Below, piece by piece: positions 1 through 50,528 of a stretch of 50,528 bases of DNA. The translations under genes and the position numbers were made by a program. Numbering within the stretch: position 1 is the first letter of the stretch; the number at the start of each line of letters is the position of its first letter. Below the pieces are notes generated by a model. That model made no database searches. It saw only the letters and a list, made by a program, of their open reading frames with translations, and was not told the DNA's origin. The stretch is from Elusimicrobia bacterium LH_S2 (GTDB lineage Bacteria; CG03; SLGR01; JAGXOG01): assembly GCA_023660015.1 (NCBI GenBank), contig JAGXOG010000003.1, positions 1 through 50,528 of the forward strand. The letters are read 5' to 3'.

Positions 1-2
1 AA

Positions 3-1019
3 TCTATCGCCATTCTTCCGAAAGAGATGTCAAAAGAAAGGTTTGATTGGCTTAAAAAAGTGGGGGCCGAAATTTTTGCAACCGCAGGATGTGAAAGCAA
101 TGTAAAAGAGATATACGACAAATGCCACGAACTTAAGGCCGAACTGGGCGACGATATAGTTATCCTTAACCAATTTGACGAAATTGGAAATGCCATATGG
201 CACTATGCTGTAACGGGCTCAGCCATGGAAGAAGTTTTTGATAAGGAAAAAGAAAAAGACCAGCGCCTTGCAGCGGTATGCCTTACACAGGGCTCGGCAG
301 GCACTCTGGGCTCCGGAGAATACTTAAAAACAGTCTTTCCAAAAGTTAAAGTTGCGGCCTGTGAAGCACTGCAGTGCCCGACTCTCCTTTATAACGGATA
401 CGGCGGACACCGGATAGAAGGTATCGGAGATAAACATGTTCCCTGGATACATAATCTGAGAAATACGGATATGGTAATTGATATAGACGACAATGCAACT
501 ATTGCCGTTATGCGCCTCTTTAACGAACCGGCAGGCAGAGAATTCCTTAAAGGCATCGGCATAAATGCCGAAACTGTAGATAATCTCGACCTTCTCGGCA
601 TATCTTCTATTGCTAATATTCTTTCAGCTATAAAAACTGCTAAGTATTACGAGATGAACGAAAACGACATAATATTTACCGTAGCAACTGATTCAATGGA
701 AATGTACGAATCAAGAATAACCGAATACCGCGAAAAAGAAGGCGACTATAACAGCAAAAGAGCAGCCGTCGATTACGGTAAATACATAGCGGATATCGGC
801 ATAGATTATATGCTGGAGACATCCTATTATGACAGGAAACGCATGCACAACCTTAAGTATTTCACATGGGTAGAACAGCAGAACAAAGAAGTTGATGAAC
901 TTAACGCCCAGTGGTATGACGATGATTACTGGCCTAACCGGTTTATGTCATATAAAGAATGGGACGAAAAAATCAAGGAATTTAACGACAGGACCGGCCT
1001 TCTGAAAAAATATCAATAA
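3..1019 (+). CDS. PLP-dependent enzyme, cysteine synthase/TrpB-beta fold family (5' end outside window)
   Basis: Frame is open upstream of the ATG at 27 (SIAILPKEM...). Motifs LNQF, GSAGTLG, HRIEGIG and GISS are typical of fold-type II PLP enzymes. Confidence 0.8.
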   Translation, partial: SIAILPKEMSKERFDWLKKVGAEIFATAGCESNVKEIYDKCHELKAELGDDIVILNQFDEIGNAIWHYAVTGSAMEEVFDKEKEKDQRLAAVCLTQGSAGTLGSGEYLKTVFPKVKVAACEALQCPTLLYNGYGGHRIEGIGDKHVPWIHNLRNTDMVIDIDDNATIAVMRLFNEPAGREFLKGIGINAETVDNLDLLGISSIANILSAIKTAKYYEMNENDIIFTVATDSMEMYESRITEYREKEGDYNSKRAAVDYGKYIADIGIDYMLETSYYDRKRMHNLKYFTWVEQQNKEVDELNAQWYDDDYWPNRFMSYKEWDEKIKEFNDRTGLLKKYQ

Positions 1020-2145
1020 GAAGAAAAACTTTTTATTACTTCTCTTTGCCGGGATACTGGCAAAAGGAGCCTGGGATCTTTTAATACCAGTTCTGCCACC
1101 TTATCTGCTAAAGGCTCTTAATTCTCCGGTTCTTACCGGCGTTATCATGGGCTCGGCGCCGGTCTTAACCTTGCTGCTTAGGCCTTATATCAGCAGACAG
1201 ATATATCTACACGGAGCTAAACGCTTTATATTTACAGGCCTCATCGCATCGTTTACGGGAACTTTGCTTTTTCCTTATTTTTCTACTTTCTGGCCACTCT
1301 TAATTTTAAGAACGATACAGGGAAGCGGCCTTATTCTCTTTTTTTTCTCATCTCTTACTATGGTGAGTTTAATAATTCCCGCCGGACGGAGTGGGGAGCT
1401 TTTCGGCATATATACCACGGTATTTATCTTTCCCCTCCTTTTTTCCCCATTTCTGGGATCATATATAACAAACCGTCTCTCTTTTTCGATACTTACTAAA
1501 ATCTCCGGGGGAGTTATTACAGCTTCGGCTATTCTTGTCTTCTTTATAGATAAATTCGCCCGACAAGACAAAAGAAAGAAAGGTGATATAAGTATTCGGC
1601 CTATCTTAAAAGACAGAAAGACCTTAGCTCCCTTACTTTTAATATTTTTTATTATTACCTGTGACGCCGGACTTGTAGTTTTTTTACCCATAGCCGCCGG
1701 AAAATATAATATACCAAACTTTACTTTATATTTTTCGGTTTTTGCTCTTTCTACAATAACTTTAAGACTCTCGCTCGGGAAAAAATTTGACCTTCATTCC
1801 CGGAAAAAACTTATAACCATCAGTAGTTTTACCATAGCCGCAGGCATCTTTATACTTTCCCGGCTGACGTTTCCCGCCCTGATTATTGCCGGCCTAATTT
1901 ACGGGGCAGGATATGCTGTAGCTGACTCAAACCTGCTTCCCTATATTTTTGATCAGTTATCGGATACTCCAAAAGAAGCTGCGGTAACTACCTACAGTAT
2001 TGCTTTTGACAGCGCATACCTGGCAGGACCGGTCTTTCTGGGAAGTATTGCTGAAATGACCAGCTATCCAGATCTATTTTTATTTGCCGCTGCGCTGATT
2101 ACAGCTGCAGGCATACTCTTTATTTTTACAAGCCGAGAAGTATAA
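1012..2145 (+). CDS. MFS transporter
   Basis: Multiple hydrophobic helices; LRTIQG and G..FD..SRK-like loop motifs. The frame is open from 1006 and encodes TM1 upstream of the first ATG (1147), so the start is uncertain. Confidence 0.8.
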   Translation: MNKKKNFLLLLFAGILAKGAWDLLIPVLPPYLLKALNSPVLTGVIMGSAPVLTLLLRPYISRQIYLHGAKRFIFTGLIASFTGTLLFPYFSTFWPLLILRTIQGSGLILFFFSSLTMVSLIIPAGRSGELFGIYTTVFIFPLLFSPFLGSYITNRLSFSILTKISGGVITASAILVFFIDKFARQDKRKKGDISIRPILKDRKTLAPLLLIFFIITCDAGLVVFLPIAAGKYNIPNFTLYFSVFALSTITLRLSLGKKFDLHSRKKLITISSFTIAAGIFILSRLTFPALIIAGLIYGAGYAVADSNLLPYIFDQLSDTPKEAAVTTYSIAFDSAYLAGPVFLGSIAEMTSYPDLFLFAAALITAAGILFIFTSREV

Positions 2146-2151
2146 ATAAAG

Positions 2152-2838
2152 ATGCTATATTTAGATAACGCAGCTACAAGTTTTCCGAAGTCACCCGGAG
2201 TCGCAAGAGGCGGTAAACGATTATTTAACTAATTACGGTGTCTCCTCCGGGCGAAATAGTTATCCGACAGCGGTAAAAGTAACCAAAGCAATATTTAACT
2301 GCCGGTAGAACTTATCTGAAATTTTTAATATAACCGACCCTTCAAGAATTGCGTTTTCTTTAAATGCCACCGCTTCTTTAAATACCGCATTAAAAGGACT
2401 TTTGAAAAACCATTCTACCGTACTGACTTTATCACTGGAACATAACGCTAAATCTGGCCGCTGAATTATTTAACGGAAACCAGGCAAATTAATATATTAA
2501 CTCTTAAATCTAATAAAAACGGCTACATATTAAGAGAGATGATATAACCTTTTATTTAATTCAACAACTTGAACGAATACCTAATTAACTTTATACGATC
2601 CGGCGACGGGGATAAGAAAACCTCGCCGGTTTCCTTTAATATGGAGGGTAAAAAACCTTCGGAGATTGCCGCCGAATTAAACAGTCTCAATATCTGCGTA
2701 AGGAGAGGACTTCACTGCGCGCCACAGGCACATAAATTTTTTAATACCTATCCGGAAGGTACCATAAAAGCTTCGGCAGGATATTTCACTAAAAAAGAAG
2801 ATATTGATATATTGATTGAGAGCCTAAAAAAGATATAA
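2152..2838 (+). pseudogene. Cysteine desulfurase family (class V aminotransferase) pseudogene
   Basis: Starts MLYLDNAATSFPK; frameshift near 2205; in-frame TAG at 2306-2308; NAT..LN and LEHNA motifs; central PLP-lysine region missing; C-terminal RRGLHCAP..H intact. Confidence 0.85.
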
Positions 2839-2841
2839 GCT

Positions 2842-3062
2842 GTGAAAAATTATATAATCACCTTTGAAAATACCTACCGAATTATGGAAACGGAAAAAAA
2901 CTATCCGGAATATTTAAAGGAATCACCACCATCCCCACCCCTGAATATATCTCAACTAACTGCGGAGTTTCTCTTGCTCTGTTTTCGGAAAAAGAAGAAT
3001 CCGTTATTAGAGAAACTCTACAAAAGGAAGGCATTAAATTTTCCAAAATAGTTAAAACTTAA
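2842..3062 (+). pseudogene. DUF3343-like putative S/Se carrier, frameshifted
   Basis: YIITFENTY..METEK, then a -1 shift at the A7 run (2894-2900) continues as IPTPEYISTNCGVSL, the family motif. Confidence 0.7.
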
Positions 3063-3065
3063 AAA

Positions 3066-3344
3066 CTATTTTTCTTCTTTTAAATAAAACTTAATTTCTC
3101 CCGGTTCGACAAGTCCCATCCGCTGCCGGGCGATAAATTTCACATAATCTTCTTTAGTTTTTATCCATTCAAGATTCTGTTTTAAAGTAGCATTTCTTTC
3201 TTCAAGCATAGCAATCTTTTCCCGGTAATAATTCTCATCTTCCTTCAGCTTGATTATATTTTTGAAATTAGATATAGAAAATAATATTACCGCTACCGCA
3301 GCGCCAACTATTATATATATAAGTTTTGAACCCGATCCTTTCAT
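3066..3344 (-). CDS. ftsB: Septum formation initiator FtsB/DivIC family
   Basis: N-terminal TM, coiled coil, IARQRMGLVEPGE motif; lies downstream of eno. Confidence 0.8.
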   Translation of the reverse strand: MKGSGSKLIYIIVGAAVAVILFSISNFKNIIKLKEDENYYREKIAMLEERNATLKQNLEWIKTKEDYVKFIARQRMGLVEPGEIKFYLKEEK

Positions 3345-3431
3345 ATGCTTATATTAATTTATCTCTGTTAAAAATACTGCTTCTCTCAAATCTTACAGCA
3401 CGGATTATAAAAATTTTCAACTACACCCCGC

Positions 3432-4986
<1,555 letters not shown>

Positions 4987-5068
4987 TTTAACTCCTGTTT
5001 TATATATTTTTAACTAACCGTTATTTTTATGAAATAGACTATTTGTACGCTGACCTTAAGAAATAATA

Positions 5069-5977
5069 TCAATTATCTTTATTTTTTTCAAGCAGTTTCA
5101 GTCCCCGGGCGCCCACAATGCCGGCCGTAAAAAATATCAGATAATAAAATAGTTCTCCGGCAGAAGTTGGCATTATATTTCGGGCGGTTATTATCGCTAT
5201 ATCAACTTTTTCGGCTAAAACTGTATTCGGATAAGCTTTAAACGGCCAGAGCACTATAAGCGACCCTGCCACCAGCCCGACCAGAAAGGAAAGGGTCTTA
5301 TCCCTTTGTTTATGTAAAAGATATTGCATAACCCTAACAAAAAATACCAGTCCCGCAAGGCAACCAAGGCCGAATATTGTAAGCACCCTAAAAGAATCCA
5401 AAGTAGGATGAAATAAAAAAGATTTTATATTGGTAATTATCGGTTGATAAACCCCGAGTATCAAAAGAATAAAAGAACCGCTTATCCCCGGAAGTATCAT
5501 TGCTGATATAGCTACAGCAGCGCTTATAAATAGAGTAAACAAAGACAAATCGGCGCCGGGGGCGGCAAACCGAAACCAGTAAATAAAATAGACCAACAAA
5601 ATTCCGGGAATTATATATATGATATTTTTAAAGTTTTTTTTCTCAATCATCCTGTAAGGTATGACCACAGAAGCAATTATGAGACCGGCGAAAAATGCAA
5701 GAGTGGGCCCCGGATGGAACTTTAAAAGATAATCCATAATCCATGCCAGCCCGGCTATGGCCATTAACGCCCCTCCAAATAGTTGAAGGAGAAATGCTCC
5801 GTCGGCTTTCTTAAATTCGCTCTTAAATTTTGAAGGGTTGAAAATATTAAAACTTAATTTATTCACCGCATCAATAAGACGTGTATATATACCCAGCACC
5901 AGGGCAAAAGTCCCTCCGCTTACCCCGGGTATAATATTTGCCAGGCCTATAAGCAATCCTTTAATTACATTAATCAT
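5069..5977 (-). CDS. DUF368 family membrane protein (undecaprenyl-phosphate translocase-like)
   Basis: Duplicated motifs IPGVSGGT and LPGISGS; polytopic membrane protein. Confidence 0.9.
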   Translation of the reverse strand: MINVIKGLLIGLANIIPGVSGGTFALVLGIYTRLIDAVNKLSFNIFNPSKFKSEFKKADGAFLLQLFGGALMAIAGLAWIMDYLLKFHPGPTLAFFAGLIIASVVIPYRMIEKKNFKNIIYIIPGILLVYFIYWFRFAAPGADLSLFTLFISAAVAISAMILPGISGSFILLILGVYQPIITNIKSFLFHPTLDSFRVLTIFGLGCLAGLVFFVRVMQYLLHKQRDKTLSFLVGLVAGSLIVLWPFKAYPNTVLAEKVDIAIITARNIMPTSAGELFYYLIFFTAGIVGARGLKLLEKNKDN

Positions 5978-6281
5978 ATCTGTAAATAACCTCTTTTAAA
6001 TTTTCTACTGCCCCGTTTTTTACCATTACCCCCTCTTTTTTAAGGAGTTCCCTTTTCCTCTTAATGCCTCCGGGCGGCGTGTAATTGCCTATTTTTCCGT
6101 CATTTCTTATTACCCGATGACAGGGAATATGAGGGTAGTTCTCATTTGAAGCCATCGCCCGGCCTACTGCCCGGTAGGCTCTTGTGTTTAGCTGGCCGGC
6201 AATAATTTTATAAGTAGTAACCCTGCCTTTAGGTATCCGGCAGACCATCTTTAAACAGAGGGATCTAAAATTACCGTCCAT
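5970..6281 (-). CDS. O6-methylguanine-DNA methyltransferase family, stand-alone C-terminal domain
   Basis: IPKGRVTTY, RAVG and PCHRV (active Cys retained), LLKKEG. Confidence 0.9.
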   Translation of the reverse strand: MDGNFRSLCLKMVCRIPKGRVTTYKIIAGQLNTRAYRAVGRAMASNENYPHIPCHRVIRNDGKIGNYTPPGGIKRKRELLKKEGVMVKNGAVENLKEVIYRYD

Positions 6282-6326
6282 AATCTATACCGGATTAATA
6301 AAACCTGATTTAGATGTCATCAGCAG

Positions 6327-7007
6327 TTAATCTGTTAGTTTATTTCTCAGCTTTGAAAGAGTAGGAATTATGATATTCGAATTTTTGATTTTTATAAGTT
6401 TTTCTTCCTTAAGTTCTTTGAGATTGCGGGAAATAACCTCCCGGGCCGTTCCTACGAGCTCGCTTAATTCCTGGTGTGTAATTCCAATTTCTATATCCTT
6501 GCCCCCCTTCACTGTTTTCTGCCTGTCAGCCTCGGCTACAAGACACATAACGAGCCGGTCTTTTACCTTGTGAAAAGCAAACATTTCTATCTCTTTATCT
6601 GCATTGCGTAGCCTAGCAGAGAGCGTCTTTGATATGGTAAGCAGTATCCTGGGCTTGCTTATTAAGAACTTTTGAAAATTAATATGGGTTATTACATAAA
6701 GCCGGGTATCTTCAAGGGCCAAAGCATAAGCCGAACGCTTGTTTTTCTCCAGCAGGGCCATCTCTCCGAAAAAATCTCCGTCGCTGAGATAGTCAAACGT
6801 CTTAACCTGGCCGGAGGAAGAGATCTTATATATCTTAATTTGACCCTCAACTACTATATAAAATCTGTCCCCTTCATCGGTCTCTGAAAATATATGTTCG
6901 TTCTTCACGCAGGTTTTCTTGAAAAATATCTTTTCAATTTCTTTTAAATCTTTGTCATTGAGATTTTTAAATATAGGGACTTTTTTAAGTATGTTAAATA
7001 ATGTCAT
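6327..7007 (-). CDS. Crp/Fnr family transcriptional regulator
   Basis: cNMP domain GDFFGEMALL..KRSA and HTH ITHQELSELVGTAREVISR. Start placed at ATG 7007 because the TTG at 7043 is part of the -35 box. Confidence 0.93.
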   Translation of the reverse strand: MTLFNILKKVPIFKNLNDKDLKEIEKIFFKKTCVKNEHIFSETDEGDRFYIVVEGQIKIYKISSSGQVKTFDYLSDGDFFGEMALLEKNKRSAYALALEDTRLYVITHINFQKFLISKPRILLTISKTLSARLRNADKEIEMFAFHKVKDRLVMCLVAEADRQKTVKGGKDIEIGITHQELSELVGTAREVISRNLKELKEEKLIKIKNSNIIIPTLSKLRNKLTD

Positions 7008-7014
7008 ATTATGG

Positions 7015-7054
7015 ATTTTATTTTTTACTTCTTTTTTTGTCAAATAATTGACAA
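7015..7054 (-). promoter_or_regulatory. Sigma70 promoter for a leaderless Crp/Fnr transcript, overlapped by a palindrome
   Basis: TTGACA (7043-7038), 17 nt, TAAAAT (7020-7015), 7 nt, ATG (7007). Inverted repeat TTGTCAA-ataa-TTGACAA at 7037-7054. Confidence 0.7.
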
Positions 7055-7192
7055 CTTTTTTATTGAAATTAAAAAAAAGAAGAACTTTTTGTTAGAAAAT
7101 ATGTTTATGTTTAAAATGAAGAAAAGAAATAGAACCGTCCCCTTTTTTACAAAATGGAGCGAACGAAAGGATGGGATAAAAATATCATTGAA

Positions 7193-7492
7193 TCAGATAA
7201 AATTAAATAGAGTGATTAAAACGCCGATGATTATGAAACCCCAGACGATTTTCTTATCTTGGCTCTCAAATCTGCTATCCATTGCTTCAAATCTGCGGTC
7301 CATTTTCTCATCCAGTGCTGTAATCCGCTGGTTGAGAGTATATTCAAGGTGGTTAATTCTGTCTTCTAAATGGTTAATTCTGTCTTCTATTCTGCCTACT
7401 TGTTCCGATAAATTCCGAACATCATTTTCAAATCCGCTGGATTTACCTTCTAAAGTAGAAACTCTTTCTGCCAGTGATTTTGCATTTGCCAT
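7193..7492 (-). CDS. Small coiled-coil protein with heptad repeats and a C-terminal TM anchor
   Basis: EDRINHL x2 (21-bp period repeat, 7350-7389), hydrophobic C-terminus, strong SD AAGGAGG. Confidence 0.75.
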   Translation of the reverse strand: MANAKSLAERVSTLEGKSSGFENDVRNLSEQVGRIEDRINHLEDRINHLEYTLNQRITALDEKMDRRFEAMDSRFESQDKKIVWGFIIIGVLITLFNFI

Positions 7493-7527
7493 TAAAAACT
7501 CCTCCTTATTTTCTTTAAGGCATTTGA

Positions 7528-7556
7528 ATGATATAATAAGAATGGAAAATTGTCAA
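7528..7556 (-). promoter_or_regulatory. Sigma70 promoter upstream of the coiled-coil gene
   Basis: TTGACA (7556-7551), 17 nt, TATCAT (7533-7528). Confidence 0.6.
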
Positions 7557-7579
7557 ATTTTTTTATTGAATGACCTGTA

Positions 7580-9592
7580 TTATTCCCTGTGAAACCTGTA
7601 ATCCGTATCCATTATTTGGCCTTCTTCATTACTTATGATATCCCCGTAAAGCCCAGCTTTGGTCTCTGGAAAAGCCGATATATTAAAAAGCACCCAGAAT
7701 TCATATTCATCACCCCTGTTAATAAAACGCAGATTAGATTCCCAGCAGTGCATATCCCACGTAATGTTAAGGCTCTTTTGAATAAACCGGTCAAATTTGT
7801 AATCCCATTTTTTTACAGAGCTACGCTGTGAATAAAACTGCAAACCCGACTCTATGGTAAAAGCCCCGATGCGCCTCTTAAGTTCAGCGGCTATCTCAAG
7901 CCTGAGCGGGTTTAAATAGTTATATTTAACAGTACTCTTAAAATAATTCATAATACCAATCTCAAAAAGCCAGTCTTTGTTTCTTTTATCGTAGTAATCG
8001 TATCGATTCCTAATAAAAAGATTAAAATCCTTCAATTTTAAATTTACTGTACTAAAAAATTCTCCCACCGAATGAATGTTTTCCCTGCAGAAATCATACG
8101 AGCTTCTTGTAGTTAATCTCAGCGGTCTTAATGGCCGGTAGGTGATTTTCTGGTCAAGCTTACTTGTAACTATTTTATACGGCTTACCGGCTTCCTGTTT
8201 CCATTGATAGTCCGAATCAAAAAATAATTTATTGTAAAGCCCCTGTCTCATACCGGTAAATAAGCTCACATAATGAGTAAATACTCCGCTATCGGCCGAA
8301 TATCTTATATAGTATCCAGCATCCGGAGAAAGAGTAACAAAATACTGTTTTGTAAAATCTTTGCGGTGAGAAGTAACTATTTTTGTATTCCAGTTAAAAT
8401 AAGGCTGCCAATTCTCTTTTGCTCTTATATACTTGTTTTGATAACGGGTATTGACGGAAAAATTTGAATTAAACGGCAATTTTACGGGAAGAACCCTTAA
8501 CCTTAAACCGGGCAGAATATATCTTTTTATGCGGTATTTTCCATTTTCCCATTCTTCTTCCTTATCCATTGACAACGACGCAAAATATACGGATTTAGAA
8601 TATTCAAGCGCGGCCTGCATATAGACCTTTTGCTGGTAATACTCCTGCCCGACTTGATGTATATAATGGTAATTAAACTCCCGGTCGTCAACATATTCCG
8701 CTTTCCCTCTTATGCGAAAATTTTCTTTAATTCTCTGCCACCCGATTAAATTAAATTTGTTATTCTTTCTATATTTATCATCCCTGGCCTCCGACAAACT
8801 TTCTTTCTCATTTACATAGTACCATCCCAGGTTCAGCTTTCCCCGGGCAGTGCTGTAGTTGTGACCGGCCTTAAGCCCTAATCCTATAATGCTCATATAG
8901 TCAACTCCGATATAACTTCTGGAATTTTGAGAAAACGGATATGAAATTTTTGATTTAACAAAATAGCCCTCGCGGTTACTCTTACCAACGTCGATATCAG
9001 TTCTGCTCTTTTTAGGACCGATGGTCTTAAAGTAGTAAGGGGAATATAATGCAGGAATTCCCCTTATTGTCATAAACATATTAAAAATCCTGAATTTAGA
9101 TTCCGTATCAACCAGAATATTTTTACCGGTAAATTTATAATGGGGCGGGCTGTGGTCGCAGGTGGTTAGGTCTCCCCGGGGTATAAAAAATACGGTCTTG
9201 CTTCTTATTTCTATCTCGTCGGCATATATATATAGCGGCTCGGCGGTGACTTTAGCAGTAAAAACTCTTCCCGTAGAGCTGAATATATTATATCTTATTT
9301 TTTCAGATAATAAGCTGTAATTATCAGTTTTAAATGATATGTTGCCGGATGCGTTTATTTCACCATTATTCCGGTTATAAGTCAACCGGTCCGCCCTTAA
9401 TTTTATATTCTTGTAGAGTACCCGAACATTCCCCGAAGAGGTAAGTAGATCCTTAGTATTGTCATAAGAAATAAAATCTGAATTAATATCTATTCTAACT
9501 GTCCCGGCGCTTAACCCGGCAGACAACGCGGAGGCACTATAAAGAAAAAGAAAATATGCCGCGATAATTATGCTTTTATATTTACGCCTCAT
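7580..9592 (-). CDS. lptD: LPS-assembly protein LptD-like
   Basis: Signal peptide, OstA-like N-terminus (ADRLTYN, ASGNI), TTCD..PPHY motif, aromatic-rich beta-barrel, HCW near the C-terminus. Confidence 0.8.
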   Translation of the reverse strand: MRRKYKSIIIAAYFLFLYSASALSAGLSAGTVRIDINSDFISYDNTKDLLTSSGNVRVLYKNIKLRADRLTYNRNNGEINASGNISFKTDNYSLLSEKIRYNIFSSTGRVFTAKVTAEPLYIYADEIEIRSKTVFFIPRGDLTTCDHSPPHYKFTGKNILVDTESKFRIFNMFMTIRGIPALYSPYYFKTIGPKKSRTDIDVGKSNREGYFVKSKISYPFSQNSRSYIGVDYMSIIGLGLKAGHNYSTARGKLNLGWYYVNEKESLSEARDDKYRKNNKFNLIGWQRIKENFRIRGKAEYVDDREFNYHYIHQVGQEYYQQKVYMQAALEYSKSVYFASLSMDKEEEWENGKYRIKRYILPGLRLRVLPVKLPFNSNFSVNTRYQNKYIRAKENWQPYFNWNTKIVTSHRKDFTKQYFVTLSPDAGYYIRYSADSGVFTHYVSLFTGMRQGLYNKLFFDSDYQWKQEAGKPYKIVTSKLDQKITYRPLRPLRLTTRSSYDFCRENIHSVGEFFSTVNLKLKDFNLFIRNRYDYYDKRNKDWLFEIGIMNYFKSTVKYNYLNPLRLEIAAELKRRIGAFTIESGLQFYSQRSSVKKWDYKFDRFIQKSLNITWDMHCWESNLRFINRGDEYEFWVLFNISAFPETKAGLYGDIISNEEGQIMDTDYRFHRE

Positions 9593-10803
9593 CTGTAAAA
9601 TTCCATAGCCGGCCGGGCAGCCGAAAAAGACCCGGTAATAAATATGATATCCTTATTATCTCGATAACTTAGTGCTGAGTTGTAAGCAGAATTAAAGTCC
9701 TTAAATACCGCACCTTTACTGCCGAAATTACGGGCTAAAATTTGGGCAGGCAGCGCCCGGCTGCCGGCTGGGGTAAAGATAAACGCCTTCTCTGTATGAG
9801 ATTTTAATAATTTCGCCATCTGCTTATAATCTTTGTCTTTATATACTCCCATTACCAGCAATATCCGGGAGGGCGACAGGAACTTTACTTCCCTGAGGAT
9901 TTCTTTTAGTGCCGCCGGATTATGGCCGGCATCAACTATATCAATTGCTCTGCTATGTACTTTTCTTATTTCAAACCTGCCCGGCAGATAGGTTTTTTTA
10001 ATGCCCCTTCTGATATTATCTTTATTTTTAAATCCTGCCAATACTGCCGCGCTGAGAGCAGCGGCGGCATTATAAGACTGAAATCGCCCCTTTAATCCCG
10101 GAGCTAATCCGGTTATTTTAAATTCTTTTCCAATATTATAATTAAAAGAATAATTTCCTTCTCCAGCCGGCGTTATGGATTCCAATCTATAATCTTGCCC
10201 TTCTTTAAAGATTCGGCATCCTTTCTTTCGGGCAATTGTACTTATTGTTTCGGTACCTGAATTATCTACTACAAAGCTTCCGGGCCTTATTATGTCTGCT
10301 TTTTCTTTTGCAATACTTTCTATTTTGTTGCCTAGATAATCTGTATGTTCAACGGCTATGGGGCATATTACCGCAACCAACTTATTTTCAACTATATTTG
10401 TAGCATCCAGCCGGCCTCCGAGACCGGCTTCCATTATACAAAATTCGCATCCTAGGTCGTAAAAATACTTTATGGCTATTGCTGTAATAATTTCAAACTT
10501 GGAAAGTTTCACTTCCGCCGCGACTTCTTTTTTCCGCAGTAATTCTATATATTTTTTAACTTCCCGGTAAGGTATATTCATTCCGTTTATTTTTATTCTT
10601 TCTCGAAAATTAAAGAGATGCGGCGAGGTATATAGCCCGGTCTTGACACCGGACTCGCGAAGTATGCTTTCAATCATTGCGGCTGTAGAGCCTTTACCGT
10701 TAGTGCCGGCGACAGAAATTACCGGTATTTTTTTGTGTGGCCGGCCCCATATATTAAGAACGGACCTCAACGCATCCAGACTAAACTCCGCCCTTTTTAG
10801 CAA
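9589..10803 (-). CDS. folC: Folylpolyglutamate synthase/dihydrofolate synthase
   Basis: VAGTNGKGS, YTSPHL, EAGLGGRLDATN, PGRFE and DAGHNP motifs. Confidence 0.95.
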   Translation of the reverse strand: MLKRAEFSLDALRSVLNIWGRPHKKIPVISVAGTNGKGSTAAMIESILRESGVKTGLYTSPHLFNFRERIKINGMNIPYREVKKYIELLRKKEVAAEVKLSKFEIITAIAIKYFYDLGCEFCIMEAGLGGRLDATNIVENKLVAVICPIAVEHTDYLGNKIESIAKEKADIIRPGSFVVDNSGTETISTIARKKGCRIFKEGQDYRLESITPAGEGNYSFNYNIGKEFKITGLAPGLKGRFQSYNAAAALSAAVLAGFKNKDNIRRGIKKTYLPGRFEIRKVHSRAIDIVDAGHNPAALKEILREVKFLSPSRILLVMGVYKDKDYKQMAKLLKSHTEKAFIFTPAGSRALPAQILARNFGSKGAVFKDFNSAYNSALSYRDNKDIIFITGSFSAARPAMEFYR

Positions 10804-10807
10804 TTAT

Positions 10808-11635
10808 CTACTGCCTGTTTTCTTTATCGCTGAAAAAAACAATAAGTTTCTTGAATGTTTCTCTTAAATTGTCCCTTTCTACCACCATATCCAGCATGCC
10901 ATGATCAAGTAAAAATTCAGCGCGTTGAAATCCCGGGGGTAGTTCTTCATTTATGGTCTGTTTTATAACCCGGGGACCGGCAAATGCTATTAATGCCCCG
11001 GGTTCGGAAATATTTACATCTCCGAGCATAGCATACGATGCGGATACTCCGCCGCTGGTAGGATCACACATGAGAGAAAAATAAGGGATACGTTCTTCGC
11101 TGAGTCTGGATATGGCCGCCGAAGTCTTCGCCATCTGCATAAGGGATACTATGCCTTCCTGCATTCTTGCTCCGCCGGAAGAAGAGACAAGGATTAACGG
11201 AACCCGGAATTTTATCGCCCGGTCGATTGCCCGGCAGATCTTTTCACCTACAACCGCCCCCATACTCCCCCCCATAAAAGAAAAATCAAGTATAGATATT
11301 ATTATTTTACTGTCCGCAATTGCAGCCTCCCCGGAGAGCACTGCCTCATTAAGATTTGTTTTATTCTTGTATTGGTCCAGGCGTTTGGTGTAGGAGATGC
11401 GGTCTTCAAACTTAAGCGGATCGGTGGCGGTTAAATTACTGTCATGCTCTTTAAATGTTCCTTTATCTATAAGTAAATCGAGCCTTCGGCGGGAATCCAG
11501 CCTGAAATAATAATTACACTTCGGGCATACCCATAGATTTTCTTCAAGTTCTTTGGAATAAATTGAATAATCGCATTTAGGACATTTTTTAAAGAGCCCT
11601 TGTGGGGCTTTTTTTTCTGACTTTATTTTTGCCAT
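10808..11635 (-). CDS. accD: Acetyl-CoA carboxylase carboxyltransferase beta subunit
   Basis: CPKC..CPKC zinc finger, FMGGSMG, SGGARMQEG and GFQRAEFL. Confidence 0.97.
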   Translation of the reverse strand: MAKIKSEKKAPQGLFKKCPKCDYSIYSKELEENLWVCPKCNYYFRLDSRRRLDLLIDKGTFKEHDSNLTATDPLKFEDRISYTKRLDQYKNKTNLNEAVLSGEAAIADSKIIISILDFSFMGGSMGAVVGEKICRAIDRAIKFRVPLILVSSSGGARMQEGIVSLMQMAKTSAAISRLSEERIPYFSLMCDPTSGGVSASYAMLGDVNISEPGALIAFAGPRVIKQTINEELPPGFQRAEFLLDHGMLDMVVERDNLRETFKKLIVFFSDKENRQ

Positions 11636-11651
11636 AAAACTTATAATACCC

Positions 11652-12251
11652 TTATATTAGGGATATCTCCCTTATATACTCTTTCATCTTGTCGTAATCA
11701 ATTCTGCGCGGCGATTTATCAATAATATTTCTTATGCTCCAAACATTCGGCAAAATTTTTTTACAGGTTTTTACAATTTCATCAAGTTCGAAATCACCGT
11801 TTATAATAATATTTTCATTATCATTAAAATCAATTTCTAAAACTTTCCGGAAATTTTCATCATTAAGATTATACTCTATAAAATCAACGCTGACCGGTAT
11901 TTCCCGGATGAGTTCCTCCCGGACAACGGAGCTTTCTAATATATATTTATATTGTCTTGGCACATCGTCTTTTTTAGAAATCATATTTATCATCTCCGGG
12001 TCATTGACAGAGAAATAATCAGGTTTAAGCTCTACTGCTCTTTTAAGCGATATGTCATTTTGGGCATTGCCTATTTCCAATATGGATTTAGTGTATGAGG
12101 GCAGCATATCCAGAATCTCGGCTGCGCGCTCCAGTGACACCTTCTTTACGCTATCTTTTATGAGAGATATAGAAATATATTCGACCCCCAACAGGGCAGC
12201 CCACTTTGCATCTTTTGTATTTGTTATTCCTGATATTTTTATATTCGGCAT
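11652..12251 (-). CDS. Divergent phosphoribosylanthranilate isomerase-like protein (second TrpF paralogue)
   Basis: N-terminal IKISGIT...DA and C-terminal SPRRIDYDKM resemble TrpF; catalytic Cys is Ser; QLHG, GGTG and LAGG motifs are absent. Confidence 0.6.
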   Translation of the reverse strand: MPNIKISGITNTKDAKWAALLGVEYISISLIKDSVKKVSLERAAEILDMLPSYTKSILEIGNAQNDISLKRAVELKPDYFSVNDPEMINMISKKDDVPRQYKYILESSVVREELIREIPVSVDFIEYNLNDENFRKVLEIDFNDNENIIINGDFELDEIVKTCKKILPNVWSIRNIIDKSPRRIDYDKMKEYIREISLI

Positions 12252-12255
12252 TTCT

Positions 12256-13053
12256 TTACTCTCGGATACTTTTACCTATATTTATAGCAAATTTATAAAT
12301 ATCATTAAAGGTTTGTTCTATATTATTTTCACTTATTAAATCAATAACCGCCGAACCTATAATTTCCCCGTCAGCGATATCGGCAATATATTGTGCATCT
12401 TTGCCGGTAGTTATTCCGAAACCACAGTAGACCGGTTTAGCACTTAAATTTCTAACTTTACGGATACTTTCTAATGTTTTTTTATCAAACTTTTTTCCGT
12501 TGCCCGTCACTCCATAGGAACTGACATAATATAAAAAAGGCGAACTCTCTTTTCCAATTTCCCGTACTCTTTTGTCCGGAGTACCCGGAGAAATAAGCAA
12601 AATCAGCTCCATTCCCACTCTCTTTAATATCTCGAGAGCTTTCTCATGCTCTCCGTAAGGCATATCGGGTATTATAGCCGCACTGAATCCCGCGTCGGCG
12701 GCGGTCAACAAAGTTTTTTCAAGTTCGTCGGCGAGTAATATATTTAAATAGCTCATGAGCACAAGGGGAATATCTATTTTATTTTTTAAACTTTTTACTG
12801 CCATTAATATATTATTGTATGTTGTGCCCGCAGAAATAGCTTTCTGGGAAGATTCCTGAATTACCGGCCCGTCGGCTACCGGATCGGAAAAAGGTATTCC
12901 TACTTCAATAAAATCCGCCAGATTATTTTTATCTATATATTTGACGAGTTTAGTAAACGATTCCATGTCCGGGTATCCCCCGGTAAGAAAAAAACTAAGC
13001 CCGGTTTTGTCTTCCCTGTATAACCGCTCCACTTTATCTTTTAATTTACTCAT
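12256..13053 (-). CDS. trpA: Tryptophan synthase alpha chain
   Basis: EVGIPFSDPVADGPVIQ, GVTG and GFGI. Confidence 0.96.
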   Translation of the reverse strand: MSKLKDKVERLYREDKTGLSFFLTGGYPDMESFTKLVKYIDKNNLADFIEVGIPFSDPVADGPVIQESSQKAISAGTTYNNILMAVKSLKNKIDIPLVLMSYLNILLADELEKTLLTAADAGFSAAIIPDMPYGEHEKALEILKRVGMELILLISPGTPDKRVREIGKESSPFLYYVSSYGVTGNGKKFDKKTLESIRKVRNLSAKPVYCGFGITTGKDAQYIADIADGEIIGSAVIDLISENNIEQTFNDIYKFAINIGKSIRE

Positions 13054-14191
13054 ACTCTCTCTTAATTTCTTCCATTGAAAAGATCTCGTCTATATCTTTA
13101 TCTCCCCTTCCTGAAAGATTAATTACCACTTTTTGCCCCCCGTTCCATTTTTCTTTCATCACCCATGCAACCGCATGCGAGGATTCCAGCGCCGGTATTA
13201 TACCCTCGTTTTTTGAAAGCCATCTGAAAGCTTTTAACGCCTCGCTGTCATTGATGTTTACATATTCGGCGCGAGATCTTTCTTTATAAAAAGAATGCTC
13301 CGGCCCCACACCACTGTAGTCAAGCCCCGGCGCGATAGAGTGTGTCTTTTTTATCTGTCCGTTTTTATCATATAAAAGATAACTTTTAGCCCCGTGAAGC
13401 ACCCCGACCTTCCCTTTAGAAAGGGAGGCACAGCCTTCTGCTTCCACCCCTACAAACCGTATATTTTTATCTTTAAAAAAAGGAGTAAATATACCTATTG
13501 AATTAGAACCTCCTCCTACACAGGCAACTATGACATCCGGTCTGTCGGGAATCTGTTCTTTTACCTCTTTTCCTATAACCGAATGAAAATCCCTGACTAT
13601 TGCCGGATAAGGATGAGGCCCCACGCAGGACCCTAAAAGGTAGTAAATGTTTTCAGGGTCCTGAACCCATCTGCGCAAAGTGGCATTAACTGCTGCATTC
13701 AAGGTCTTATCCCCTTCCTGAACTTCAACAATATCGGCCCCCAGCAGTTTCATGCGGACAACGTTATTATGCTGTCTCTTAATATCCTTTGTTCCCATAT
13801 ATATAGTGCATTTCAATCCAAAAAGAGCGGCTGCCGCAGCTGTAGCCACTCCGTGCTGGCCGGCTCCGGTTTCGGCAATTATATTTCTCTTACCGGTTTC
13901 GACGGCCAGCAGGCCCTGCCCGAGCGCGTTATTTATTTTATGGGCTCCGGTATGGCAAAGATCCTCCCTTTTTAAATATACGCTGCATCCGCAATATTCC
14001 GATAATGCCCCTGATAGGTATAAAGGTGTGGGCCTGCCGGCGTAATTTTTAAGTATATCCGATAGTTTAGATTGGAAGTTTTTGTCTTTTTTGCAACTTT
14101 TGTAATTTCTGTCCAACTCGTTTAACGGTTCTATGAGCGATTCCGGGACATACCTTCCCCCAAAACCGCCGTAATAATATTTTTCATCCAT
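13046..14191 (-). CDS. trpB: Tryptophan synthase beta chain
   Basis: REDLCHTGAHKINN, AETGAGQHGVA, GGGSN and NLSGRGDKD. Confidence 0.98.
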   Translation of the reverse strand: MDEKYYYGGFGGRYVPESLIEPLNELDRNYKSCKKDKNFQSKLSDILKNYAGRPTPLYLSGALSEYCGCSVYLKREDLCHTGAHKINNALGQGLLAVETGKRNIIAETGAGQHGVATAAAAALFGLKCTIYMGTKDIKRQHNNVVRMKLLGADIVEVQEGDKTLNAAVNATLRRWVQDPENIYYLLGSCVGPHPYPAIVRDFHSVIGKEVKEQIPDRPDVIVACVGGGSNSIGIFTPFFKDKNIRFVGVEAEGCASLSKGKVGVLHGAKSYLLYDKNGQIKKTHSIAPGLDYSGVGPEHSFYKERSRAEYVNINDSEALKAFRWLSKNEGIIPALESSHAVAWVMKEKWNGGQKVVINLSGRGDKDIDEIFSMEEIKREYE

Positions 14192-14810
14192 ATTTTTTTA
14201 CCTTTTTTACTATATTAAAAACTTTCTTCTTGCCTTTTTTACCCGGTTCTTTTTCAGTCCCTGTTGCCACGTCCACTCCATAAACGCCGTATTTAAGCAG
14301 TTCTGTTATATTTTCAGGTGTTACGCCGCCGGCCACAAAAAGTTTCTCTCTTACTTTCTTATCAATATTTTTCAACTTATTCCAGTTAAAATTGTTTCCG
14401 GTTCCTCCGTAATCAGGTGATTTTACGTCACAAATCAGATAATCGGCATATCTCAGTAAATTTTTATAAGTTGCGGCGCTGTTTATATCAACTTTTTTAA
14501 TAATCCTTACAGAAGAGAACCTCTCCTTTATAGATTTTATTGTCCTCCAATCTTTATCACCGTGAAGCTGTATATAGGCGGGCCTGTATTTATCAATGAT
14601 ACCGTATAATATTTCCGGAGGTTCATTTACGCTTACTATTGCCGCCTTTTTTCTTGTCTTTTCGTCTTTTAAAAAATTTGCCAGTTTCTCAGGTCCTATA
14701 TACCTCTTTGACCCAGGATAAATATTAAATCCCACCAGGTCCGCCCCCGCCGCCATAACTAAATTTAAATCTACTTTTCTTGTGATACCGCAAATTTTAA
14801 TTAACGTCAT
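14184..14810 (-). CDS. trpF: Phosphoribosylanthranilate isomerase
   Basis: KICGIT, QLHG, GGTG..FNW and AGG. Confidence 0.93.
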   Translation of the reverse strand: MTLIKICGITRKVDLNLVMAAGADLVGFNIYPGSKRYIGPEKLANFLKDEKTRKKAAIVSVNEPPEILYGIIDKYRPAYIQLHGDKDWRTIKSIKERFSSVRIIKKVDINSAATYKNLLRYADYLICDVKSPDYGGTGNNFNWNKLKNIDKKVREKLFVAGGVTPENITELLKYGVYGVDVATGTEKEPGKKGKKKVFNIVKKVKKYG

Positions 14811-15598
14811 ATACTTTTAAGCTCCTTTATTTTGCCGGCCGGATAACGACTTGAAGCTATACTCTCTCCTATAAGAAGAGCGTCATATCCGGCCTCTTTA
14901 AGTTCCTGAACCCGGCGGTTGCTCTTAATTCCGCTTTCGGCTACTTTTACAATACCGGCCGGGATTTTTTTTGCAAGTTTGAAGTGAAATTCGGGCTTAA
15001 TTTCAAAAGTATTTAAATCTCTTACATTAACCCCGATTATATCAGGTCTGTTAAGATTAAGGGCAGTTTCCAATTCGCGCAAAGAATGAACTTCGACAAG
15101 GATATTAAGTCCGAGGCGTTTTGCCCGGTCGTAAAGTTTAATGTAGTCCCGATTGCTTAAGATAGCCTTAATAAGCAAAATTGCGTCAGCCGAATGTATA
15201 TAGCCGTTATAAATCTGACGCTCGGAAATCACAAAATCCTTCATAAGCACCGGACCTTTATATACCGATTTAACTTTTTTAAGATCAGCCGGATGCCCCA
15301 AAAAATATTTTTCTTCACAAAGAACGCTGACTGCGTCGGCACCGGCCTCGGCGTAAATCCGTCCCAACTCTTTTATTGGTTTTTCCGTTATCATCCCCTG
15401 TGACGGTGAGGCTTTTTTAATTTCAGCTATTATATTTATTCCTCCTTCCGGATTTTCTTTTAACAGCACTTTCTTAAAAGAACGGCGGCTTATATTTATA
15501 TTTGCCGCTTCTTTTTTTAATTCTTCAAGAGTTTTTTCCGGACTCCGAGAAGATTTCTGCTTGAGCCGGACTATCTTTTCTAAAAAATTATTTATCAT
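14807..15598 (-). CDS. trpC: Indole-3-glycerol phosphate synthase
   Basis: IAEIKKASPS, KDF, LVEVH, GVNVRDL and VAESGI. Start placed at the second Met of the ORF. Confidence 0.95.
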   Translation of the reverse strand: MINNFLEKIVRLKQKSSRSPEKTLEELKKEAANINISRRSFKKVLLKENPEGGINIIAEIKKASPSQGMITEKPIKELGRIYAEAGADAVSVLCEEKYFLGHPADLKKVKSVYKGPVLMKDFVISERQIYNGYIHSADAILLIKAILSNRDYIKLYDRAKRLGLNILVEVHSLRELETALNLNRPDIIGVNVRDLNTFEIKPEFHFKLAKKIPAGIVKVAESGIKSNRRVQELKEAGYDALLIGESIASSRYPAGKIKELKSI

Positions 15599-16232
15599 AA
15601 ACACTTCCTTTACGCACAATATTAAGAAAATTATTGACTATCTTTAAACCTTCATCGGTAAGTATGGATTCAGGATGAAACTGCACTCCGTAAAAGGGCC
15701 TCTTTCTGTGTTCAATGGCCATTATCTCTTTGCGACCGGTAAGAGCTGTAACTTTTAATTCTGGGGGGAGGTGTCCCCCCTCAACTATAAGAGAATGATA
15801 ACGAGTTGCTTCAAAGGGATTCTCCACGCCTTTAAATAATCTGCTTTTATTATAGTGAATGGTTGAAGTCTTGCCGTGTAAAATTCGGCGGGCTTTTATT
15901 ACCTTGCCGCCGAAGGCAGAAGCAAGACAGTGATGCCCCAGACATACCCCGAAAAGCGCAACCTTTAAAGGCATATTTTTTATTAACTCTACTGATATGC
16001 CGGCCTCTTCAGGACGGCCGGGGCCCGGGGATATAACTATCCCGTCGGGGCGAGTTTTTAAAACTTCTGTTACGCTTATTTTATCATTTCTAAATACTTC
16101 CAAATTTATAGCAGCATCCCTGTCTATATAATCACATAAATTGTAAACAAACGAATCGTAATTATCTATTACTGTGATATTTATCTTAACTTTTGGTATA
16201 TTCAATGAATTCTTTAAGTTTTTGCTTTGCAA
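15588..16232 (-). CDS. trpG: Anthranilate synthase component II (glutamine amidotransferase)
   Basis: IDNYDSF, SPGPG, GVCLG, RYHSL and QFHPES. Exact start uncertain. Confidence 0.95.
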   Translation of the reverse strand: MQSKNLKNSLNIPKVKINITVIDNYDSFVYNLCDYIDRDAAINLEVFRNDKISVTEVLKTRPDGIVISPGPGRPEEAGISVELIKNMPLKVALFGVCLGHHCLASAFGGKVIKARRILHGKTSTIHYNKSRLFKGVENPFEATRYHSLIVEGGHLPPELKVTALTGRKEIMAIEHRKRPFYGVQFHPESILTDEGLKIVNNFLNIVRKGSVYDK

Positions 16233-17196
16233 CGCCGGAATCCAGGGCCTCGCGTGCCATACTAACTCCTTCTTTTATGCCGGGTGCCGCTTGCGATATC
16301 ATAAAAGCTGTCGCAGAATTTGCAAGCACGTAATCCCGGACAGGCCCCTTTTTGCCTCTTAATAAACTTTTCATAATCTGGGCGTTAACTTCCATCCCGC
16401 CGCCTTTTATTAAACTGACTCTACTTGTCTCCAATCCAAAATCTTTTGGGAATATCTCATGTACCCTTACAGGTGCGCCGGAATTTACTTCGGCAACTTT
16501 TGTCGGACCGGCCAGGCTTACTTCATCAACGCCTCCGGCGCCATGAACAACTATAGCCCTTTTAACACCGAGTTTTTTAAGGACACCCGCTACCGGCTCC
16601 ACAAGTTCAGGACTATAAACTCCCAGCTGCTGATAATCTGCTGTTGCCGGATTGGTAAGAGGACCGAGTATATTAAATATGGTCTTAATCCCAATCTCTT
16701 TACGCACAGGTGCAGCAAATTTCATGGCTTTATGATAGTGGGGGGCATAAAGAAAACCTATACCTGTTGACTTTATTTGTTCGGCAACTTTTTCCGGGCT
16801 CAAGTCAAGATTCGCCCCAAGTTTTTCAAGAACATCCGCAGAGCCACATTTACCGGAGGATGCCCGGTTGCCGTGTTTTGCAACCTTAACCCCCATACCG
16901 GCAAGCACAAAAGATACGGCAGTTGATATATTAAAATGATTAAGCCCGGTTCCGCCCGTAGAACAGGTATCTACAAGGCCCCGGCCGGCATTTATCTTCA
17001 CCGCTTTTTCCCTCATTACCAGCGCAGCCTGAGTTATTTCATCCGTAGTCTCTTTTTTCATTTTTAAAAGAACTAAGAACGCTGCAATCATGGCCGGGGT
17101 ACTTTTGCCTTCCATTATTTCGCGCATACTTCCTGCCATCTCGTCTTTTTCCAGGTTATTTCCTCTACTGAGTTTTTTAATAGCTTCTACAATCAT
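16186..17196 (-). CDS. trpD: Anthranilate phosphoribosyltransferase
   Basis: DTCSTGG, FNIST, KHGNRA, GSADVLE and FNILGPLTNP. Confidence 0.96.
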   Translation of the reverse strand: MIVEAIKKLSRGNNLEKDEMAGSMREIMEGKSTPAMIAAFLVLLKMKKETTDEITQAALVMREKAVKINAGRGLVDTCSTGGTGLNHFNISTAVSFVLAGMGVKVAKHGNRASSGKCGSADVLEKLGANLDLSPEKVAEQIKSTGIGFLYAPHYHKAMKFAAPVRKEIGIKTIFNILGPLTNPATADYQQLGVYSPELVEPVAGVLKKLGVKRAIVVHGAGGVDEVSLAGPTKVAEVNSGAPVRVHEIFPKDFGLETSRVSLIKGGGMEVNAQIMKSLLRGKKGPVRDYVLANSATAFMISQAAPGIKEGVSMAREALDSGVAKQKLKEFIEYTKS

Positions 17197-18656
17197 CTTA
17201 CTTCCTCCTCTTTTAATTTATTGCCCAGGGTAACAGCTTCAAAAAGTGCTTTTGCCTTATTTATAGTTTCCTTGTACTCTTTTTCCGGCACAGAATCGGC
17301 GACTATGCCCGCACCGGCCTGTATAATTGCTTTTTTTCCCTTTATCAACATCGTTCTTATAATAATTGCGGTATCCATATCACCGTCAAAAGAGAGATAC
17401 CCCACGGCACCCGCATACGGTCCCCTACCTGCCGGTTCAATCCGGTCTATTATCTTAATCGCTCTAAGCTTAGGAGCTCCCGATACCGTTCCTGCCGGAA
17501 ATGCGGCCTTAAAAAGATCCATGTTTCTTTTGGCTTTTTTCATCCGGCCACCTACATCCGTAACCATATGCATAACATGAGAGAATTTCTCTACCGACAT
17601 CAAATTCAAGGCCTTTACTGTTCCGGGGACGCATACCCTGGAAAGGTCATTTCGGGCTAAATCTACAAGCATAGTATGTTCGGCCTGCTCTTTTTTATCC
17701 GATTTTAAATCTCGGCTGAGCCTTTTTTCTTCAAGCCTGTCTTTATAAAGTGAACGGCGCCGTGTACCGGCAATCGGCCTGACTACTGCATTACGCCCGG
17801 TTACTTTAGCCATGACTTCAGGAGAGGAGCCGCAAAGCTTTATATCCGCCATCTTCAGATAAAACATATACGGGGAAGGGTTTATCATCCTGAGAGCACG
17901 GTAATAATTAAATGGTTCGGCTGAAACCGGGACGGTAAATCGCTGCGACAATACCCCCTGTATTATATCGCCGTCCTTTATATACTCTTTTGTTTTTTTA
18001 ACGCTCTTTATAAATTCCGCTTTTGTAAAGTTTGAAGTATATTTTACCTTTTCGCCGGTTTCCTCGGGGACAAAACAGACAGGCATTTTAGAACTGTTAA
18101 GTTTTTTTATTATCTCATCTATACGGTTTATTGGCTTGCGGCAGCTATCTTTCTCATCAATAAGCTTAATAATCTGGGCGATGTTATACAGATGATCAAA
18201 TACAATAAACTCATCGATAAACATAAATAGGGCAGAGGGAACATTTTCTAATGAGACCTTTGTAAAATCTATATCCTCCCAGCTTCCTATCATCTCATAC
18301 CCCGCATAGCCTACCAGACCCCCGCTGAACCCGGCTAACTTTCTATTCCCTTTTATACGGTAACTGCTGCTTACTTTATCTATGATATCCAAAGGAGCTT
18401 TTGTCTTAACTGTTTTAGTTATTTTATAGCCCCGTTTCACTCGTGAATATATGCTCACCTTATTATCATTGATTTCATAGACTTTCCGGGGAGAAAATCC
18501 CAAAATTGAGTACCGTCCGGTACGCCCTTTCTGAGCGCTTTCCAAAAGAAAGCTGTACCTGTCGTTCTTAAAAAGGCTGTATGCCAATACTGGAGTTATA
18601 AAATCCGTAGATATTTTCTTACTTACAGGTTCTAAATATAAAATTTTATCTTTCAT
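17193..18656 (-). CDS. trpE: Anthranilate synthase component I
   Basis: LLES, NPSPYM, PIAGTR, AEHTMLVDLARND and FPAGTVSGAPK. Confidence 0.97.
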   Translation of the reverse strand: MKDKILYLEPVSKKISTDFITPVLAYSLFKNDRYSFLLESAQKGRTGRYSILGFSPRKVYEINDNKVSIYSRVKRGYKITKTVKTKAPLDIIDKVSSSYRIKGNRKLAGFSGGLVGYAGYEMIGSWEDIDFTKVSLENVPSALFMFIDEFIVFDHLYNIAQIIKLIDEKDSCRKPINRIDEIIKKLNSSKMPVCFVPEETGEKVKYTSNFTKAEFIKSVKKTKEYIKDGDIIQGVLSQRFTVPVSAEPFNYYRALRMINPSPYMFYLKMADIKLCGSSPEVMAKVTGRNAVVRPIAGTRRRSLYKDRLEEKRLSRDLKSDKKEQAEHTMLVDLARNDLSRVCVPGTVKALNLMSVEKFSHVMHMVTDVGGRMKKAKRNMDLFKAAFPAGTVSGAPKLRAIKIIDRIEPAGRGPYAGAVGYLSFDGDMDTAIIIRTMLIKGKKAIIQAGAGIVADSVPEKEYKETINKAKALFEAVTLGNKLKEEEVR

Positions 18657-19125
18657 TTAATCCTTTCTCATACAATAAAAAAGAGCATCTTATAAATACC
18701 TAAGTTGAGCGATTCTTAGTTAAAAAAATACTTCCAAAAGGTATAATATTATTGGTAAAAAAATCATAGATGATCTTTTTCAATATTAACCCAAACGATA
18801 TTATTAAAATGATAAGAAATTCTTCCGAAAAAAGCAAAATCAAATCGATAAAATCAGCACAACAACAGATTATCTTACGCCAAGAGGCGGCCTGGCTTTT
18901 GTGAATCGTTACATTGAATCAATCAATACCTATTTACTGTTAAAACGTTACTTTGGTTCAATGCGATTGAGCCGTAAGGGGCTCCCCATAAAGGGACTGT
19001 TTAAACAGCCTTTCTCTTTTTTCATAGACGAAACAAGTTTTTATTTAACAAAATTTGATGAGTTGTCCAAAAACATAAGGTATGCTTCAACAATTGAGAC
19101 TCCTCAAAGTAAGATGGCTTTATCA

Positions 19126-19349
19126 AAACAAGTGTGCTCAACCTGAGGAACAACCATTTAGGTTATTCCTCCTGGACGGTTTCGCAAGTGTGCTCCGCTA
19201 AAAAACAGTCATTTAGACTGTTTTTCTTAACACCTTCTAAAACAAGTGTGCTCCGCTAAAAAACAGTCATTTAGACTGTTTTTCTTAACACTTCTAAAAC
19301 AAGTGTGCTCCGCTAAAAAACAGTCATTTAGACTGTTTTTCTTAACGCT
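19126..19349. repeat. Tandem array of four ~57-bp hairpin units inserted in the transposase gene
   Basis: Leader CAAGTGTGCTC at 19129, 19185, 19243 and 19300. Units 2-4 carry AAAAACAGTC-ATTTA-GACTGTTTTT; unit 1 carries GAGGAACAACC-ATTTA-GGTTATTCCTC. Confidence 0.92.
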
Positions 19350-20564
19350 TCACATCAAATAAAACGGTTCTTCCGAGCATTTTCTTTTTTAAGAAATTAT
19401 CTTTTTGCCAACTCTTACAGGTATTATTCCTATGTTATTTGAATGTCACGAGTCCTACAGTGATAATGCTTAATAATGGCAAATGATGATGCATTAAAAC
19501 GTAAAAGAGTGGATCCAACTCACAAAAAGAAAAAAAGATTCCAGCCTTTGCTGCTGAAATGGGGGCCATTTGTAGTAGACACAGTATTTCGCAGAGGATC
19601 CAAGTATAGTAATTACGGCGATACTGTGATAAAAATGCTTGAGCATATTGTGAGTTTAATCCGTAAGAAACACAGCGTGGATGTTCCGATAATATTAAAG
19701 CAAGACAGCGGGTTTTATGACCAGAAAAATTTTAAGACATTTGAAAAATTGGGAATAGGTTATATCTGTGGTGGTAAAATATATGCTACTATACATGAAT
19801 ATGTGGGAAATTGCCCCGTGGGACAGGGAACGCATATTGAGGAAAAGAATCAGGAATGAGAAATATTGGAGTTCAGTGATTATCGTAAAAGTTGGAATAA
19901 ATTTCATTGAGTATTCTATATCCGGTCATTATATGAGGATAATCAAAGAGTTTCGGAGTTTGACCGGCCAAAAAGGGTATTCTATCCGAATATAGGGCTA
20001 GGAGGAAAGATTGATATATTACTGAAGAACGCCAGAGAGGAAAATTATATTGAAGCAGAAAATATAGTTGGAAAAGCTCATCTGAGAAGATCAGATGAAC
20101 TGGCTCACCGGGGAATAAAAGACTTCGGAACTAAGCAGCTTCCATTCAAGAGGTTTGAATCCAATACCGCTTTCTTTTGCATAATGCTTGGGGTGTTTAA
20201 TCTGTTTGAAGCATTTAAGGAAGATGTCTCCAAGGATGTAATACCGAAAGTAGGCTATGCTACGATATTTCGCAGAAAGATTATTGATATAGCGGCTAAA
20301 ATTGCTCATACAGGCAATAAGATAATATTCAAAATAACGGAAGATACCCAGAAAACTTTAAATTTAACAATGCTTTGGGATTTATGTAATAAACCGCTTG
20401 TGCCTGCAATTCTTTAGTTGCTGTTAATAACATTATTTTTCAAGTAAACTTCTGGAACAGGTCTATCTATATCTGTGAATTTCTACCCGTTGCAATTCAA
20501 AAATCGCTTTTTGCCTGTTGAAAACTCTTCAATTTTAGGGAAACACAATATTATGCACCCTTAT

Positions 20565-20593
20565 TTGTTTCGAGGGGTATACATTGCTATAAT
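20565..20593 (+). promoter_or_regulatory. Outward-facing promoter inside the IS right end
   Basis: TTGTTT (20565-20570), 17 nt, TATAAT (20588-20593) with an extended TG. Confidence 0.5.
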
Positions 20594-20707
20594 ACTGTTG
20601 TTGGAATCAATGAATCGCTCAACTTAGGTCCTAAGCTTTTTCTTACCAAAAAACAAAAATCTCACATTTACTCTCGACACTAACAAAAAAATAAAAACGC
20701 CACAAAA

Positions 20708-20877
20708 TGTCATTGCGAGAAGCGTAGTAACGAAGTAATCCCGATTGCCACACCTGCCTATCGGCAAACAGGTCCGCCGCAAGCTTTATCCTGCAAACAA
20801 ATGTCATTTTAAACAAAGCGTAAGCGAAGTGAATAATCTTGAGATTGCCACAAGCCCTTCGGGCCCTCGCAATGACA
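20708..20877. repeat. Nested REP/MITE-like palindromic element
   Basis: 12-bp inverted repeat TGTCATTGCGAG (20708-20719) / CTCGCAATGACA (20866-20877) enclosing the hairpin ACCTGCCTATCGGCAAACAGGT (20752-20773) and a second GTCATT...GCGAAGTGAATAATCT half unit. Confidence 0.7.
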
Positions 20878-21110
20878 CTATTAAATCATCAGTGTGTTTT
20901 CACCTCGGACAAAGTTCTTTCTTTTGACAAAAGCTCCATACCAGTTTTTTTATCTTTATGATTACTTCGGACGTGGTACATTTTATTTTTCCAATTTGTT
21001 TTTATAAAATCTCTCATTTTCTTTGCTTCCACAATTGCTTCCCTTTTTTTTCTCAATTGTATATTCTATCGATTTATCAAGCAAGCATCTTAACAGTATA
21101 TTTAACGGAA

Positions 21111-24100
21111 TCATATAGAATTTATATATTTTCTAATAAATTTTATTATATTGTTGTCGGCGTTGTTCCCGGCATTCTTCTCAGCATTGTTCCCGGCATT
21201 GTTCTCAGAAAAATCAACTTTCATTTTCTCTCCTGACAAAAACCTAAATACACTCTTTTTCCTTCCTGCGGATATCTTTAATATATTTGACTTGGCTGCT
21301 TTAATCTTTAGGGATATGATTTTAAATAGATTTTTTAGTTCTTCGGGCAAAAGGCCGAAGCGGTCATTCATCTCGTCTTCAATATTTTTAAGTTCTTTAA
21401 AAGTTTTTACAGAAGAAAGTTTCCGGTAAAAAGATAGACGCAGCATCTCGTCATAGATATAATCTTTAGGGATAGAAGCCGAAATAGGAATCTTAATTTC
21501 AACATCCGGTATTTTAACATATTTTTTGCCTTTTTTCGCCGCTAACTCTTCGGCAAGTATGTCGCTGTAGTATTCAAACCCTATTTTCATTATATTACCG
21601 TGCTGCTTTTTTCCCAGAAGTTCTCCGGCGCCCCTGATATGCATATCCCGAAGCGCAAGCTGAAACCCGCCTCCCAGAGCGGAAAACGAAGATAAAGCAG
21701 AAACCCTGTTTTTTACTCCCTCGGTAAGAGTCCCTGGACTATACATTATATAACAGTAACCTTTAATAGTGCTGCGTCCCACGCGGCCCCTTATCTGATA
21801 GATATCAGCCAGGCCCATACGCTCGGCCGAATCGATTATCATAGTATTGACATTCGGTATATCTAATCCGTTTTCAACGATGGTAGTAGCCACCAGACAG
21901 TCAAATTCACCATTGGTAAAACTATCCATTATCTTGTCAATCTTTGCCGGATTCATTCTGCCGTGTATATATTCGGCTTTCAAGCCGGGGATATCTCTTC
22001 CTATCTCTTTTTTTATCTTCTTAATACCCCTTACCGTAGAGTGGATATAAAAACTCTGGCCCCCTCTTTCTTTCTCTCTCATTAATGCTTTTTTAATATC
22101 TCTTCTGTTATAGGGCAGGGTAACTGTCTTTACCCCCAGCCGGCCCGGTGGCGGAGTATTTATAAGTGAAAACCCCTTAACTTTTCCCAGGGCCATAGCC
22201 AGGGTACGGGGTATGGGTGTGGCGGTAGTAGTAAGCGTATCTATTCCTCTGAACTTATACCTCAAATCCTCTTTCTGCTTTACTCCGAAACGCTGTTCTT
22301 CATCTATTATAAGTAGCCCGGGCGCAGGAAAATTCAGGTCTTTAGAAAATAACGCATGTGTGCCTATTACTATATCTACCTTACCCTCGTTTATTCTTTT
22401 TTTTATAGCTTTAGATTCAGCAGGGGCCACCAGGCGGGAGAGCAACTCAATTATAACCGGAAATTCCGCAAACCTATCAAGGAGGGTATGAAAATGCTGT
22501 CGGCAAAGAACTGTTGTGGGAGCCAGAAATATTACCTGCCTGCCGTTTAATACTGCTCTAAAGGCCGCCCTCATAGCAACTTCTGTCTTTCCGAATCCCA
22601 CATCGCCGCAGACTAAACGGTCCATGGCTTTTTTTGATTCCATATCTTTCAGGACTTCTTTTATGGCTTCTTCCTGGTGGCTCGTTAATTTATAAGGGAA
22701 TAAATCGGCGAATTCTTTTTCGATTTCGATGTGGGCCCCAAAGGCATATCCGCTTTCCTTTCTGCTTTTATAAATTTGTAGTAACTTGCCGGAAAAAATC
22801 TTTACGGACTCTCTCACCTTCCTCACTCTCTTATTCCAGTTAGTTCCCATGAGGGAATCCACTTTTATACCTGCGCTCCGGCCGGAATATTTATGAACCA
22901 TCGATGCGGATTCAGCCGCAACGAATATATTTGTCCCCTTACGGTATTCTATTTTCAGGTAATCTCCGGCTTCACCTCCAGACCCGGCGTCGGATAACCC
23001 CCTGAACCTGCCTATACCGAAATGTTTATGCACTACATAATCCCCGAATTTAAAATCAGTAGTTTCGGCGATATTATAGACCGGCGGAGGTTCGCCGTAT
23101 CGCTTGTGGTGATAAAAGAGGTCTCCGATAGAAATTACGGCGGTTCTTATCTCTTCTATACTAAACCCACTATGAAGATAACCTTTTATCCGCCCTGATT
23201 TGGCGCCGGTGGATTCATTAATAATATTTACCCCCTTATTAAGTTCTCCCCGGGTAGGAGCGGCGAGGTAGAATTCATATTCCGAGTCTTTTAAAACAGT
23301 GAGTTCATTTTTAATCTGCTTAATCCCTCCCGGGAAATTAAAGGGCCGCAAGTGGAAAGTAAAATCAGAGGCCTTAAAATCATTAAAACTAACCCAAAAC
23401 GGCTGCAGATTTGAAAAAAAATTCTCTTTGTTGACTGCTGTCTTTTCATTACCGGTTTCAATTAATAGAGGCCGGCGGGTGATATATTCCCCGATATAGG
23501 AAGTCCTTCCATCGGCGCGGTTAAAATTTACCGGGAGAACCTCTGTCTTGCTAATATTTTTTATAGTCCGCTGGGTCCGGGGATTAAATTCTTTTAAACT
23601 TTCTGTGGTATTATTTTTAAATATCACCCTGACCGGATTTTTGCTGCCCGGCGACCAGAAATCAATTACATTCCCGCGGCGTGCAAAATCGCCTTCTTCA
23701 GGCACTACTGTATTTCTTACGTAATATCCGGCAGTTAATTTATCAAGTAAATTGGCATATTGTGTCTTTTTGATTTTAACTTTTAAAACAGCTTCCCTGA
23801 AATTTTCCGGAGACATAATCTTTTCTCCGTAAGCCCGGTTGCTTCCTAAAACAATAACCGGCCGGTCAGCGTTAAGCTTTTGGGCTGTTTCGATTCTCCG
23901 GGAAGGATAATCCAGTGGAAAAGAAAGTACGCCGCAATCCGTAAAAACGGTAAGATTATCTTTCCATCTTTGAATATCGTTTTCTTTGGGAAGGACTATA
24001 AATGTGTCTACTCCTTTTGCTCCGGTCAGAGCCGCGGCAAGCGAGGCAGAGGCACTCTCATTTAATCCCGCAATATTAACTGCTTTGCCCGTATTAGTCA

Positions 24101-24146
24101 GATTTAATATATTTTTAAATTCTTTAGTATTTTTCCAGATATTCAT
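21111..24146 (-). CDS. mfd: Transcription-repair coupling factor
   Basis: UvrB-like segment, RID GDYVVHKHFGIG, CGDVGFGKTEV, DEEQRFG, TATPIPRT, QIRGRVGR, RGAGELLG and TRCF domain. Confidence 0.96.
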   Translation of the reverse strand: MNIWKNTKEFKNILNLTNTGKAVNIAGLNESASASLAAALTGAKGVDTFIVLPKENDIQRWKDNLTVFTDCGVLSFPLDYPSRRIETAQKLNADRPVIVLGSNRAYGEKIMSPENFREAVLKVKIKKTQYANLLDKLTAGYYVRNTVVPEEGDFARRGNVIDFWSPGSKNPVRVIFKNNTTESLKEFNPRTQRTIKNISKTEVLPVNFNRADGRTSYIGEYITRRPLLIETGNEKTAVNKENFFSNLQPFWVSFNDFKASDFTFHLRPFNFPGGIKQIKNELTVLKDSEYEFYLAAPTRGELNKGVNIINESTGAKSGRIKGYLHSGFSIEEIRTAVISIGDLFYHHKRYGEPPPVYNIAETTDFKFGDYVVHKHFGIGRFRGLSDAGSGGEAGDYLKIEYRKGTNIFVAAESASMVHKYSGRSAGIKVDSLMGTNWNKRVRKVRESVKIFSGKLLQIYKSRKESGYAFGAHIEIEKEFADLFPYKLTSHQEEAIKEVLKDMESKKAMDRLVCGDVGFGKTEVAMRAAFRAVLNGRQVIFLAPTTVLCRQHFHTLLDRFAEFPVIIELLSRLVAPAESKAIKKRINEGKVDIVIGTHALFSKDLNFPAPGLLIIDEEQRFGVKQKEDLRYKFRGIDTLTTTATPIPRTLAMALGKVKGFSLINTPPPGRLGVKTVTLPYNRRDIKKALMREKERGGQSFYIHSTVRGIKKIKKEIGRDIPGLKAEYIHGRMNPAKIDKIMDSFTNGEFDCLVATTIVENGLDIPNVNTMIIDSAERMGLADIYQIRGRVGRSTIKGYCYIMYSPGTLTEGVKNRVSALSSFSALGGGFQLALRDMHIRGAGELLGKKQHGNIMKIGFEYYSDILAEELAAKKGKKYVKIPDVEIKIPISASIPKDYIYDEMLRLSFYRKLSSVKTFKELKNIEDEMNDRFGLLPEELKNLFKIISLKIKAAKSNILKISAGRKKSVFRFLSGEKMKVDFSENNAGNNAEKNAGNNADNNIIKFIRKYINSI
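21150..21209. repeat. 5 x 12-bp degenerate tandem repeat in the mfd 3' end
   Basis: Units such as ATTGTTCCCGGC encode SENN-AGNN-AEKN-AGNN-ADNN. Confidence 0.85.
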
Positions 24147-24179
24147 CTTTCTTCTTTAGCGGTCTCAGTCCTGAATTTT

Positions 24180-24444
24180 AAATTTTAGACATTGTCCCAA
24201 AGTAATGGATTAACTGTTATGCAAAGAATCTCTTTTAACGACTTTGTTCTCCTGTCAAAAGTCATGCCGGTTCCGTTAGGAAGGAACTTAAACTGTCTGA
24301 ACTCGTCAATATGACGAGTGAGTTTTTGAGTTTCAAGCGTGACGTCTGCGTGCTGAAAGCAAAAGAACAACCGGAGCAGAAAAAGGGACTCTTTGCATAA
24401 CTATTTCTCATATATCTATTACTTTTGGGATAACGTCAAATTTT
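24180..24444. other. Rod-like nested palindrome, copy 1 (structured RNA or ssDNA element)
   Basis: Imperfect outer inverted repeat; GTTATGCAAAGA / TCTTTGCATAAC (24216-24227, 24390-24401); apical ACTCGTCA-ata-TGACGAGT (24301-24319). Confidence 0.75.
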
Positions 24445-24877
24445 AAGCCGTCTCATTTGACATTTCGTTTAATTTTTTTAACAGCTTACGGTCCGAAAGA
24501 TACCCAAGAAGCTCTATAGCCCTCTCCTTGTCTTCCCAGCTTACTTTTACCGGCTCATCCGGTATATCTGCCCGGGTTCCGGTCTGCTTCATAGAAAACC
24601 AGGACACTTTTTTTATAATAATGCTGTTCCCTCTCCGAAAATGATAACGGGTTTCGGCAAGTTTTCCTTCTATAATACAGCGACAGCCGGTTTCTTCGGT
24701 TACTTCCCGCAATGCCGCTTCTTTTTTAGTTTCTCCCTGCTCAATTTTACCCTTGGGGAAAGTCCAGAAGGGTGCTCTGTCTTTTTGGGGCTGAGATTTA
24801 ATAAGAAGAACCTTGCTGCCTCCATATACCAGTCCCCCCGAAGAAAATTCAAACTCTGTCTTAAGATTTTCAATCAT
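24443..24877 (-). CDS. NUDIX hydrolase
   Basis: Nudix box PKGKIEQGETKKEAALREVTEETG. Start placed at ATG 24877, overlapping the pcrA stop. Confidence 0.9.
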   Translation of the reverse strand: MIENLKTEFEFSSGGLVYGGSKVLLIKSQPQKDRAPFWTFPKGKIEQGETKKEAALREVTEETGCRCIIEGKLAETRYHFRRGNSIIIKKVSWFSMKQTGTRADIPDEPVKVSWEDKERAIELLGYLSDRKLLKKLNEMSNETA

Positions 24878-27800
24878 ATACGTATTCTTTGAGCCCGTCG
24901 TCTCCGAAACCGTCATCTCCGCCGTTAAGGGCCTCATCTATAAAACGCGAGGGTATATGCCACCTGGTCTGTCCATATAACATTCTCTGGGAGGCGCTGG
25001 TAAGATAAAGCTGTTCCTTTGCCCTGGTCATACCCACATAACAGAGCCGCCTTTCTTCCTCCATCTGAATTGGGTCATTTAACGCATCGTAGTGAGGGAA
25101 GAGTTCTTCTTCAAGGCCGGTGAGGAATACAACCTTAAATTCCAGGCCCTTGGCGATATGGAGAGTCATCAGGGTTATATACTCTCTGTCAGAATCCAGC
25201 GAGTCTGCTTCAGAGACCAGGGATATTTCATTTAATATCTCCTCAATATCCCGCTCTTTATTTTCTTCCTCGGCAAAAGCAGATACCAGTTCTTCAATAT
25301 TTTCAATCCGACTGCGGGCAGTAATGTCGTCTTTTTTCTCCAGCCACCTGTGGTATCCGGAGAGATTGATAACCTTTTTTACCAGTTCGTCCGGCGGGGC
25401 ATCTTCTCTCATCTTTTCCAAATGATTAAATAAATCTCTTAACGGAACCAACTTTTTTATGGTAGTGCCAGAAAGGCGCCGGCTGCCTTTCTTTATAAGT
25501 TCATATACAGAAATATTTTCTGCCCCTGCGGCCTCCCTTATGGACTGCTCTGTCTTTTTGCCTATGCGCCGGGGCGGACAGTTTATTATCCGGAGCATGC
25601 TTACATCGTCTTTCGGATTTACCAAAACCTTAAGATAACCCAGTATATCCTTAACTTCTTTTCTTGAATAAAACTTTACTCCTCCCAATATCTTATAGTG
25701 AAGCCGGGCTTTCCTAAGGCTGTCTTCAAAAGTTCTTGACTGGGCGTTGACCCGGTAAAATATTGCTATATCGCCGGGTTTGTATCCTTCATCTTCAATA
25801 AGCCGTACTGCTTCGGCTATCACCGACCGGGCTTCATCACGGTTTGAAAAAAATTCTTTATGTCTAACCCCTATTCCTCTTTCTTTTTGAGTCCAGAGTT
25901 TTTTTTCTTTGCGGGAAGGATTATTTTTTATTACATTATGAGCGGCATCCAGTATATTTCCGGTTGAACGGTAATTCTGCTCAAGTTTGATTATCTTTGC
26001 ATCTTTAAAATGATTTTCAAACTCCAGGATATTCCTTATGTCCGCCCCGCGCCAGCTATAAATTGAATTATGAACAACAATACCGCCGGCAATATAGTTT
26101 CTTAAATCAGGCACCGACAGATCATATACATACCCGTCATACTCCTCAGACTTGATTTCTTTTACCGTATCTTCTTTTATCTGACCATTTTCATAAACGG
26201 GAATAGCCATTTCAGGGTGCAGATGAGCTGCTGGCTGATAGAGATATGCCTTTTTTGAAGTCATCCTGGCTTTTTTAACAATCTCTGTACCTCCACAAGA
26301 AAACAACTTTCTAATAAACTCAATTCCCTCACCATAATTTTTCCTTGAAGCTTCAACTCTCCAAGTGTTTTTTTTGCCGCGGCGGACATTAATCCCTTTT
26401 TTATTGAGCTTCTCTTTAAACTTCTTATCCGAACTGTTAAGCTGAATCCTGTGCGCATGCCAGGGATTTTTCACAGAAGACCTGTTTTCGCCGAACATTG
26501 TAAAATTTATTATCTTGCGGTTAATGTGCTTATTTACATAACCACCGGCGATTAGGTGGGGAAACCGGGGATCAATATCCAGGCTTTTCATTAATTTTTG
26601 GCCGCGGGATACTGTATCTATATTCTGAAATAACCTAATAATTTTTTTCTGTTCTAAAACCATCTTACGGCCCTGCACATAAAAAACAGAAGTCGGTACA
26701 CCAAATTTAAATGCATAATATTGCTCATAATAAATAGCGCTATTTTGTTCTTTACAGGTTTTCAAAATCCATATCTTATCGGCTTTTTCCTGATTTAACC
26801 GCACCATAAGACCGTTTACGGTTTGATTACTTTTACGTTTACTCCTGACTCCTTGAGTAATTCCTATTCTGAACCCTAACTTTTTTTTATACATCAGATA
26901 TACATAATAAAGTCCGGCGGCGGGTTTAAGTTTTCCGAACATTATATGATTTGGCGTTAAACAGAGTTCTCTACCTTTTTTAGTTGTTATACGTAAAATT
27001 CTTCCGCTGTATTTCCGTTTTGAGATGTTATCTATATTTTTCACACCGCTTTTTCCGTGGCCGGTTGAACTTTTTAATTTTTCTCCCTTTCGGAAAGATT
27101 CAACTGACTTTTGTCCGCCGGGACATTCTATCGCTGTACCTTTGACAAGACACTGGTCATCGTCTCCGACCACGCAGATATTGTTTTGCGGAGGAATCAG
27201 GAACCTTATTAAAGTATATTGGGCGTAGTTGGTATCCTGGTATTCGTCCACCATTATATACTTGAATTTCTGCCGGTATTTTTTAAGAATTTCGGGGTAT
27301 TCTTTAAATAATTTTATGGTTTCAATTAAGAGGTCACCAAAATCATATCCCCCGTTTACCCGAAGTATATTTTCGTAACGCTGATAGATATCACCTACTA
27401 TATATCTTGCGCTGTCGGAGGCGGCAGAGGCATTTATTTTAAAGCTTTCCACATCTATAAGATTATTTTTGGCACCGGATATCATCTCTCTTATTCCGGG
27501 CGGCGGAAATTTCTTCGGGTCTATATCCATATCCTTAAGGCAATCTTTTATAACTACCAGTTGGTCTTTTTCGTCATATATCGTAAAACTCTTTTTACCG
27601 TCAAAACGCAGTATCTTTGTTGCCATGGAATGAAAAGTTGAAATCCAGACGCTGGAACCCGCGGGGCCTGCCAGTTTCTTTGCCCGGTCTTTCATCTCCC
27701 GCGCGGCTTTATTTGTAAAAGTTACAGCCAGTATGTTAAAGGGACGCACCCCCTCTTTTAACAGTTTTGCTATGCGGTGGACTATAAGCATAGTTTTGCC

Positions 27801-27905
27801 ACTGCCGGCACCGGCAAATATCAACAAGGGCCCGGCAGTATAATTAACTGCTCTTAGCTGTTCTTTATTTAAGTTTTTATTAATTTTTTTTATATTATTT
27901 TTCAT
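24870..27905 (-). CDS. pcrA: ATP-dependent DNA helicase PcrA/UvrD, intein-containing
   Basis: AGAGSGKT, TFTNKAA, VDEYQDTN, LEQNYRS, TLHIAKGLEF and EEERRLCYVGMTRA. Motif III VGDDDQ/SIY.WRGA is split by an insert. Confidence 0.96.
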   Translation of the reverse strand: MKNNIKKINKNLNKEQLRAVNYTAGPLLIFAGAGSGKTMLIVHRIAKLLKEGVRPFNILAVTFTNKAAREMKDRAKKLAGPAGSSVWISTFHSMATKILRFDGKKSFTIYDEKDQLVVIKDCLKDMDIDPKKFPPPGIREMISGAKNNLIDVESFKINASAASDSARYIVGDIYQRYENILRVNGGYDFGDLLIETIKLFKEYPEILKKYRQKFKYIMVDEYQDTNYAQYTLIRFLIPPQNNICVVGDDDQCLVKGTAIECPGGQKSVESFRKGEKLKSSTGHGKSGVKNIDNISKRKYSGRILRITTKKGRELCLTPNHIMFGKLKPAAGLYYVYLMYKKKLGFRIGITQGVRSKRKSNQTVNGLMVRLNQEKADKIWILKTCKEQNSAIYYEQYYAFKFGVPTSVFYVQGRKMVLEQKKIIRLFQNIDTVSRGQKLMKSLDIDPRFPHLIAGGYVNKHINRKIINFTMFGENRSSVKNPWHAHRIQLNSSDKKFKEKLNKKGINVRRGKKNTWRVEASRKNYGEGIEFIRKLFSCGGTEIVKKARMTSKKAYLYQPAAHLHPEMAIPVYENGQIKEDTVKEIKSEEYDGYVYDLSVPDLRNYIAGGIVVHNSIYSWRGADIRNILEFENHFKDAKIIKLEQNYRSTGNILDAAHNVIKNNPSRKEKKLWTQKERGIGVRHKEFFSNRDEARSVIAEAVRLIEDEGYKPGDIAIFYRVNAQSRTFEDSLRKARLHYKILGGVKFYSRKEVKDILGYLKVLVNPKDDVSMLRIINCPPRRIGKKTEQSIREAAGAENISVYELIKKGSRRLSGTTIKKLVPLRDLFNHLEKMREDAPPDELVKKVINLSGYHRWLEKKDDITARSRIENIEELVSAFAEEENKERDIEEILNEISLVSEADSLDSDREYITLMTLHIAKGLEFKVVFLTGLEEELFPHYDALNDPIQMEEERRLCYVGMTRAKEQLYLTSASQRMLYGQTRWHIPSRFIDEALNGGDDGFGDDGLKEYVYD
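26067..27152 (-). mobile_element. Intein (362 aa) in helicase motif III
   Basis: Starts CLVKGT, block B LTPNH, ends YVYDLSV..LRNYIAGGIVVHN followed by Ser+1. Confidence 0.95.
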
Positions 27906-27908
27906 ATT

Positions 27909-28520
27909 CTATATTATGAACTCTGCCACTATCCCAAATGCGGAGTATGAAGAAACCGGACCACAGCAGTTAAGCTCTTTAATTTCCAATTTGTATTCTC
28001 ATTAATATACTCTATATTCCATAAAAATTCTTTAAACTGCAGCTTATATATATTATCTTTACGGGTTTTAGGGCTTCTTTGCTTATGCGGTCAATATATT
28101 TAAATACCTTCTAACTTATGCCCCCCCGGGGCGGAACAAGTATTATACCCTCATACAGTTTTTTACTCACAGCTAAAGATGGCTTACCTTACCGGCTGTA
28201 AATATTATCTTAACCGGCGGGGCAATCTTTTGCAAATTATTTGGCATCACGGATAGAGGCTAAAGAATTTTCTACGCCGGTTATCCGACGGCCAGGCACG
28301 GCTATATAAAAAAGTATAGAACCTATTCTATCATAAAATCATAAAAATCAAGAATCTTATCCGCATTACCGGTTTTAGCTTTTATAAGAGCATATATATT
28401 TTCTATCTGATACGAGTTAGGCTGAAAGAAAGAATAAGGGGAAAGTACCACGGATATTTTCCCTATTTTAACTTTCATCTTTTCGGCGCCGCCTACTGTT
28501 TCATAATTGCCGGCATACAT
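27909..28520 (-). pseudogene. RlmD/TrmA-type uracil-5-methyltransferase remnant
   Basis: SFFQPN, ILDFY, ITGVE...SIRDAK followed by a stop (28237-28239), PPRGG, IIYISC and HTPH fragments in shifting frames; N-terminal half absent. Confidence 0.8.
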
Positions 28521-28545
28521 TTTACTTTAAAAACCCTGTTTACTT

Positions 28546-29425
28546 TCATAATTGTTCCCGAAAAAACTCTGTTCCCGAAAACCTGAAAAGCGGCTTGCCG
28601 ACAGCAACACCTCCATAATCAGCGACAATATCACATTTTGCTCTTAAGATATATATAATATTTTTCCGGTCCGAATCAGTAAGAATCTCATAGTTTGCCT
28701 GCCCCTTGGAAATTATATAATCGGCAGAGTCAAAAAGAGCTTTTGCCTCCGAGTTTAAAGAGTTATATTCAAGACCGACAGCGGCAGGGACTTCTATTAT
28801 CTTAAACTTTTTATCGAGCCCAAAAAATTCGGCATCCTCTATAGTTACATCATTAATTATCGGTGATTTGTTAACGAAGATTACAATATCCAACCCGGGA
28901 TTTATTTTTAATATTTCTTCTATCAGAATACCGTCAAACCCAAACTCTTTGGCATTATCCGACAAAAAGATTATAGAAGAAGAATTTTTAATTATACTCC
29001 GGAACTTATCTGTCTTTTTAGGAGAAATATCTATTTTTATCTCTTCTTCAATTAATTCCTCAACATTAAAATCCTGCAAAATACCGTAATCAATTATATT
29101 ACCACTAAGCAAATCTTTACTGCTATGAGGAAACTGTCCCCCGAGCGGGCGACAAGTTCCCGGACCCTTTTTATAAGTTTTCTTACCCCCCGGTTGGACT
29201 CTTCTGTCAGCTCACTGTATGCATCTCTATTACCGGTGGTTTCTATGACAGATTTAAATACTTTTGTAGCTGTGACCGGCGGAGGATCGGCCGGATCAAG
29301 CCCGGCTATAATACCCGACACTTCTTTTAATACCCTTATACGTTTTGAGAAATCGGGGGTGGAAAGTTTTATGCTTTTACCGCCTGTCTTAAAAAACACT
29401 CCAGGCATTCAATCTTCATCTTCAT
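28546..29425 (-). pseudogene. DUF89/ARMT1-like damage-control phosphatase with two frameshifts
   Basis: MKMKIECLECFLRQ from ATG 29425, shift near 29375, shift near 29105 into GNIIDYG; DNAKE (canonical DNAGE), PIINDVT, SKGQANYE and KC motifs. Confidence 0.85.
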
Positions 29426-29426
29426 C

Positions 29427-31157
29427 TTACTGCACCATCTTATCGAGCATCATCTTTGCTTTGTAATTTTCAGGATCAAGTTTTAATACCTTATTGAATT
29501 CCCTGGTGGCTTCCTTGAGCCGGCCCTGGTAATAATATATATATCCCAAATTAAAATGGGCGTCGGGCATAGCCGGATTTCTTTTGAGGGCTTCTATATA
29601 GTACTTTGCGGCGTCGTTTCTCTTGCCCAGGGTAAAATAAATATTACCGAGGTTATTGAAAGCTCCTGTTAAACTGTCATCGAGCTTAATAGCTTTCTTG
29701 AAATTTTTAATTGCCGGCTGAAATTCCCTGTCTTTTGCCTGAATCCAGCCCAGTTTATAATATATTAAGGCATTCTGTGGTTTTGACTCTATAAGTTTTT
29801 TAAGTTCCCTTTTGCTGTATTCCCTTTCGGTATCAAAAAAATCTGTCTCTCCCAATAATTTTTTATGCGAGAAAAGGGGAGTTAGAACCGCTCGAGCCCA
29901 GAAAAAGAGCAGAAGCGCAAATAGAATCACGGCAATTACTTTATAACTTTTATGATATCGGTTTATTTTTTCTTTTTTTTCTCTATATTTTCCCGCTATA
30001 TCACCAACAGAGAGCCCCATAAGAAAAAATGCCCATAAACTTGAGATTGTAAACCTCATATTTACAGATACAAAGCTGTGAATAATTATAGCTGTTGCCC
30101 CTAAAAAAGCACCCTGTTTTATATATCCGCCCGAGCCGTATTTTAAATTTAATATAAAAAAAGTTGCTAAAAGCCATATATATATTCCGAAACCGGTTAT
30201 TCCTGTCTCTGCAAAAATATCTATAAACTCATTATGCGCATAATTAACTATGAATTTCCCCTGTGGAATTATTTTAAGGAGTTCTTTTGAGGCATAGGCC
30301 GGAAATTCATTATGGTAATTTCCTATACCCACCCCGCTTACGGGGTTATCGGCGGCCATCTTTAAACTGTCTTTCCATATCAGCAGGCGCTGGGTATCTC
30401 TATTTAATTCATCCCTCTTTATAAACCCAAATAAAATTATAAGTCCGGCAATTATAACGACCGCATAAGAGGGAATCTTTTTCCTGCCGTAAGCAAAATA
30501 CCACAATATTGCTGCTCCGGTTATTCCCATCCAGGCGCCCCGGGTTTTTGTATAATATAAAGCAAAAACCATAAATAAGAGGGCTATGAACTTCCAAATT
30601 CTCTTTTTTTTAATAAAAAACGCCGCCGCAACAGGTATGAGCCCAATTAAAAATGAGGCAAAGAAATTTGGATTACCGAAAGTAGCAAAGATTCTGCCTA
30701 ATTTCGGCACCTGAAGAATCCATATACCCCCGGAAACCTGGAGTAATCCGTAAAGACTTACCAGCCCGCCGATTGCCGTAATATACCCTATGAGAAAATC
30801 CGCCCCACAGAAAAAAAACAGCCTGTATGCCAATATATATGCCACGACGCCGAAAAGCATTCTCTGCCATTCAGGGTAGGCGGCCGCGCCGGCGGGGGAA
30901 AAAAGATAAGCAAATGTATAAAAAACGGCAAGGGCAATAAACGGTAAAACAACAGCTTCTTTTATTATCTCAGATATTTTTCTATATTCTTTTATGAACC
31001 ACAATAAAAAGAGCAGCAACAGGGAAAGCTCTACCCCAATAAGTTTATACCTGATTAATTTAACATCAACTAAAAAAACAAGTGAGGTAAAAAAAATTAG
31101 CCAAGCTACTTTAATTAAGGCAGTAAGTGTTTTATTTTTCTTAATTTTAGAAAACAC
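29427..31157 (-). CDS. O-antigen ligase family membrane protein with C-terminal TPR repeats
   Basis: TFGNPNF, TRGAW, R..IW, GVGIGNY and AHNE motifs, followed by TPRs. Confidence 0.88.
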   Translation of the reverse strand: MFSKIKKNKTLTALIKVAWLIFFTSLVFLVDVKLIRYKLIGVELSLLLLFLLWFIKEYRKISEIIKEAVVLPFIALAVFYTFAYLFSPAGAAAYPEWQRMLFGVVAYILAYRLFFFCGADFLIGYITAIGGLVSLYGLLQVSGGIWILQVPKLGRIFATFGNPNFFASFLIGLIPVAAAFFIKKKRIWKFIALLFMVFALYYTKTRGAWMGITGAAILWYFAYGRKKIPSYAVVIIAGLIILFGFIKRDELNRDTQRLLIWKDSLKMAADNPVSGVGIGNYHNEFPAYASKELLKIIPQGKFIVNYAHNEFIDIFAETGITGFGIYIWLLATFFILNLKYGSGGYIKQGAFLGATAIIIHSFVSVNMRFTISSLWAFFLMGLSVGDIAGKYREKKEKINRYHKSYKVIAVILFALLLFFWARAVLTPLFSHKKLLGETDFFDTEREYSKRELKKLIESKPQNALIYYKLGWIQAKDREFQPAIKNFKKAIKLDDSLTGAFNNLGNIYFTLGKRNDAAKYYIEALKRNPAMPDAHFNLGYIYYYQGRLKEATREFNKVLKLDPENYKAKMMLDKMVQ

Positions 31158-31174
31158 CGGAGTTTTTAAAATTT

Positions 31175-32722
31175 TTAACGGTCTTTTTGATAGGATATAA
31201 AGAGAGGACGCTCGTTCCTTATTATATCAAATACTACTCCGTCTTTAAGAGAAACATTTTTTGATGCTTTCTTAAAATCTTCTGTGGAAGCAGTTTCAAT
31301 TTTATTTAATTCAACTATTACATCCCCTACTCTAAGCCCTATTTCATATCCTTCTGCGGCCGGGTCCACATTAATAACAACCACTCCCTCATCTCTATTT
31401 AACCCGTACCTGTTTTTAATATTGCCGGTAATTCCGGATACCGTTATTCCCAGCCATTCGGCGGTTTTTCCTCCGGTTTCTTCTTTCTCGATATCTTCGG
31501 CCGAACCACCCGGCGGGGACGCAACCTCTTCTGGCATCTTTGATAGTGTTATATTAATTTGCGTCTTTTTGGCTTCCCGCACAACTCCGAGATTAATTTT
31601 ATCTTTGGGTTTAGCAGAAGAGACTTTCTGCTGAAGGTCACGAACATCTTTAATCTGCCTTCCGTTATATTCAATAATTGTGTCGCCCCGCTTGAGACCG
31701 CCTTTTTCAGCAGGCGAGCCGGAAACCACCCTGTTTACAAGCACCCCATTGGCTGATGACAGATTAAACCTATTTTGTATTGCTTTGTTGACATCCTGTA
31801 TTTGGACACCGAGCCAACCGCGTATAACCTGGCCTTTCTCAATAAGTTCTTCTAAAATATCTTTTGCGTCATTTACGGGAATTGCAAAACCGACGCCAGA
31901 AAAGACACCTGTAGGCGCAAATATAGCAGTATTTATTCCCACTACATCGCCGGAAAGATTAACCAGAGGGCCTCCGGAATTACCCCGGTTTATAGCCGCA
32001 TCGGTCTGCAGCATATTTCGGTATCGGGATTGCTCAACCTGAACGTCCTGCCTCAAAGCGCTTATTATGCCGGCTGTAAAAGTCTGGTTAAGGCCGAATG
32101 GGCTGCCCGCAGCAAGGACCCAGTCGCCTATTTGAATATCATCCGAATTGCCGAATTTAATCGTATCGAACTTTTTGCCAGATTTAATACATATCACGGC
32201 TAAATCAGTGCGCGAATCCTGGCCGACCAATTCGGCATCATAGTTTTTTCCGTCATAAGTTGTAACCTTAAGTTCTTCGGCATCGCGTATGACATGGTAA
32301 TTTGTTAAGACATACCCTTCGGAACTTACTATAAAGCCCGAAGCGGTCCCTTCCTGCCTTCGGCGATTCGTTTCGGGCTCGGGAGTTTCCCGACGAGGAC
32401 TCCGGCCGAAAAAATCATTAAAAAATTCCTCAAAAGGATCCCCGTGATAAAACCGATAAAAAGGAGATTGGATTTCAACTATCTGAACTGCGGAAATATT
32501 TACAACTGCCGGTTCTATTTTTTTTATTACGGCAGCAAACGACTGCGGAATGTTTACGGTTTCTTTTTTAGCCTGAGAAGAATCATTATTAAAACCGGTA
32601 TTTCCTTCGGTCACTGCACTCTTTTGCGGCGGCTCTTTCTGCGCAGGCGGTTTAACAACTTGCGATATAACTAAACCTCCGGTTAAAATTATAAGTAATA
32701 TAATTAAATTTTTTTTATCCAT
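31175..32722 (-). CDS. htrA: HtrA/DegP (Do) serine protease with two PDZ domains
   Basis: LTNYHV, DLAV, TDAAINRGNSGGPL and PDZ domains. Confidence 0.95.
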   Translation of the reverse strand: MDKKNLIILLIILTGGLVISQVVKPPAQKEPPQKSAVTEGNTGFNNDSSQAKKETVNIPQSFAAVIKKIEPAVVNISAVQIVEIQSPFYRFYHGDPFEEFFNDFFGRSPRRETPEPETNRRRQEGTASGFIVSSEGYVLTNYHVIRDAEELKVTTYDGKNYDAELVGQDSRTDLAVICIKSGKKFDTIKFGNSDDIQIGDWVLAAGSPFGLNQTFTAGIISALRQDVQVEQSRYRNMLQTDAAINRGNSGGPLVNLSGDVVGINTAIFAPTGVFSGVGFAIPVNDAKDILEELIEKGQVIRGWLGVQIQDVNKAIQNRFNLSSANGVLVNRVVSGSPAEKGGLKRGDTIIEYNGRQIKDVRDLQQKVSSAKPKDKINLGVVREAKKTQINITLSKMPEEVASPPGGSAEDIEKEETGGKTAEWLGITVSGITGNIKNRYGLNRDEGVVVINVDPAAEGYEIGLRVGDVIVELNKIETASTEDFKKASKNVSLKDGVVFDIIRNERPLFISYQKDR

Positions 32723-32747
32723 CCCGTTGTAATCTCCTTAAATTAGA

Positions 32748-35328
32748 CTATCTTTTCCTTACCGCCGGGATCTCTATTGCCTCGCCATATCGGTTTTTGC
32801 CGAGTATATCTTTCTGACGAAAACCCGGCGGCACTATTATATCAAGAATATTTGTGTCTGATTCATATTTCCTTCCGGAAAACCCATATTTATCCGTAAC
32901 AAGATTATCATTTACAGTGAGTAATTTACCGTCTTCGGCGGCGGCCATAACCGTTGCTGCGACACCCCAGTTTTGTACCGAAGTTTCTATTAATTCTTCA
33001 TCTATAAAAATATTTATAGTATCTGTCATCAAGCTGACACTCACTTCCGGTTCGCCTATTTTGTCACCAGCGGTATTATAAACAGCTTTCTTGTCGCCGC
33101 TGATAACTACTGCATACTCCCAGGCGTCTTCAGGCCTGAGGTAGGCCTTGCGTCCGGGCAACAATGAAGTATTGCCCAGCCCGGTTTTATTATTAATGTC
33201 TATATAGATATCTATCAGAGCATTCCCGAAACCGAGGGGAGCGTTATCTATATTATTTATGGAAGTAAACTGCAGGGCTATGACCTTTTCACCGCTGCGC
33301 TGATTAACATCAATTTTTCTGAAATCCGTATCTCCTTTATAATCTTCATATTCTTTACTTATGGCATAATTTCCCGGACCGTAATTATCAAGGGCGGGGT
33401 CTATATTGGAAATAATACTCCGGCTTGAATAAAGTTCAGGAGCTGTAATCTCCATATGTCCGCCGGCAGGCAAGATTTTCCCGTCTACCACTGTTTTCAT
33501 ATATATTTTTTTTCTTGACCGGACTCCGAAGTATTTAAAAGGCAAAGAAAACTCCAGAATGCTGCTGCTGTATCCTACATTGTAGTTGCCTGTCAAAGGG
33601 TCCCACTGCTCATCCTGAGATGCCCTGTATATTATAGTTTTTAGGGGGATAACTTTTTTCCAACTAACTTCGGTTGATATAGGAAAATCCTGAATAACTT
33701 CCGGAATATGTTTTAATTTGTCGGGGTAAAGAGCTGCAGCATCAGCATTCATGTGCCCCAGATTAACTCTTATTTCACTTGCAGAATCAGATGATATATC
33801 AAATCTAAAATATATATTGCTGCCGTCGAACCCGCACCAAAAACTTTTTATTATCTTAGAGTCAAAATTTACCCGGTAGGCGCCTTTCCATTCTCCCGGG
33901 CCTATTTTCCCATTACATTCCACATCTAAGGTATTGTTTATTTTTGCTGCCGGCTCTACGGGTTTCTTTTCTATAAGGGGCAAAAAATATTTCGGCGGGG
34001 GTGGCAGACCAATCTTACGGTATATCTCAATTAAGCTGCGCCGGAATATACGGTCATAATTTTTATTTGAAATATTATCCGTTAATATTCCCGACTCGGC
34101 CATTAAGAGCTTATTCTGTATATAAAAAAAGGTTATCCAGTTTAGCCCGGCCGGAATTTTTGTAACTGTAAAATACTTCACGGGTATCCTCTAAATAATT
34201 TTTAAGTTTTTGTAATTCGGCTTTTAACTTAACCCTGCCGGTTTTAAAAGACGAACTGCTCAGATTAACGGTTTGGGTTGTAAAATTAATAGAATATATT
34301 GAACTTTTCAATTCATCATAAGTTATATATTTATTATCTGTATTTTCAATAAAAGAGAGAAATTCCCGCGGTGTTTTTATGAAGGAAATAATATCTTGAT
34401 TTATTTTAGCAGTTGTAAAACTTTGAGTTGTATTTTTTATTTCAAAATTTCCCGGGGCTGTATATATTACCATCGGCCGGGTATTAATGCTTTGAGTTTC
34501 AACTATTTTTGTGGACTTCACCAAAATCCATTTAATATCGGTCTTTTCCAGTTCATCTATTCCATTATCTGTTATATATCCTCCTTTAGGCAAAAAACCT
34601 TCCGGAAAATCCCCTCTCCATTTTTTATATGCTACAAGCCCTTCAAGTATCTGAACTTTTGTCCGTTCAGAATCAAGTAAGGATAGATAAGCATTACTTA
34701 AAGTAGTAGTGGCTTCCCCGCGGTATTCGGTGTCCATAGTTTTTTGAAGTATTTCGCTGAAATTATTTAACTCTTTGGTTATTAGTTGTAAGACAGCTGA
34801 TTTTATCTTCGGAGTATAAGTGCTGATATCTACAAAATCCAAATAGGCTTCTGATTGACGTATTGCTTTTCCGATATAACTGTCAGCTTCTAAAATCTGC
34901 CCTTTAATAAAGGAGGAAGTACTATGGTTTAAATTATATTTGCCGGCAAGATACTCTGCCTGAGAATCGCTGAGTTCCTCAGGGTGCAGAGTTATAATAG
35001 GCGGCAAAGATATATCCCCATTTTTAATATCCTTTAAAAAATTTACGACATTACCAGATAATAATATATTTAAAGGAATATTTTTATAATCATTTTTAAT
35101 TATATAAAGAAAATCTCTCCATTCACCAAGGGCTTTTTTTTGAAATTCTGTTTCTGCATTATCGAGAGACGAAATTTCAAATTTTACCGTTAAAAAAATA
35201 TCTTTTTTGCCCGCCGTAGCCTCCGGAGGCTTTATCTCTTCCGGCGCAAGCCCCGGCTTCGCGCAGCCATAGATTAAAACGGCCCACAGTATCGGGATTA
35301 TTATTTTTATCAGGTCAGTTTTTCTCAA
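32748..35328 (-). CDS. GH57 amylopullulanase-like lipoprotein with glucodextranase/DOMON-like C-terminus, split by a +1 frameshift
   Basis: Lipobox IYGC. ORFs 34111..35328 and 32748..34181 join if the T7 run (34124-34130) is T6. Motifs AES...YDRIFR..L..IY...G.PPP, DPALDNYGPGNY, IDIYID and AWEYA. Confidence 0.65.
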
Positions 35329-35740
35329 GGATTACTCTGTATTCTTTTCTTCTTCCTGATATAATTTCCAAGTTCCGGTTCCATTTTTTATATCCCGGCT
35401 TAATTAATGTAAATAGCGGTTTTTCAACTCCGGATGTCGATACTATTTTAAATTTTACCGGCGTTTTGCCTTTATAATAACCGTTGACAAATACCTTTGC
35501 TTCGGCGGGGATAGATACTATTTTTATTTCCGCAGGGCCTTCCTTGGGTTTTAAACTTTCTTTCTCATTGCTTTTTTTCTCATTACTTTTTTTCTGAGCC
35601 GGTGCTGGTCTATTGTTTGCAAAATCGGGGGAAGGAAGAGGTTTTTTATCTCCAGAAATATACCCATAAAGAAGATATCCTGCAAAAAATAGAATAATAA
35701 CATTAACGGCCAGAATAATTAACAGCCCGGGTTTTTTCAT
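35315..35740 (-). CDS. PEGA domain membrane-anchored protein
   Basis: N-terminal TM; SIPAEAKVFVNGYYKGKTP and KPGY..W. Confidence 0.85.
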   Translation of the reverse strand: MKKPGLLIILAVNVIILFFAGYLLYGYISGDKKPLPSPDFANNRPAPAQKKSNEKKSNEKESLKPKEGPAEIKIVSIPAEAKVFVNGYYKGKTPVKFKIVSTSGVEKPLFTLIKPGYKKWNRNLEIISGRRKEYRVILEKN

Positions 35741-36228
35741 TCGATTAACTTTTTAATCCGGTTGTTAAACTTTGCTATGCTTCCGTCGAGAGATTCAAAC
35801 ATTTCCTCAAAATTTTCGGTTCCCTCGACTTTTTCCGACAACAACTTAATATCTTCTTTTAAATTTTTAACCTGTTTTATCTCTTTCTTTAAAAGAGCAG
35901 CGGCCTTGTTACTTAATTCCTGAGCTTTTTTTAACTGCTGTGAAATTTCAGGGGGCAGTTCGGCTGGTTTTTCCGAAGAGCTCTTTTCTTCCAAATCTTT
36001 AAGTTTATCAAGTATTCCCCATAACTGGTCTTCAATTTTAGAATTATTCTCTTCGGCAACATTTACTATCTCTTTAATCTGGTCAATAGCATTAGAACTT
36101 AATGAATTTGCGCCGGACTTGTCGGTCTTATCGGAATTTTTCCATACCATTGTCCACAATACAAGATTCAATATCGCAAAGATAATGGCCAGCGCCGCAA
36201 ATATAATTACCGGGTTTATGGTTTCCAT
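35737..36228 (-). CDS. Hypothetical protein, N-terminal TM plus coiled coil
   Basis: SD AAGGAG, hydrophobic N-terminus, heptad-rich remainder, ATGA overlap with the next gene. Confidence 0.7.
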   Translation of the reverse strand: METINPVIIFAALAIIFAILNLVLWTMVWKNSDKTDKSGANSLSSNAIDQIKEIVNVAEENNSKIEDQLWGILDKLKDLEEKSSSEKPAELPPEISQQLKKAQELSNKAAALLKKEIKQVKNLKEDIKLLSEKVEGTENFEEMFESLDGSIAKFNNRIKKLIE

Positions 36229-36309
36229 TTAAATTATAATCTCCTTACTACAATATTTATTAATAATAACTGATTTTTACAGGTTTTTCAAATTTTTTTA
36301 AACAGTAAT

Positions 36310-36909
36310 TTAACTATCCAATAATTTCTTTTTATATAATATTCGGGAAGAATGCTCTAAAGTTGACAACAGCCCCACGGCTCCTTCAAGCGTGCCGGCA
36401 GCGGCAAAAGCCCCGTGCCCCTCTACCATTACTATCCCGTGTTCTTTTATAACCCCGGGAAGCCTACGGACAACTTCGCCGGAGGCGATGCTGCTTTGTT
36501 GAACTTTAATTACAGATACCCGGGGGATATAAAACCGTCCTTCATCATCGATAAATTCGAAGTTTTTTTTACCATAAGATATTACTGTGGCAGTCGGCGG
36601 ATGAGCATGCGCTACGGCTTTAAAAGTTGTATTTTTATAGATACTTTTATGTACTTCAATTTCAACCGACGGCTTTACAGGGTTTACTAAGTCGGTTTCT
36701 AAATTTAACCCGGTATTAATGTCAACTTTTACGATATCCTCTCTATTTAAAAATCCCAGGCGGCTGCCGGATGCTGTTATAGATATATATTCTCCGTTTT
36801 TCATACTCATATTTCCGGCTTTAAGCGATATAAGCCCGGATTTAAAAAGTATTTCACCGCTTTCTTTAAATTTATTAAAATTTGACAACATTAATTTTTT
36901 CCCTTTCAA
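36310..36909 (-). CDS. Class II aldolase/adducin family protein
   Basis: GNMS, ITASG, PSVE..VH..IY, HAHP and HG. True start may be the internal Met (MLSNF). Confidence 0.9.
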   Translation of the reverse strand: MKGKKLMLSNFNKFKESGEILFKSGLISLKAGNMSMKNGEYISITASGSRLGFLNREDIVKVDINTGLNLETDLVNPVKPSVEIEVHKSIYKNTTFKAVAHAHPPTATVISYGKKNFEFIDDEGRFYIPRVSVIKVQQSSIASGEVVRRLPGVIKEHGIVMVEGHGAFAAAGTLEGAVGLLSTLEHSSRILYKKKLLDS

Positions 36910-37010
36910 AAATCCGGCCGGTCCTAAAAATAATTTCCTCTTTCCGTATCCGCCTTCACCATCATGCCCCCTTCCGTTCCCCTTCAGGCCGCATCAAAAC
37001 TATCTATGTC

Positions 37011-37265
37011 CTCTTTATTAAATTATGATTCTTTCGTATTTAAGTTGCAAAAATATTTTAAGTGACTTAGTCCTTTTAGCATAAGTCAGTCCGGTTCTTT
37101 AGAAAAAGCTCAAACTGTTTGAAGCCGACGATGAGTCGGCTGAGTTTTTGAGCTTTATGGCTGACTTTTGTCTGCCGAAGGTAAAAGGACTACCTGAACG
37201 AATAAATACTTTTTGCAGCTTTAAAACAACTTTTAGACGATAACTGCACGATATTTAATAAAGAG
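37011..37265. other. Rod-like nested palindrome, copy 2
   Basis: Perfect 13-bp outer inverted repeat CTCTTTATTAAAT / ATTTAATAAAGAG; TAGTCCTTTTA / TAAAAGGACTA; apical AGCCGAC-gatga-GTCGGCT (37123-37141). Confidence 0.75.
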
Positions 37266-37372
37266 CCTAAATTATCCTATTTAATAAATCCGAGAACTGT
37301 ATCGGAAGCTGTCACTCTGCAACTGGTTAAATTATCGGCAGTAATATCGAGCCGAAAAATTATCTATGTGAT

Positions 37373-38869
37373 TCATTGTTTAGGAAAAAGAGGAAGACCG
37401 TCGCGGATATTTTTAAAATTGTCAGTGGGCGACCATTTAAAGTTAATATCTTTCGGAGCTCTTATCACCCCCAACTGTTTTTTGATTTTTTTACAAGTTT
37501 CGGGCATAAAAGGCTCAAGCATTTGGGAAATATTTCTGAGAACTTCAAAAAGATTTGTAAGCACTTCCGCCAGTCGCTTCTCTTCTCCGTTTTTATTTAG
37601 TTCCCAGGGCTTTTGTTGTTCTATGTAAATATTGGCTGCTTTTACTATATCCCAGATTTTTTGAAGAATAATATTAAATTTTAACTCGCCGTAAAGACCG
37701 TCAAGCTCGCCATAGAGCTTATTTATCTTCCGGTCAAATCCGTCCGGTTCTTTTGTTAAATATTCCGGGCTGTATTTATTTATCATAGACAATACCCTCT
37801 TTAAAAGATTACCCAGTTCATTAGCCAGATCGGAATCATAACGGCTTTTGAATTGTTCTTCGGAAAAATTTCCGTCCAACCCGAAAGTCACCTGCCTTAA
37901 AAGAAAATACCTGAATGAATCTACATTCCATTTTTCTATAAGTTCAAGTGGATTAACAACATTCCCGAAAGATTTACTCATTTTTTCACCCGTTATAGTC
38001 CACCACCCGTGAGCAAAAATTGTCTTCGGAAGGGGAAGTTCCAAAGCCATGAGCATAGTCGACCAATAGACAGAATGCGTGGTTAGTATATCCTTGCCTA
38101 TAAGGTGAAAATTTGCCGGCCACCACTTTATTTCTTGCGGAGCGATATAGCCGGTAGCCGAATAATAATTTATAAGAGCATCGAACCAGACGTAAGTGAC
38201 ATAGCCATCATCAAAAGGCAGCGAAATTCCCCAGGAAAGACGGCTCTTGGGCCTTGATATGCAAAGGTCATCAAGTTTATTGTTATTTAAAAAACCAAGA
38301 ACCTCGTTCCTGCGGATTTCGGGCATAATATATCCGGGAGTTTGCTCAATATATTTTATTAATTCATCCTGGTATTTCGACATTAGAAAGAAATAATTAT
38401 CTTCTTCTATCTTCTGAACATCACGTCCGCAATCCGGACAACACCCGTCTTTAAGGTCTTTTTCTTTCCAAAATCTCTCATCAGACACACAATACCACCC
38501 CGAATAAGAACGCTTTTGGATATCCCCTTTCTTATAAAGAGTCCGAAGTATATTTTGTACTCTTTCTTTATGGTCTTTATCCGTAGTTCTTATAAATCCG
38601 TCATTGGAAATATTAAGTTTTACCCATAAATCTTTAAATTTACCGACCATACCGTCGATATGCTCTTTAGGCGACATCCCTTTTTTTGCTGCCGCATCCT
38701 GTACTTTCTGGCCATATTCGTCTGTGCCGGTAAGAAAAAAAACTTCCTTTTGGCAAGATCTGTAATACCTCGCCAGCACATCGGCGGCCACCTGGGTATA
38801 CGCATGCCCTATATGCGGGTCGGCGTTTACATAATAGAGGGGCGTTGTTATATAGATTCCCTTTTTCAT
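37373..38869 (-). CDS. metG: Methionine--tRNA ligase (short form, no C-terminal tRNA-binding domain)
   Basis: HIGH, GTDE.GQK, YVWFDAL.NY, GKDI and KMSKS. Confidence 0.97.
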   Translation of the reverse strand: MKKGIYITTPLYYVNADPHIGHAYTQVAADVLARYYRSCQKEVFFLTGTDEYGQKVQDAAAKKGMSPKEHIDGMVGKFKDLWVKLNISNDGFIRTTDKDHKERVQNILRTLYKKGDIQKRSYSGWYCVSDERFWKEKDLKDGCCPDCGRDVQKIEEDNYFFLMSKYQDELIKYIEQTPGYIMPEIRRNEVLGFLNNNKLDDLCISRPKSRLSWGISLPFDDGYVTYVWFDALINYYSATGYIAPQEIKWWPANFHLIGKDILTTHSVYWSTMLMALELPLPKTIFAHGWWTITGEKMSKSFGNVVNPLELIEKWNVDSFRYFLLRQVTFGLDGNFSEEQFKSRYDSDLANELGNLLKRVLSMINKYSPEYLTKEPDGFDRKINKLYGELDGLYGELKFNIILQKIWDIVKAANIYIEQQKPWELNKNGEEKRLAEVLTNLFEVLRNISQMLEPFMPETCKKIKKQLGVIRAPKDINFKWSPTDNFKNIRDGLPLFPKQ

Positions 38870-38941
38870 ATAATTATATGGTTTCTCCTTCCTTAATATT
38901 TTTTATTATCTGAGATTAGCCCCGCCGCAGGCAATTAACTC

Positions 38942-39571
38942 TTATTTATAGTTGTTGTCTTCGTATCTCAGGCAGCATAAGAGCCGACCACAGCAACCTG
39001 TAATATTTTCCGGATTTGTAGAAAGTTTCTGGCGTTTGGCCATATCTATATTTACCGAACGCATTTCCCTTAAAAACTTGCTGCAACATACTTCCTTCCC
39101 GCAGGGCCCTACAGCACCTATTATTGCCGCCTCATCCCGCACCCCTATCTGGACCATCTGTATCCGAACTTTTAATCTGTTGCCTAAAATTTTTATTAAA
39201 TTTCTAAAATCCACCCTTGAATCAGCGGTATAATATATAAAAAGTTTCTGCCGGTCATAGGTATAATCAACAGCAGTAATTTTCATCTTTAACTTCTGTT
39301 TTTTTATCTCAGTTTTAACCTGCGGCAATATTTTTTTGTCGGCCGCAAAGTTTTTTTGAAGCACCCGCCTGTCATCATCATTTAGTACCCTTACTACCTG
39401 TTTAACTTCACTTTTCCTGCATGGTTTGGAAGACATATTTATAACCCTTCCGACTTCCAGCCCGTTATCGGTAGAAACTAAAACCCGGTCGCCTTTTTTG
39501 ACTTCTTTGCGGATGTTTTCTGCCGGACAGCTCTCATGGAGCCTTCTTAGCGAAACAGTTAAAAATACCAC
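38942..39571 (-). CDS. PSP1/RicT (YaaT) family protein
   Basis: RVDFR.L, QIGVRDEA, GPCG..CC and G.CGRLLCCLRYE. Confidence 0.92.
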   Translation of the reverse strand: MVFLTVSLRRLHESCPAENIRKEVKKGDRVLVSTDNGLEVGRVINMSSKPCRKSEVKQVVRVLNDDDRRVLQKNFAADKKILPQVKTEIKKQKLKMKITAVDYTYDRQKLFIYYTADSRVDFRNLIKILGNRLKVRIQMVQIGVRDEAAIIGAVGPCGKEVCCSKFLREMRSVNIDMAKRQKLSTNPENITGCCGRLLCCLRYEDNNYK

Positions 39572-39581
39572 AGGCTTATTC

Positions 39582-40583
39582 TCATTTTAATTGCCCCAGC
39601 TTTAAAAACATATTTGAAATCGCTAGTTCTCTGTTAGCATTTTTATTTAAGCTGGCGATGGTTTCTTCTATAATTTTCATCCTATAGAAACGCTTCTCAG
39701 TCGGGGTTTTGCGAAACTCATAACCCTCTATCTGAAGCATAATATTTAACTTGCTCAAACTTTCGGGCTTATCCCCCATCCATTTTTTTATATCCTTAAA
39801 AAATTTTTCGGACTTCATACTGCCTATCTTTATATTACCTACCTGAGAATATTTAACTAATTTACCCGGCGAACCGGCGGAAATTTTTATTTCTTTGGCC
39901 GGATCTTTTATATTATCCTTTAAATCGGGCCTTAAACTTAAAAAATCATTCATCTCAGAGTCCGTCAGGGGACTAAACCTATATTCCTGGCACCTGGAAA
40001 TTATAGTTGCCGGTAGTAAATCACCCGACGATGTAACAAGAAAAAAATAAGTATTTTCCGGCGGTTCCTCAAGTATTTTTAAAAGGCAGTTTAATGCAGC
40101 TCTACTTGCTGCGGCCGCATCGTCTATTATAAATACTTTCTTTAAGGTTTTATAGGATTTCAGAAATGCTTCCTTTTTAACTTCCCGTATCTGGTCTATA
40201 TTTATCTTAACGGTTTTATTCGAAGAGCTCTCCGACTGTCCGTCAGCGCCTGTTTGTTTTATGGCGTTTATATTCTTTAATTTTACTTTTTCGTCCGCTG
40301 AGTATTTAGCAACCATCTCTTTCTCATTCTTCGGGGATCCCACAAACCTTACCGTAGGATGATTGCCTGTTCTTAGTTTTTTGCAGGACCCGCAAAGGCC
40401 GCAGCCACCGTCTTCTTTTTTGTCTCCGCAATTTAACGCTGCCGCCAAAGAAACTGCTGCCAACCTCTTCCCGATGCCTTCCGGTCCGGTAAATAGAATC
40501 CCGTGAGGAATACGGCCGGTCTTTAACATTTTCTTCAGTCTTTCAATATTATGTCTGTGCCCGGCAATCAAACTAAAATTCAT
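39582..40583 (-). CDS. holB: DNA polymerase III delta prime subunit
   Basis: GPEGIGK, CGLCGSC, LLKILEEPP and TIISRC; follows tmk. Confidence 0.92.
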   Translation of the reverse strand: MNFSLIAGHRHNIERLKKMLKTGRIPHGILFTGPEGIGKRLAAVSLAAALNCGDKKEDGGCGLCGSCKKLRTGNHPTVRFVGSPKNEKEMVAKYSADEKVKLKNINAIKQTGADGQSESSSNKTVKINIDQIREVKKEAFLKSYKTLKKVFIIDDAAAASRAALNCLLKILEEPPENTYFFLVTSSGDLLPATIISRCQEYRFSPLTDSEMNDFLSLRPDLKDNIKDPAKEIKISAGSPGKLVKYSQVGNIKIGSMKSEKFFKDIKKWMGDKPESLSKLNIMLQIEGYEFRKTPTEKRFYRMKIIEETIASLNKNANRELAISNMFLKLGQLK

Positions 40584-41206
40584 ATAATATCCCGCTTCCT
40601 TAGAATATCTATAATCCCCTCTTTAATTACTTCCTCCGTATTAAGGGCGGATACCACTTCAATATTTCTGTCCTCGGAAGCAATCTCAAGATATCCGTTT
40701 CTTACCTTTTCATGAAAGGTTACATTTTCGGATTCCAACCTGTCTAATTTACCTTCAGAGGATTTAACCCTTTTTAAACCTGTTTTAATGTCAATATCAA
40801 GTATTACTGTTAAATTCGGCTTAATTCCCCCCGTAGCTATATAATTAAGCTGCCCTATGAGCTCCTTTGAAAGGCCCCGGCCGTAACCCTGGTAAGCTAT
40901 ACTTGCATGGGTAAACCTCTCACATATAACAAATTTGGAATTTTTAAGCGCCGGCATAATTTTTTCCCGGGTATGCTGCGCCCTTCCGGCTGCATAAAGC
41001 AAAAGCTCGGCTGTAGGATAAATCCGGCTCTTAGTATCGAGTAAAATTTCTCTTAACTGTTCGGCTATGCTTACTCCCCCCGGCTCCCTGGTGCAGACCA
41101 CTTCGCGGCCGCAATTGCGGATATAGTCGGCAACAAGGAGGGCCTGGGTGGATTTACCCGAGCCTTCCGGTCCCTCTAAAGTTATAAATTTTCCCTTACT
41201 CATCAT
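40580..41206 (-). CDS. tmk: Thymidylate kinase
   Basis: EGPEGSGKST, TREPGG and SIAYQG. Confidence 0.96.
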   Translation of the reverse strand: MMSKGKFITLEGPEGSGKSTQALLVADYIRNCGREVVCTREPGGVSIAEQLREILLDTKSRIYPTAELLLYAAGRAQHTREKIMPALKNSKFVICERFTHASIAYQGYGRGLSKELIGQLNYIATGGIKPNLTVILDIDIKTGLKRVKSSEGKLDRLESENVTFHEKVRNGYLEIASEDRNIEVVSALNTEEVIKEGIIDILRKRDII

Positions 41207-41726
41207 TACCGCGCTGGCATCTTAAATTTATTTTTTTACTTAAATTTGCGCTCTCCCCGCCCTGGGAAACTGTCAATGTAGCTCCGATATAAGAGTACTC
41301 TGAATCATCGAACCACACGTAAAATTTATCAACTCCGGCAGTAACCAGAGTAGTTGTGCTGCCTTTTAAGTACCGTCTCAGTACGCTTTCCGAGTCCGGC
41401 TTAAAATATTTTATATATAAATTAGAGTGGCCCCAGTCGGCTGTGGACTTATTTATTTTAAAAAGGACAGATTCGTTGCTTTCCCCTATGGTTATCGGCT
41501 CCGAAGACGACTGCCTTATATATTTGGACATCTCGTCCATCGTCGAGCGTGCGGCCGAATATACATCAACAGAATCCCGCGTGCTCCACCAAACGTCAAA
41601 AGTGCTCTGAAAAAATTTAATTGCGCCGTACATAAGTATCCCGGCAAGAGCAATTACTATACCGAGTTCCACCATAGTTATTCCCCTGTTATTATTTATT
41701 TTTTTCATTAGATTATCCTTTATCAT
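41196..41726 (-). CDS. Type IV minor pilin/pseudopilin (PilW/PulJ-like)
   Basis: Class III signal NNRG|ITMVELGIVIAL; AR..MDEM...IRQ helix. Confidence 0.8.
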   Translation of the reverse strand: MIKDNLMKKINNNRGITMVELGIVIALAGILMYGAIKFFQSTFDVWWSTRDSVDVYSAARSTMDEMSKYIRQSSSEPITIGESNESVLFKINKSTADWGHSNLYIKYFKPDSESVLRRYLKGSTTTLVTAGVDKFYVWFDDSEYSYIGATLTVSQGGESANLSKKINLRCQRGNDE

Positions 41727-42682
41727 ATTTCAAATGACAGCATCAATTGATGATTATTATTTATCGCGGAATTCAATAACATTCCATAGTCAAATTTGAT
41801 ATTATTATATTGCATCCCTACCCCAAAAGTAAAATTTTTAATTTCATAATTAAATTTATACCCCATCCTTAAAAAAAACCGGTTGTCCACCCGGTATTCT
41901 AAACCCAGAGAATTTTTAATGCTGCTTTCATTGTCTTTTAGAGTCTCTGATAAAACATTTACCGCATGTCGGTTATTAAATCTTAAATAGTATGCCATGC
42001 CCGCGCGAAACATTATCGGCTGCGGAGCCAAGTGACTTCTATATTTAATTCCTTGCCCCAGGTTTTTAATTGAAACTCCAATATTTAATCCCTCCGAATA
42101 AACCCGGTTAACCCAACAAATATTGCCTTTTTCAAATAACCCGGTATCAAAAAATATACCTGCATCCGAAGAAATCGCAGAAGCGCTGTATTGTTCCAGC
42201 AGGGTTGAGCTGTAATATTTTCCCGCCAATCCCAGGCTTATTACTTTTGACAATTCTTTGGAAATTATTATCGATGCTATGTAATCACTCTGAGCATTTA
42301 GTGTTTCAGCGTTATTTACTTCCTCCGAGTCGTTTATGGTTATATCTCCCCCGTTAAAACCCAGAAAAGTTATACCAATATCCATAAGGCCGTTCTTTTT
42401 CCCGGCTCCCAAATAATAAATACCGGCATCTGAAAAAGAACTGTCATACAAAGCCGATACGGAAAAATTATTGATTGAAGAAAGGACTGCCGGATTATAA
42501 TTAATTGAGTTAAAATCTTTATGCAAAGCCGTTCCGCCTGCCCCCATAGCGTTTTGTCTTACTCCCGGCAGGTATTTAAGAATTACTCCGCCGGCAGTTC
42601 CTGCGCAAAAGCCGAAAGTTGCCGCACCCGGGAGGAACAAGACCGAAAAAAAGGAAATCTTTAATAACTGCTTTTTAAGCAT
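41723..42682 (-). CDS. PorV/PorQ-like outer-membrane beta-barrel
   Basis: Signal peptide, GVRQNAMG and YNPA motifs, N.G...KY, amphipathic strands LRMGY and FTFGVG. Confidence 0.75.
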   Translation of the reverse strand: MLKKQLLKISFFSVLFLPGAATFGFCAGTAGGVILKYLPGVRQNAMGAGGTALHKDFNSINYNPAVLSSINNFSVSALYDSSFSDAGIYYLGAGKKNGLMDIGITFLGFNGGDITINDSEEVNNAETLNAQSDYIASIIISKELSKVISLGLAGKYYSSTLLEQYSASAISSDAGIFFDTGLFEKGNICWVNRVYSEGLNIGVSIKNLGQGIKYRSHLAPQPIMFRAGMAYYLRFNNRHAVNVLSETLKDNESSIKNSLGLEYRVDNRFFLRMGYKFNYEIKNFTFGVGMQYNNIKFDYGMLLNSAINNNHQLMLSFEI

Positions 42683-42685
42683 CCC

Positions 42686-45028
42686 TTACCTTACGACAAC
42701 TACTTTCTCTGTATCTTCTTCACCCGCCGCCTGGATATTAACATAATAGATGCCGCTTGCCACAATATCACTGTTGTCTGTCTTTCCGCACCATTTAACA
42801 GGCTCTTCGTTTCCATTAATGACATACTCATCAAAAACAGTTTTCACGAGCTCACCCATAATATTGAAAATCCTTAACTTTACTCGGCTATCTTTGATTA
42901 TATCATATCCTATTTCAACTGCATCGCTCTTATCTCCTGGTCTTCTCATCAGATTATTATTTATAGTCAGAAGCTTCAGAATCTGAATACCGTCGCTCCA
43001 GTCAGTCCATCCTGTATAGTGCGGAGACTCAGGATTCCATAATCCATCAGGATCTCCCGGGGTTCCATAAATATCTGGTCTGTAAGTAGAGGTGGGGATA
43101 CTCTGAGCATACCCATGACGGGCTTTCACTCTCACGTAATAGGTATGGTATAATTGCCCCTTATCATATCTATATTCAGCGCTGTCATCAGATTCCCAAA
43201 TTCCGTCGTTTGCCAAACTCCGATTAAGTTCTTTATCAATAACGATTTTTTTATCGCCGTCTTCGTCCACCTCTTTGATCTGGATATAGCATCCAAAAAT
43301 TCCGGTCTCAGGGTCAGAAGCAGTTCCTTTTGCCCAATTAAAAATCAATTTATTATTATATGTAGCCAAACCATCGTCTGTAGGAATAGAAGGTTTACCG
43401 GTTGGGCCTGTATCGTCTTCAAAAGACTGTTGTTCCGACCAGCCTTCTCCGTAAAAATCTGTCCAGGAATATCCTAATGATGAATCTATTGTCTGCACGG
43501 CCCAGTAATAGTTGGAACCTGTTACATTAAGCACTCTTACATTTTTATATCCACTTACATCTACATCGCTGCCTATATCGGAATCACTTATTGTCCCTGA
43601 AGTAGCCTTTGTTAAATAATTACCCAAAAGAGGGGAACCGTATCTTGCAGGAACAATATCAGAAGTCCCCGAAGAACTCCCCACCCGGAAGTTATAAATA
43701 AATCCATCAGTGGGTGTCTCTTCGTTACTATCAACCGGAGGATCATTCCACATGATATAGAATTTATTGTTATAATATCTGGAGTTAAAATAGTCTTTGC
43801 CTTGAGGCACTTTGGGAGGAATATTATTGGGATTGCCATCGTCAGCGGTATCATTTTTCATTAGACGGGATATAGGATCGCCAGAGCTGTTTTCGCCTGT
43901 CATGAAAAGGTCAATATCATCATCACCATCATAATCGCCCCACCGGATAGACCCTAACTCTATACCGGAACCTAAATCATAATAATCAGAAAAATAAGGA
44001 GCGCTGGAAATAAGAGTTCTGGGACTATTTCCATCATTTCCCAAAACCGCAAGATCCATATCACCATCATTATCAGCATCCCCCCACGCTATCTCACTGT
44101 TAGTTAGTTGAGGAAGGGAAAAAGTCGAAGATGTAAAAGTATAGTTGCCTGTTCCGTTATTGGTATATATTTCAGTATATTGTCCGCCACTAAAAGGAGT
44201 CTCTCCAGAGATTGTTATATCAATCCAGCCGTCGTTATTATAGTCGCAGGCTCCAAGCGAACCCAGACCTAATCCTCTGATAGTGGAAGTATCTTTGGTA
44301 AACTCTCCCCGGTTATTTTTAAATATCACAGTTACTGCTTTATCGTTTGTATTTTTACCCATCTGTACTAAATCTAACCAGCCATTATTATTTAAATCTG
44401 CCCAGACAAAATCTCCGCTAGCAACATTTTCTAAAGTAATCCCGGAATTTTTTAGTATTCCTTGAACATTCTTAAATAATAATCCTAATTTTTCTCCTTC
44501 TCCCATCCCTAATACTGCTAAATCCAGCCAGCCATCATTGTTGTAATCGCCCCAGGCTAAGGCAGAATCTTTTACTCCATCGAGAGTCTGAGATATCTCA
44601 AAATTTCCGTGATCATTCCTGTATATTATAGTCCACCTTTTCGTATCCTTACCTGAGTCCTCGCCACTAATAGCTAAATCCAGCCAACCATCGTTGTTGT
44701 AATCACCCCAGGCTAAATCTCCAAAAGCTAATTCCTTGAATTCTTTATTTGTTTTCTGAAGTATATCCGAATCATCATTTTTGTATAAATTTTCGTATAA
44801 TATGGTATGCAAATTATCCAAAGAATCTTTTCCGCATACAGCTAAATCCCAGTCGCCATCATTGTCGTAATCCCCCCAGCTTGATGCAGAGTTTTTAAGG
44901 TTCTTTATGCTGAATGAAACTTCCTCGGAAAAATCAGCATTGATTTCATTAGGCAAGAAAATCAAAAAAAAAAAAACAAAAATGTTAAGTATAAAAATTT
45001 TCAGGGAAAAGTTCATTTTAGTAATCAC
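42686..45028 (-). CDS. FG-GAP/VCBS beta-propeller surface protein with FN3-like domains and a FlgD-Ig/T9SS-type C-terminal domain
   Basis: Seven WGDYxNDGxxDL-type repeats; YYWAVQ and YYVRVKA strands; C-terminus IFNIMGELVKT...W.G.......ASGIYYV...KVVVVR. Confidence 0.85.
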   Translation of the reverse strand: MITKMNFSLKIFILNIFVFFFLIFLPNEINADFSEEVSFSIKNLKNSASSWGDYDNDGDWDLAVCGKDSLDNLHTILYENLYKNDDSDILQKTNKEFKELAFGDLAWGDYNNDGWLDLAISGEDSGKDTKRWTIIYRNDHGNFEISQTLDGVKDSALAWGDYNNDGWLDLAVLGMGEGEKLGLLFKNVQGILKNSGITLENVASGDFVWADLNNNGWLDLVQMGKNTNDKAVTVIFKNNRGEFTKDTSTIRGLGLGSLGACDYNNDGWIDITISGETPFSGGQYTEIYTNNGTGNYTFTSSTFSLPQLTNSEIAWGDADNDGDMDLAVLGNDGNSPRTLISSAPYFSDYYDLGSGIELGSIRWGDYDGDDDIDLFMTGENSSGDPISRLMKNDTADDGNPNNIPPKVPQGKDYFNSRYYNNKFYIMWNDPPVDSNEETPTDGFIYNFRVGSSSGTSDIVPARYGSPLLGNYLTKATSGTISDSDIGSDVDVSGYKNVRVLNVTGSNYYWAVQTIDSSLGYSWTDFYGEGWSEQQSFEDDTGPTGKPSIPTDDGLATYNNKLIFNWAKGTASDPETGIFGCYIQIKEVDEDGDKKIVIDKELNRSLANDGIWESDDSAEYRYDKGQLYHTYYVRVKARHGYAQSIPTSTYRPDIYGTPGDPDGLWNPESPHYTGWTDWSDGIQILKLLTINNNLMRRPGDKSDAVEIGYDIIKDSRVKLRIFNIMGELVKTVFDEYVINGNEEPVKWCGKTDNSDIVASGIYYVNIQAAGEEDTEKVVVVR
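44964..44976 (-). repeat. T13 homopolymer in the adhesin signal peptide
   Basis: 13 consecutive A on the + strand, encoding VFFFL in frame. Confidence 0.9.
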
Positions 45029-45064
45029 AAACTATTTCGTGTCTTTTATCTTTTATTAAAAGTT

Positions 45065-46387
45065 CTACTTTTCCTCCCATGATATCACATTTATATCTTC
45101 ATTTTCGTCACTTTCGTTCAGCGGAACATCAAAGACATCATCGGAATAGTTAAACTCTATATTGGAATCTGCCTTTAATTCCTCTCCTGCTGCAACAATC
45201 CCTAAAATATCTACATTAGAATTTACTTTAATATCTCTGGCAGCTTGAATAATACCATTTAATTCCACATTGGATTCTATATCTATATCCTCAGCTATCC
45301 AGTCACCTCCGGCAACAATAAAATTTGCTTTTGCATATCCATCTCCTTCACCATTAATATTTGACGTTATAATGATACCATTATCCCAGTTACTGCTATC
45401 CCCGGCTGCACCGTCTACCACAAAAGTTCCCGAACCTGCAAGAACTATATTGCTGTCAAATTCAACTCCGTTATCATAGTAATATACATTTCCATTTAGG
45501 TTTAAGGTTTCATCTGAACTAAATTCAATCCTTCCGTTCCCAACATCAGTTCCTTTCCCTCCAAAAGTATAGTCTGTTTCATCGGCATTTTCTATTAAGT
45601 TATCTGTATCTACGAATTGGACTTCATCAGAATCTAATTCTTCAGTTTTGTCTGAATCATCATTTTCCACTATTGTGGGTTTAGGAGAGGATTTAAAATT
45701 GTCACCATTGGGATCACTGTCTTCGTTGCCATCTATCACTCCTTGAGCTCTGATTTCCCTCGTTCCGGTTGCTTCATTATCTTCATCAAAATAAAAATTA
45801 GAATCAATTTCTATGGCCGAATCCAGATCATCAGTGAGTAATGTGCTGTCAGATGCAGTATAGATAGCTACATCCCCATTGTTGTCAGGATAAAAATGTA
45901 CATTAGATTGAATTATTATGAGGTCATTAGAAAAAACTACTCCGTAGACATCTACATTAGAAGAAAAAGAACCGGTCTCTCCACTGATTGCTGAATAATC
46001 AGGGTATCCAGCACTCGCATTAACTTTAACACGGATAGAACGTTCTTCTTTAATATCTGATTGTGAAGGAACATACCCGGTAGAATCTATTTGGTATTTC
46101 TTATCGCCCAGAGAAGTGATATCAACTACTGCCTCCCCCTCCTTATCTCCGGTTCCGATGCCTACATAAACAGTAAAATCCGAATACTTACTCTTTTTTA
46201 TATTACAAATCGCCTTTTCAATTCCCGCATCGGCAACATAGAGCGCTGAAGTTCCCAGCCGGCTTTTCACCTCTTTGCTGGTTTCGCCGGTAGTAAGCAC
46301 GACCATGGATACACCGAGAACACCAAGAACTACCATCATAAGTATTGCCGCCACGAGCGCCATACCTTTATTGTTTTTAATCTGCAT
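45065..46387 (-). CDS. PilX-like minor pilin with a long acidic repeat-containing C-terminal domain
   Basis: NNKG|MALVAAIL (no Glu5, as in PilX/GspK), ALYVADAGIE.A, I.STG, terminal ISWEE; repeated xSN[VIF] motifs. Confidence 0.82.
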   Translation of the reverse strand: MQIKNNKGMALVAAILMMVVLGVLGVSMVVLTTGETSKEVKSRLGTSALYVADAGIEKAICNIKKSKYSDFTVYVGIGTGDKEGEAVVDITSLGDKKYQIDSTGYVPSQSDIKEERSIRVKVNASAGYPDYSAISGETGSFSSNVDVYGVVFSNDLIIIQSNVHFYPDNNGDVAIYTASDSTLLTDDLDSAIEIDSNFYFDEDNEATGTREIRAQGVIDGNEDSDPNGDNFKSSPKPTIVENDDSDKTEELDSDEVQFVDTDNLIENADETDYTFGGKGTDVGNGRIEFSSDETLNLNGNVYYYDNGVEFDSNIVLAGSGTFVVDGAAGDSSNWDNGIIITSNINGEGDGYAKANFIVAGGDWIAEDIDIESNVELNGIIQAARDIKVNSNVDILGIVAAGEELKADSNIEFNYSDDVFDVPLNESDENEDINVISWEEK

Positions 46388-46427
46388 TTAGGTTACCTCC
46401 CCTAAACTAAAAAATTTATTCGTTTTC

Positions 46428-46832
46428 TTAGTCACTATCGGAGTAGTCTGCAACATATGAAACTATCCTCAATTCCTGCGGGTTACTTAATTCCGTCCAG
46501 CTGACTTTAATTCCTATTTCTTTGAGCCCTTCTTCCAACTCTGATATATTTACAACTCTGGTAAATTTTTTACTGGTTCCCAATACTTTTGTGGTAGATG
46601 TAAAAGCGGAGTCAGTTATATCATCATAGTAGTAGCTCTTTATATTTTCCATCTCATCCGAAGCCCAGTTTGCGGCCATCGTCTGCATTTTGGACTGATT
46701 TAAGGCAATATTATTTTTTATAAACATCTTGGCAAATCCCATAACGACATAAGTTATAATCGCCGCAGCGAGAATTATCTCCAGATACGTAATTCCACTG
46801 CTGTTTTTTTTATTTTTGTTAATATTTTTCAT
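46428..46832 (-). CDS. Type IV minor pilin (PilV-like)
   Basis: SSG|ITYLEIILA, A...ME.IK, FTR.V and VSW. Start placed at the second Met. Confidence 0.8.
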   Translation of the reverse strand: MKNINKNKKNSSGITYLEIILAAAIITYVVMGFAKMFIKNNIALNQSKMQTMAANWASDEMENIKSYYYDDITDSAFTSTTKVLGTSKKFTRVVNISELEEGLKEIGIKVSWTELSNPQELRIVSYVADYSDSD

Positions 46833-46901
46833 ATCAGATACTTGCGATAAAGTAATAATACATTTATTACTTATTATCAACTTTTACTTTATCATTACGC
46901 C

Positions 46902-47304
46902 TTATTCACCGGAAAGCGTCAGTAAACCAGCGGCAGCAATATTTTTGTCTATTTCAACTTTGCCCTCTACTTTAAAAATTCCGTCCTTCTCCTCTTTTAA
47001 TGTAACATCTATCTTTAATATGTCATCGGGTTCGATAGTCTGGCGAAACTTTACTTTATCTACGCCGCTTAACTTAATGTCTCCCCTACCTATTACCGCC
47101 ATAGCGGTCTGGGCCATAGATTCCATTATCAAAACCCCGGGCATAATCGGACGTCCGGGAAAATGTCCCTCGAAGAAATACTCGTCGCCGATAAGTTTTT
47201 TTATACCTCTCCCTTCTTTGCCTTTGCGGGTAACCTTAACTTCGTCTATAAGCAAAAAAAGGACTTCTAAAAGGCAGTATCTTTTTAATCTCTGTTTTTT
47301 TCAT
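46902..47304 (-). CDS. fabZ: 3-hydroxyacyl-ACP dehydratase FabZ with a +1 frameshift near the 5' end
   Basis: MKKTEIKKILPFRSPF from ATG 47304 joins LLIDEV if T7 (47254-47260) is T6; FF.GHFPG.PIMPGVL..E..AQ intact. Confidence 0.9.
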
Positions 47305-47377
47305 TATCAAACCTCTCTGAATCATACCTAACTATCGCTCTGGATTGTCTGTTATAGATGCTCATCTAATTAAATGT

Positions 47378-48364
47378 TTATTTATCTTCGAAACAGTCAG
47401 AGTATATTATCCCTTCCCGGACTTCTTTACCGTATAAAATAACATCCCGCCCCTTTAACCCGCTTAATTCTTTTTCCAAACTTTCCCTATTTCCGAAAGG
47501 GGTAATTAACAAGACCTTCTGTCCGGAAATTTTTATATAATAATTATCGTCCTCAAAAATCAATTTCCCCCTGAACATATCGCCGAATCTATACGTGTCC
47601 ATTTTAATCAGGGCCCATAAAATATAATTTTTCACCGAGCCGCTACTGCGACCAACATCATCCTGCAACGCCATTATTAGGTCTTCATCATCCTGTTTAG
47701 ATATCAATAAAAGAATATTACGCTTAGTAAAATCATTACCTTTCTTATATATGGCAATAAGTTTCTCCGCGCTGATATGCCCCAGCTCGCTTATTGCTTC
47801 GGAGACGGTTTTTGCCACTTCTATTTCAGTTTCGGATTTTAATATATTAAGTAGATATTCAGTTACCTGGGTTCTGCTATCGGTTTCTTTGCTTATACGA
47901 GTTAAATGTTTGGCTGCGCTATTTCTCACTTTAGTTATATCTGAATTCTTTAAAATATCTTTAAGCGCAACTATCGCCTCGGCGTTTTTTATATCAGCTA
48001 AACTGCCCAATATCTCGGAAGAGGCAATATATTTAAAAGTATCCGACGATAAAATTAACTCGGTTAATCTATTAACTGAATCTTTGAGTTTGCCGATTTT
48101 AACTTTTCCTTTCGCAATATAATATTTTGAAAGATATTTCCATTTTAACGGCGTGTTGCTTTCTTTAACTTTTTCAAAGAGATTGAGGGATTTTTTATAG
48201 TCCTGTCTGTTATAAAGTTCCTCCGCCTGCCGATAGTCCCCGGGAGCATTTTTATCAAAAATCTTGTTTTTTTCAGCTGCCAGGTTGAATGATACGGATA
48301 AAACTAATATAGCCGAGGCAACACTTATTTTAGCCCTATATTTAAGGATATATTTTAATCTCAT
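47378..48364 (-). CDS. Exported TPR/HEAT-repeat protein
   Basis: Signal-like N-terminus, TPR-like helix pair, HEAT-like repeats (VRNSAAKHL). Confidence 0.65.
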   Translation of the reverse strand: MRLKYILKYRAKISVASAILVLSVSFNLAAEKNKIFDKNAPGDYRQAEELYNRQDYKKSLNLFEKVKESNTPLKWKYLSKYYIAKGKVKIGKLKDSVNRLTELILSSDTFKYIASSEILGSLADIKNAEAIVALKDILKNSDITKVRNSAAKHLTRISKETDSRTQVTEYLLNILKSETEIEVAKTVSEAISELGHISAEKLIAIYKKGNDFTKRNILLLISKQDDEDLIMALQDDVGRSSGSVKNYILWALIKMDTYRFGDMFRGKLIFEDDNYYIKISGQKVLLITPFGNRESLEKELSGLKGRDVILYGKEVREGIIYSDCFEDK

Positions 48365-48475
48365 TTAATTTCAACAGCAATATTGCAGATAGTATCCATT
48401 ACTTTTGTATATTATTTAAACCTCGCAAAAAAATGACTATATAAAGTGATTATATATAAAAATATTTTTATAAGC

Positions 48476-48515
48476 AAAAAAAACAGCCCCTTTTACAAAG
48501 CTGCAAAAGGGGCTG
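48476..48515 (-). terminator. Intrinsic terminator
   Basis: CAGCCCCTTTT / AAAAGGGGCTG 11-bp stem followed by T8 on the minus strand, 20 nt after the stop at 48536. Confidence 0.85.
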
Positions 48516-48535
48516 GAAAATTTAAATTACTTTCT

Positions 48536-48769
48536 TTATTTTTTCTTGCGGCCTCTGGCCATCTTAGCTCTTCCCACATCACCATCTTTATCTACATAAT
48601 AAAGATAGCCTGATTCTTTTTTAACACCGGTCTTTGAGACTTTCTTAGGTTTGCCTTTACCCTTACCGCCGCGAGCCATTTTAACTTCTGCAATATCTCC
48701 CTCTTTATCTACGTAATAAAGATAACCACTTTTTTTACTAACCCCAGCTTCTTTTACTTTTTTCCCCAT
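48536..48769 (-). CDS. Small basic protein made of two internal repeats
   Basis: KKV...GV.K.SGYLYYVDK.GD....KMARG x2; SD GGAGGT; own terminator. Confidence 0.85.
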   Translation of the reverse strand: MGKKVKEAGVSKKSGYLYYVDKEGDIAEVKMARGGKGKGKPKKVSKTGVKKESGYLYYVDKDGDVGRAKMARGRKKK

Positions 48770-48878
48770 TAGAACCTCCTGTGATTCATTTCAAATACAA
48801 AATTAAAATATTATTTTTATGTATCTTAATTTTCTTTTAACAAATTTTTTATTTCTTGTCAACAAATTATTCTCCGGG

Positions 48879-49835
48879 CTATTCCCGTATCAGACCGGTC
48901 CCATACTTTTTTATAAGAATATCGGCAAGGTATATAGCCAGCAGACCGGTTAAAATACCCGCTACCGAATCTGTTATATAATGATACCTGTTATAGACGA
49001 CAGAAACAGATAAGAGGGCCACCGAGGGTAGATAAAAATAAAATAGTTTTCTGACATAAAACCCCATCATCACCATGGAGACAAAGGCCACCGCGATATG
49101 AGAGGATGGCATGCATCCGCCGTACATTGACCCGTATCTCATAATATAGTTCTGCAGTCCGGTAAAGTGGTATCCTCTTAACGCTTTAGTTTCTTTATCC
49201 TGTAATTCTTCTGCCACATGAGGGCCGTAATATTCGCCTATTTTAACGGTATAGTCTTTGGCGTACTTTCGGTAAAACTCATACCTGGGGCCCCGGACGG
49301 GAAAAATTATAAAAGTCAGGTAAGAAAGGTAAAATGCTATACAGACCGCCGCAAGAAACCTGATATAATCTTTTCTTTTTCTGAAAAAATAAAGCGCGAC
49401 AGCCGCCACCGGTACCATAAGATAGTAAGTAAAATAATTAAATTTCATTAACTCGGTAAGAGCGGGAGTTATAAACCTCTCCAAATAGAGGGAAGGGTGC
49501 ACTCCAAACAAATTATATTCAAAATTAAAGATAAAACTGTCATACCACCGATTCGTCAATATAGAGGTAAATCTGTCTACTTCCCGATAATTAAATGTAA
49601 AGAGGATTATAGGATACCACCACCTGAGAAAATTTAAGAGTTTATTTTTACTTCTTTCCAGGATAGGCGCAAATTTAATAACCATAAATATGATAATAAA
49701 ATGCAGCGCGCTATAAAGATACGGATACCTCACCCCACTATTGAAAAATAATAATACCGCCCCGGTAAGCGCTAAGTAAGTGATAAATATTATATCTACT
49801 ATATTTAATCTATTTTTTTTCTTTTCGGCTCTCAT
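48879..49835 (-). CDS. PAP2-family (IPC-synthase-like) membrane phosphatase/phosphotransferase
   Basis: FP..GPR, MPSSH and RYHY..D motifs with TM helices. Confidence 0.85.
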   Translation of the reverse strand: MRAEKKKNRLNIVDIIFITYLALTGAVLLFFNSGVRYPYLYSALHFIIIFMVIKFAPILERSKNKLLNFLRWWYPIILFTFNYREVDRFTSILTNRWYDSFIFNFEYNLFGVHPSLYLERFITPALTELMKFNYFTYYLMVPVAAVALYFFRKRKDYIRFLAAVCIAFYLSYLTFIIFPVRGPRYEFYRKYAKDYTVKIGEYYGPHVAEELQDKETKALRGYHFTGLQNYIMRYGSMYGGCMPSSHIAVAFVSMVMMGFYVRKLFYFYLPSVALLSVSVVYNRYHYITDSVAGILTGLLAIYLADILIKKYGTGLIRE

Positions 49836-50181
49836 TTATAATTTCATCGGTCACCATTTCTATTACACAGTCGTTCTGCTCGGCAACAGTATCATCGAGT
49901 TTAAGCCCTACGAGGTATTTATCCTCCGAGACTCTCACCCACTGGACATTCCCTACAAGGGGTGCAAGATCACTTTTCATTTTTAACTGCAGACGGATCA
50001 GCAGGCCGGGGTAAAGTTTTTCGCTGACTTCAAACATTACCCCCTGCGCGCTTATATCCTTTATATAGCCGTCAAGTCCGGAAAGAGCCATATCCGCTGT
50101 TTCTACAATAACGGGCACATTGTATTTTACCCTTATATATTCCCGGCCTTCTTCTCCTTTCTTTTTTTCTTTGTCATTCAT
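49810..50181 (-). CDS. Stand-alone PilZ domain protein
   Basis: REYIR (RxxxR) and DISAQG (DxSxxG), V.WV and VGLK. Confidence 0.85.
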   Translation of the reverse strand: MNDKEKKKGEEGREYIRVKYNVPVIVETADMALSGLDGYIKDISAQGVMFEVSEKLYPGLLIRLQLKMKSDLAPLVGNVQWVRVSEDKYLVGLKLDDTVAEQNDCVIEMVTDEIINESRKEKK

Positions 50182-50528
50182 TTTTTATTCCTTTAAGATA
50201 AACCATTATTGTGGAAATTGCCGCCGGGGTTATTCCCGATATACGGGAAGCCCGGGCAAGAGTATCCGGTTTAACCTTATTTAATTTTTCAACTTCTTCA
50301 TTTGAAAGACTCTTTATTTTTCTATAGTCAATACTGCCCGGCAGTTTAATATTTTCCATATCCGAAAGATCCAGAATACGTTTTTTCTGTTTCTTTATGT
50401 ATCCTTCGTATTTTAATTCTATTTTAAGTCTTTTAAATACCTTGCCAGAAATCTCTGCGGGAAATAAGGATAACTCTTTAATTTTATCTATTAATATATC
50501 ACTGTCAATCCGGGGGTTTTTAAAAAGT
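50174..50528 (-). CDS. mnmG: tRNA uridine modification enzyme MnmG/GidA, 3' end (continues beyond the window)
   Basis: IELKYEGYIKKQ upstream in frame; LSNEEVEKL..KP.TL..ASRISGITPAAI. Confidence 0.92.
   Translation of the reverse strand, partial: LFKNPRIDSDILIDKIKELSLFPAEISGKVFKRLKIELKYEGYIKKQKKRILDLSDMENIKLPGSIDYRKIKSLSNEEVEKLNKVKPDTLARASRISGITPAAISTIMVYLKGIKNE

Follow-up and report, generated by a model that had tools for sequence, protein, structure and literature searches.

Two rod-shaped intergenic repeats of an Elusimicrobia genome as probable MITEs sharing a covarying tip module

The window, by which we mean the whole 50,528-nt stretch analysed here from a 1.04-Mb, 67% complete MAG of Elusimicrobia bacterium LH_S2, carries two intergenic elements, both on the + strand and both antisense to their flanking genes, all four of which are on the - strand. 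Element A (24188-24437, 250 bp) separates the NUDIX hydrolase gene upstream (24443-24937) from mfd (TRCF) downstream (21111-24146), the start of which is 41 nt from the element end. The same 8-mer, AAATTTTA, stands at both borders as a TSD (24180-24187 and 24438-24445), the right copy holding the NUDIX stop codon (24443-24445, - strand), and the left TIR (24188-24211, + strand), which starts GACATTGTCCCAAAGTAATGGAT and is alignable across copies, pairs with the right TIR (24414-24437, - strand). The only ORF inside element A is a 61-aa TTG ORF. Likewise, element B (37027-37267, 241 bp), bounded by its TIRs and by TSDs of TAAATTAT (37019-37026 and 37268-37275), lies between the genes for methionyl-tRNA synthetase upstream (37373-38869) and a class II aldolase downstream (36310-36909). 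At its left end a promoter-like site (37022-37051, - strand) points outwards at the aldolase gene; this is a consensus match alone, at 9/12 positions (TTGCAA, 17 nt, CATAAT), and the CATAAT straddles the element tip and the TSD. An earlier sequence-only reading had described two intergenic structures of like orientation here, as we also find, at coordinates slightly off the bounds given above.

Elements A and B, which differ by indels, are 70% identical between positions 54-218 of A and 37056-37217 of B (BLAST), and in their pairwise alignment the short shared segments, following one another in common order, and three compensated stem pairs can be read directly. The long hairpins proposed for both are borne out by RNA folding, with -91.2 kcal/mol for 24180-24444 against -55.1 +/- 4.65 in shuffled sequences (z -7.76, 0/200 as good) and -75.8 kcal/mol for 37011-37265 against -49.6 +/- 4.5 (z -5.76, 0/200). 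An alignment of 15 related rods contains 68 pairs with 85.7% of cells paired, and 29 of these pairs are changed on both sides as compared to 20.1 +/- 2.2 in shuffles, none of 500 of which reaches 29, and to 4-10 after sliding of the 3' partners, the scoring being on a structure taken from the very sequences tested. In palindromic DNA repeats covariation can arise without selection on the fold. A one-armed side hairpin, GCY-NNN-RGC, preceding AAAAG is kept by compensation in types A, A2, B and in the copies of the same-order genome G007, its pair 142/148 being CG in 8 of the 15 rods and UA in 6, with 1 unpaired cell.

The apex of each rod forms a tip module of ~70 nt, in which two covarying helices, H1 and H2, enclose an invariant asymmetric internal loop, 5' YUGUYUGA / 3' GAGUU. 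In element A the module occupies 24273-24344 (+ strand; loop CUGUCUGA / GAGUU) and scores 72.9 bits (E 8e-18) with the covariance model R1, which recovers 13 cores in this genome, and in element B it occupies 37095-37166 (+ strand; loop CUGUUUGA / GAGUU) and scores 80.1 bits (E 7e-20). Each module carries an apical hairpin followed by GAGTTTTTGA, namely ACTCGTCA-ATA-TGACGAGT in A (24301-24329) and AGCCGAC-GATGA-GTCGGCT in B (37123-37151), and the arrangement is terminator-like on the + strand.

Neither element is a single-copy RNA gene; both are members of a dispersed repeat family. The genome has 13 full elements together with deleted and partial copies, including 5 further full type-A copies (85-92% identity to A) and 3 further full type-B copies (82-89% identity to B), so that the further copies called for by the sequence-only reading do exist, with R1 matches in relatives as well. 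The elements measure 238-252 bp, are multi-copy without a transposase gene, and have TIRs on every well-bounded copy (~24 nt per end in type A, ~17-25 nt in type B, alignable across copies). Among 15 two-ended elements the TSDs agree at 8/8 positions in 8, at 7/8 in 4 and at 6/8, 5/8 and 3/8 in one each, and the border 8-mers are AT-rich and vary from copy to copy. One B copy is nested: it has entered an A2 copy and duplicated AAATTATT there, a site that stands intact in a second A2 copy. The same-order genome G007 contains 56 R1 cores and the same-genus genome G001 none. The orthologous spacers of G001 are element-free and shorter by 259 nt at site A and by 368 nt at site B, although their divergence does not allow an empty site to be placed to the exact base. 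Neither element B nor the core pattern was matched in plasmids, phages or viral contigs. Because the copies are dispersed, bear TIRs and 8-bp TSDs, nest within one another and are absent from the G001 spacers, we regard A and B as MITEs, and since TIRs with 8-bp TSDs are characteristic of DDE transposases working on double-stranded DNA, this is the type of enzyme that would have moved them.

That the elements are non-autonomous and mobile had been anticipated, and this part of the earlier interpretation stands. The route then suggested, by way of single-stranded DNA (a Y1/HUH enzyme, as for IS200/IS605-type PATE or for REPIN with RAYT) or of RNA (a reverse transcriptase), is suited to the rod shape and the strong orientation bias, and Y1_Tnp genes do occur, with 3 matches in this genome and 1 in G007. 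However, neither HUH nor reverse transcriptase mechanisms make TIRs with 8-bp TSDs; the Y1 genes lie away from the contig regions with copies, none adjoining one; no reverse transcriptase was found in this genome and the sole one in G007 is ~620 nt from just 1 of 56 copies. We consider this route largely refuted and very improbable.

The question then is which transposase family could have supplied the ends. The ends of type B, like those of the copies in G007 and G005, read GG(C/T)TCTTTCG/T..., a pattern that type A does not fit. G005 has a remnant of an ISL3 transposase gene, the right end of which aligns over ~30 nt with the MITE ends of type B and of G007. In the passages concerned of PMC6305408 and PMC11448079, ISL3 inverted repeats are given as starting GGCTCTTCG with 8-bp repeats. 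Matches to the ISL3 transposase domain PF01610 come from G007 (221 bits), from G005 (118 bits, a truncated one) and from G024 (144 bits), all three of which have the core; the home genome, 67% complete, gave none. Type B thus probably descends from an ISL3-family IS, with the transposase acting on it a putative one. Type-A ends, G(G/A)C(A/G)T(C/T)GTCCCAAAAG, agree by manual count at 17/30 positions with the IRR of an IS6-like element on contig C72 and at 13/30 with the ISL3 end. As far as PMC7986276 describes them in the part concerned, IS6 ends have a G dinucleotide at the tips and internal cTGTt and caaa motifs, and IS6 elements and their two known MITEs share with type A the 8-bp repeats, while the type-A ends may fit the end pattern loosely; the cointegrate movement of IS6, however, suits simple MITE insertions poorly. 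The C72 ORF is of the IS6 family (PF13610, 29.5 bits against a cut-off of 27) with a Zn-finger extension, its reading frame being broken and split at an A-run. A match to an IS end, which the sequence-only reading had named as counting against it, does exist for type B; type A is without a good IS match. Since the same inner rod sits between different, IS6-like inverted repeats, the type-A ends appear to have been swapped, and the nested insertions and chimeras of this genome indicate a possible route.

Other candidates were set aside. An IS3-like IS (C81/C54) as parent of type B ends ~50 bp short of the B fragment, rve-type elements of G001 and G007 gave weak PF13610 matches without matching ends, and split core halves around a transposase gene in the home genome were chance matches within coding genes only.

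The insertions are strongly biased in orientation. All 10 of the 10 loci between co-directional genes in the home genome are antisense and, among the 43 copies considered in G007, 37 lie antisense to the genes on either side, 2 are sense and none is mixed, the remaining 4 being one-flank cases, all antisense. A terminator scan finds a hairpin with a T-run in both elements, on the + strand only, a candidate terminator that would be atypical because GAG parts the stem from the T-run. The polarity of such a hairpin and T-run would explain the bias: in sense orientation the GAGTTTTT strand would be expected to terminate operon transcription. In agreement with this, 7 relatives without the T-run show mixed orientations; the 'Syntrophomonadaceae' MAG family nevertheless makes the polarity argument weaker, as it keeps the T-run and has 4 loci sense between co-directional genes and 2 antisense. 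Termination was rejected as a general function of the core, the T-run being missing in family-f8 and Bacillota copies. For 23300-25300, no covering RNA run is listed; there is one DNA or unknown-type run, with a small share.

Whatever the ends that surround it, the tip module recurs well outside this order. It is multi-copy, with a patchy occurrence, in Elusimicrobiota, Bacteroidota, Bacillota, Patescibacteria, Nitrospinota and a MAG labelled Deltaproteobacteria. In a set of 33 modules, drawn from 8 lineages, pairing holds in 89.2% of cells, with a covariation score of 0.482 against 0.139 when shuffled (0/500) and 0.07-0.13 when slid. In R1 matches that were not picked by pattern GUYUGA / GAGUU is retained and the lower helix varies (CUCAAA, CUAAAA, UUACGC, CUCCAA, CGACCGA...), and the loop is invariant with both helices covarying in at least 6 phylum-level lineages. 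The covarying stems and conserved loop sequence of the sequence-only reading are hence upheld on related rods and tip modules alike. Rfam 15 gives 0 matches in the window at the gathering score, none on either element at E up to 10 and none on the copies of other phyla at a permissive E up to 5, and searches of the literature for core motif strings returned unrelated primers only. The elements thus match neither a family of Rfam nor the core of a ribozyme. By eye alone, no K-turn, sarcin-ricin, C/D-box or hammerhead core fits the loop.

Because an invariant loop and covarying helices are combined with differing ends in several phyla, the ~70-nt unit on differing backbones looks like a portable module with a function, not like junk. 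What is selected can be seen in two further ways. In the first, a structured RNA with a function of its own, protein-binding or catalytic, is formed by the tip module or by the rod as a whole; the MITE would be only its vehicle, and selection would act locus by locus on how the RNA folds. The invariant loop and the covariation across phyla, the compensated side hairpin and the potential of UGA...GA next to H2 to form tandem sheared G-A pairs would fit such a role, as would the excess of G-U over A-C pairs on the GAGUU strand (28/12, 25/11 and 6/4; full rods 77/62), an excess so mild that the folding strand is not settled by it. Yet Rfam is silent, all neighbour genes in this order run opposite to the GAGUU strand with no conserved promoter seen, the orientation to genes differs between lineages, and no neighbour gene is shared across phyla among 27 proteins scanned. 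We hold this to be rather unlikely.

In the second, everything happens at the level of DNA: a foldback palindrome, the compensated stems of which arise from arm-to-arm copying or from separate foldback origins of the subfamilies, would have at its conserved centre a double-stranded site for the transposase or for a host bending protein that transposition requires. The family is indeed mobile DNA, with TIRs, TSDs and nesting; the two strands of the rods fold near-equally (summed MFE 827 vs 785 kcal/mol, 13 copies); in CTCAAAC-type copies the 5' core half is a near-perfect 15-bp palindrome; and the spread is patchy and burst-like, from 0 to 56 cores per genome among 26 genomes of the phylum. On the other hand, homogenisation of the arms should erase both the asymmetric loop (8 vs 5 nt) and the side hairpin, which persist in the different subfamilies, and a lower helix that varies freely yet pairs is easier to reconcile with a fold than with a binding site on duplex DNA. 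This account is a possible one, although we would not expect it to prevail.

The reading we prefer, to which we assign a probability of about 0.75 as a whole, is that the elements are MITEs moved in trans by a DDE transposase, with type B derived from ISL3, type A end-swapped, the inner rod modular and the insertions filtered by polarity. It draws together the observed TIRs, TSDs, nesting, presence and absence, IS-end homology, covariation and orientation bias, and the identity of the acting transposase, the filtering by polarity and whatever the loop may do enter it as putative components. Non-coding IS derivatives would be mobilised by an enzyme making an 8-bp staggered cut in AT-rich targets; insertion would be into short spacers between co-directional genes, with survival almost only where the strand bearing the hairpin and T-run is antisense; and the inner rod would be built from parts, its tip being common to multi-copy repeats of other phyla. 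Elements inserted the way that is tolerated are probably transcribed together with the operon, placing a long hairpin within the mRNA, and the conserved loop would probably serve as a binding platform in the single-stranded fold, with both partner and role putative. More tentatively, the loop between its covarying helices might be an undescribed RNA or ssDNA recognition module, perhaps a platform of tandem G-A pairs to which some widely conserved protein binds, spread among at least 6 phyla at the tip of MITE backbones (ISL3-like, IS6-like and others), to which it would lend a selectable effect on the operons entered.

Known repeats offer partial parallels. ISL3-family MITEs, such as the Microcystis MITE ascribed to ISL3 transposases in the relevant part of PMC11448079, are alike in their ends, which start with GG(C/T)TCTT(T)CG, in 8-bp repeats, in having no ORF and in being multi-copy; the present family differs from them, as they appear in that part, by its ~240-bp rod, its cross-phylum tip, the other ends of type A and the absence of an ISL3 transposase among the genes found in the genome. 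By architecture alone the elements can be likened to BOX of S. pneumoniae and S. suis, a modular, MITE-like repeat in which, according to the sections of PMC3049150 concerned, the central boxB folds alone between boxA/C or, in S. suis, boxE/F, just as the same tip module here stands between type-A or type-B ends. In the same sections BOX copies insert into each other and are co-transcribed with operons; BOX also has tandem boxB arrays, whereas none was seen in the elements here. The Background of PMC3049150 lists Correia, ERIC and BIME as intergenic hairpins with orientation-dependent effects on operons (terminators or attenuators, RNase sites, promoters). The sequences and transposase partners of these repeats are unrelated to ours. 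To our knowledge, none of the Correia/ERIC/BIME type has been reported with a cross-phylum core.

What is unusual is a tip module that has no Rfam entry in spite of its occurrence in several phyla. Repeats of this sort break MAG assemblies and may pass for ncRNA genes. MITEs are commonly dismissed as decaying transposon ends, and the tip module speaks otherwise. The antisense bias, 37 vs 2 in G007, amounts to a natural experiment on the filtering of insertions in compact genomes, and the family of elements A and B is a tractable case for learning on what the movement of such repeats depends, or how they affect operons.

The two rods that the sequence-only reading had singled out are present as it described them: the short motifs it listed align in the same order, and its three stem pairs with compensated changes between A and B are visible in the pairwise alignment. 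Each element folds as a single long hairpin (A, -91.2 kcal/mol, z -7.76; B, -75.8 kcal/mol, z -5.76), with none of 200 shuffles as stable in either case. Alignment of copies together with their flanks sets the borders at 24188-24437 (+) for A and 37027-37267 (+) for B. Both are intergenic and all flanking genes are on the - strand, these being mfd and a NUDIX gene for A, and a class II aldolase gene and metG for B, where one apparent left ORF is a spurious 100-aa frame and the aldolase gene is the true neighbour. In the window, a UvrD/Rep-type helicase gene (24870-27905, -) also encodes an intein, the Intein_splicing match (residues 286-613) separating the N-terminal helicase domain from the C-terminal one; inside this UvrD-like gene lies a sub-threshold Rfam match (~24987-25091, -; L001:2308-2412) to RF03531, an sRNA annotated within a Clostridioides difficile helicase gene, at 42.8 bits against the 65.2 required (E 2e-4).

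The finding is real, though what was found is a transposon derivative and not a separate gene for an ncRNA or ribozyme. The window's own assembly (1.04 Mb in 130 contigs, 67% complete) contains six full copies of type A at 85-92% identity, two copies of a diverged subfamily, A2, one A/B chimera and four copies of type B at 82-89% identity, together with end fragments and copies shortened by internal deletions (123 and 159 bp). Terminal inverted repeats bound each copy, and outside them lies an AT-rich direct repeat of 8 bp whose sequence varies from one copy to the next; among 15 two-ended elements this repeat is perfect in eight, agrees at 7/8 positions in four, and at 6/8, 5/8 and 3/8 in one each. 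One B copy is nested within an A2 copy, where AAATTATT stands duplicated; a second A2 copy preserves the uninterrupted site. Homologous flanking blocks lie 327 nt apart in the same-genus genome G001 versus 586 nt in the window at site A, and 117 versus 485 nt at site B, the G001 spacers being too diverged to define a base-exact empty site; the core itself is absent from G001. The inverted repeats, 8-bp duplications, nesting and shorter G001 spacers together mark the A and B families as MITEs, mobilised by a DDE transposase that acts on double-stranded DNA. The same features do not fit the mobilisation as single-stranded DNA or RNA proposed earlier, and linkage to HUH/Y1 or reverse transcriptase genes was not borne out: no Y1_Tnp gene (three in the window's genome, one in the same-order genome G007) adjoins a copy, RVT_1 has no match in the window's genome, and the single G007 reverse transcriptase lies ~620 nt from one of 56 copies.

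The insertion of element A hit the NUDIX stop codon itself, now part of the right duplication; the element stands 41 nt from the mfd start, where the pre-insertion spacer within the gene string was ~38 nt. The left end of B carries an outward TTGCAA, and in the window CATAAT at the tip plus duplication completes a promoter-like site directed at the aldolase gene; similar hexamers, as judged by eye, are supplied by AT-rich duplications at other B copies. Elsewhere in the same genome, a scrambled patch (C42:23575-24330) comprises a type-A end fragment, four direct repeats ATTACACGATT(A/T) and IS3-type orfA remnants with stops, and ends in an internally deleted A2 element (24118-24276). In the main G007 subfamily (L150-L180, 28 aligned copies) the inner repeats are short (TTGAGMCCTAAA), and the conserved outer flanks have GTTTCA at their start and end; two of its copies lie in tandem, 250 nt apart.

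Which transposases were involved can be approached through the ends. Type-B ends (GGTTCTTTCGTA...) and related ends in G007 and in another Elusimicrobiota genome, G005, align over ~30 nt with the right end of a G005 ISL3-family transposase gene remnant. ISL3 inverted repeats begin GGCTCTTCG and 8-bp repeats are made (Table 3 of PMC6305408; PMC11448079, where a MITE mobilised by ISL3 is described as well). Judged by its ends, type B is thus a MITE of the ISL3 type. PF01610 has no match in the window's genome (67% complete); among genomes with the core it occurs in G007, G005 and G024 and was not found in G017 and G021, which have 1-2 core copies. Type-A ends agree, by manual count, at 17/30 positions with those of an IS6-family element on contig C72 and at 13/30 with that of ISL3; repeats of 8 bp are made by IS6 elements too. 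Type A is a MITE with loosely IS6-like ends, for which the C72 element would be a candidate partner (PF13610, 29.5 bits; frame split at a run of eight A). That element (C72:5-1859, locus L063; ~1.86 kb) has a long N-terminal Zn-finger extension and inverted repeats GGTACTGTCAAA... and GATACTGTCAAA..., the contig ending 4 nt past the right one. An IS3-like element whose frame is broken is present twice, at 94% identity (C81:1870-2855 and C54:6651-8065), each time reaching a contig end; its inverted repeat begins TGTAGTGCTCCCCAAAAGTC, and a type-B end fragment lies ~50 bp outside the C81 copy.

The inner rod is common to the A, A2, B and G007 types; the ends are not shared. A mini-chimera (C36:14905-14999), in which a type-A right end is joined straight to a type-B left end with a B-like end fragment before it, is an example of end swapping around a rod. 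Across 15 rods, 68 pairs are 85.7% paired and 29 show changes in both partners, where shuffles give 20.1 +/- 2.2 (0/500) and slid partners 4-10, in a test biased in its favour by a structure derived from the same sequences. A one-armed small hairpin is kept with compensation (pair 142/148 is CG in 8, UA in 6 and unpaired in 1).

The tip module, ~70 nt of two helices and an internal loop (YUGUYUGA / GAGUU), extends further. An exact-pattern scan over one genome per species returned 40 stretches, of which six fall in elements related over their full length to the window's family (nhmmer E 1e-33 to 1e-40) and seven, from Nostocales, look like one conserved coding stretch. The remaining 27 are hairpin repeats of other kinds, unrelated in their arms, that are capped by this central motif: 13 come from two MAGs labelled Syntrophomonadaceae, four from Flavobacterium/Flavobacteriaceae, three each from Sphingobacterium and Saccharimonadales, two from Nitrospinota, and one each from Butyrivibrio and a Deltaproteobacteria-labelled MAG. 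None of these 27 has an Rfam match, and the 27 proteins scanned around them include no common neighbour. Both helices are 89.2% paired in 33 modules and score 0.482 for covariation, where shuffles give 0.139 (0/500) and slid partners 0.07-0.13; the motif columns of this alignment were preset by the search pattern. R1, a covariance model of the module, is free of that bias; its matches retain GUYUGA and GAGUU over a lower helix of varying sequence (CUCAAA/UUUGAG, CUAAAA/UUUUAG, UUACGC/GCGUAA, CUCCAA/UUGGAG, CGACCGA/UCGGCG). Since the loop is kept while the lower helix changes, the conserved object is the 8-by-5-nt internal loop, to which no Rfam family matches. K-turn, sarcin-ricin, C/D and hammerhead cores were compared with it by eye, and none fits.

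Downstream of the core, Flavobacterium, Sphingobacterium, Saccharimonadales and Nitrospinota repeats (L094, L106, L115, L076, L101, L109, L079, L098, L102, L104) have a second hairpin with a polypyrimidine/polypurine stem (e.g. TTTCTTTTTC-ATCAAG-GAAAAAGAAA), which Elusimicrobial copies lack. An unusual apical hairpin, CGAGC-GNA-GCGAG, which may contain tandem G-A pairs, is common to the 'Syntrophomonadaceae' repeats (L077 and kin) and Elusimicrobiota family f8 (L124, L126), which hints that tip variants were exchanged between phyla.

Among 26 Elusimicrobiota genomes, R1 finds 13 matches in the window's genome, 56 in G007, 1-2 in each of six others and none in same-genus and same-family genomes. 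Eight genomes of other lineages have 5, 5, 5, 17, 23, 10, 11 and 7, another 150 genomes from a single other phylum yield matches in only three, and plasmid, phage and viral collections gave none. This patchy, burst-like spread is a mobile-DNA pattern.

The stability of both strands' folds is about equal. G-U pairs outnumber A-C on the GAGUU strand, at 28/12, 25/11 and 6/4 for modules and by less, 77/62, for full rods, in copies that are not independent. Ten of 12 loci in the window's genome lie between co-directional genes and all ten are antisense, the other two having mixed neighbours; among 43 of the 56 G007 copies, 37 are antisense to both neighbours, two sense and none mixed, and the four with one flank only are all antisense. 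The apical hairpin followed by GAGTTTTT(T) scores as terminator-like on the + strand only. The likely cause is a polarity filter, whereby sense insertions within operons would be lost. Seven family-f8 copies without the T-run are sense in three cases, antisense in two and between convergent genes in two, and the only T-run copy in G005 is antisense. Counting against such a filter, 'Syntrophomonadaceae' repeats possess the T-run but are sense at four loci and antisense at two; the bias may instead stem from an insertion bias tied to replication.

By description, the nearest architecture is that of streptococcal BOX, a self-folding central module between alternative terminal modules, whose elements nest in one another and are co-transcribed (PMC3049150). 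A functional analogy is offered by Correia, ERIC and BIME repeats, whose effects depend on orientation, as outlined in the Background of that paper. MITE status is the ordinary aspect of the finding. What is unusual is a portable tip module, invariant in its loop and covarying in its helices, that crosses phyla; the swapping of ends around one rod; and an orientation rule that is near-absolute.

Follow-up and report, generated by a model that had tools for sequence, protein, structure and literature searches.

The window, the whole stretch of 50,528 nucleotides that was analysed (contig JAGXOG010000003.1, Elusimicrobia bacterium LH_S2), comes from a 66.6% complete metagenome-assembled genome of an uncultured member of the Elusimicrobiota, hereafter the host genome. 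It contains five tightly packed minus-strand genes that run into tmk. The ORF coordinates confirmed this arrangement as given in a preliminary description of the sequence, and the ORF calls are exactly those described there. The genes and their flanks are:

46428 to 46880, minus strand: PilV/GspI-like minor pilin (150 aa as listed; class-III signal, sub-threshold HMMs)
45065 to 46387, minus strand: PilX_N/ComZ-like tip pilin (440 aa; PilX_N sub-threshold, structure model matches ComZ)
42686 to 45028, minus strand: integrin-like secreted adhesin with FG-GAP propeller and T9SS-like CTD (780 aa; FG-GAP_3, structure model)
41723 to 42682, minus strand: PorV/PorQ-family outer-membrane barrel (319 aa; NF033709)
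41196 to 41726, minus strand: PilW/GspJ-position minor pilin (176 aa as listed; class-III signal, N_methyl sub-threshold)
40580 to 41206, minus strand: tmk, dTMP kinase, downstream flank, context only (TIGR00041, 177.7 bits, cut-off 83.25)
46902 to 47255, minus strand: fabZ, upstream flank, context only (FabA domain, E 1.1e-19)

Read from pilV, the genes are spaced by 40, 36 and 3 bp and then overlap by 4 and 11 bp, such that the barrel ORF starts 3 bp past the end of the adhesin gene and the pilW ORF overlaps both the barrel gene (4 bp) and tmk (11 bp). The co-directional array extends past the cassette into tmk-holB-PSP1-metG, and co-direction alone therefore carries little weight.

The PilV-like and PilW-position pilins each have a class-III signal (motifs G/ITYLE and G/ITMVE, respectively) followed by a hydrophobic helix. 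Translation of the former probably begins with the ATG at 46832 (residue M17), for a length of about 134 aa that matches the same-genus orthologue, and that of the latter probably at M7 (41708). Matches to pilin families stayed below their cut-offs: TIGR02523 PilV (E 2.5e-5) and gspI (E 0.021) for the PilV-like pilin, N_methyl for the PilW-position pilin (18.2 bits, cut-off 21.2, E 0.0018) and PilX_N for the 440-aa pilin (17.4 bits, cut-off 25.5, E 0.0046). A prepilin peptidase is encoded elsewhere in the genome (Peptidase_A24 on contig C109, 47.6 bits, over cut-off), so that a class-III signal and a genomic prepilin peptidase, the two marks of type IV minor pilins, are both present. The PilX-like pilin lacks Glu at +5. 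Its AlphaFold model (pLDDT 83.4) consists of a helix at residues 7-64 followed by a beta-solenoid, and its best PDB match in Foldseek was ComZ of Thermus thermophilus (6qvi, E 1.9e-8, probability 1.0; chains B, C and A at E 1.9e-8 to 4.3e-8, TM 0.39-0.41). ComZ is described as a competence-associated tip pilin by Salleh et al. (2019, PMC6561018; PDB 6qvi). The shared architecture of pilin helix plus beta-solenoid is a structural likeness drawn from a predicted model, and the two proteins differ in sequence (10-12% identity) and in operon content. At E<=0.001 the PilX-like pilin was found in 19 of 25 relatives from the phylum and in none of 15 outgroups.

The adhesin is predicted to be a large secreted beta-propeller protein with repeated DxDxDG-type motifs. 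A signal helix (residues 7-23) is followed by a seven-blade FG-GAP propeller (33-392; FG-GAP_3, E 1.5e-26), a conserved Ig-like domain (414-540), an fn3-like domain (561-638), a linker and a seven-strand sandwich, the CTD, at residues 681-778, which was modelled with pLDDT above 90 (84.4 for the full model). The best Foldseek matches were integrin alpha ectodomains (4mmz_A, E 4.9e-14), and an HMM search with PF05567, the C-terminal propeller domain of PilY1, gave no match in the adhesin. With TIGR04183/PF18962 as reference models for type A CTDs and PF13585 for type B, the adhesin CTD matched CHU_C (20.4 bits), FlgD_ig (17.4), TIGR04183 (16.5) and Por_Secre_tail (15.5), all below cut-offs. Among the matches listed, adhesin homologues carried PF13860 or PF18962, and two of those listed bear the source annotation 'T9SS type A sorting domain-containing'. 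Long forms of 1400-1520 aa in families f8 and f9 keep the head (propeller and first Ig-like domain), and the CTD is visible in four of the five, the frame of G023 being cut by a contig end; their added length lies between head and CTD, as expected for a stalk anchored at the C-terminus.

The barrel, described earlier as PorV-like, matched the PorV/PorQ family model NF033709 at 132.8 bits (cut-off 90, model positions 6-325 of 326), which bears out that description at the level of the family, and orthologues in G002 and G009 scored 116.6 and 129.3 bits. Against the PorV equivalog NF033710 it reached 82.4 of the 250 bits needed, ruling it out as an orthologue of PorV proper, and against the PorQ model 41.2 of 220. 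An HMM search with PF11751 (PorP_SprF) gave no match in the cassette barrel, a weak match being seen only for the family-f8 barrel of G021 (E 0.005). The domain assignments proposed in the preliminary description stand firmly for the barrel and the FG-GAP propeller, and those of the pilins and CTD reach sub-threshold scores, with structure models backing the CTD and the PilX-like pilin.

Pairing of a CTD protein with a barrel is general in the host genome. All 13 CTD ORFs adjoin a PorV-like gene (12 immediately downstream, one upstream), and 14 of the 17 PorV-like genes touch a CTD gene, with two of the remaining three at contig ends. Pilins are found beside the cassette pair only; the other 12 pairs are without a pilin nearby, and CTD-barrel pairing therefore works without a pilus. 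PorV-family matches were present in all 25 relatives (6-35 per genome). In a tree with 14 paralogues from the host genome, the nine cassette barrels formed one clade (support 100/99) spanning five families, which argues that they are a long-standing, dedicated partner of the adhesin.

A SprA-like ORF of 1692 aa on contig C37 of the host genome was matched by TIGR04189 in five collinear pieces, none of which alone exceeded the 200-bit cut-off, and 24 of the 25 relatives have a similar frame of about 1440-1760 aa. Given this pore and the generality of the CTD/barrel module, the cassette pair is explainable without the pilus. Of the motor and ring models, TIGR03517 and PF12081 gave no match in the host or the 25 relatives, and TIGR03513 gave one sub-threshold match among the same genomes, in G001. 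PorL/PorM (GldL/GldM) were not found in the 25 relatives or the host, and a search of the 66.6% complete host genome with TIGR03525 did not find GldK; these models likewise gave no significant match in the outgroups that carry a canonical SprA. All seven matches to the PorU model NF033707 in the host fell on model positions 950-1094, the CTD-like end (best 53.5 bits, cut-off 420). PilY1 (PF05567) was not found in the host or in any of the 25 relatives, the model being silent in control genomes too. A complete canonical T9SS plus a separate PilY1, which by the preliminary description would have refuted the proposal, did not emerge: neither a canonical motor or sortase nor a PilY1 was found, and the absences of motor and PilY1 are weak because their models were silent in all control genomes. 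The phylum, for its part, retains a SprA-like pore along with dozens of cargo proteins, each paired with a barrel of its own.

The proposed linkage of the adhesin/barrel pair to pilins was upheld by synteny. An FG-GAP/CTD adhesin lies inside a pilin cassette in 15 of the 25 relatives (gene calls from a simple ORF caller), and the arrangement is not due to chance. Of the adhesin orthologues, the 11 strong ones (E<1e-30, host genome included) are without exception in a pilin cassette. The cassette is followed by pilW-tmk-holB-PSP1 in G002, G003, G006, G008, G010, G011 and G013, the contig of G001 ending within holB, and fabZ precedes pilV in G001, G002, G003, G006, G009, G011 and G012. Short 3-bp gaps and 4-bp overlaps persist in genomes with the flipped order as well. 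Neither pilins nor a barrel occurred near any of 80 generic FG-GAP loci; among 79 PilX_N loci, 72 were without a PorV-like ORF, six were the cassette and one (Glassbacteria) had a PorV-like gene on the opposite strand. In G022 only pilV-pilX-pilW are present with nothing else in the slot, loci L063-L065 have other genes there, and further Elusimicrobiota lineages have different secreted or PilX-like proteins at this position, without a barrel. Within the host's order of Elusimicrobiota, no T2SS core genes were adjacent to the cassette.

Between the host and the same-genus genome G001, identity is 86.8% for pilV, 79.8% for pilW and 78% each for tmk and fabZ, as against 38% for PilX, 44% for the adhesin and 37% for the barrel (over 74 aligned residues), and the order of adhesin and barrel is flipped. 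The argument for a sharply diverging block comes from this one congeneric pair; in the second, G002/G003, the centre (59-65%) is only mildly more divergent than housekeeping genes (66-81%), with flanking pilins at 59% (pilV) and 70% (pilW). Pairwise identities of adhesin and PilX were modestly correlated (Spearman 0.48, Mantel p 0.008, 7 genomes), the Mantel correlations being weak and drawn from 6-9 related genomes. The adhesin and barrel of G010 are closest to those of the host, yet its PilX is only 31% identical, and the barrel of G009 groups with G002/G003/G011 and its PilX with G001, which indicates that in several genomes the type of PilX is not tied to that of the adhesin and barrel. 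That the PilX-adhesin-barrel block has diverged so sharply between congeners points to a cassette for surface recognition at the strain level, which would offer a handle on the attachment targets of these uncultured cells.

We tentatively read the locus as a conserved Elusimicrobiota adhesion cassette in which three pilus tip or priming pilins are combined with a T9SS-type cargo/carrier pair. The adhesin is quite possibly tethered to the outer membrane and co-selected with the pilus tip, and would not itself be a pilus subunit. The integrin-like propeller protein would be exported by Sec via its signal peptide, cross the outer membrane by way of the shortened SprA-like pore seen in the phylum and, since no PorU-type sortase was found, keep its C-terminal sandwich uncleaved and remain anchored by it to a PorV/PorQ-family barrel of its own, with the propeller head held off the cell on Ig/fn3 stalk domains. 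The pilus-tip pilins would be made from the same operon, so that the cell would produce a tip with long reach together with an outer-membrane adhesin of short range, and the two may diversify jointly as one surface-recognition unit. We infer CTD-barrel binding, use of the SprA-like pore and the surface location of the adhesin from homology and synteny; that the pair and the pilins work together is suggested by synteny and joint divergence. Of the hybrid machine proposed in the preliminary description, the link between pair and pilins holds, but such pairs are general in the genome and can be explained without a pilus.

In a rather unlikely alternative, the adhesin/barrel pair is a mere neighbour, one of many mobile surface-protein cassettes, which landed in a permissive, variable slot of a housekeeping operon and has no functional tie to the pilins. 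The 12 other pairs that work without pilins, the varying content of the slot (pilins only in G022, other genes in L063-L065) and the continuation of the array into tmk-holB-PSP1-metG would all fit. Such a neighbour would not, however, be expected to keep every strong adhesin orthologue in the cassette, a dedicated barrel clade over five families and the 3-bp gaps and 4-bp overlaps despite flipped order, and the counts for generic FG-GAP loci (0 of 80) and PilX_N loci (6 of 79) likewise argue against it. It is also unlikely that the propeller protein replaces PilY1 and is loaded on the PilV/PilX/PilW tip, the barrel serving as a staging or docking partner for the CTD before loading or after retraction. 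The adhesin gene does stand where PilY1 would be expected, between pilX and the final pilin gene, and its product is a large secreted beta-propeller with DxDxDG-type motifs; between the congeners the ComZ-like tip pilin has diverged along with the adhesin, their pairwise identities are modestly correlated, and the presence of other secreted proteins in the slot elsewhere may mean that the slot suits pilus-associated proteins. The missing PF05567 in host and relatives also points this way, although its silence in controls leaves the absence of PilY1 weakly established. Against this, the adhesin is without PilY1 homology and has an integrin alpha fold, exit through a secretin would make an outer-membrane barrel superfluous, yet a dedicated barrel clade has been retained, and PilX and adhesin/barrel types assort independently in G010 and G009. 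An extended form, which we hold to be improbable, makes the propeller protein a working PilY1 that reaches or leaves the tip via a type-IX-style CTD/PorV-like carrier, with PilX, adhesin and barrel swapped between strains as a specificity cassette; if true, it would amount to a physical hand-over from a T9SS-like export branch to a type IV pilus.

Very improbable is export by a pseudopilus, in which a T2SS-like GspI/J/K tip built from the three pilins would drive the adhesin across a secretin for capture of its CTD by the barrel or, in a wider form, pilins would replace the missing PorLM motor. Three pilins of I/J/K-like sizes, the largest without Glu5, paralogous GspE-GspF-pilin-pilin-PilX clusters in G017 and G020, and the failure to find GldL/GldM in the 25 relatives and GldK in the host are in line with it. 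However, pilins stand beside only one of 13 CTD/barrel pairs and thus cannot be a general energiser, a SprA-like pore is available, and the motor models had no positive control.

To our knowledge, T9SS parts have been reported from Bacteroidota and their close allies only, as machinery distinct from type IV pili, and we know of no T9SS reported for Elusimicrobiota. In the main texts of the papers searched, no description was found of the cassette combination, in which several families keep one dedicated cargo/barrel pair locked inside a pilus-tip operon. Should the parts indeed act together, they would represent a new means of supplying or supplementing a pilus with an adhesin when PilY1 is lacking, and would show T9SS-type carriers working without the known motor. 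The T2SS tip complex, GspK-GspI-GspJ, likewise has a graded series of three pilin-like proteins whose largest member lacks Glu5, but no GspK, GspI or GspJ HMM was over cut-off in the cassette. PorZ-PorQ and PorU-PorV are sub-complexes of the Porphyromonas gingivalis attachment complex and parts of one sortase complex within a full T9SS; the likeness is a CTD surface protein on a PorV/PorQ-family barrel, which in the cassette would also stay uncleaved, and the difference is that the cassette type appears as a display module of one cargo per barrel, of which the genome has at least 13 copies.

In Bacteroidota, genes for type-B-CTD cargo and their barrels adjoin each other, just as the cassette cargo gene lies beside its own barrel gene. 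According to the accounts of PG1035-PorP and SprB-SprF, such T9SS cargo is held on PorP/SprF-like barrels, each cargo with its own barrel as proposed surface anchor via the CTD, without PorU or PorV (Gorasia et al. 2022, PMC9143113; Lauber et al. 2024, PMC10994853). The cassette barrel, in contrast, scores as PorV/PorQ and not PorP_SprF, and the cassette occurs in Elusimicrobiota, with no PorL/M, PorK or PorU found, embedded in a minor-pilin operon. Type IVa minor-pilin operons carry PilY1 with PilV/W/X (fimU-pilVWXY1Y2E in Pseudomonas; Myxococcus), and deletion of PilY1 leads to loss of piliation. These operons share with the cassette a large secreted beta-propeller gene after pilX, but the cassette adhesin is without PF05567, its propeller is N-terminal and of the FG-GAP/integrin type, and it comes with a T9SS-like CTD and a barrel.

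The cassette on contig C64 of the LH_S2 genome had been described as five closely spaced, co-directional genes, and all five were recovered by ORF listing, on a contig that belongs to a 1.04-Mb genome of 130 contigs and 66.6% completeness:

46880..46428, minus strand, ORF 1, pilV, 150 aa
46387..45065, minus strand, ORF 2, PilX-like protein, 440 aa
45028..42686, minus strand, ORF 3, adhesin, 780 aa
42682..41723, minus strand, ORF 4, barrel, 319 aa
41726..41196, minus strand, ORF 5, pilW, 176 aa

Intergenic gaps of 40, 36 and 3 bp are followed by a 4-bp overlap between barrel and pilW, and the overlaps continue downstream (pilW/tmk, 11 bp; tmk/holB, 4 bp) in an array that runs fabZ, the five cassette genes, tmk, holB, PSP1 and metG. 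Neither predicted promoters (40 in the window vs. 29.8 in shuffled sequences, sd 4.9) nor predicted terminators (8 vs. 6.9) were in excess, and the single clear terminator lies upstream of the cassette at 48515-48484. Also upstream, by about 3 kb and in the same direction, a stand-alone PilZ-domain protein of the c-di-GMP receptor family is encoded (49810-50181, minus strand); the contig of one relative, G006, carries a 120-aa ORF upstream of fabZ whose first residues resemble it by eye.

Several other genes in the window were recorded in passing. Upstream of metG lie envelope genes (32748-36228, minus strand) for a Glucodextran_C/SLH-like protein of 477 aa, a 405-aa protein, a PEGA-domain protein and a 163-aa protein, the 405-aa product and its 163-aa neighbour having no Pfam match. 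A 1011-aa UvrD/Rep-type helicase (24870-27905, minus strand) contains an intein, with Intein_splicing at residues 286-613 between the N- and C-terminal helicase domains. A 670-aa ORF (7580-9592, minus strand), flanked by a Mur-ligase-like gene and a Crp-family regulator, had no Pfam match at E<=1e-5.

The identification of the flanking genes as pilins held: matches to pilin HMMs were sub-threshold, but class-III-type motifs are present in the first and last proteins (G|ITYLE in pilV and G|ITMVE in pilW, each followed by a hydrophobic helix). The PilX-like protein has G|MALVA, lacking Glu5. Its structural model (13 alignment rows, pLDDT 83.4) consists of a long N-terminal helix and then a beta-solenoid, and its top PDB folds were all three chains of Thermus ComZ (6qvi, E 1.9e-8 to 4.3e-8, probability 1.0), with ice-binding beta-helices ranking far below. 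A full-length PilX-like gene was found at 11 loci, eight labelled Elusimicrobia or Elusimicrobiota, one labelled Caldiserica and two unlabelled. A predicted complex of the PilX-like protein with a single crop of the adhesin (residues 32-560) scored 0.00, 0.53 and 0.00 against a mark of 0.32, and speaks neither for nor against binding.

The adhesin had been read as a propeller with a FlgD-Ig/T9SS-type CTD. Profile search bore out the propeller (FG-GAP repeats, E 1.5e-26); all CTD profile matches were sub-threshold (CHU_C 5.5e-4, FlgD_ig 0.0045, Por_Secre_tail 0.022, TIGR04183 0.0063), the C-terminus being modelled as a seven-strand sandwich. The model, built from a 40-row alignment (pLDDT 84.4), comprises:

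N-terminus, signal helix
Residues 33-392, seven-blade propeller
Residues 414-540, Ig-like domain, carrying the most conserved motifs of the family
Residues 561-638, fn3-like domain
Between the fn3-like domain and the sandwich, linker of low confidence
Residues 681-778, seven-strand sandwich (CTD), pLDDT above 90

Integrin alpha ectodomains were the closest PDB folds (4mmz_A, E 4.9e-14), and PilY1 was absent among the listed fold matches. Sequence searches of the PDB with the barrel, adhesin and PilX profiles gave no useful match. When metagenomes were scanned with the alignment of the adhesin, the generic FG-GAP pattern swamped the outcome; each of the 80 loci retrieved encoded a distant propeller protein, and the scan therefore serves as a negative control only.

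Assignment of the barrel to the PorV/PorQ family was upheld by the NF033709 model (132.8 bits vs. a cut-off of 90); against the PorV orthologue model it reached 82.4 of the 250 bits needed, and is therefore not a PorV orthologue. NF033709 matched 19 sites in the LH_S2 genome, with 10 genes above cut-off. An iterated profile search over our own ORF calls recovered 18 PorV-like ORFs, counted as 17 genes because one on contig C65 is split by TAG; this gene (3385-4743, minus strand), with its one in-frame TAG, may have decayed to a pseudogene, may be read through, or may reflect a sequencing error. The same search found 13 ORFs ending in the adhesin's CTD, and a PorV-like gene adjoins every one, immediately downstream in 12 (a pair on contig C11 having a 90-aa ORF in between) and upstream in one, on contig C37. 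Conversely, 14 of the 17 PorV-like genes adjoin a CTD gene, two of the remaining three lying at contig ends. On C11, a 27-kb island (141-26784) holds seven PorV-like genes, six of them directly 3' of a CTD-bearing gene. Pilins adjoin only the pair in the window. Two barrels, on C11 (4466-6484, 672 aa) and C39 (19104-21059, 651 aa), themselves carry a C-terminal extension matching the CTD profile.

Screening for secretion machinery, the SprA/Sov model aligned as five collinear pieces (81, 76.5, 35.4, 17.2 and 15.2 bits, none alone reaching the 200-bit cut-off) within a 1692-aa ORF on C37:

C37 13049-18127, minus strand, shortened SprA/Sov-like ORF, near the reversed-order barrel/CTD pair

The ORF adjoins lptF/G-like permease genes, named by eye. 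In this genome the PorU model aligned only by its last ~150 positions, which correspond to the CTDs of the cargo genes. Profile searches of the 66.6%-complete genome found no GldM, GldL, GldK or PilY1, and no match to FliG_C. For pili, the genome encodes three full-length PilB/GspE-type ATPases with two shorter matches, one secretin, a prepilin peptidase adjoining a major-pilin-like gene on C109 and, on contig C1 (1.4 kb), two more genes that resemble minor pilins.

Survey of 25 Elusimicrobiota genomes and 15 outgroup genomes
PilX-like protein (E<=0.001): phylum 19/25; outgroups 0/15
SprA-like frame: phylum 24/25, the sole exception being a 63%-complete genome; outgroups 9/15, 5 above cut-off
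PorV_fam (NF033709) matches: phylum 25/25, 6-35 each; outgroups 10/15
GldM, two models: phylum 0/25; outgroups 0/15
GldL: phylum, 1 sub-threshold match; outgroups 0/15
PilY1: phylum 0/25; outgroups, 1 weak match

The absences of GldM, GldL and PilY1 carry no positive control, because these models gave no significant match in outgroups with canonical SprA either.

Linkage of the adhesin to pilins was confirmed in relatives, whose flanks were annotated with profiles made from the LH_S2 genome: an FG-GAP/CTD adhesin lies within a pilin cassette in 15 of 25. These include 10 of the 13 relatives of the window's order (G001, G002, G003, G005, G006, G008, G009, G010, G011 and G013), nine of which have a PorV_fam-type barrel beside the adhesin, that of G006 being masked where its contig breaks off. 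Eight of the ten continue with pilW-tmk-holB, seven of these also with PSP1, and the G001 contig stops within holB. In G012 the contig stops after pilX, and in G004 and G007 neither PilX nor adhesin was found with these queries. Of the 11 genomes in families f8 and f9, 5 (G015, G016, G020, G021 and G023) have, after pilV-pilX, a long adhesin form of 1400-1520 aa. After it, G015 and G021 have a 383-420-aa barrel, matched weakly by the LH_S2 profile (E ~1e-7) and not recognized by NCBIfam, with a C-terminal TPR and, in G021, also a faint PorP_SprF match. G022 has pilV-pilX-pilW with nothing in between, and G017 and G020 have an additional paralogous GspE-GspF-pilin-pilin-PilX cluster. Upstream of pilV at two f8 loci (L037 in G016, L040 in G015) are FtsZ-like and PilT-like genes, both named by eye, then a Cu-oxidase_4 (laccase-like) gene. 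At another three Elusimicrobiota loci (L063-L065), pilV-PilX and pilW-tmk-holB-PSP1-metG are retained around other secreted or PilX-like proteins, which argues that the position upstream of tmk is old. The pilX-pilW interval is a slot of varying content, filled most often, among the genomes sampled, by the adhesin/barrel pair.

The linkage also held from the adhesin side. With non-propeller domains 2-3 of the adhesin as query, strong matches (E<1e-30) came from 10 relatives and LH_S2 itself, all 11 within the cassette and none elsewhere. Among 79 PilX_N control loci of many phyla, 72 had no PorV-like ORF, six were the cassette and one (Glassbacteria) had an opposite-strand barrel; near the 80 generic FG-GAP loci, a barrel or cassette-type pilins occurred at none.

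The adhesin precedes the barrel in LH_S2, G005, G008, G010 and G013, and follows it in G001, G002, G003, G009, G011 and probably G006. When nine cassette barrels and 14 LH_S2 paralogues were placed in one tree (C14 and C65 fragments, a 79-aa piece from G001 and f8 barrels excluded), the cassette barrels formed a single group (support 100/99) with the barrel-first genomes as a clade (100/100). The window's barrel clustered with those of G010 and G005, from other families, apart from G002 and G003 of its own family.

Identity between LH_S2 and G001, of the same genus
HEAT, 59%
fabZ, 78%
pilV, 87%
PilX, 38%
barrel, 37% (only 74 aligned residues)
adhesin, 44%
pilW, 80%
tmk, 78%
holB, 66%

PilX, adhesin and barrel have diverged jointly in this congeneric comparison. 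Given these low central identities and the inverted adhesin/barrel order in G001, the three genes were replaced or diverged as a block between conserved pilins. Congeneric G002 and G003 showed a mild dip only (centre 59-65% vs. housekeeping 66-81%; pilV 59%, pilW 70%). Across identity matrices of 6-9 related genomes, pilW correlated with tmk (r 0.55), and the adhesin tracked PilX (r 0.48), pilW (r 0.41) and barrel (r 0.35) modestly but did not track tmk (r 0.11), Mantel tests on this sample being too weak to decide co-evolution. In G009 and G010, PilX type assorts independently of adhesin/barrel type.

At this locus, parts of known kinds are joined in a combination that is genuine, conserved and dedicated. 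The adhesin may be exported via the SprA-like pore, its CTD would dock on the barrel, and adhesin and pilus may act jointly. We tentatively favour an adhesin that is tethered to the outer membrane, made together with the pilus tip and co-selected with it, a reading that is plausible if a little short of probable, because at other sites in the genome the barrel module functions without pili, because a barrel would be needless for a pilus-borne protein, and because the extra length of the long forms sits, stalk-like, between head and CTD. A PilY1-like role draws genuine support from the adhesin's position in the slot, the failure to find PilY1 with a model lacking a positive control, and the variability of the slot in other lineages; set against the needless barrel, we consider it unlikely.

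That the pair is a mere neighbour of the pilins also seems rather unlikely, weakened as it is by the 11/11 linkage of strong adhesin matches to the cassette and by the barrel clade. Pilins as the general power source of CTD export were rejected because 12 of the 13 CTD/barrel pairs are without them, and pseudopilus-driven export is very improbable as a general route.

In the literature searched, articles without their supplements and in part as excerpts, we found no paper that links minor pilins or PilY1 to barrels of the PorV type or to T9SS CTDs, and none reporting PorV in Elusimicrobia. A tethered adhesin has its nearest counterpart in Bacteroidota, where PorV carries type A cargo from SprA, alternative carriers take type B cargo and anchor it (Lauber et al., 2024, PMC10994853), and PorP-PG1035 and SprF-SprB are type B cargo/carrier pairs (Gorasia et al., 2022, PMC9143113). 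The CTD/barrel pairs of Elusimicrobiota resemble this type B logic of cargo and carrier, but differ in that their barrels belong to the PorV/PorQ family.
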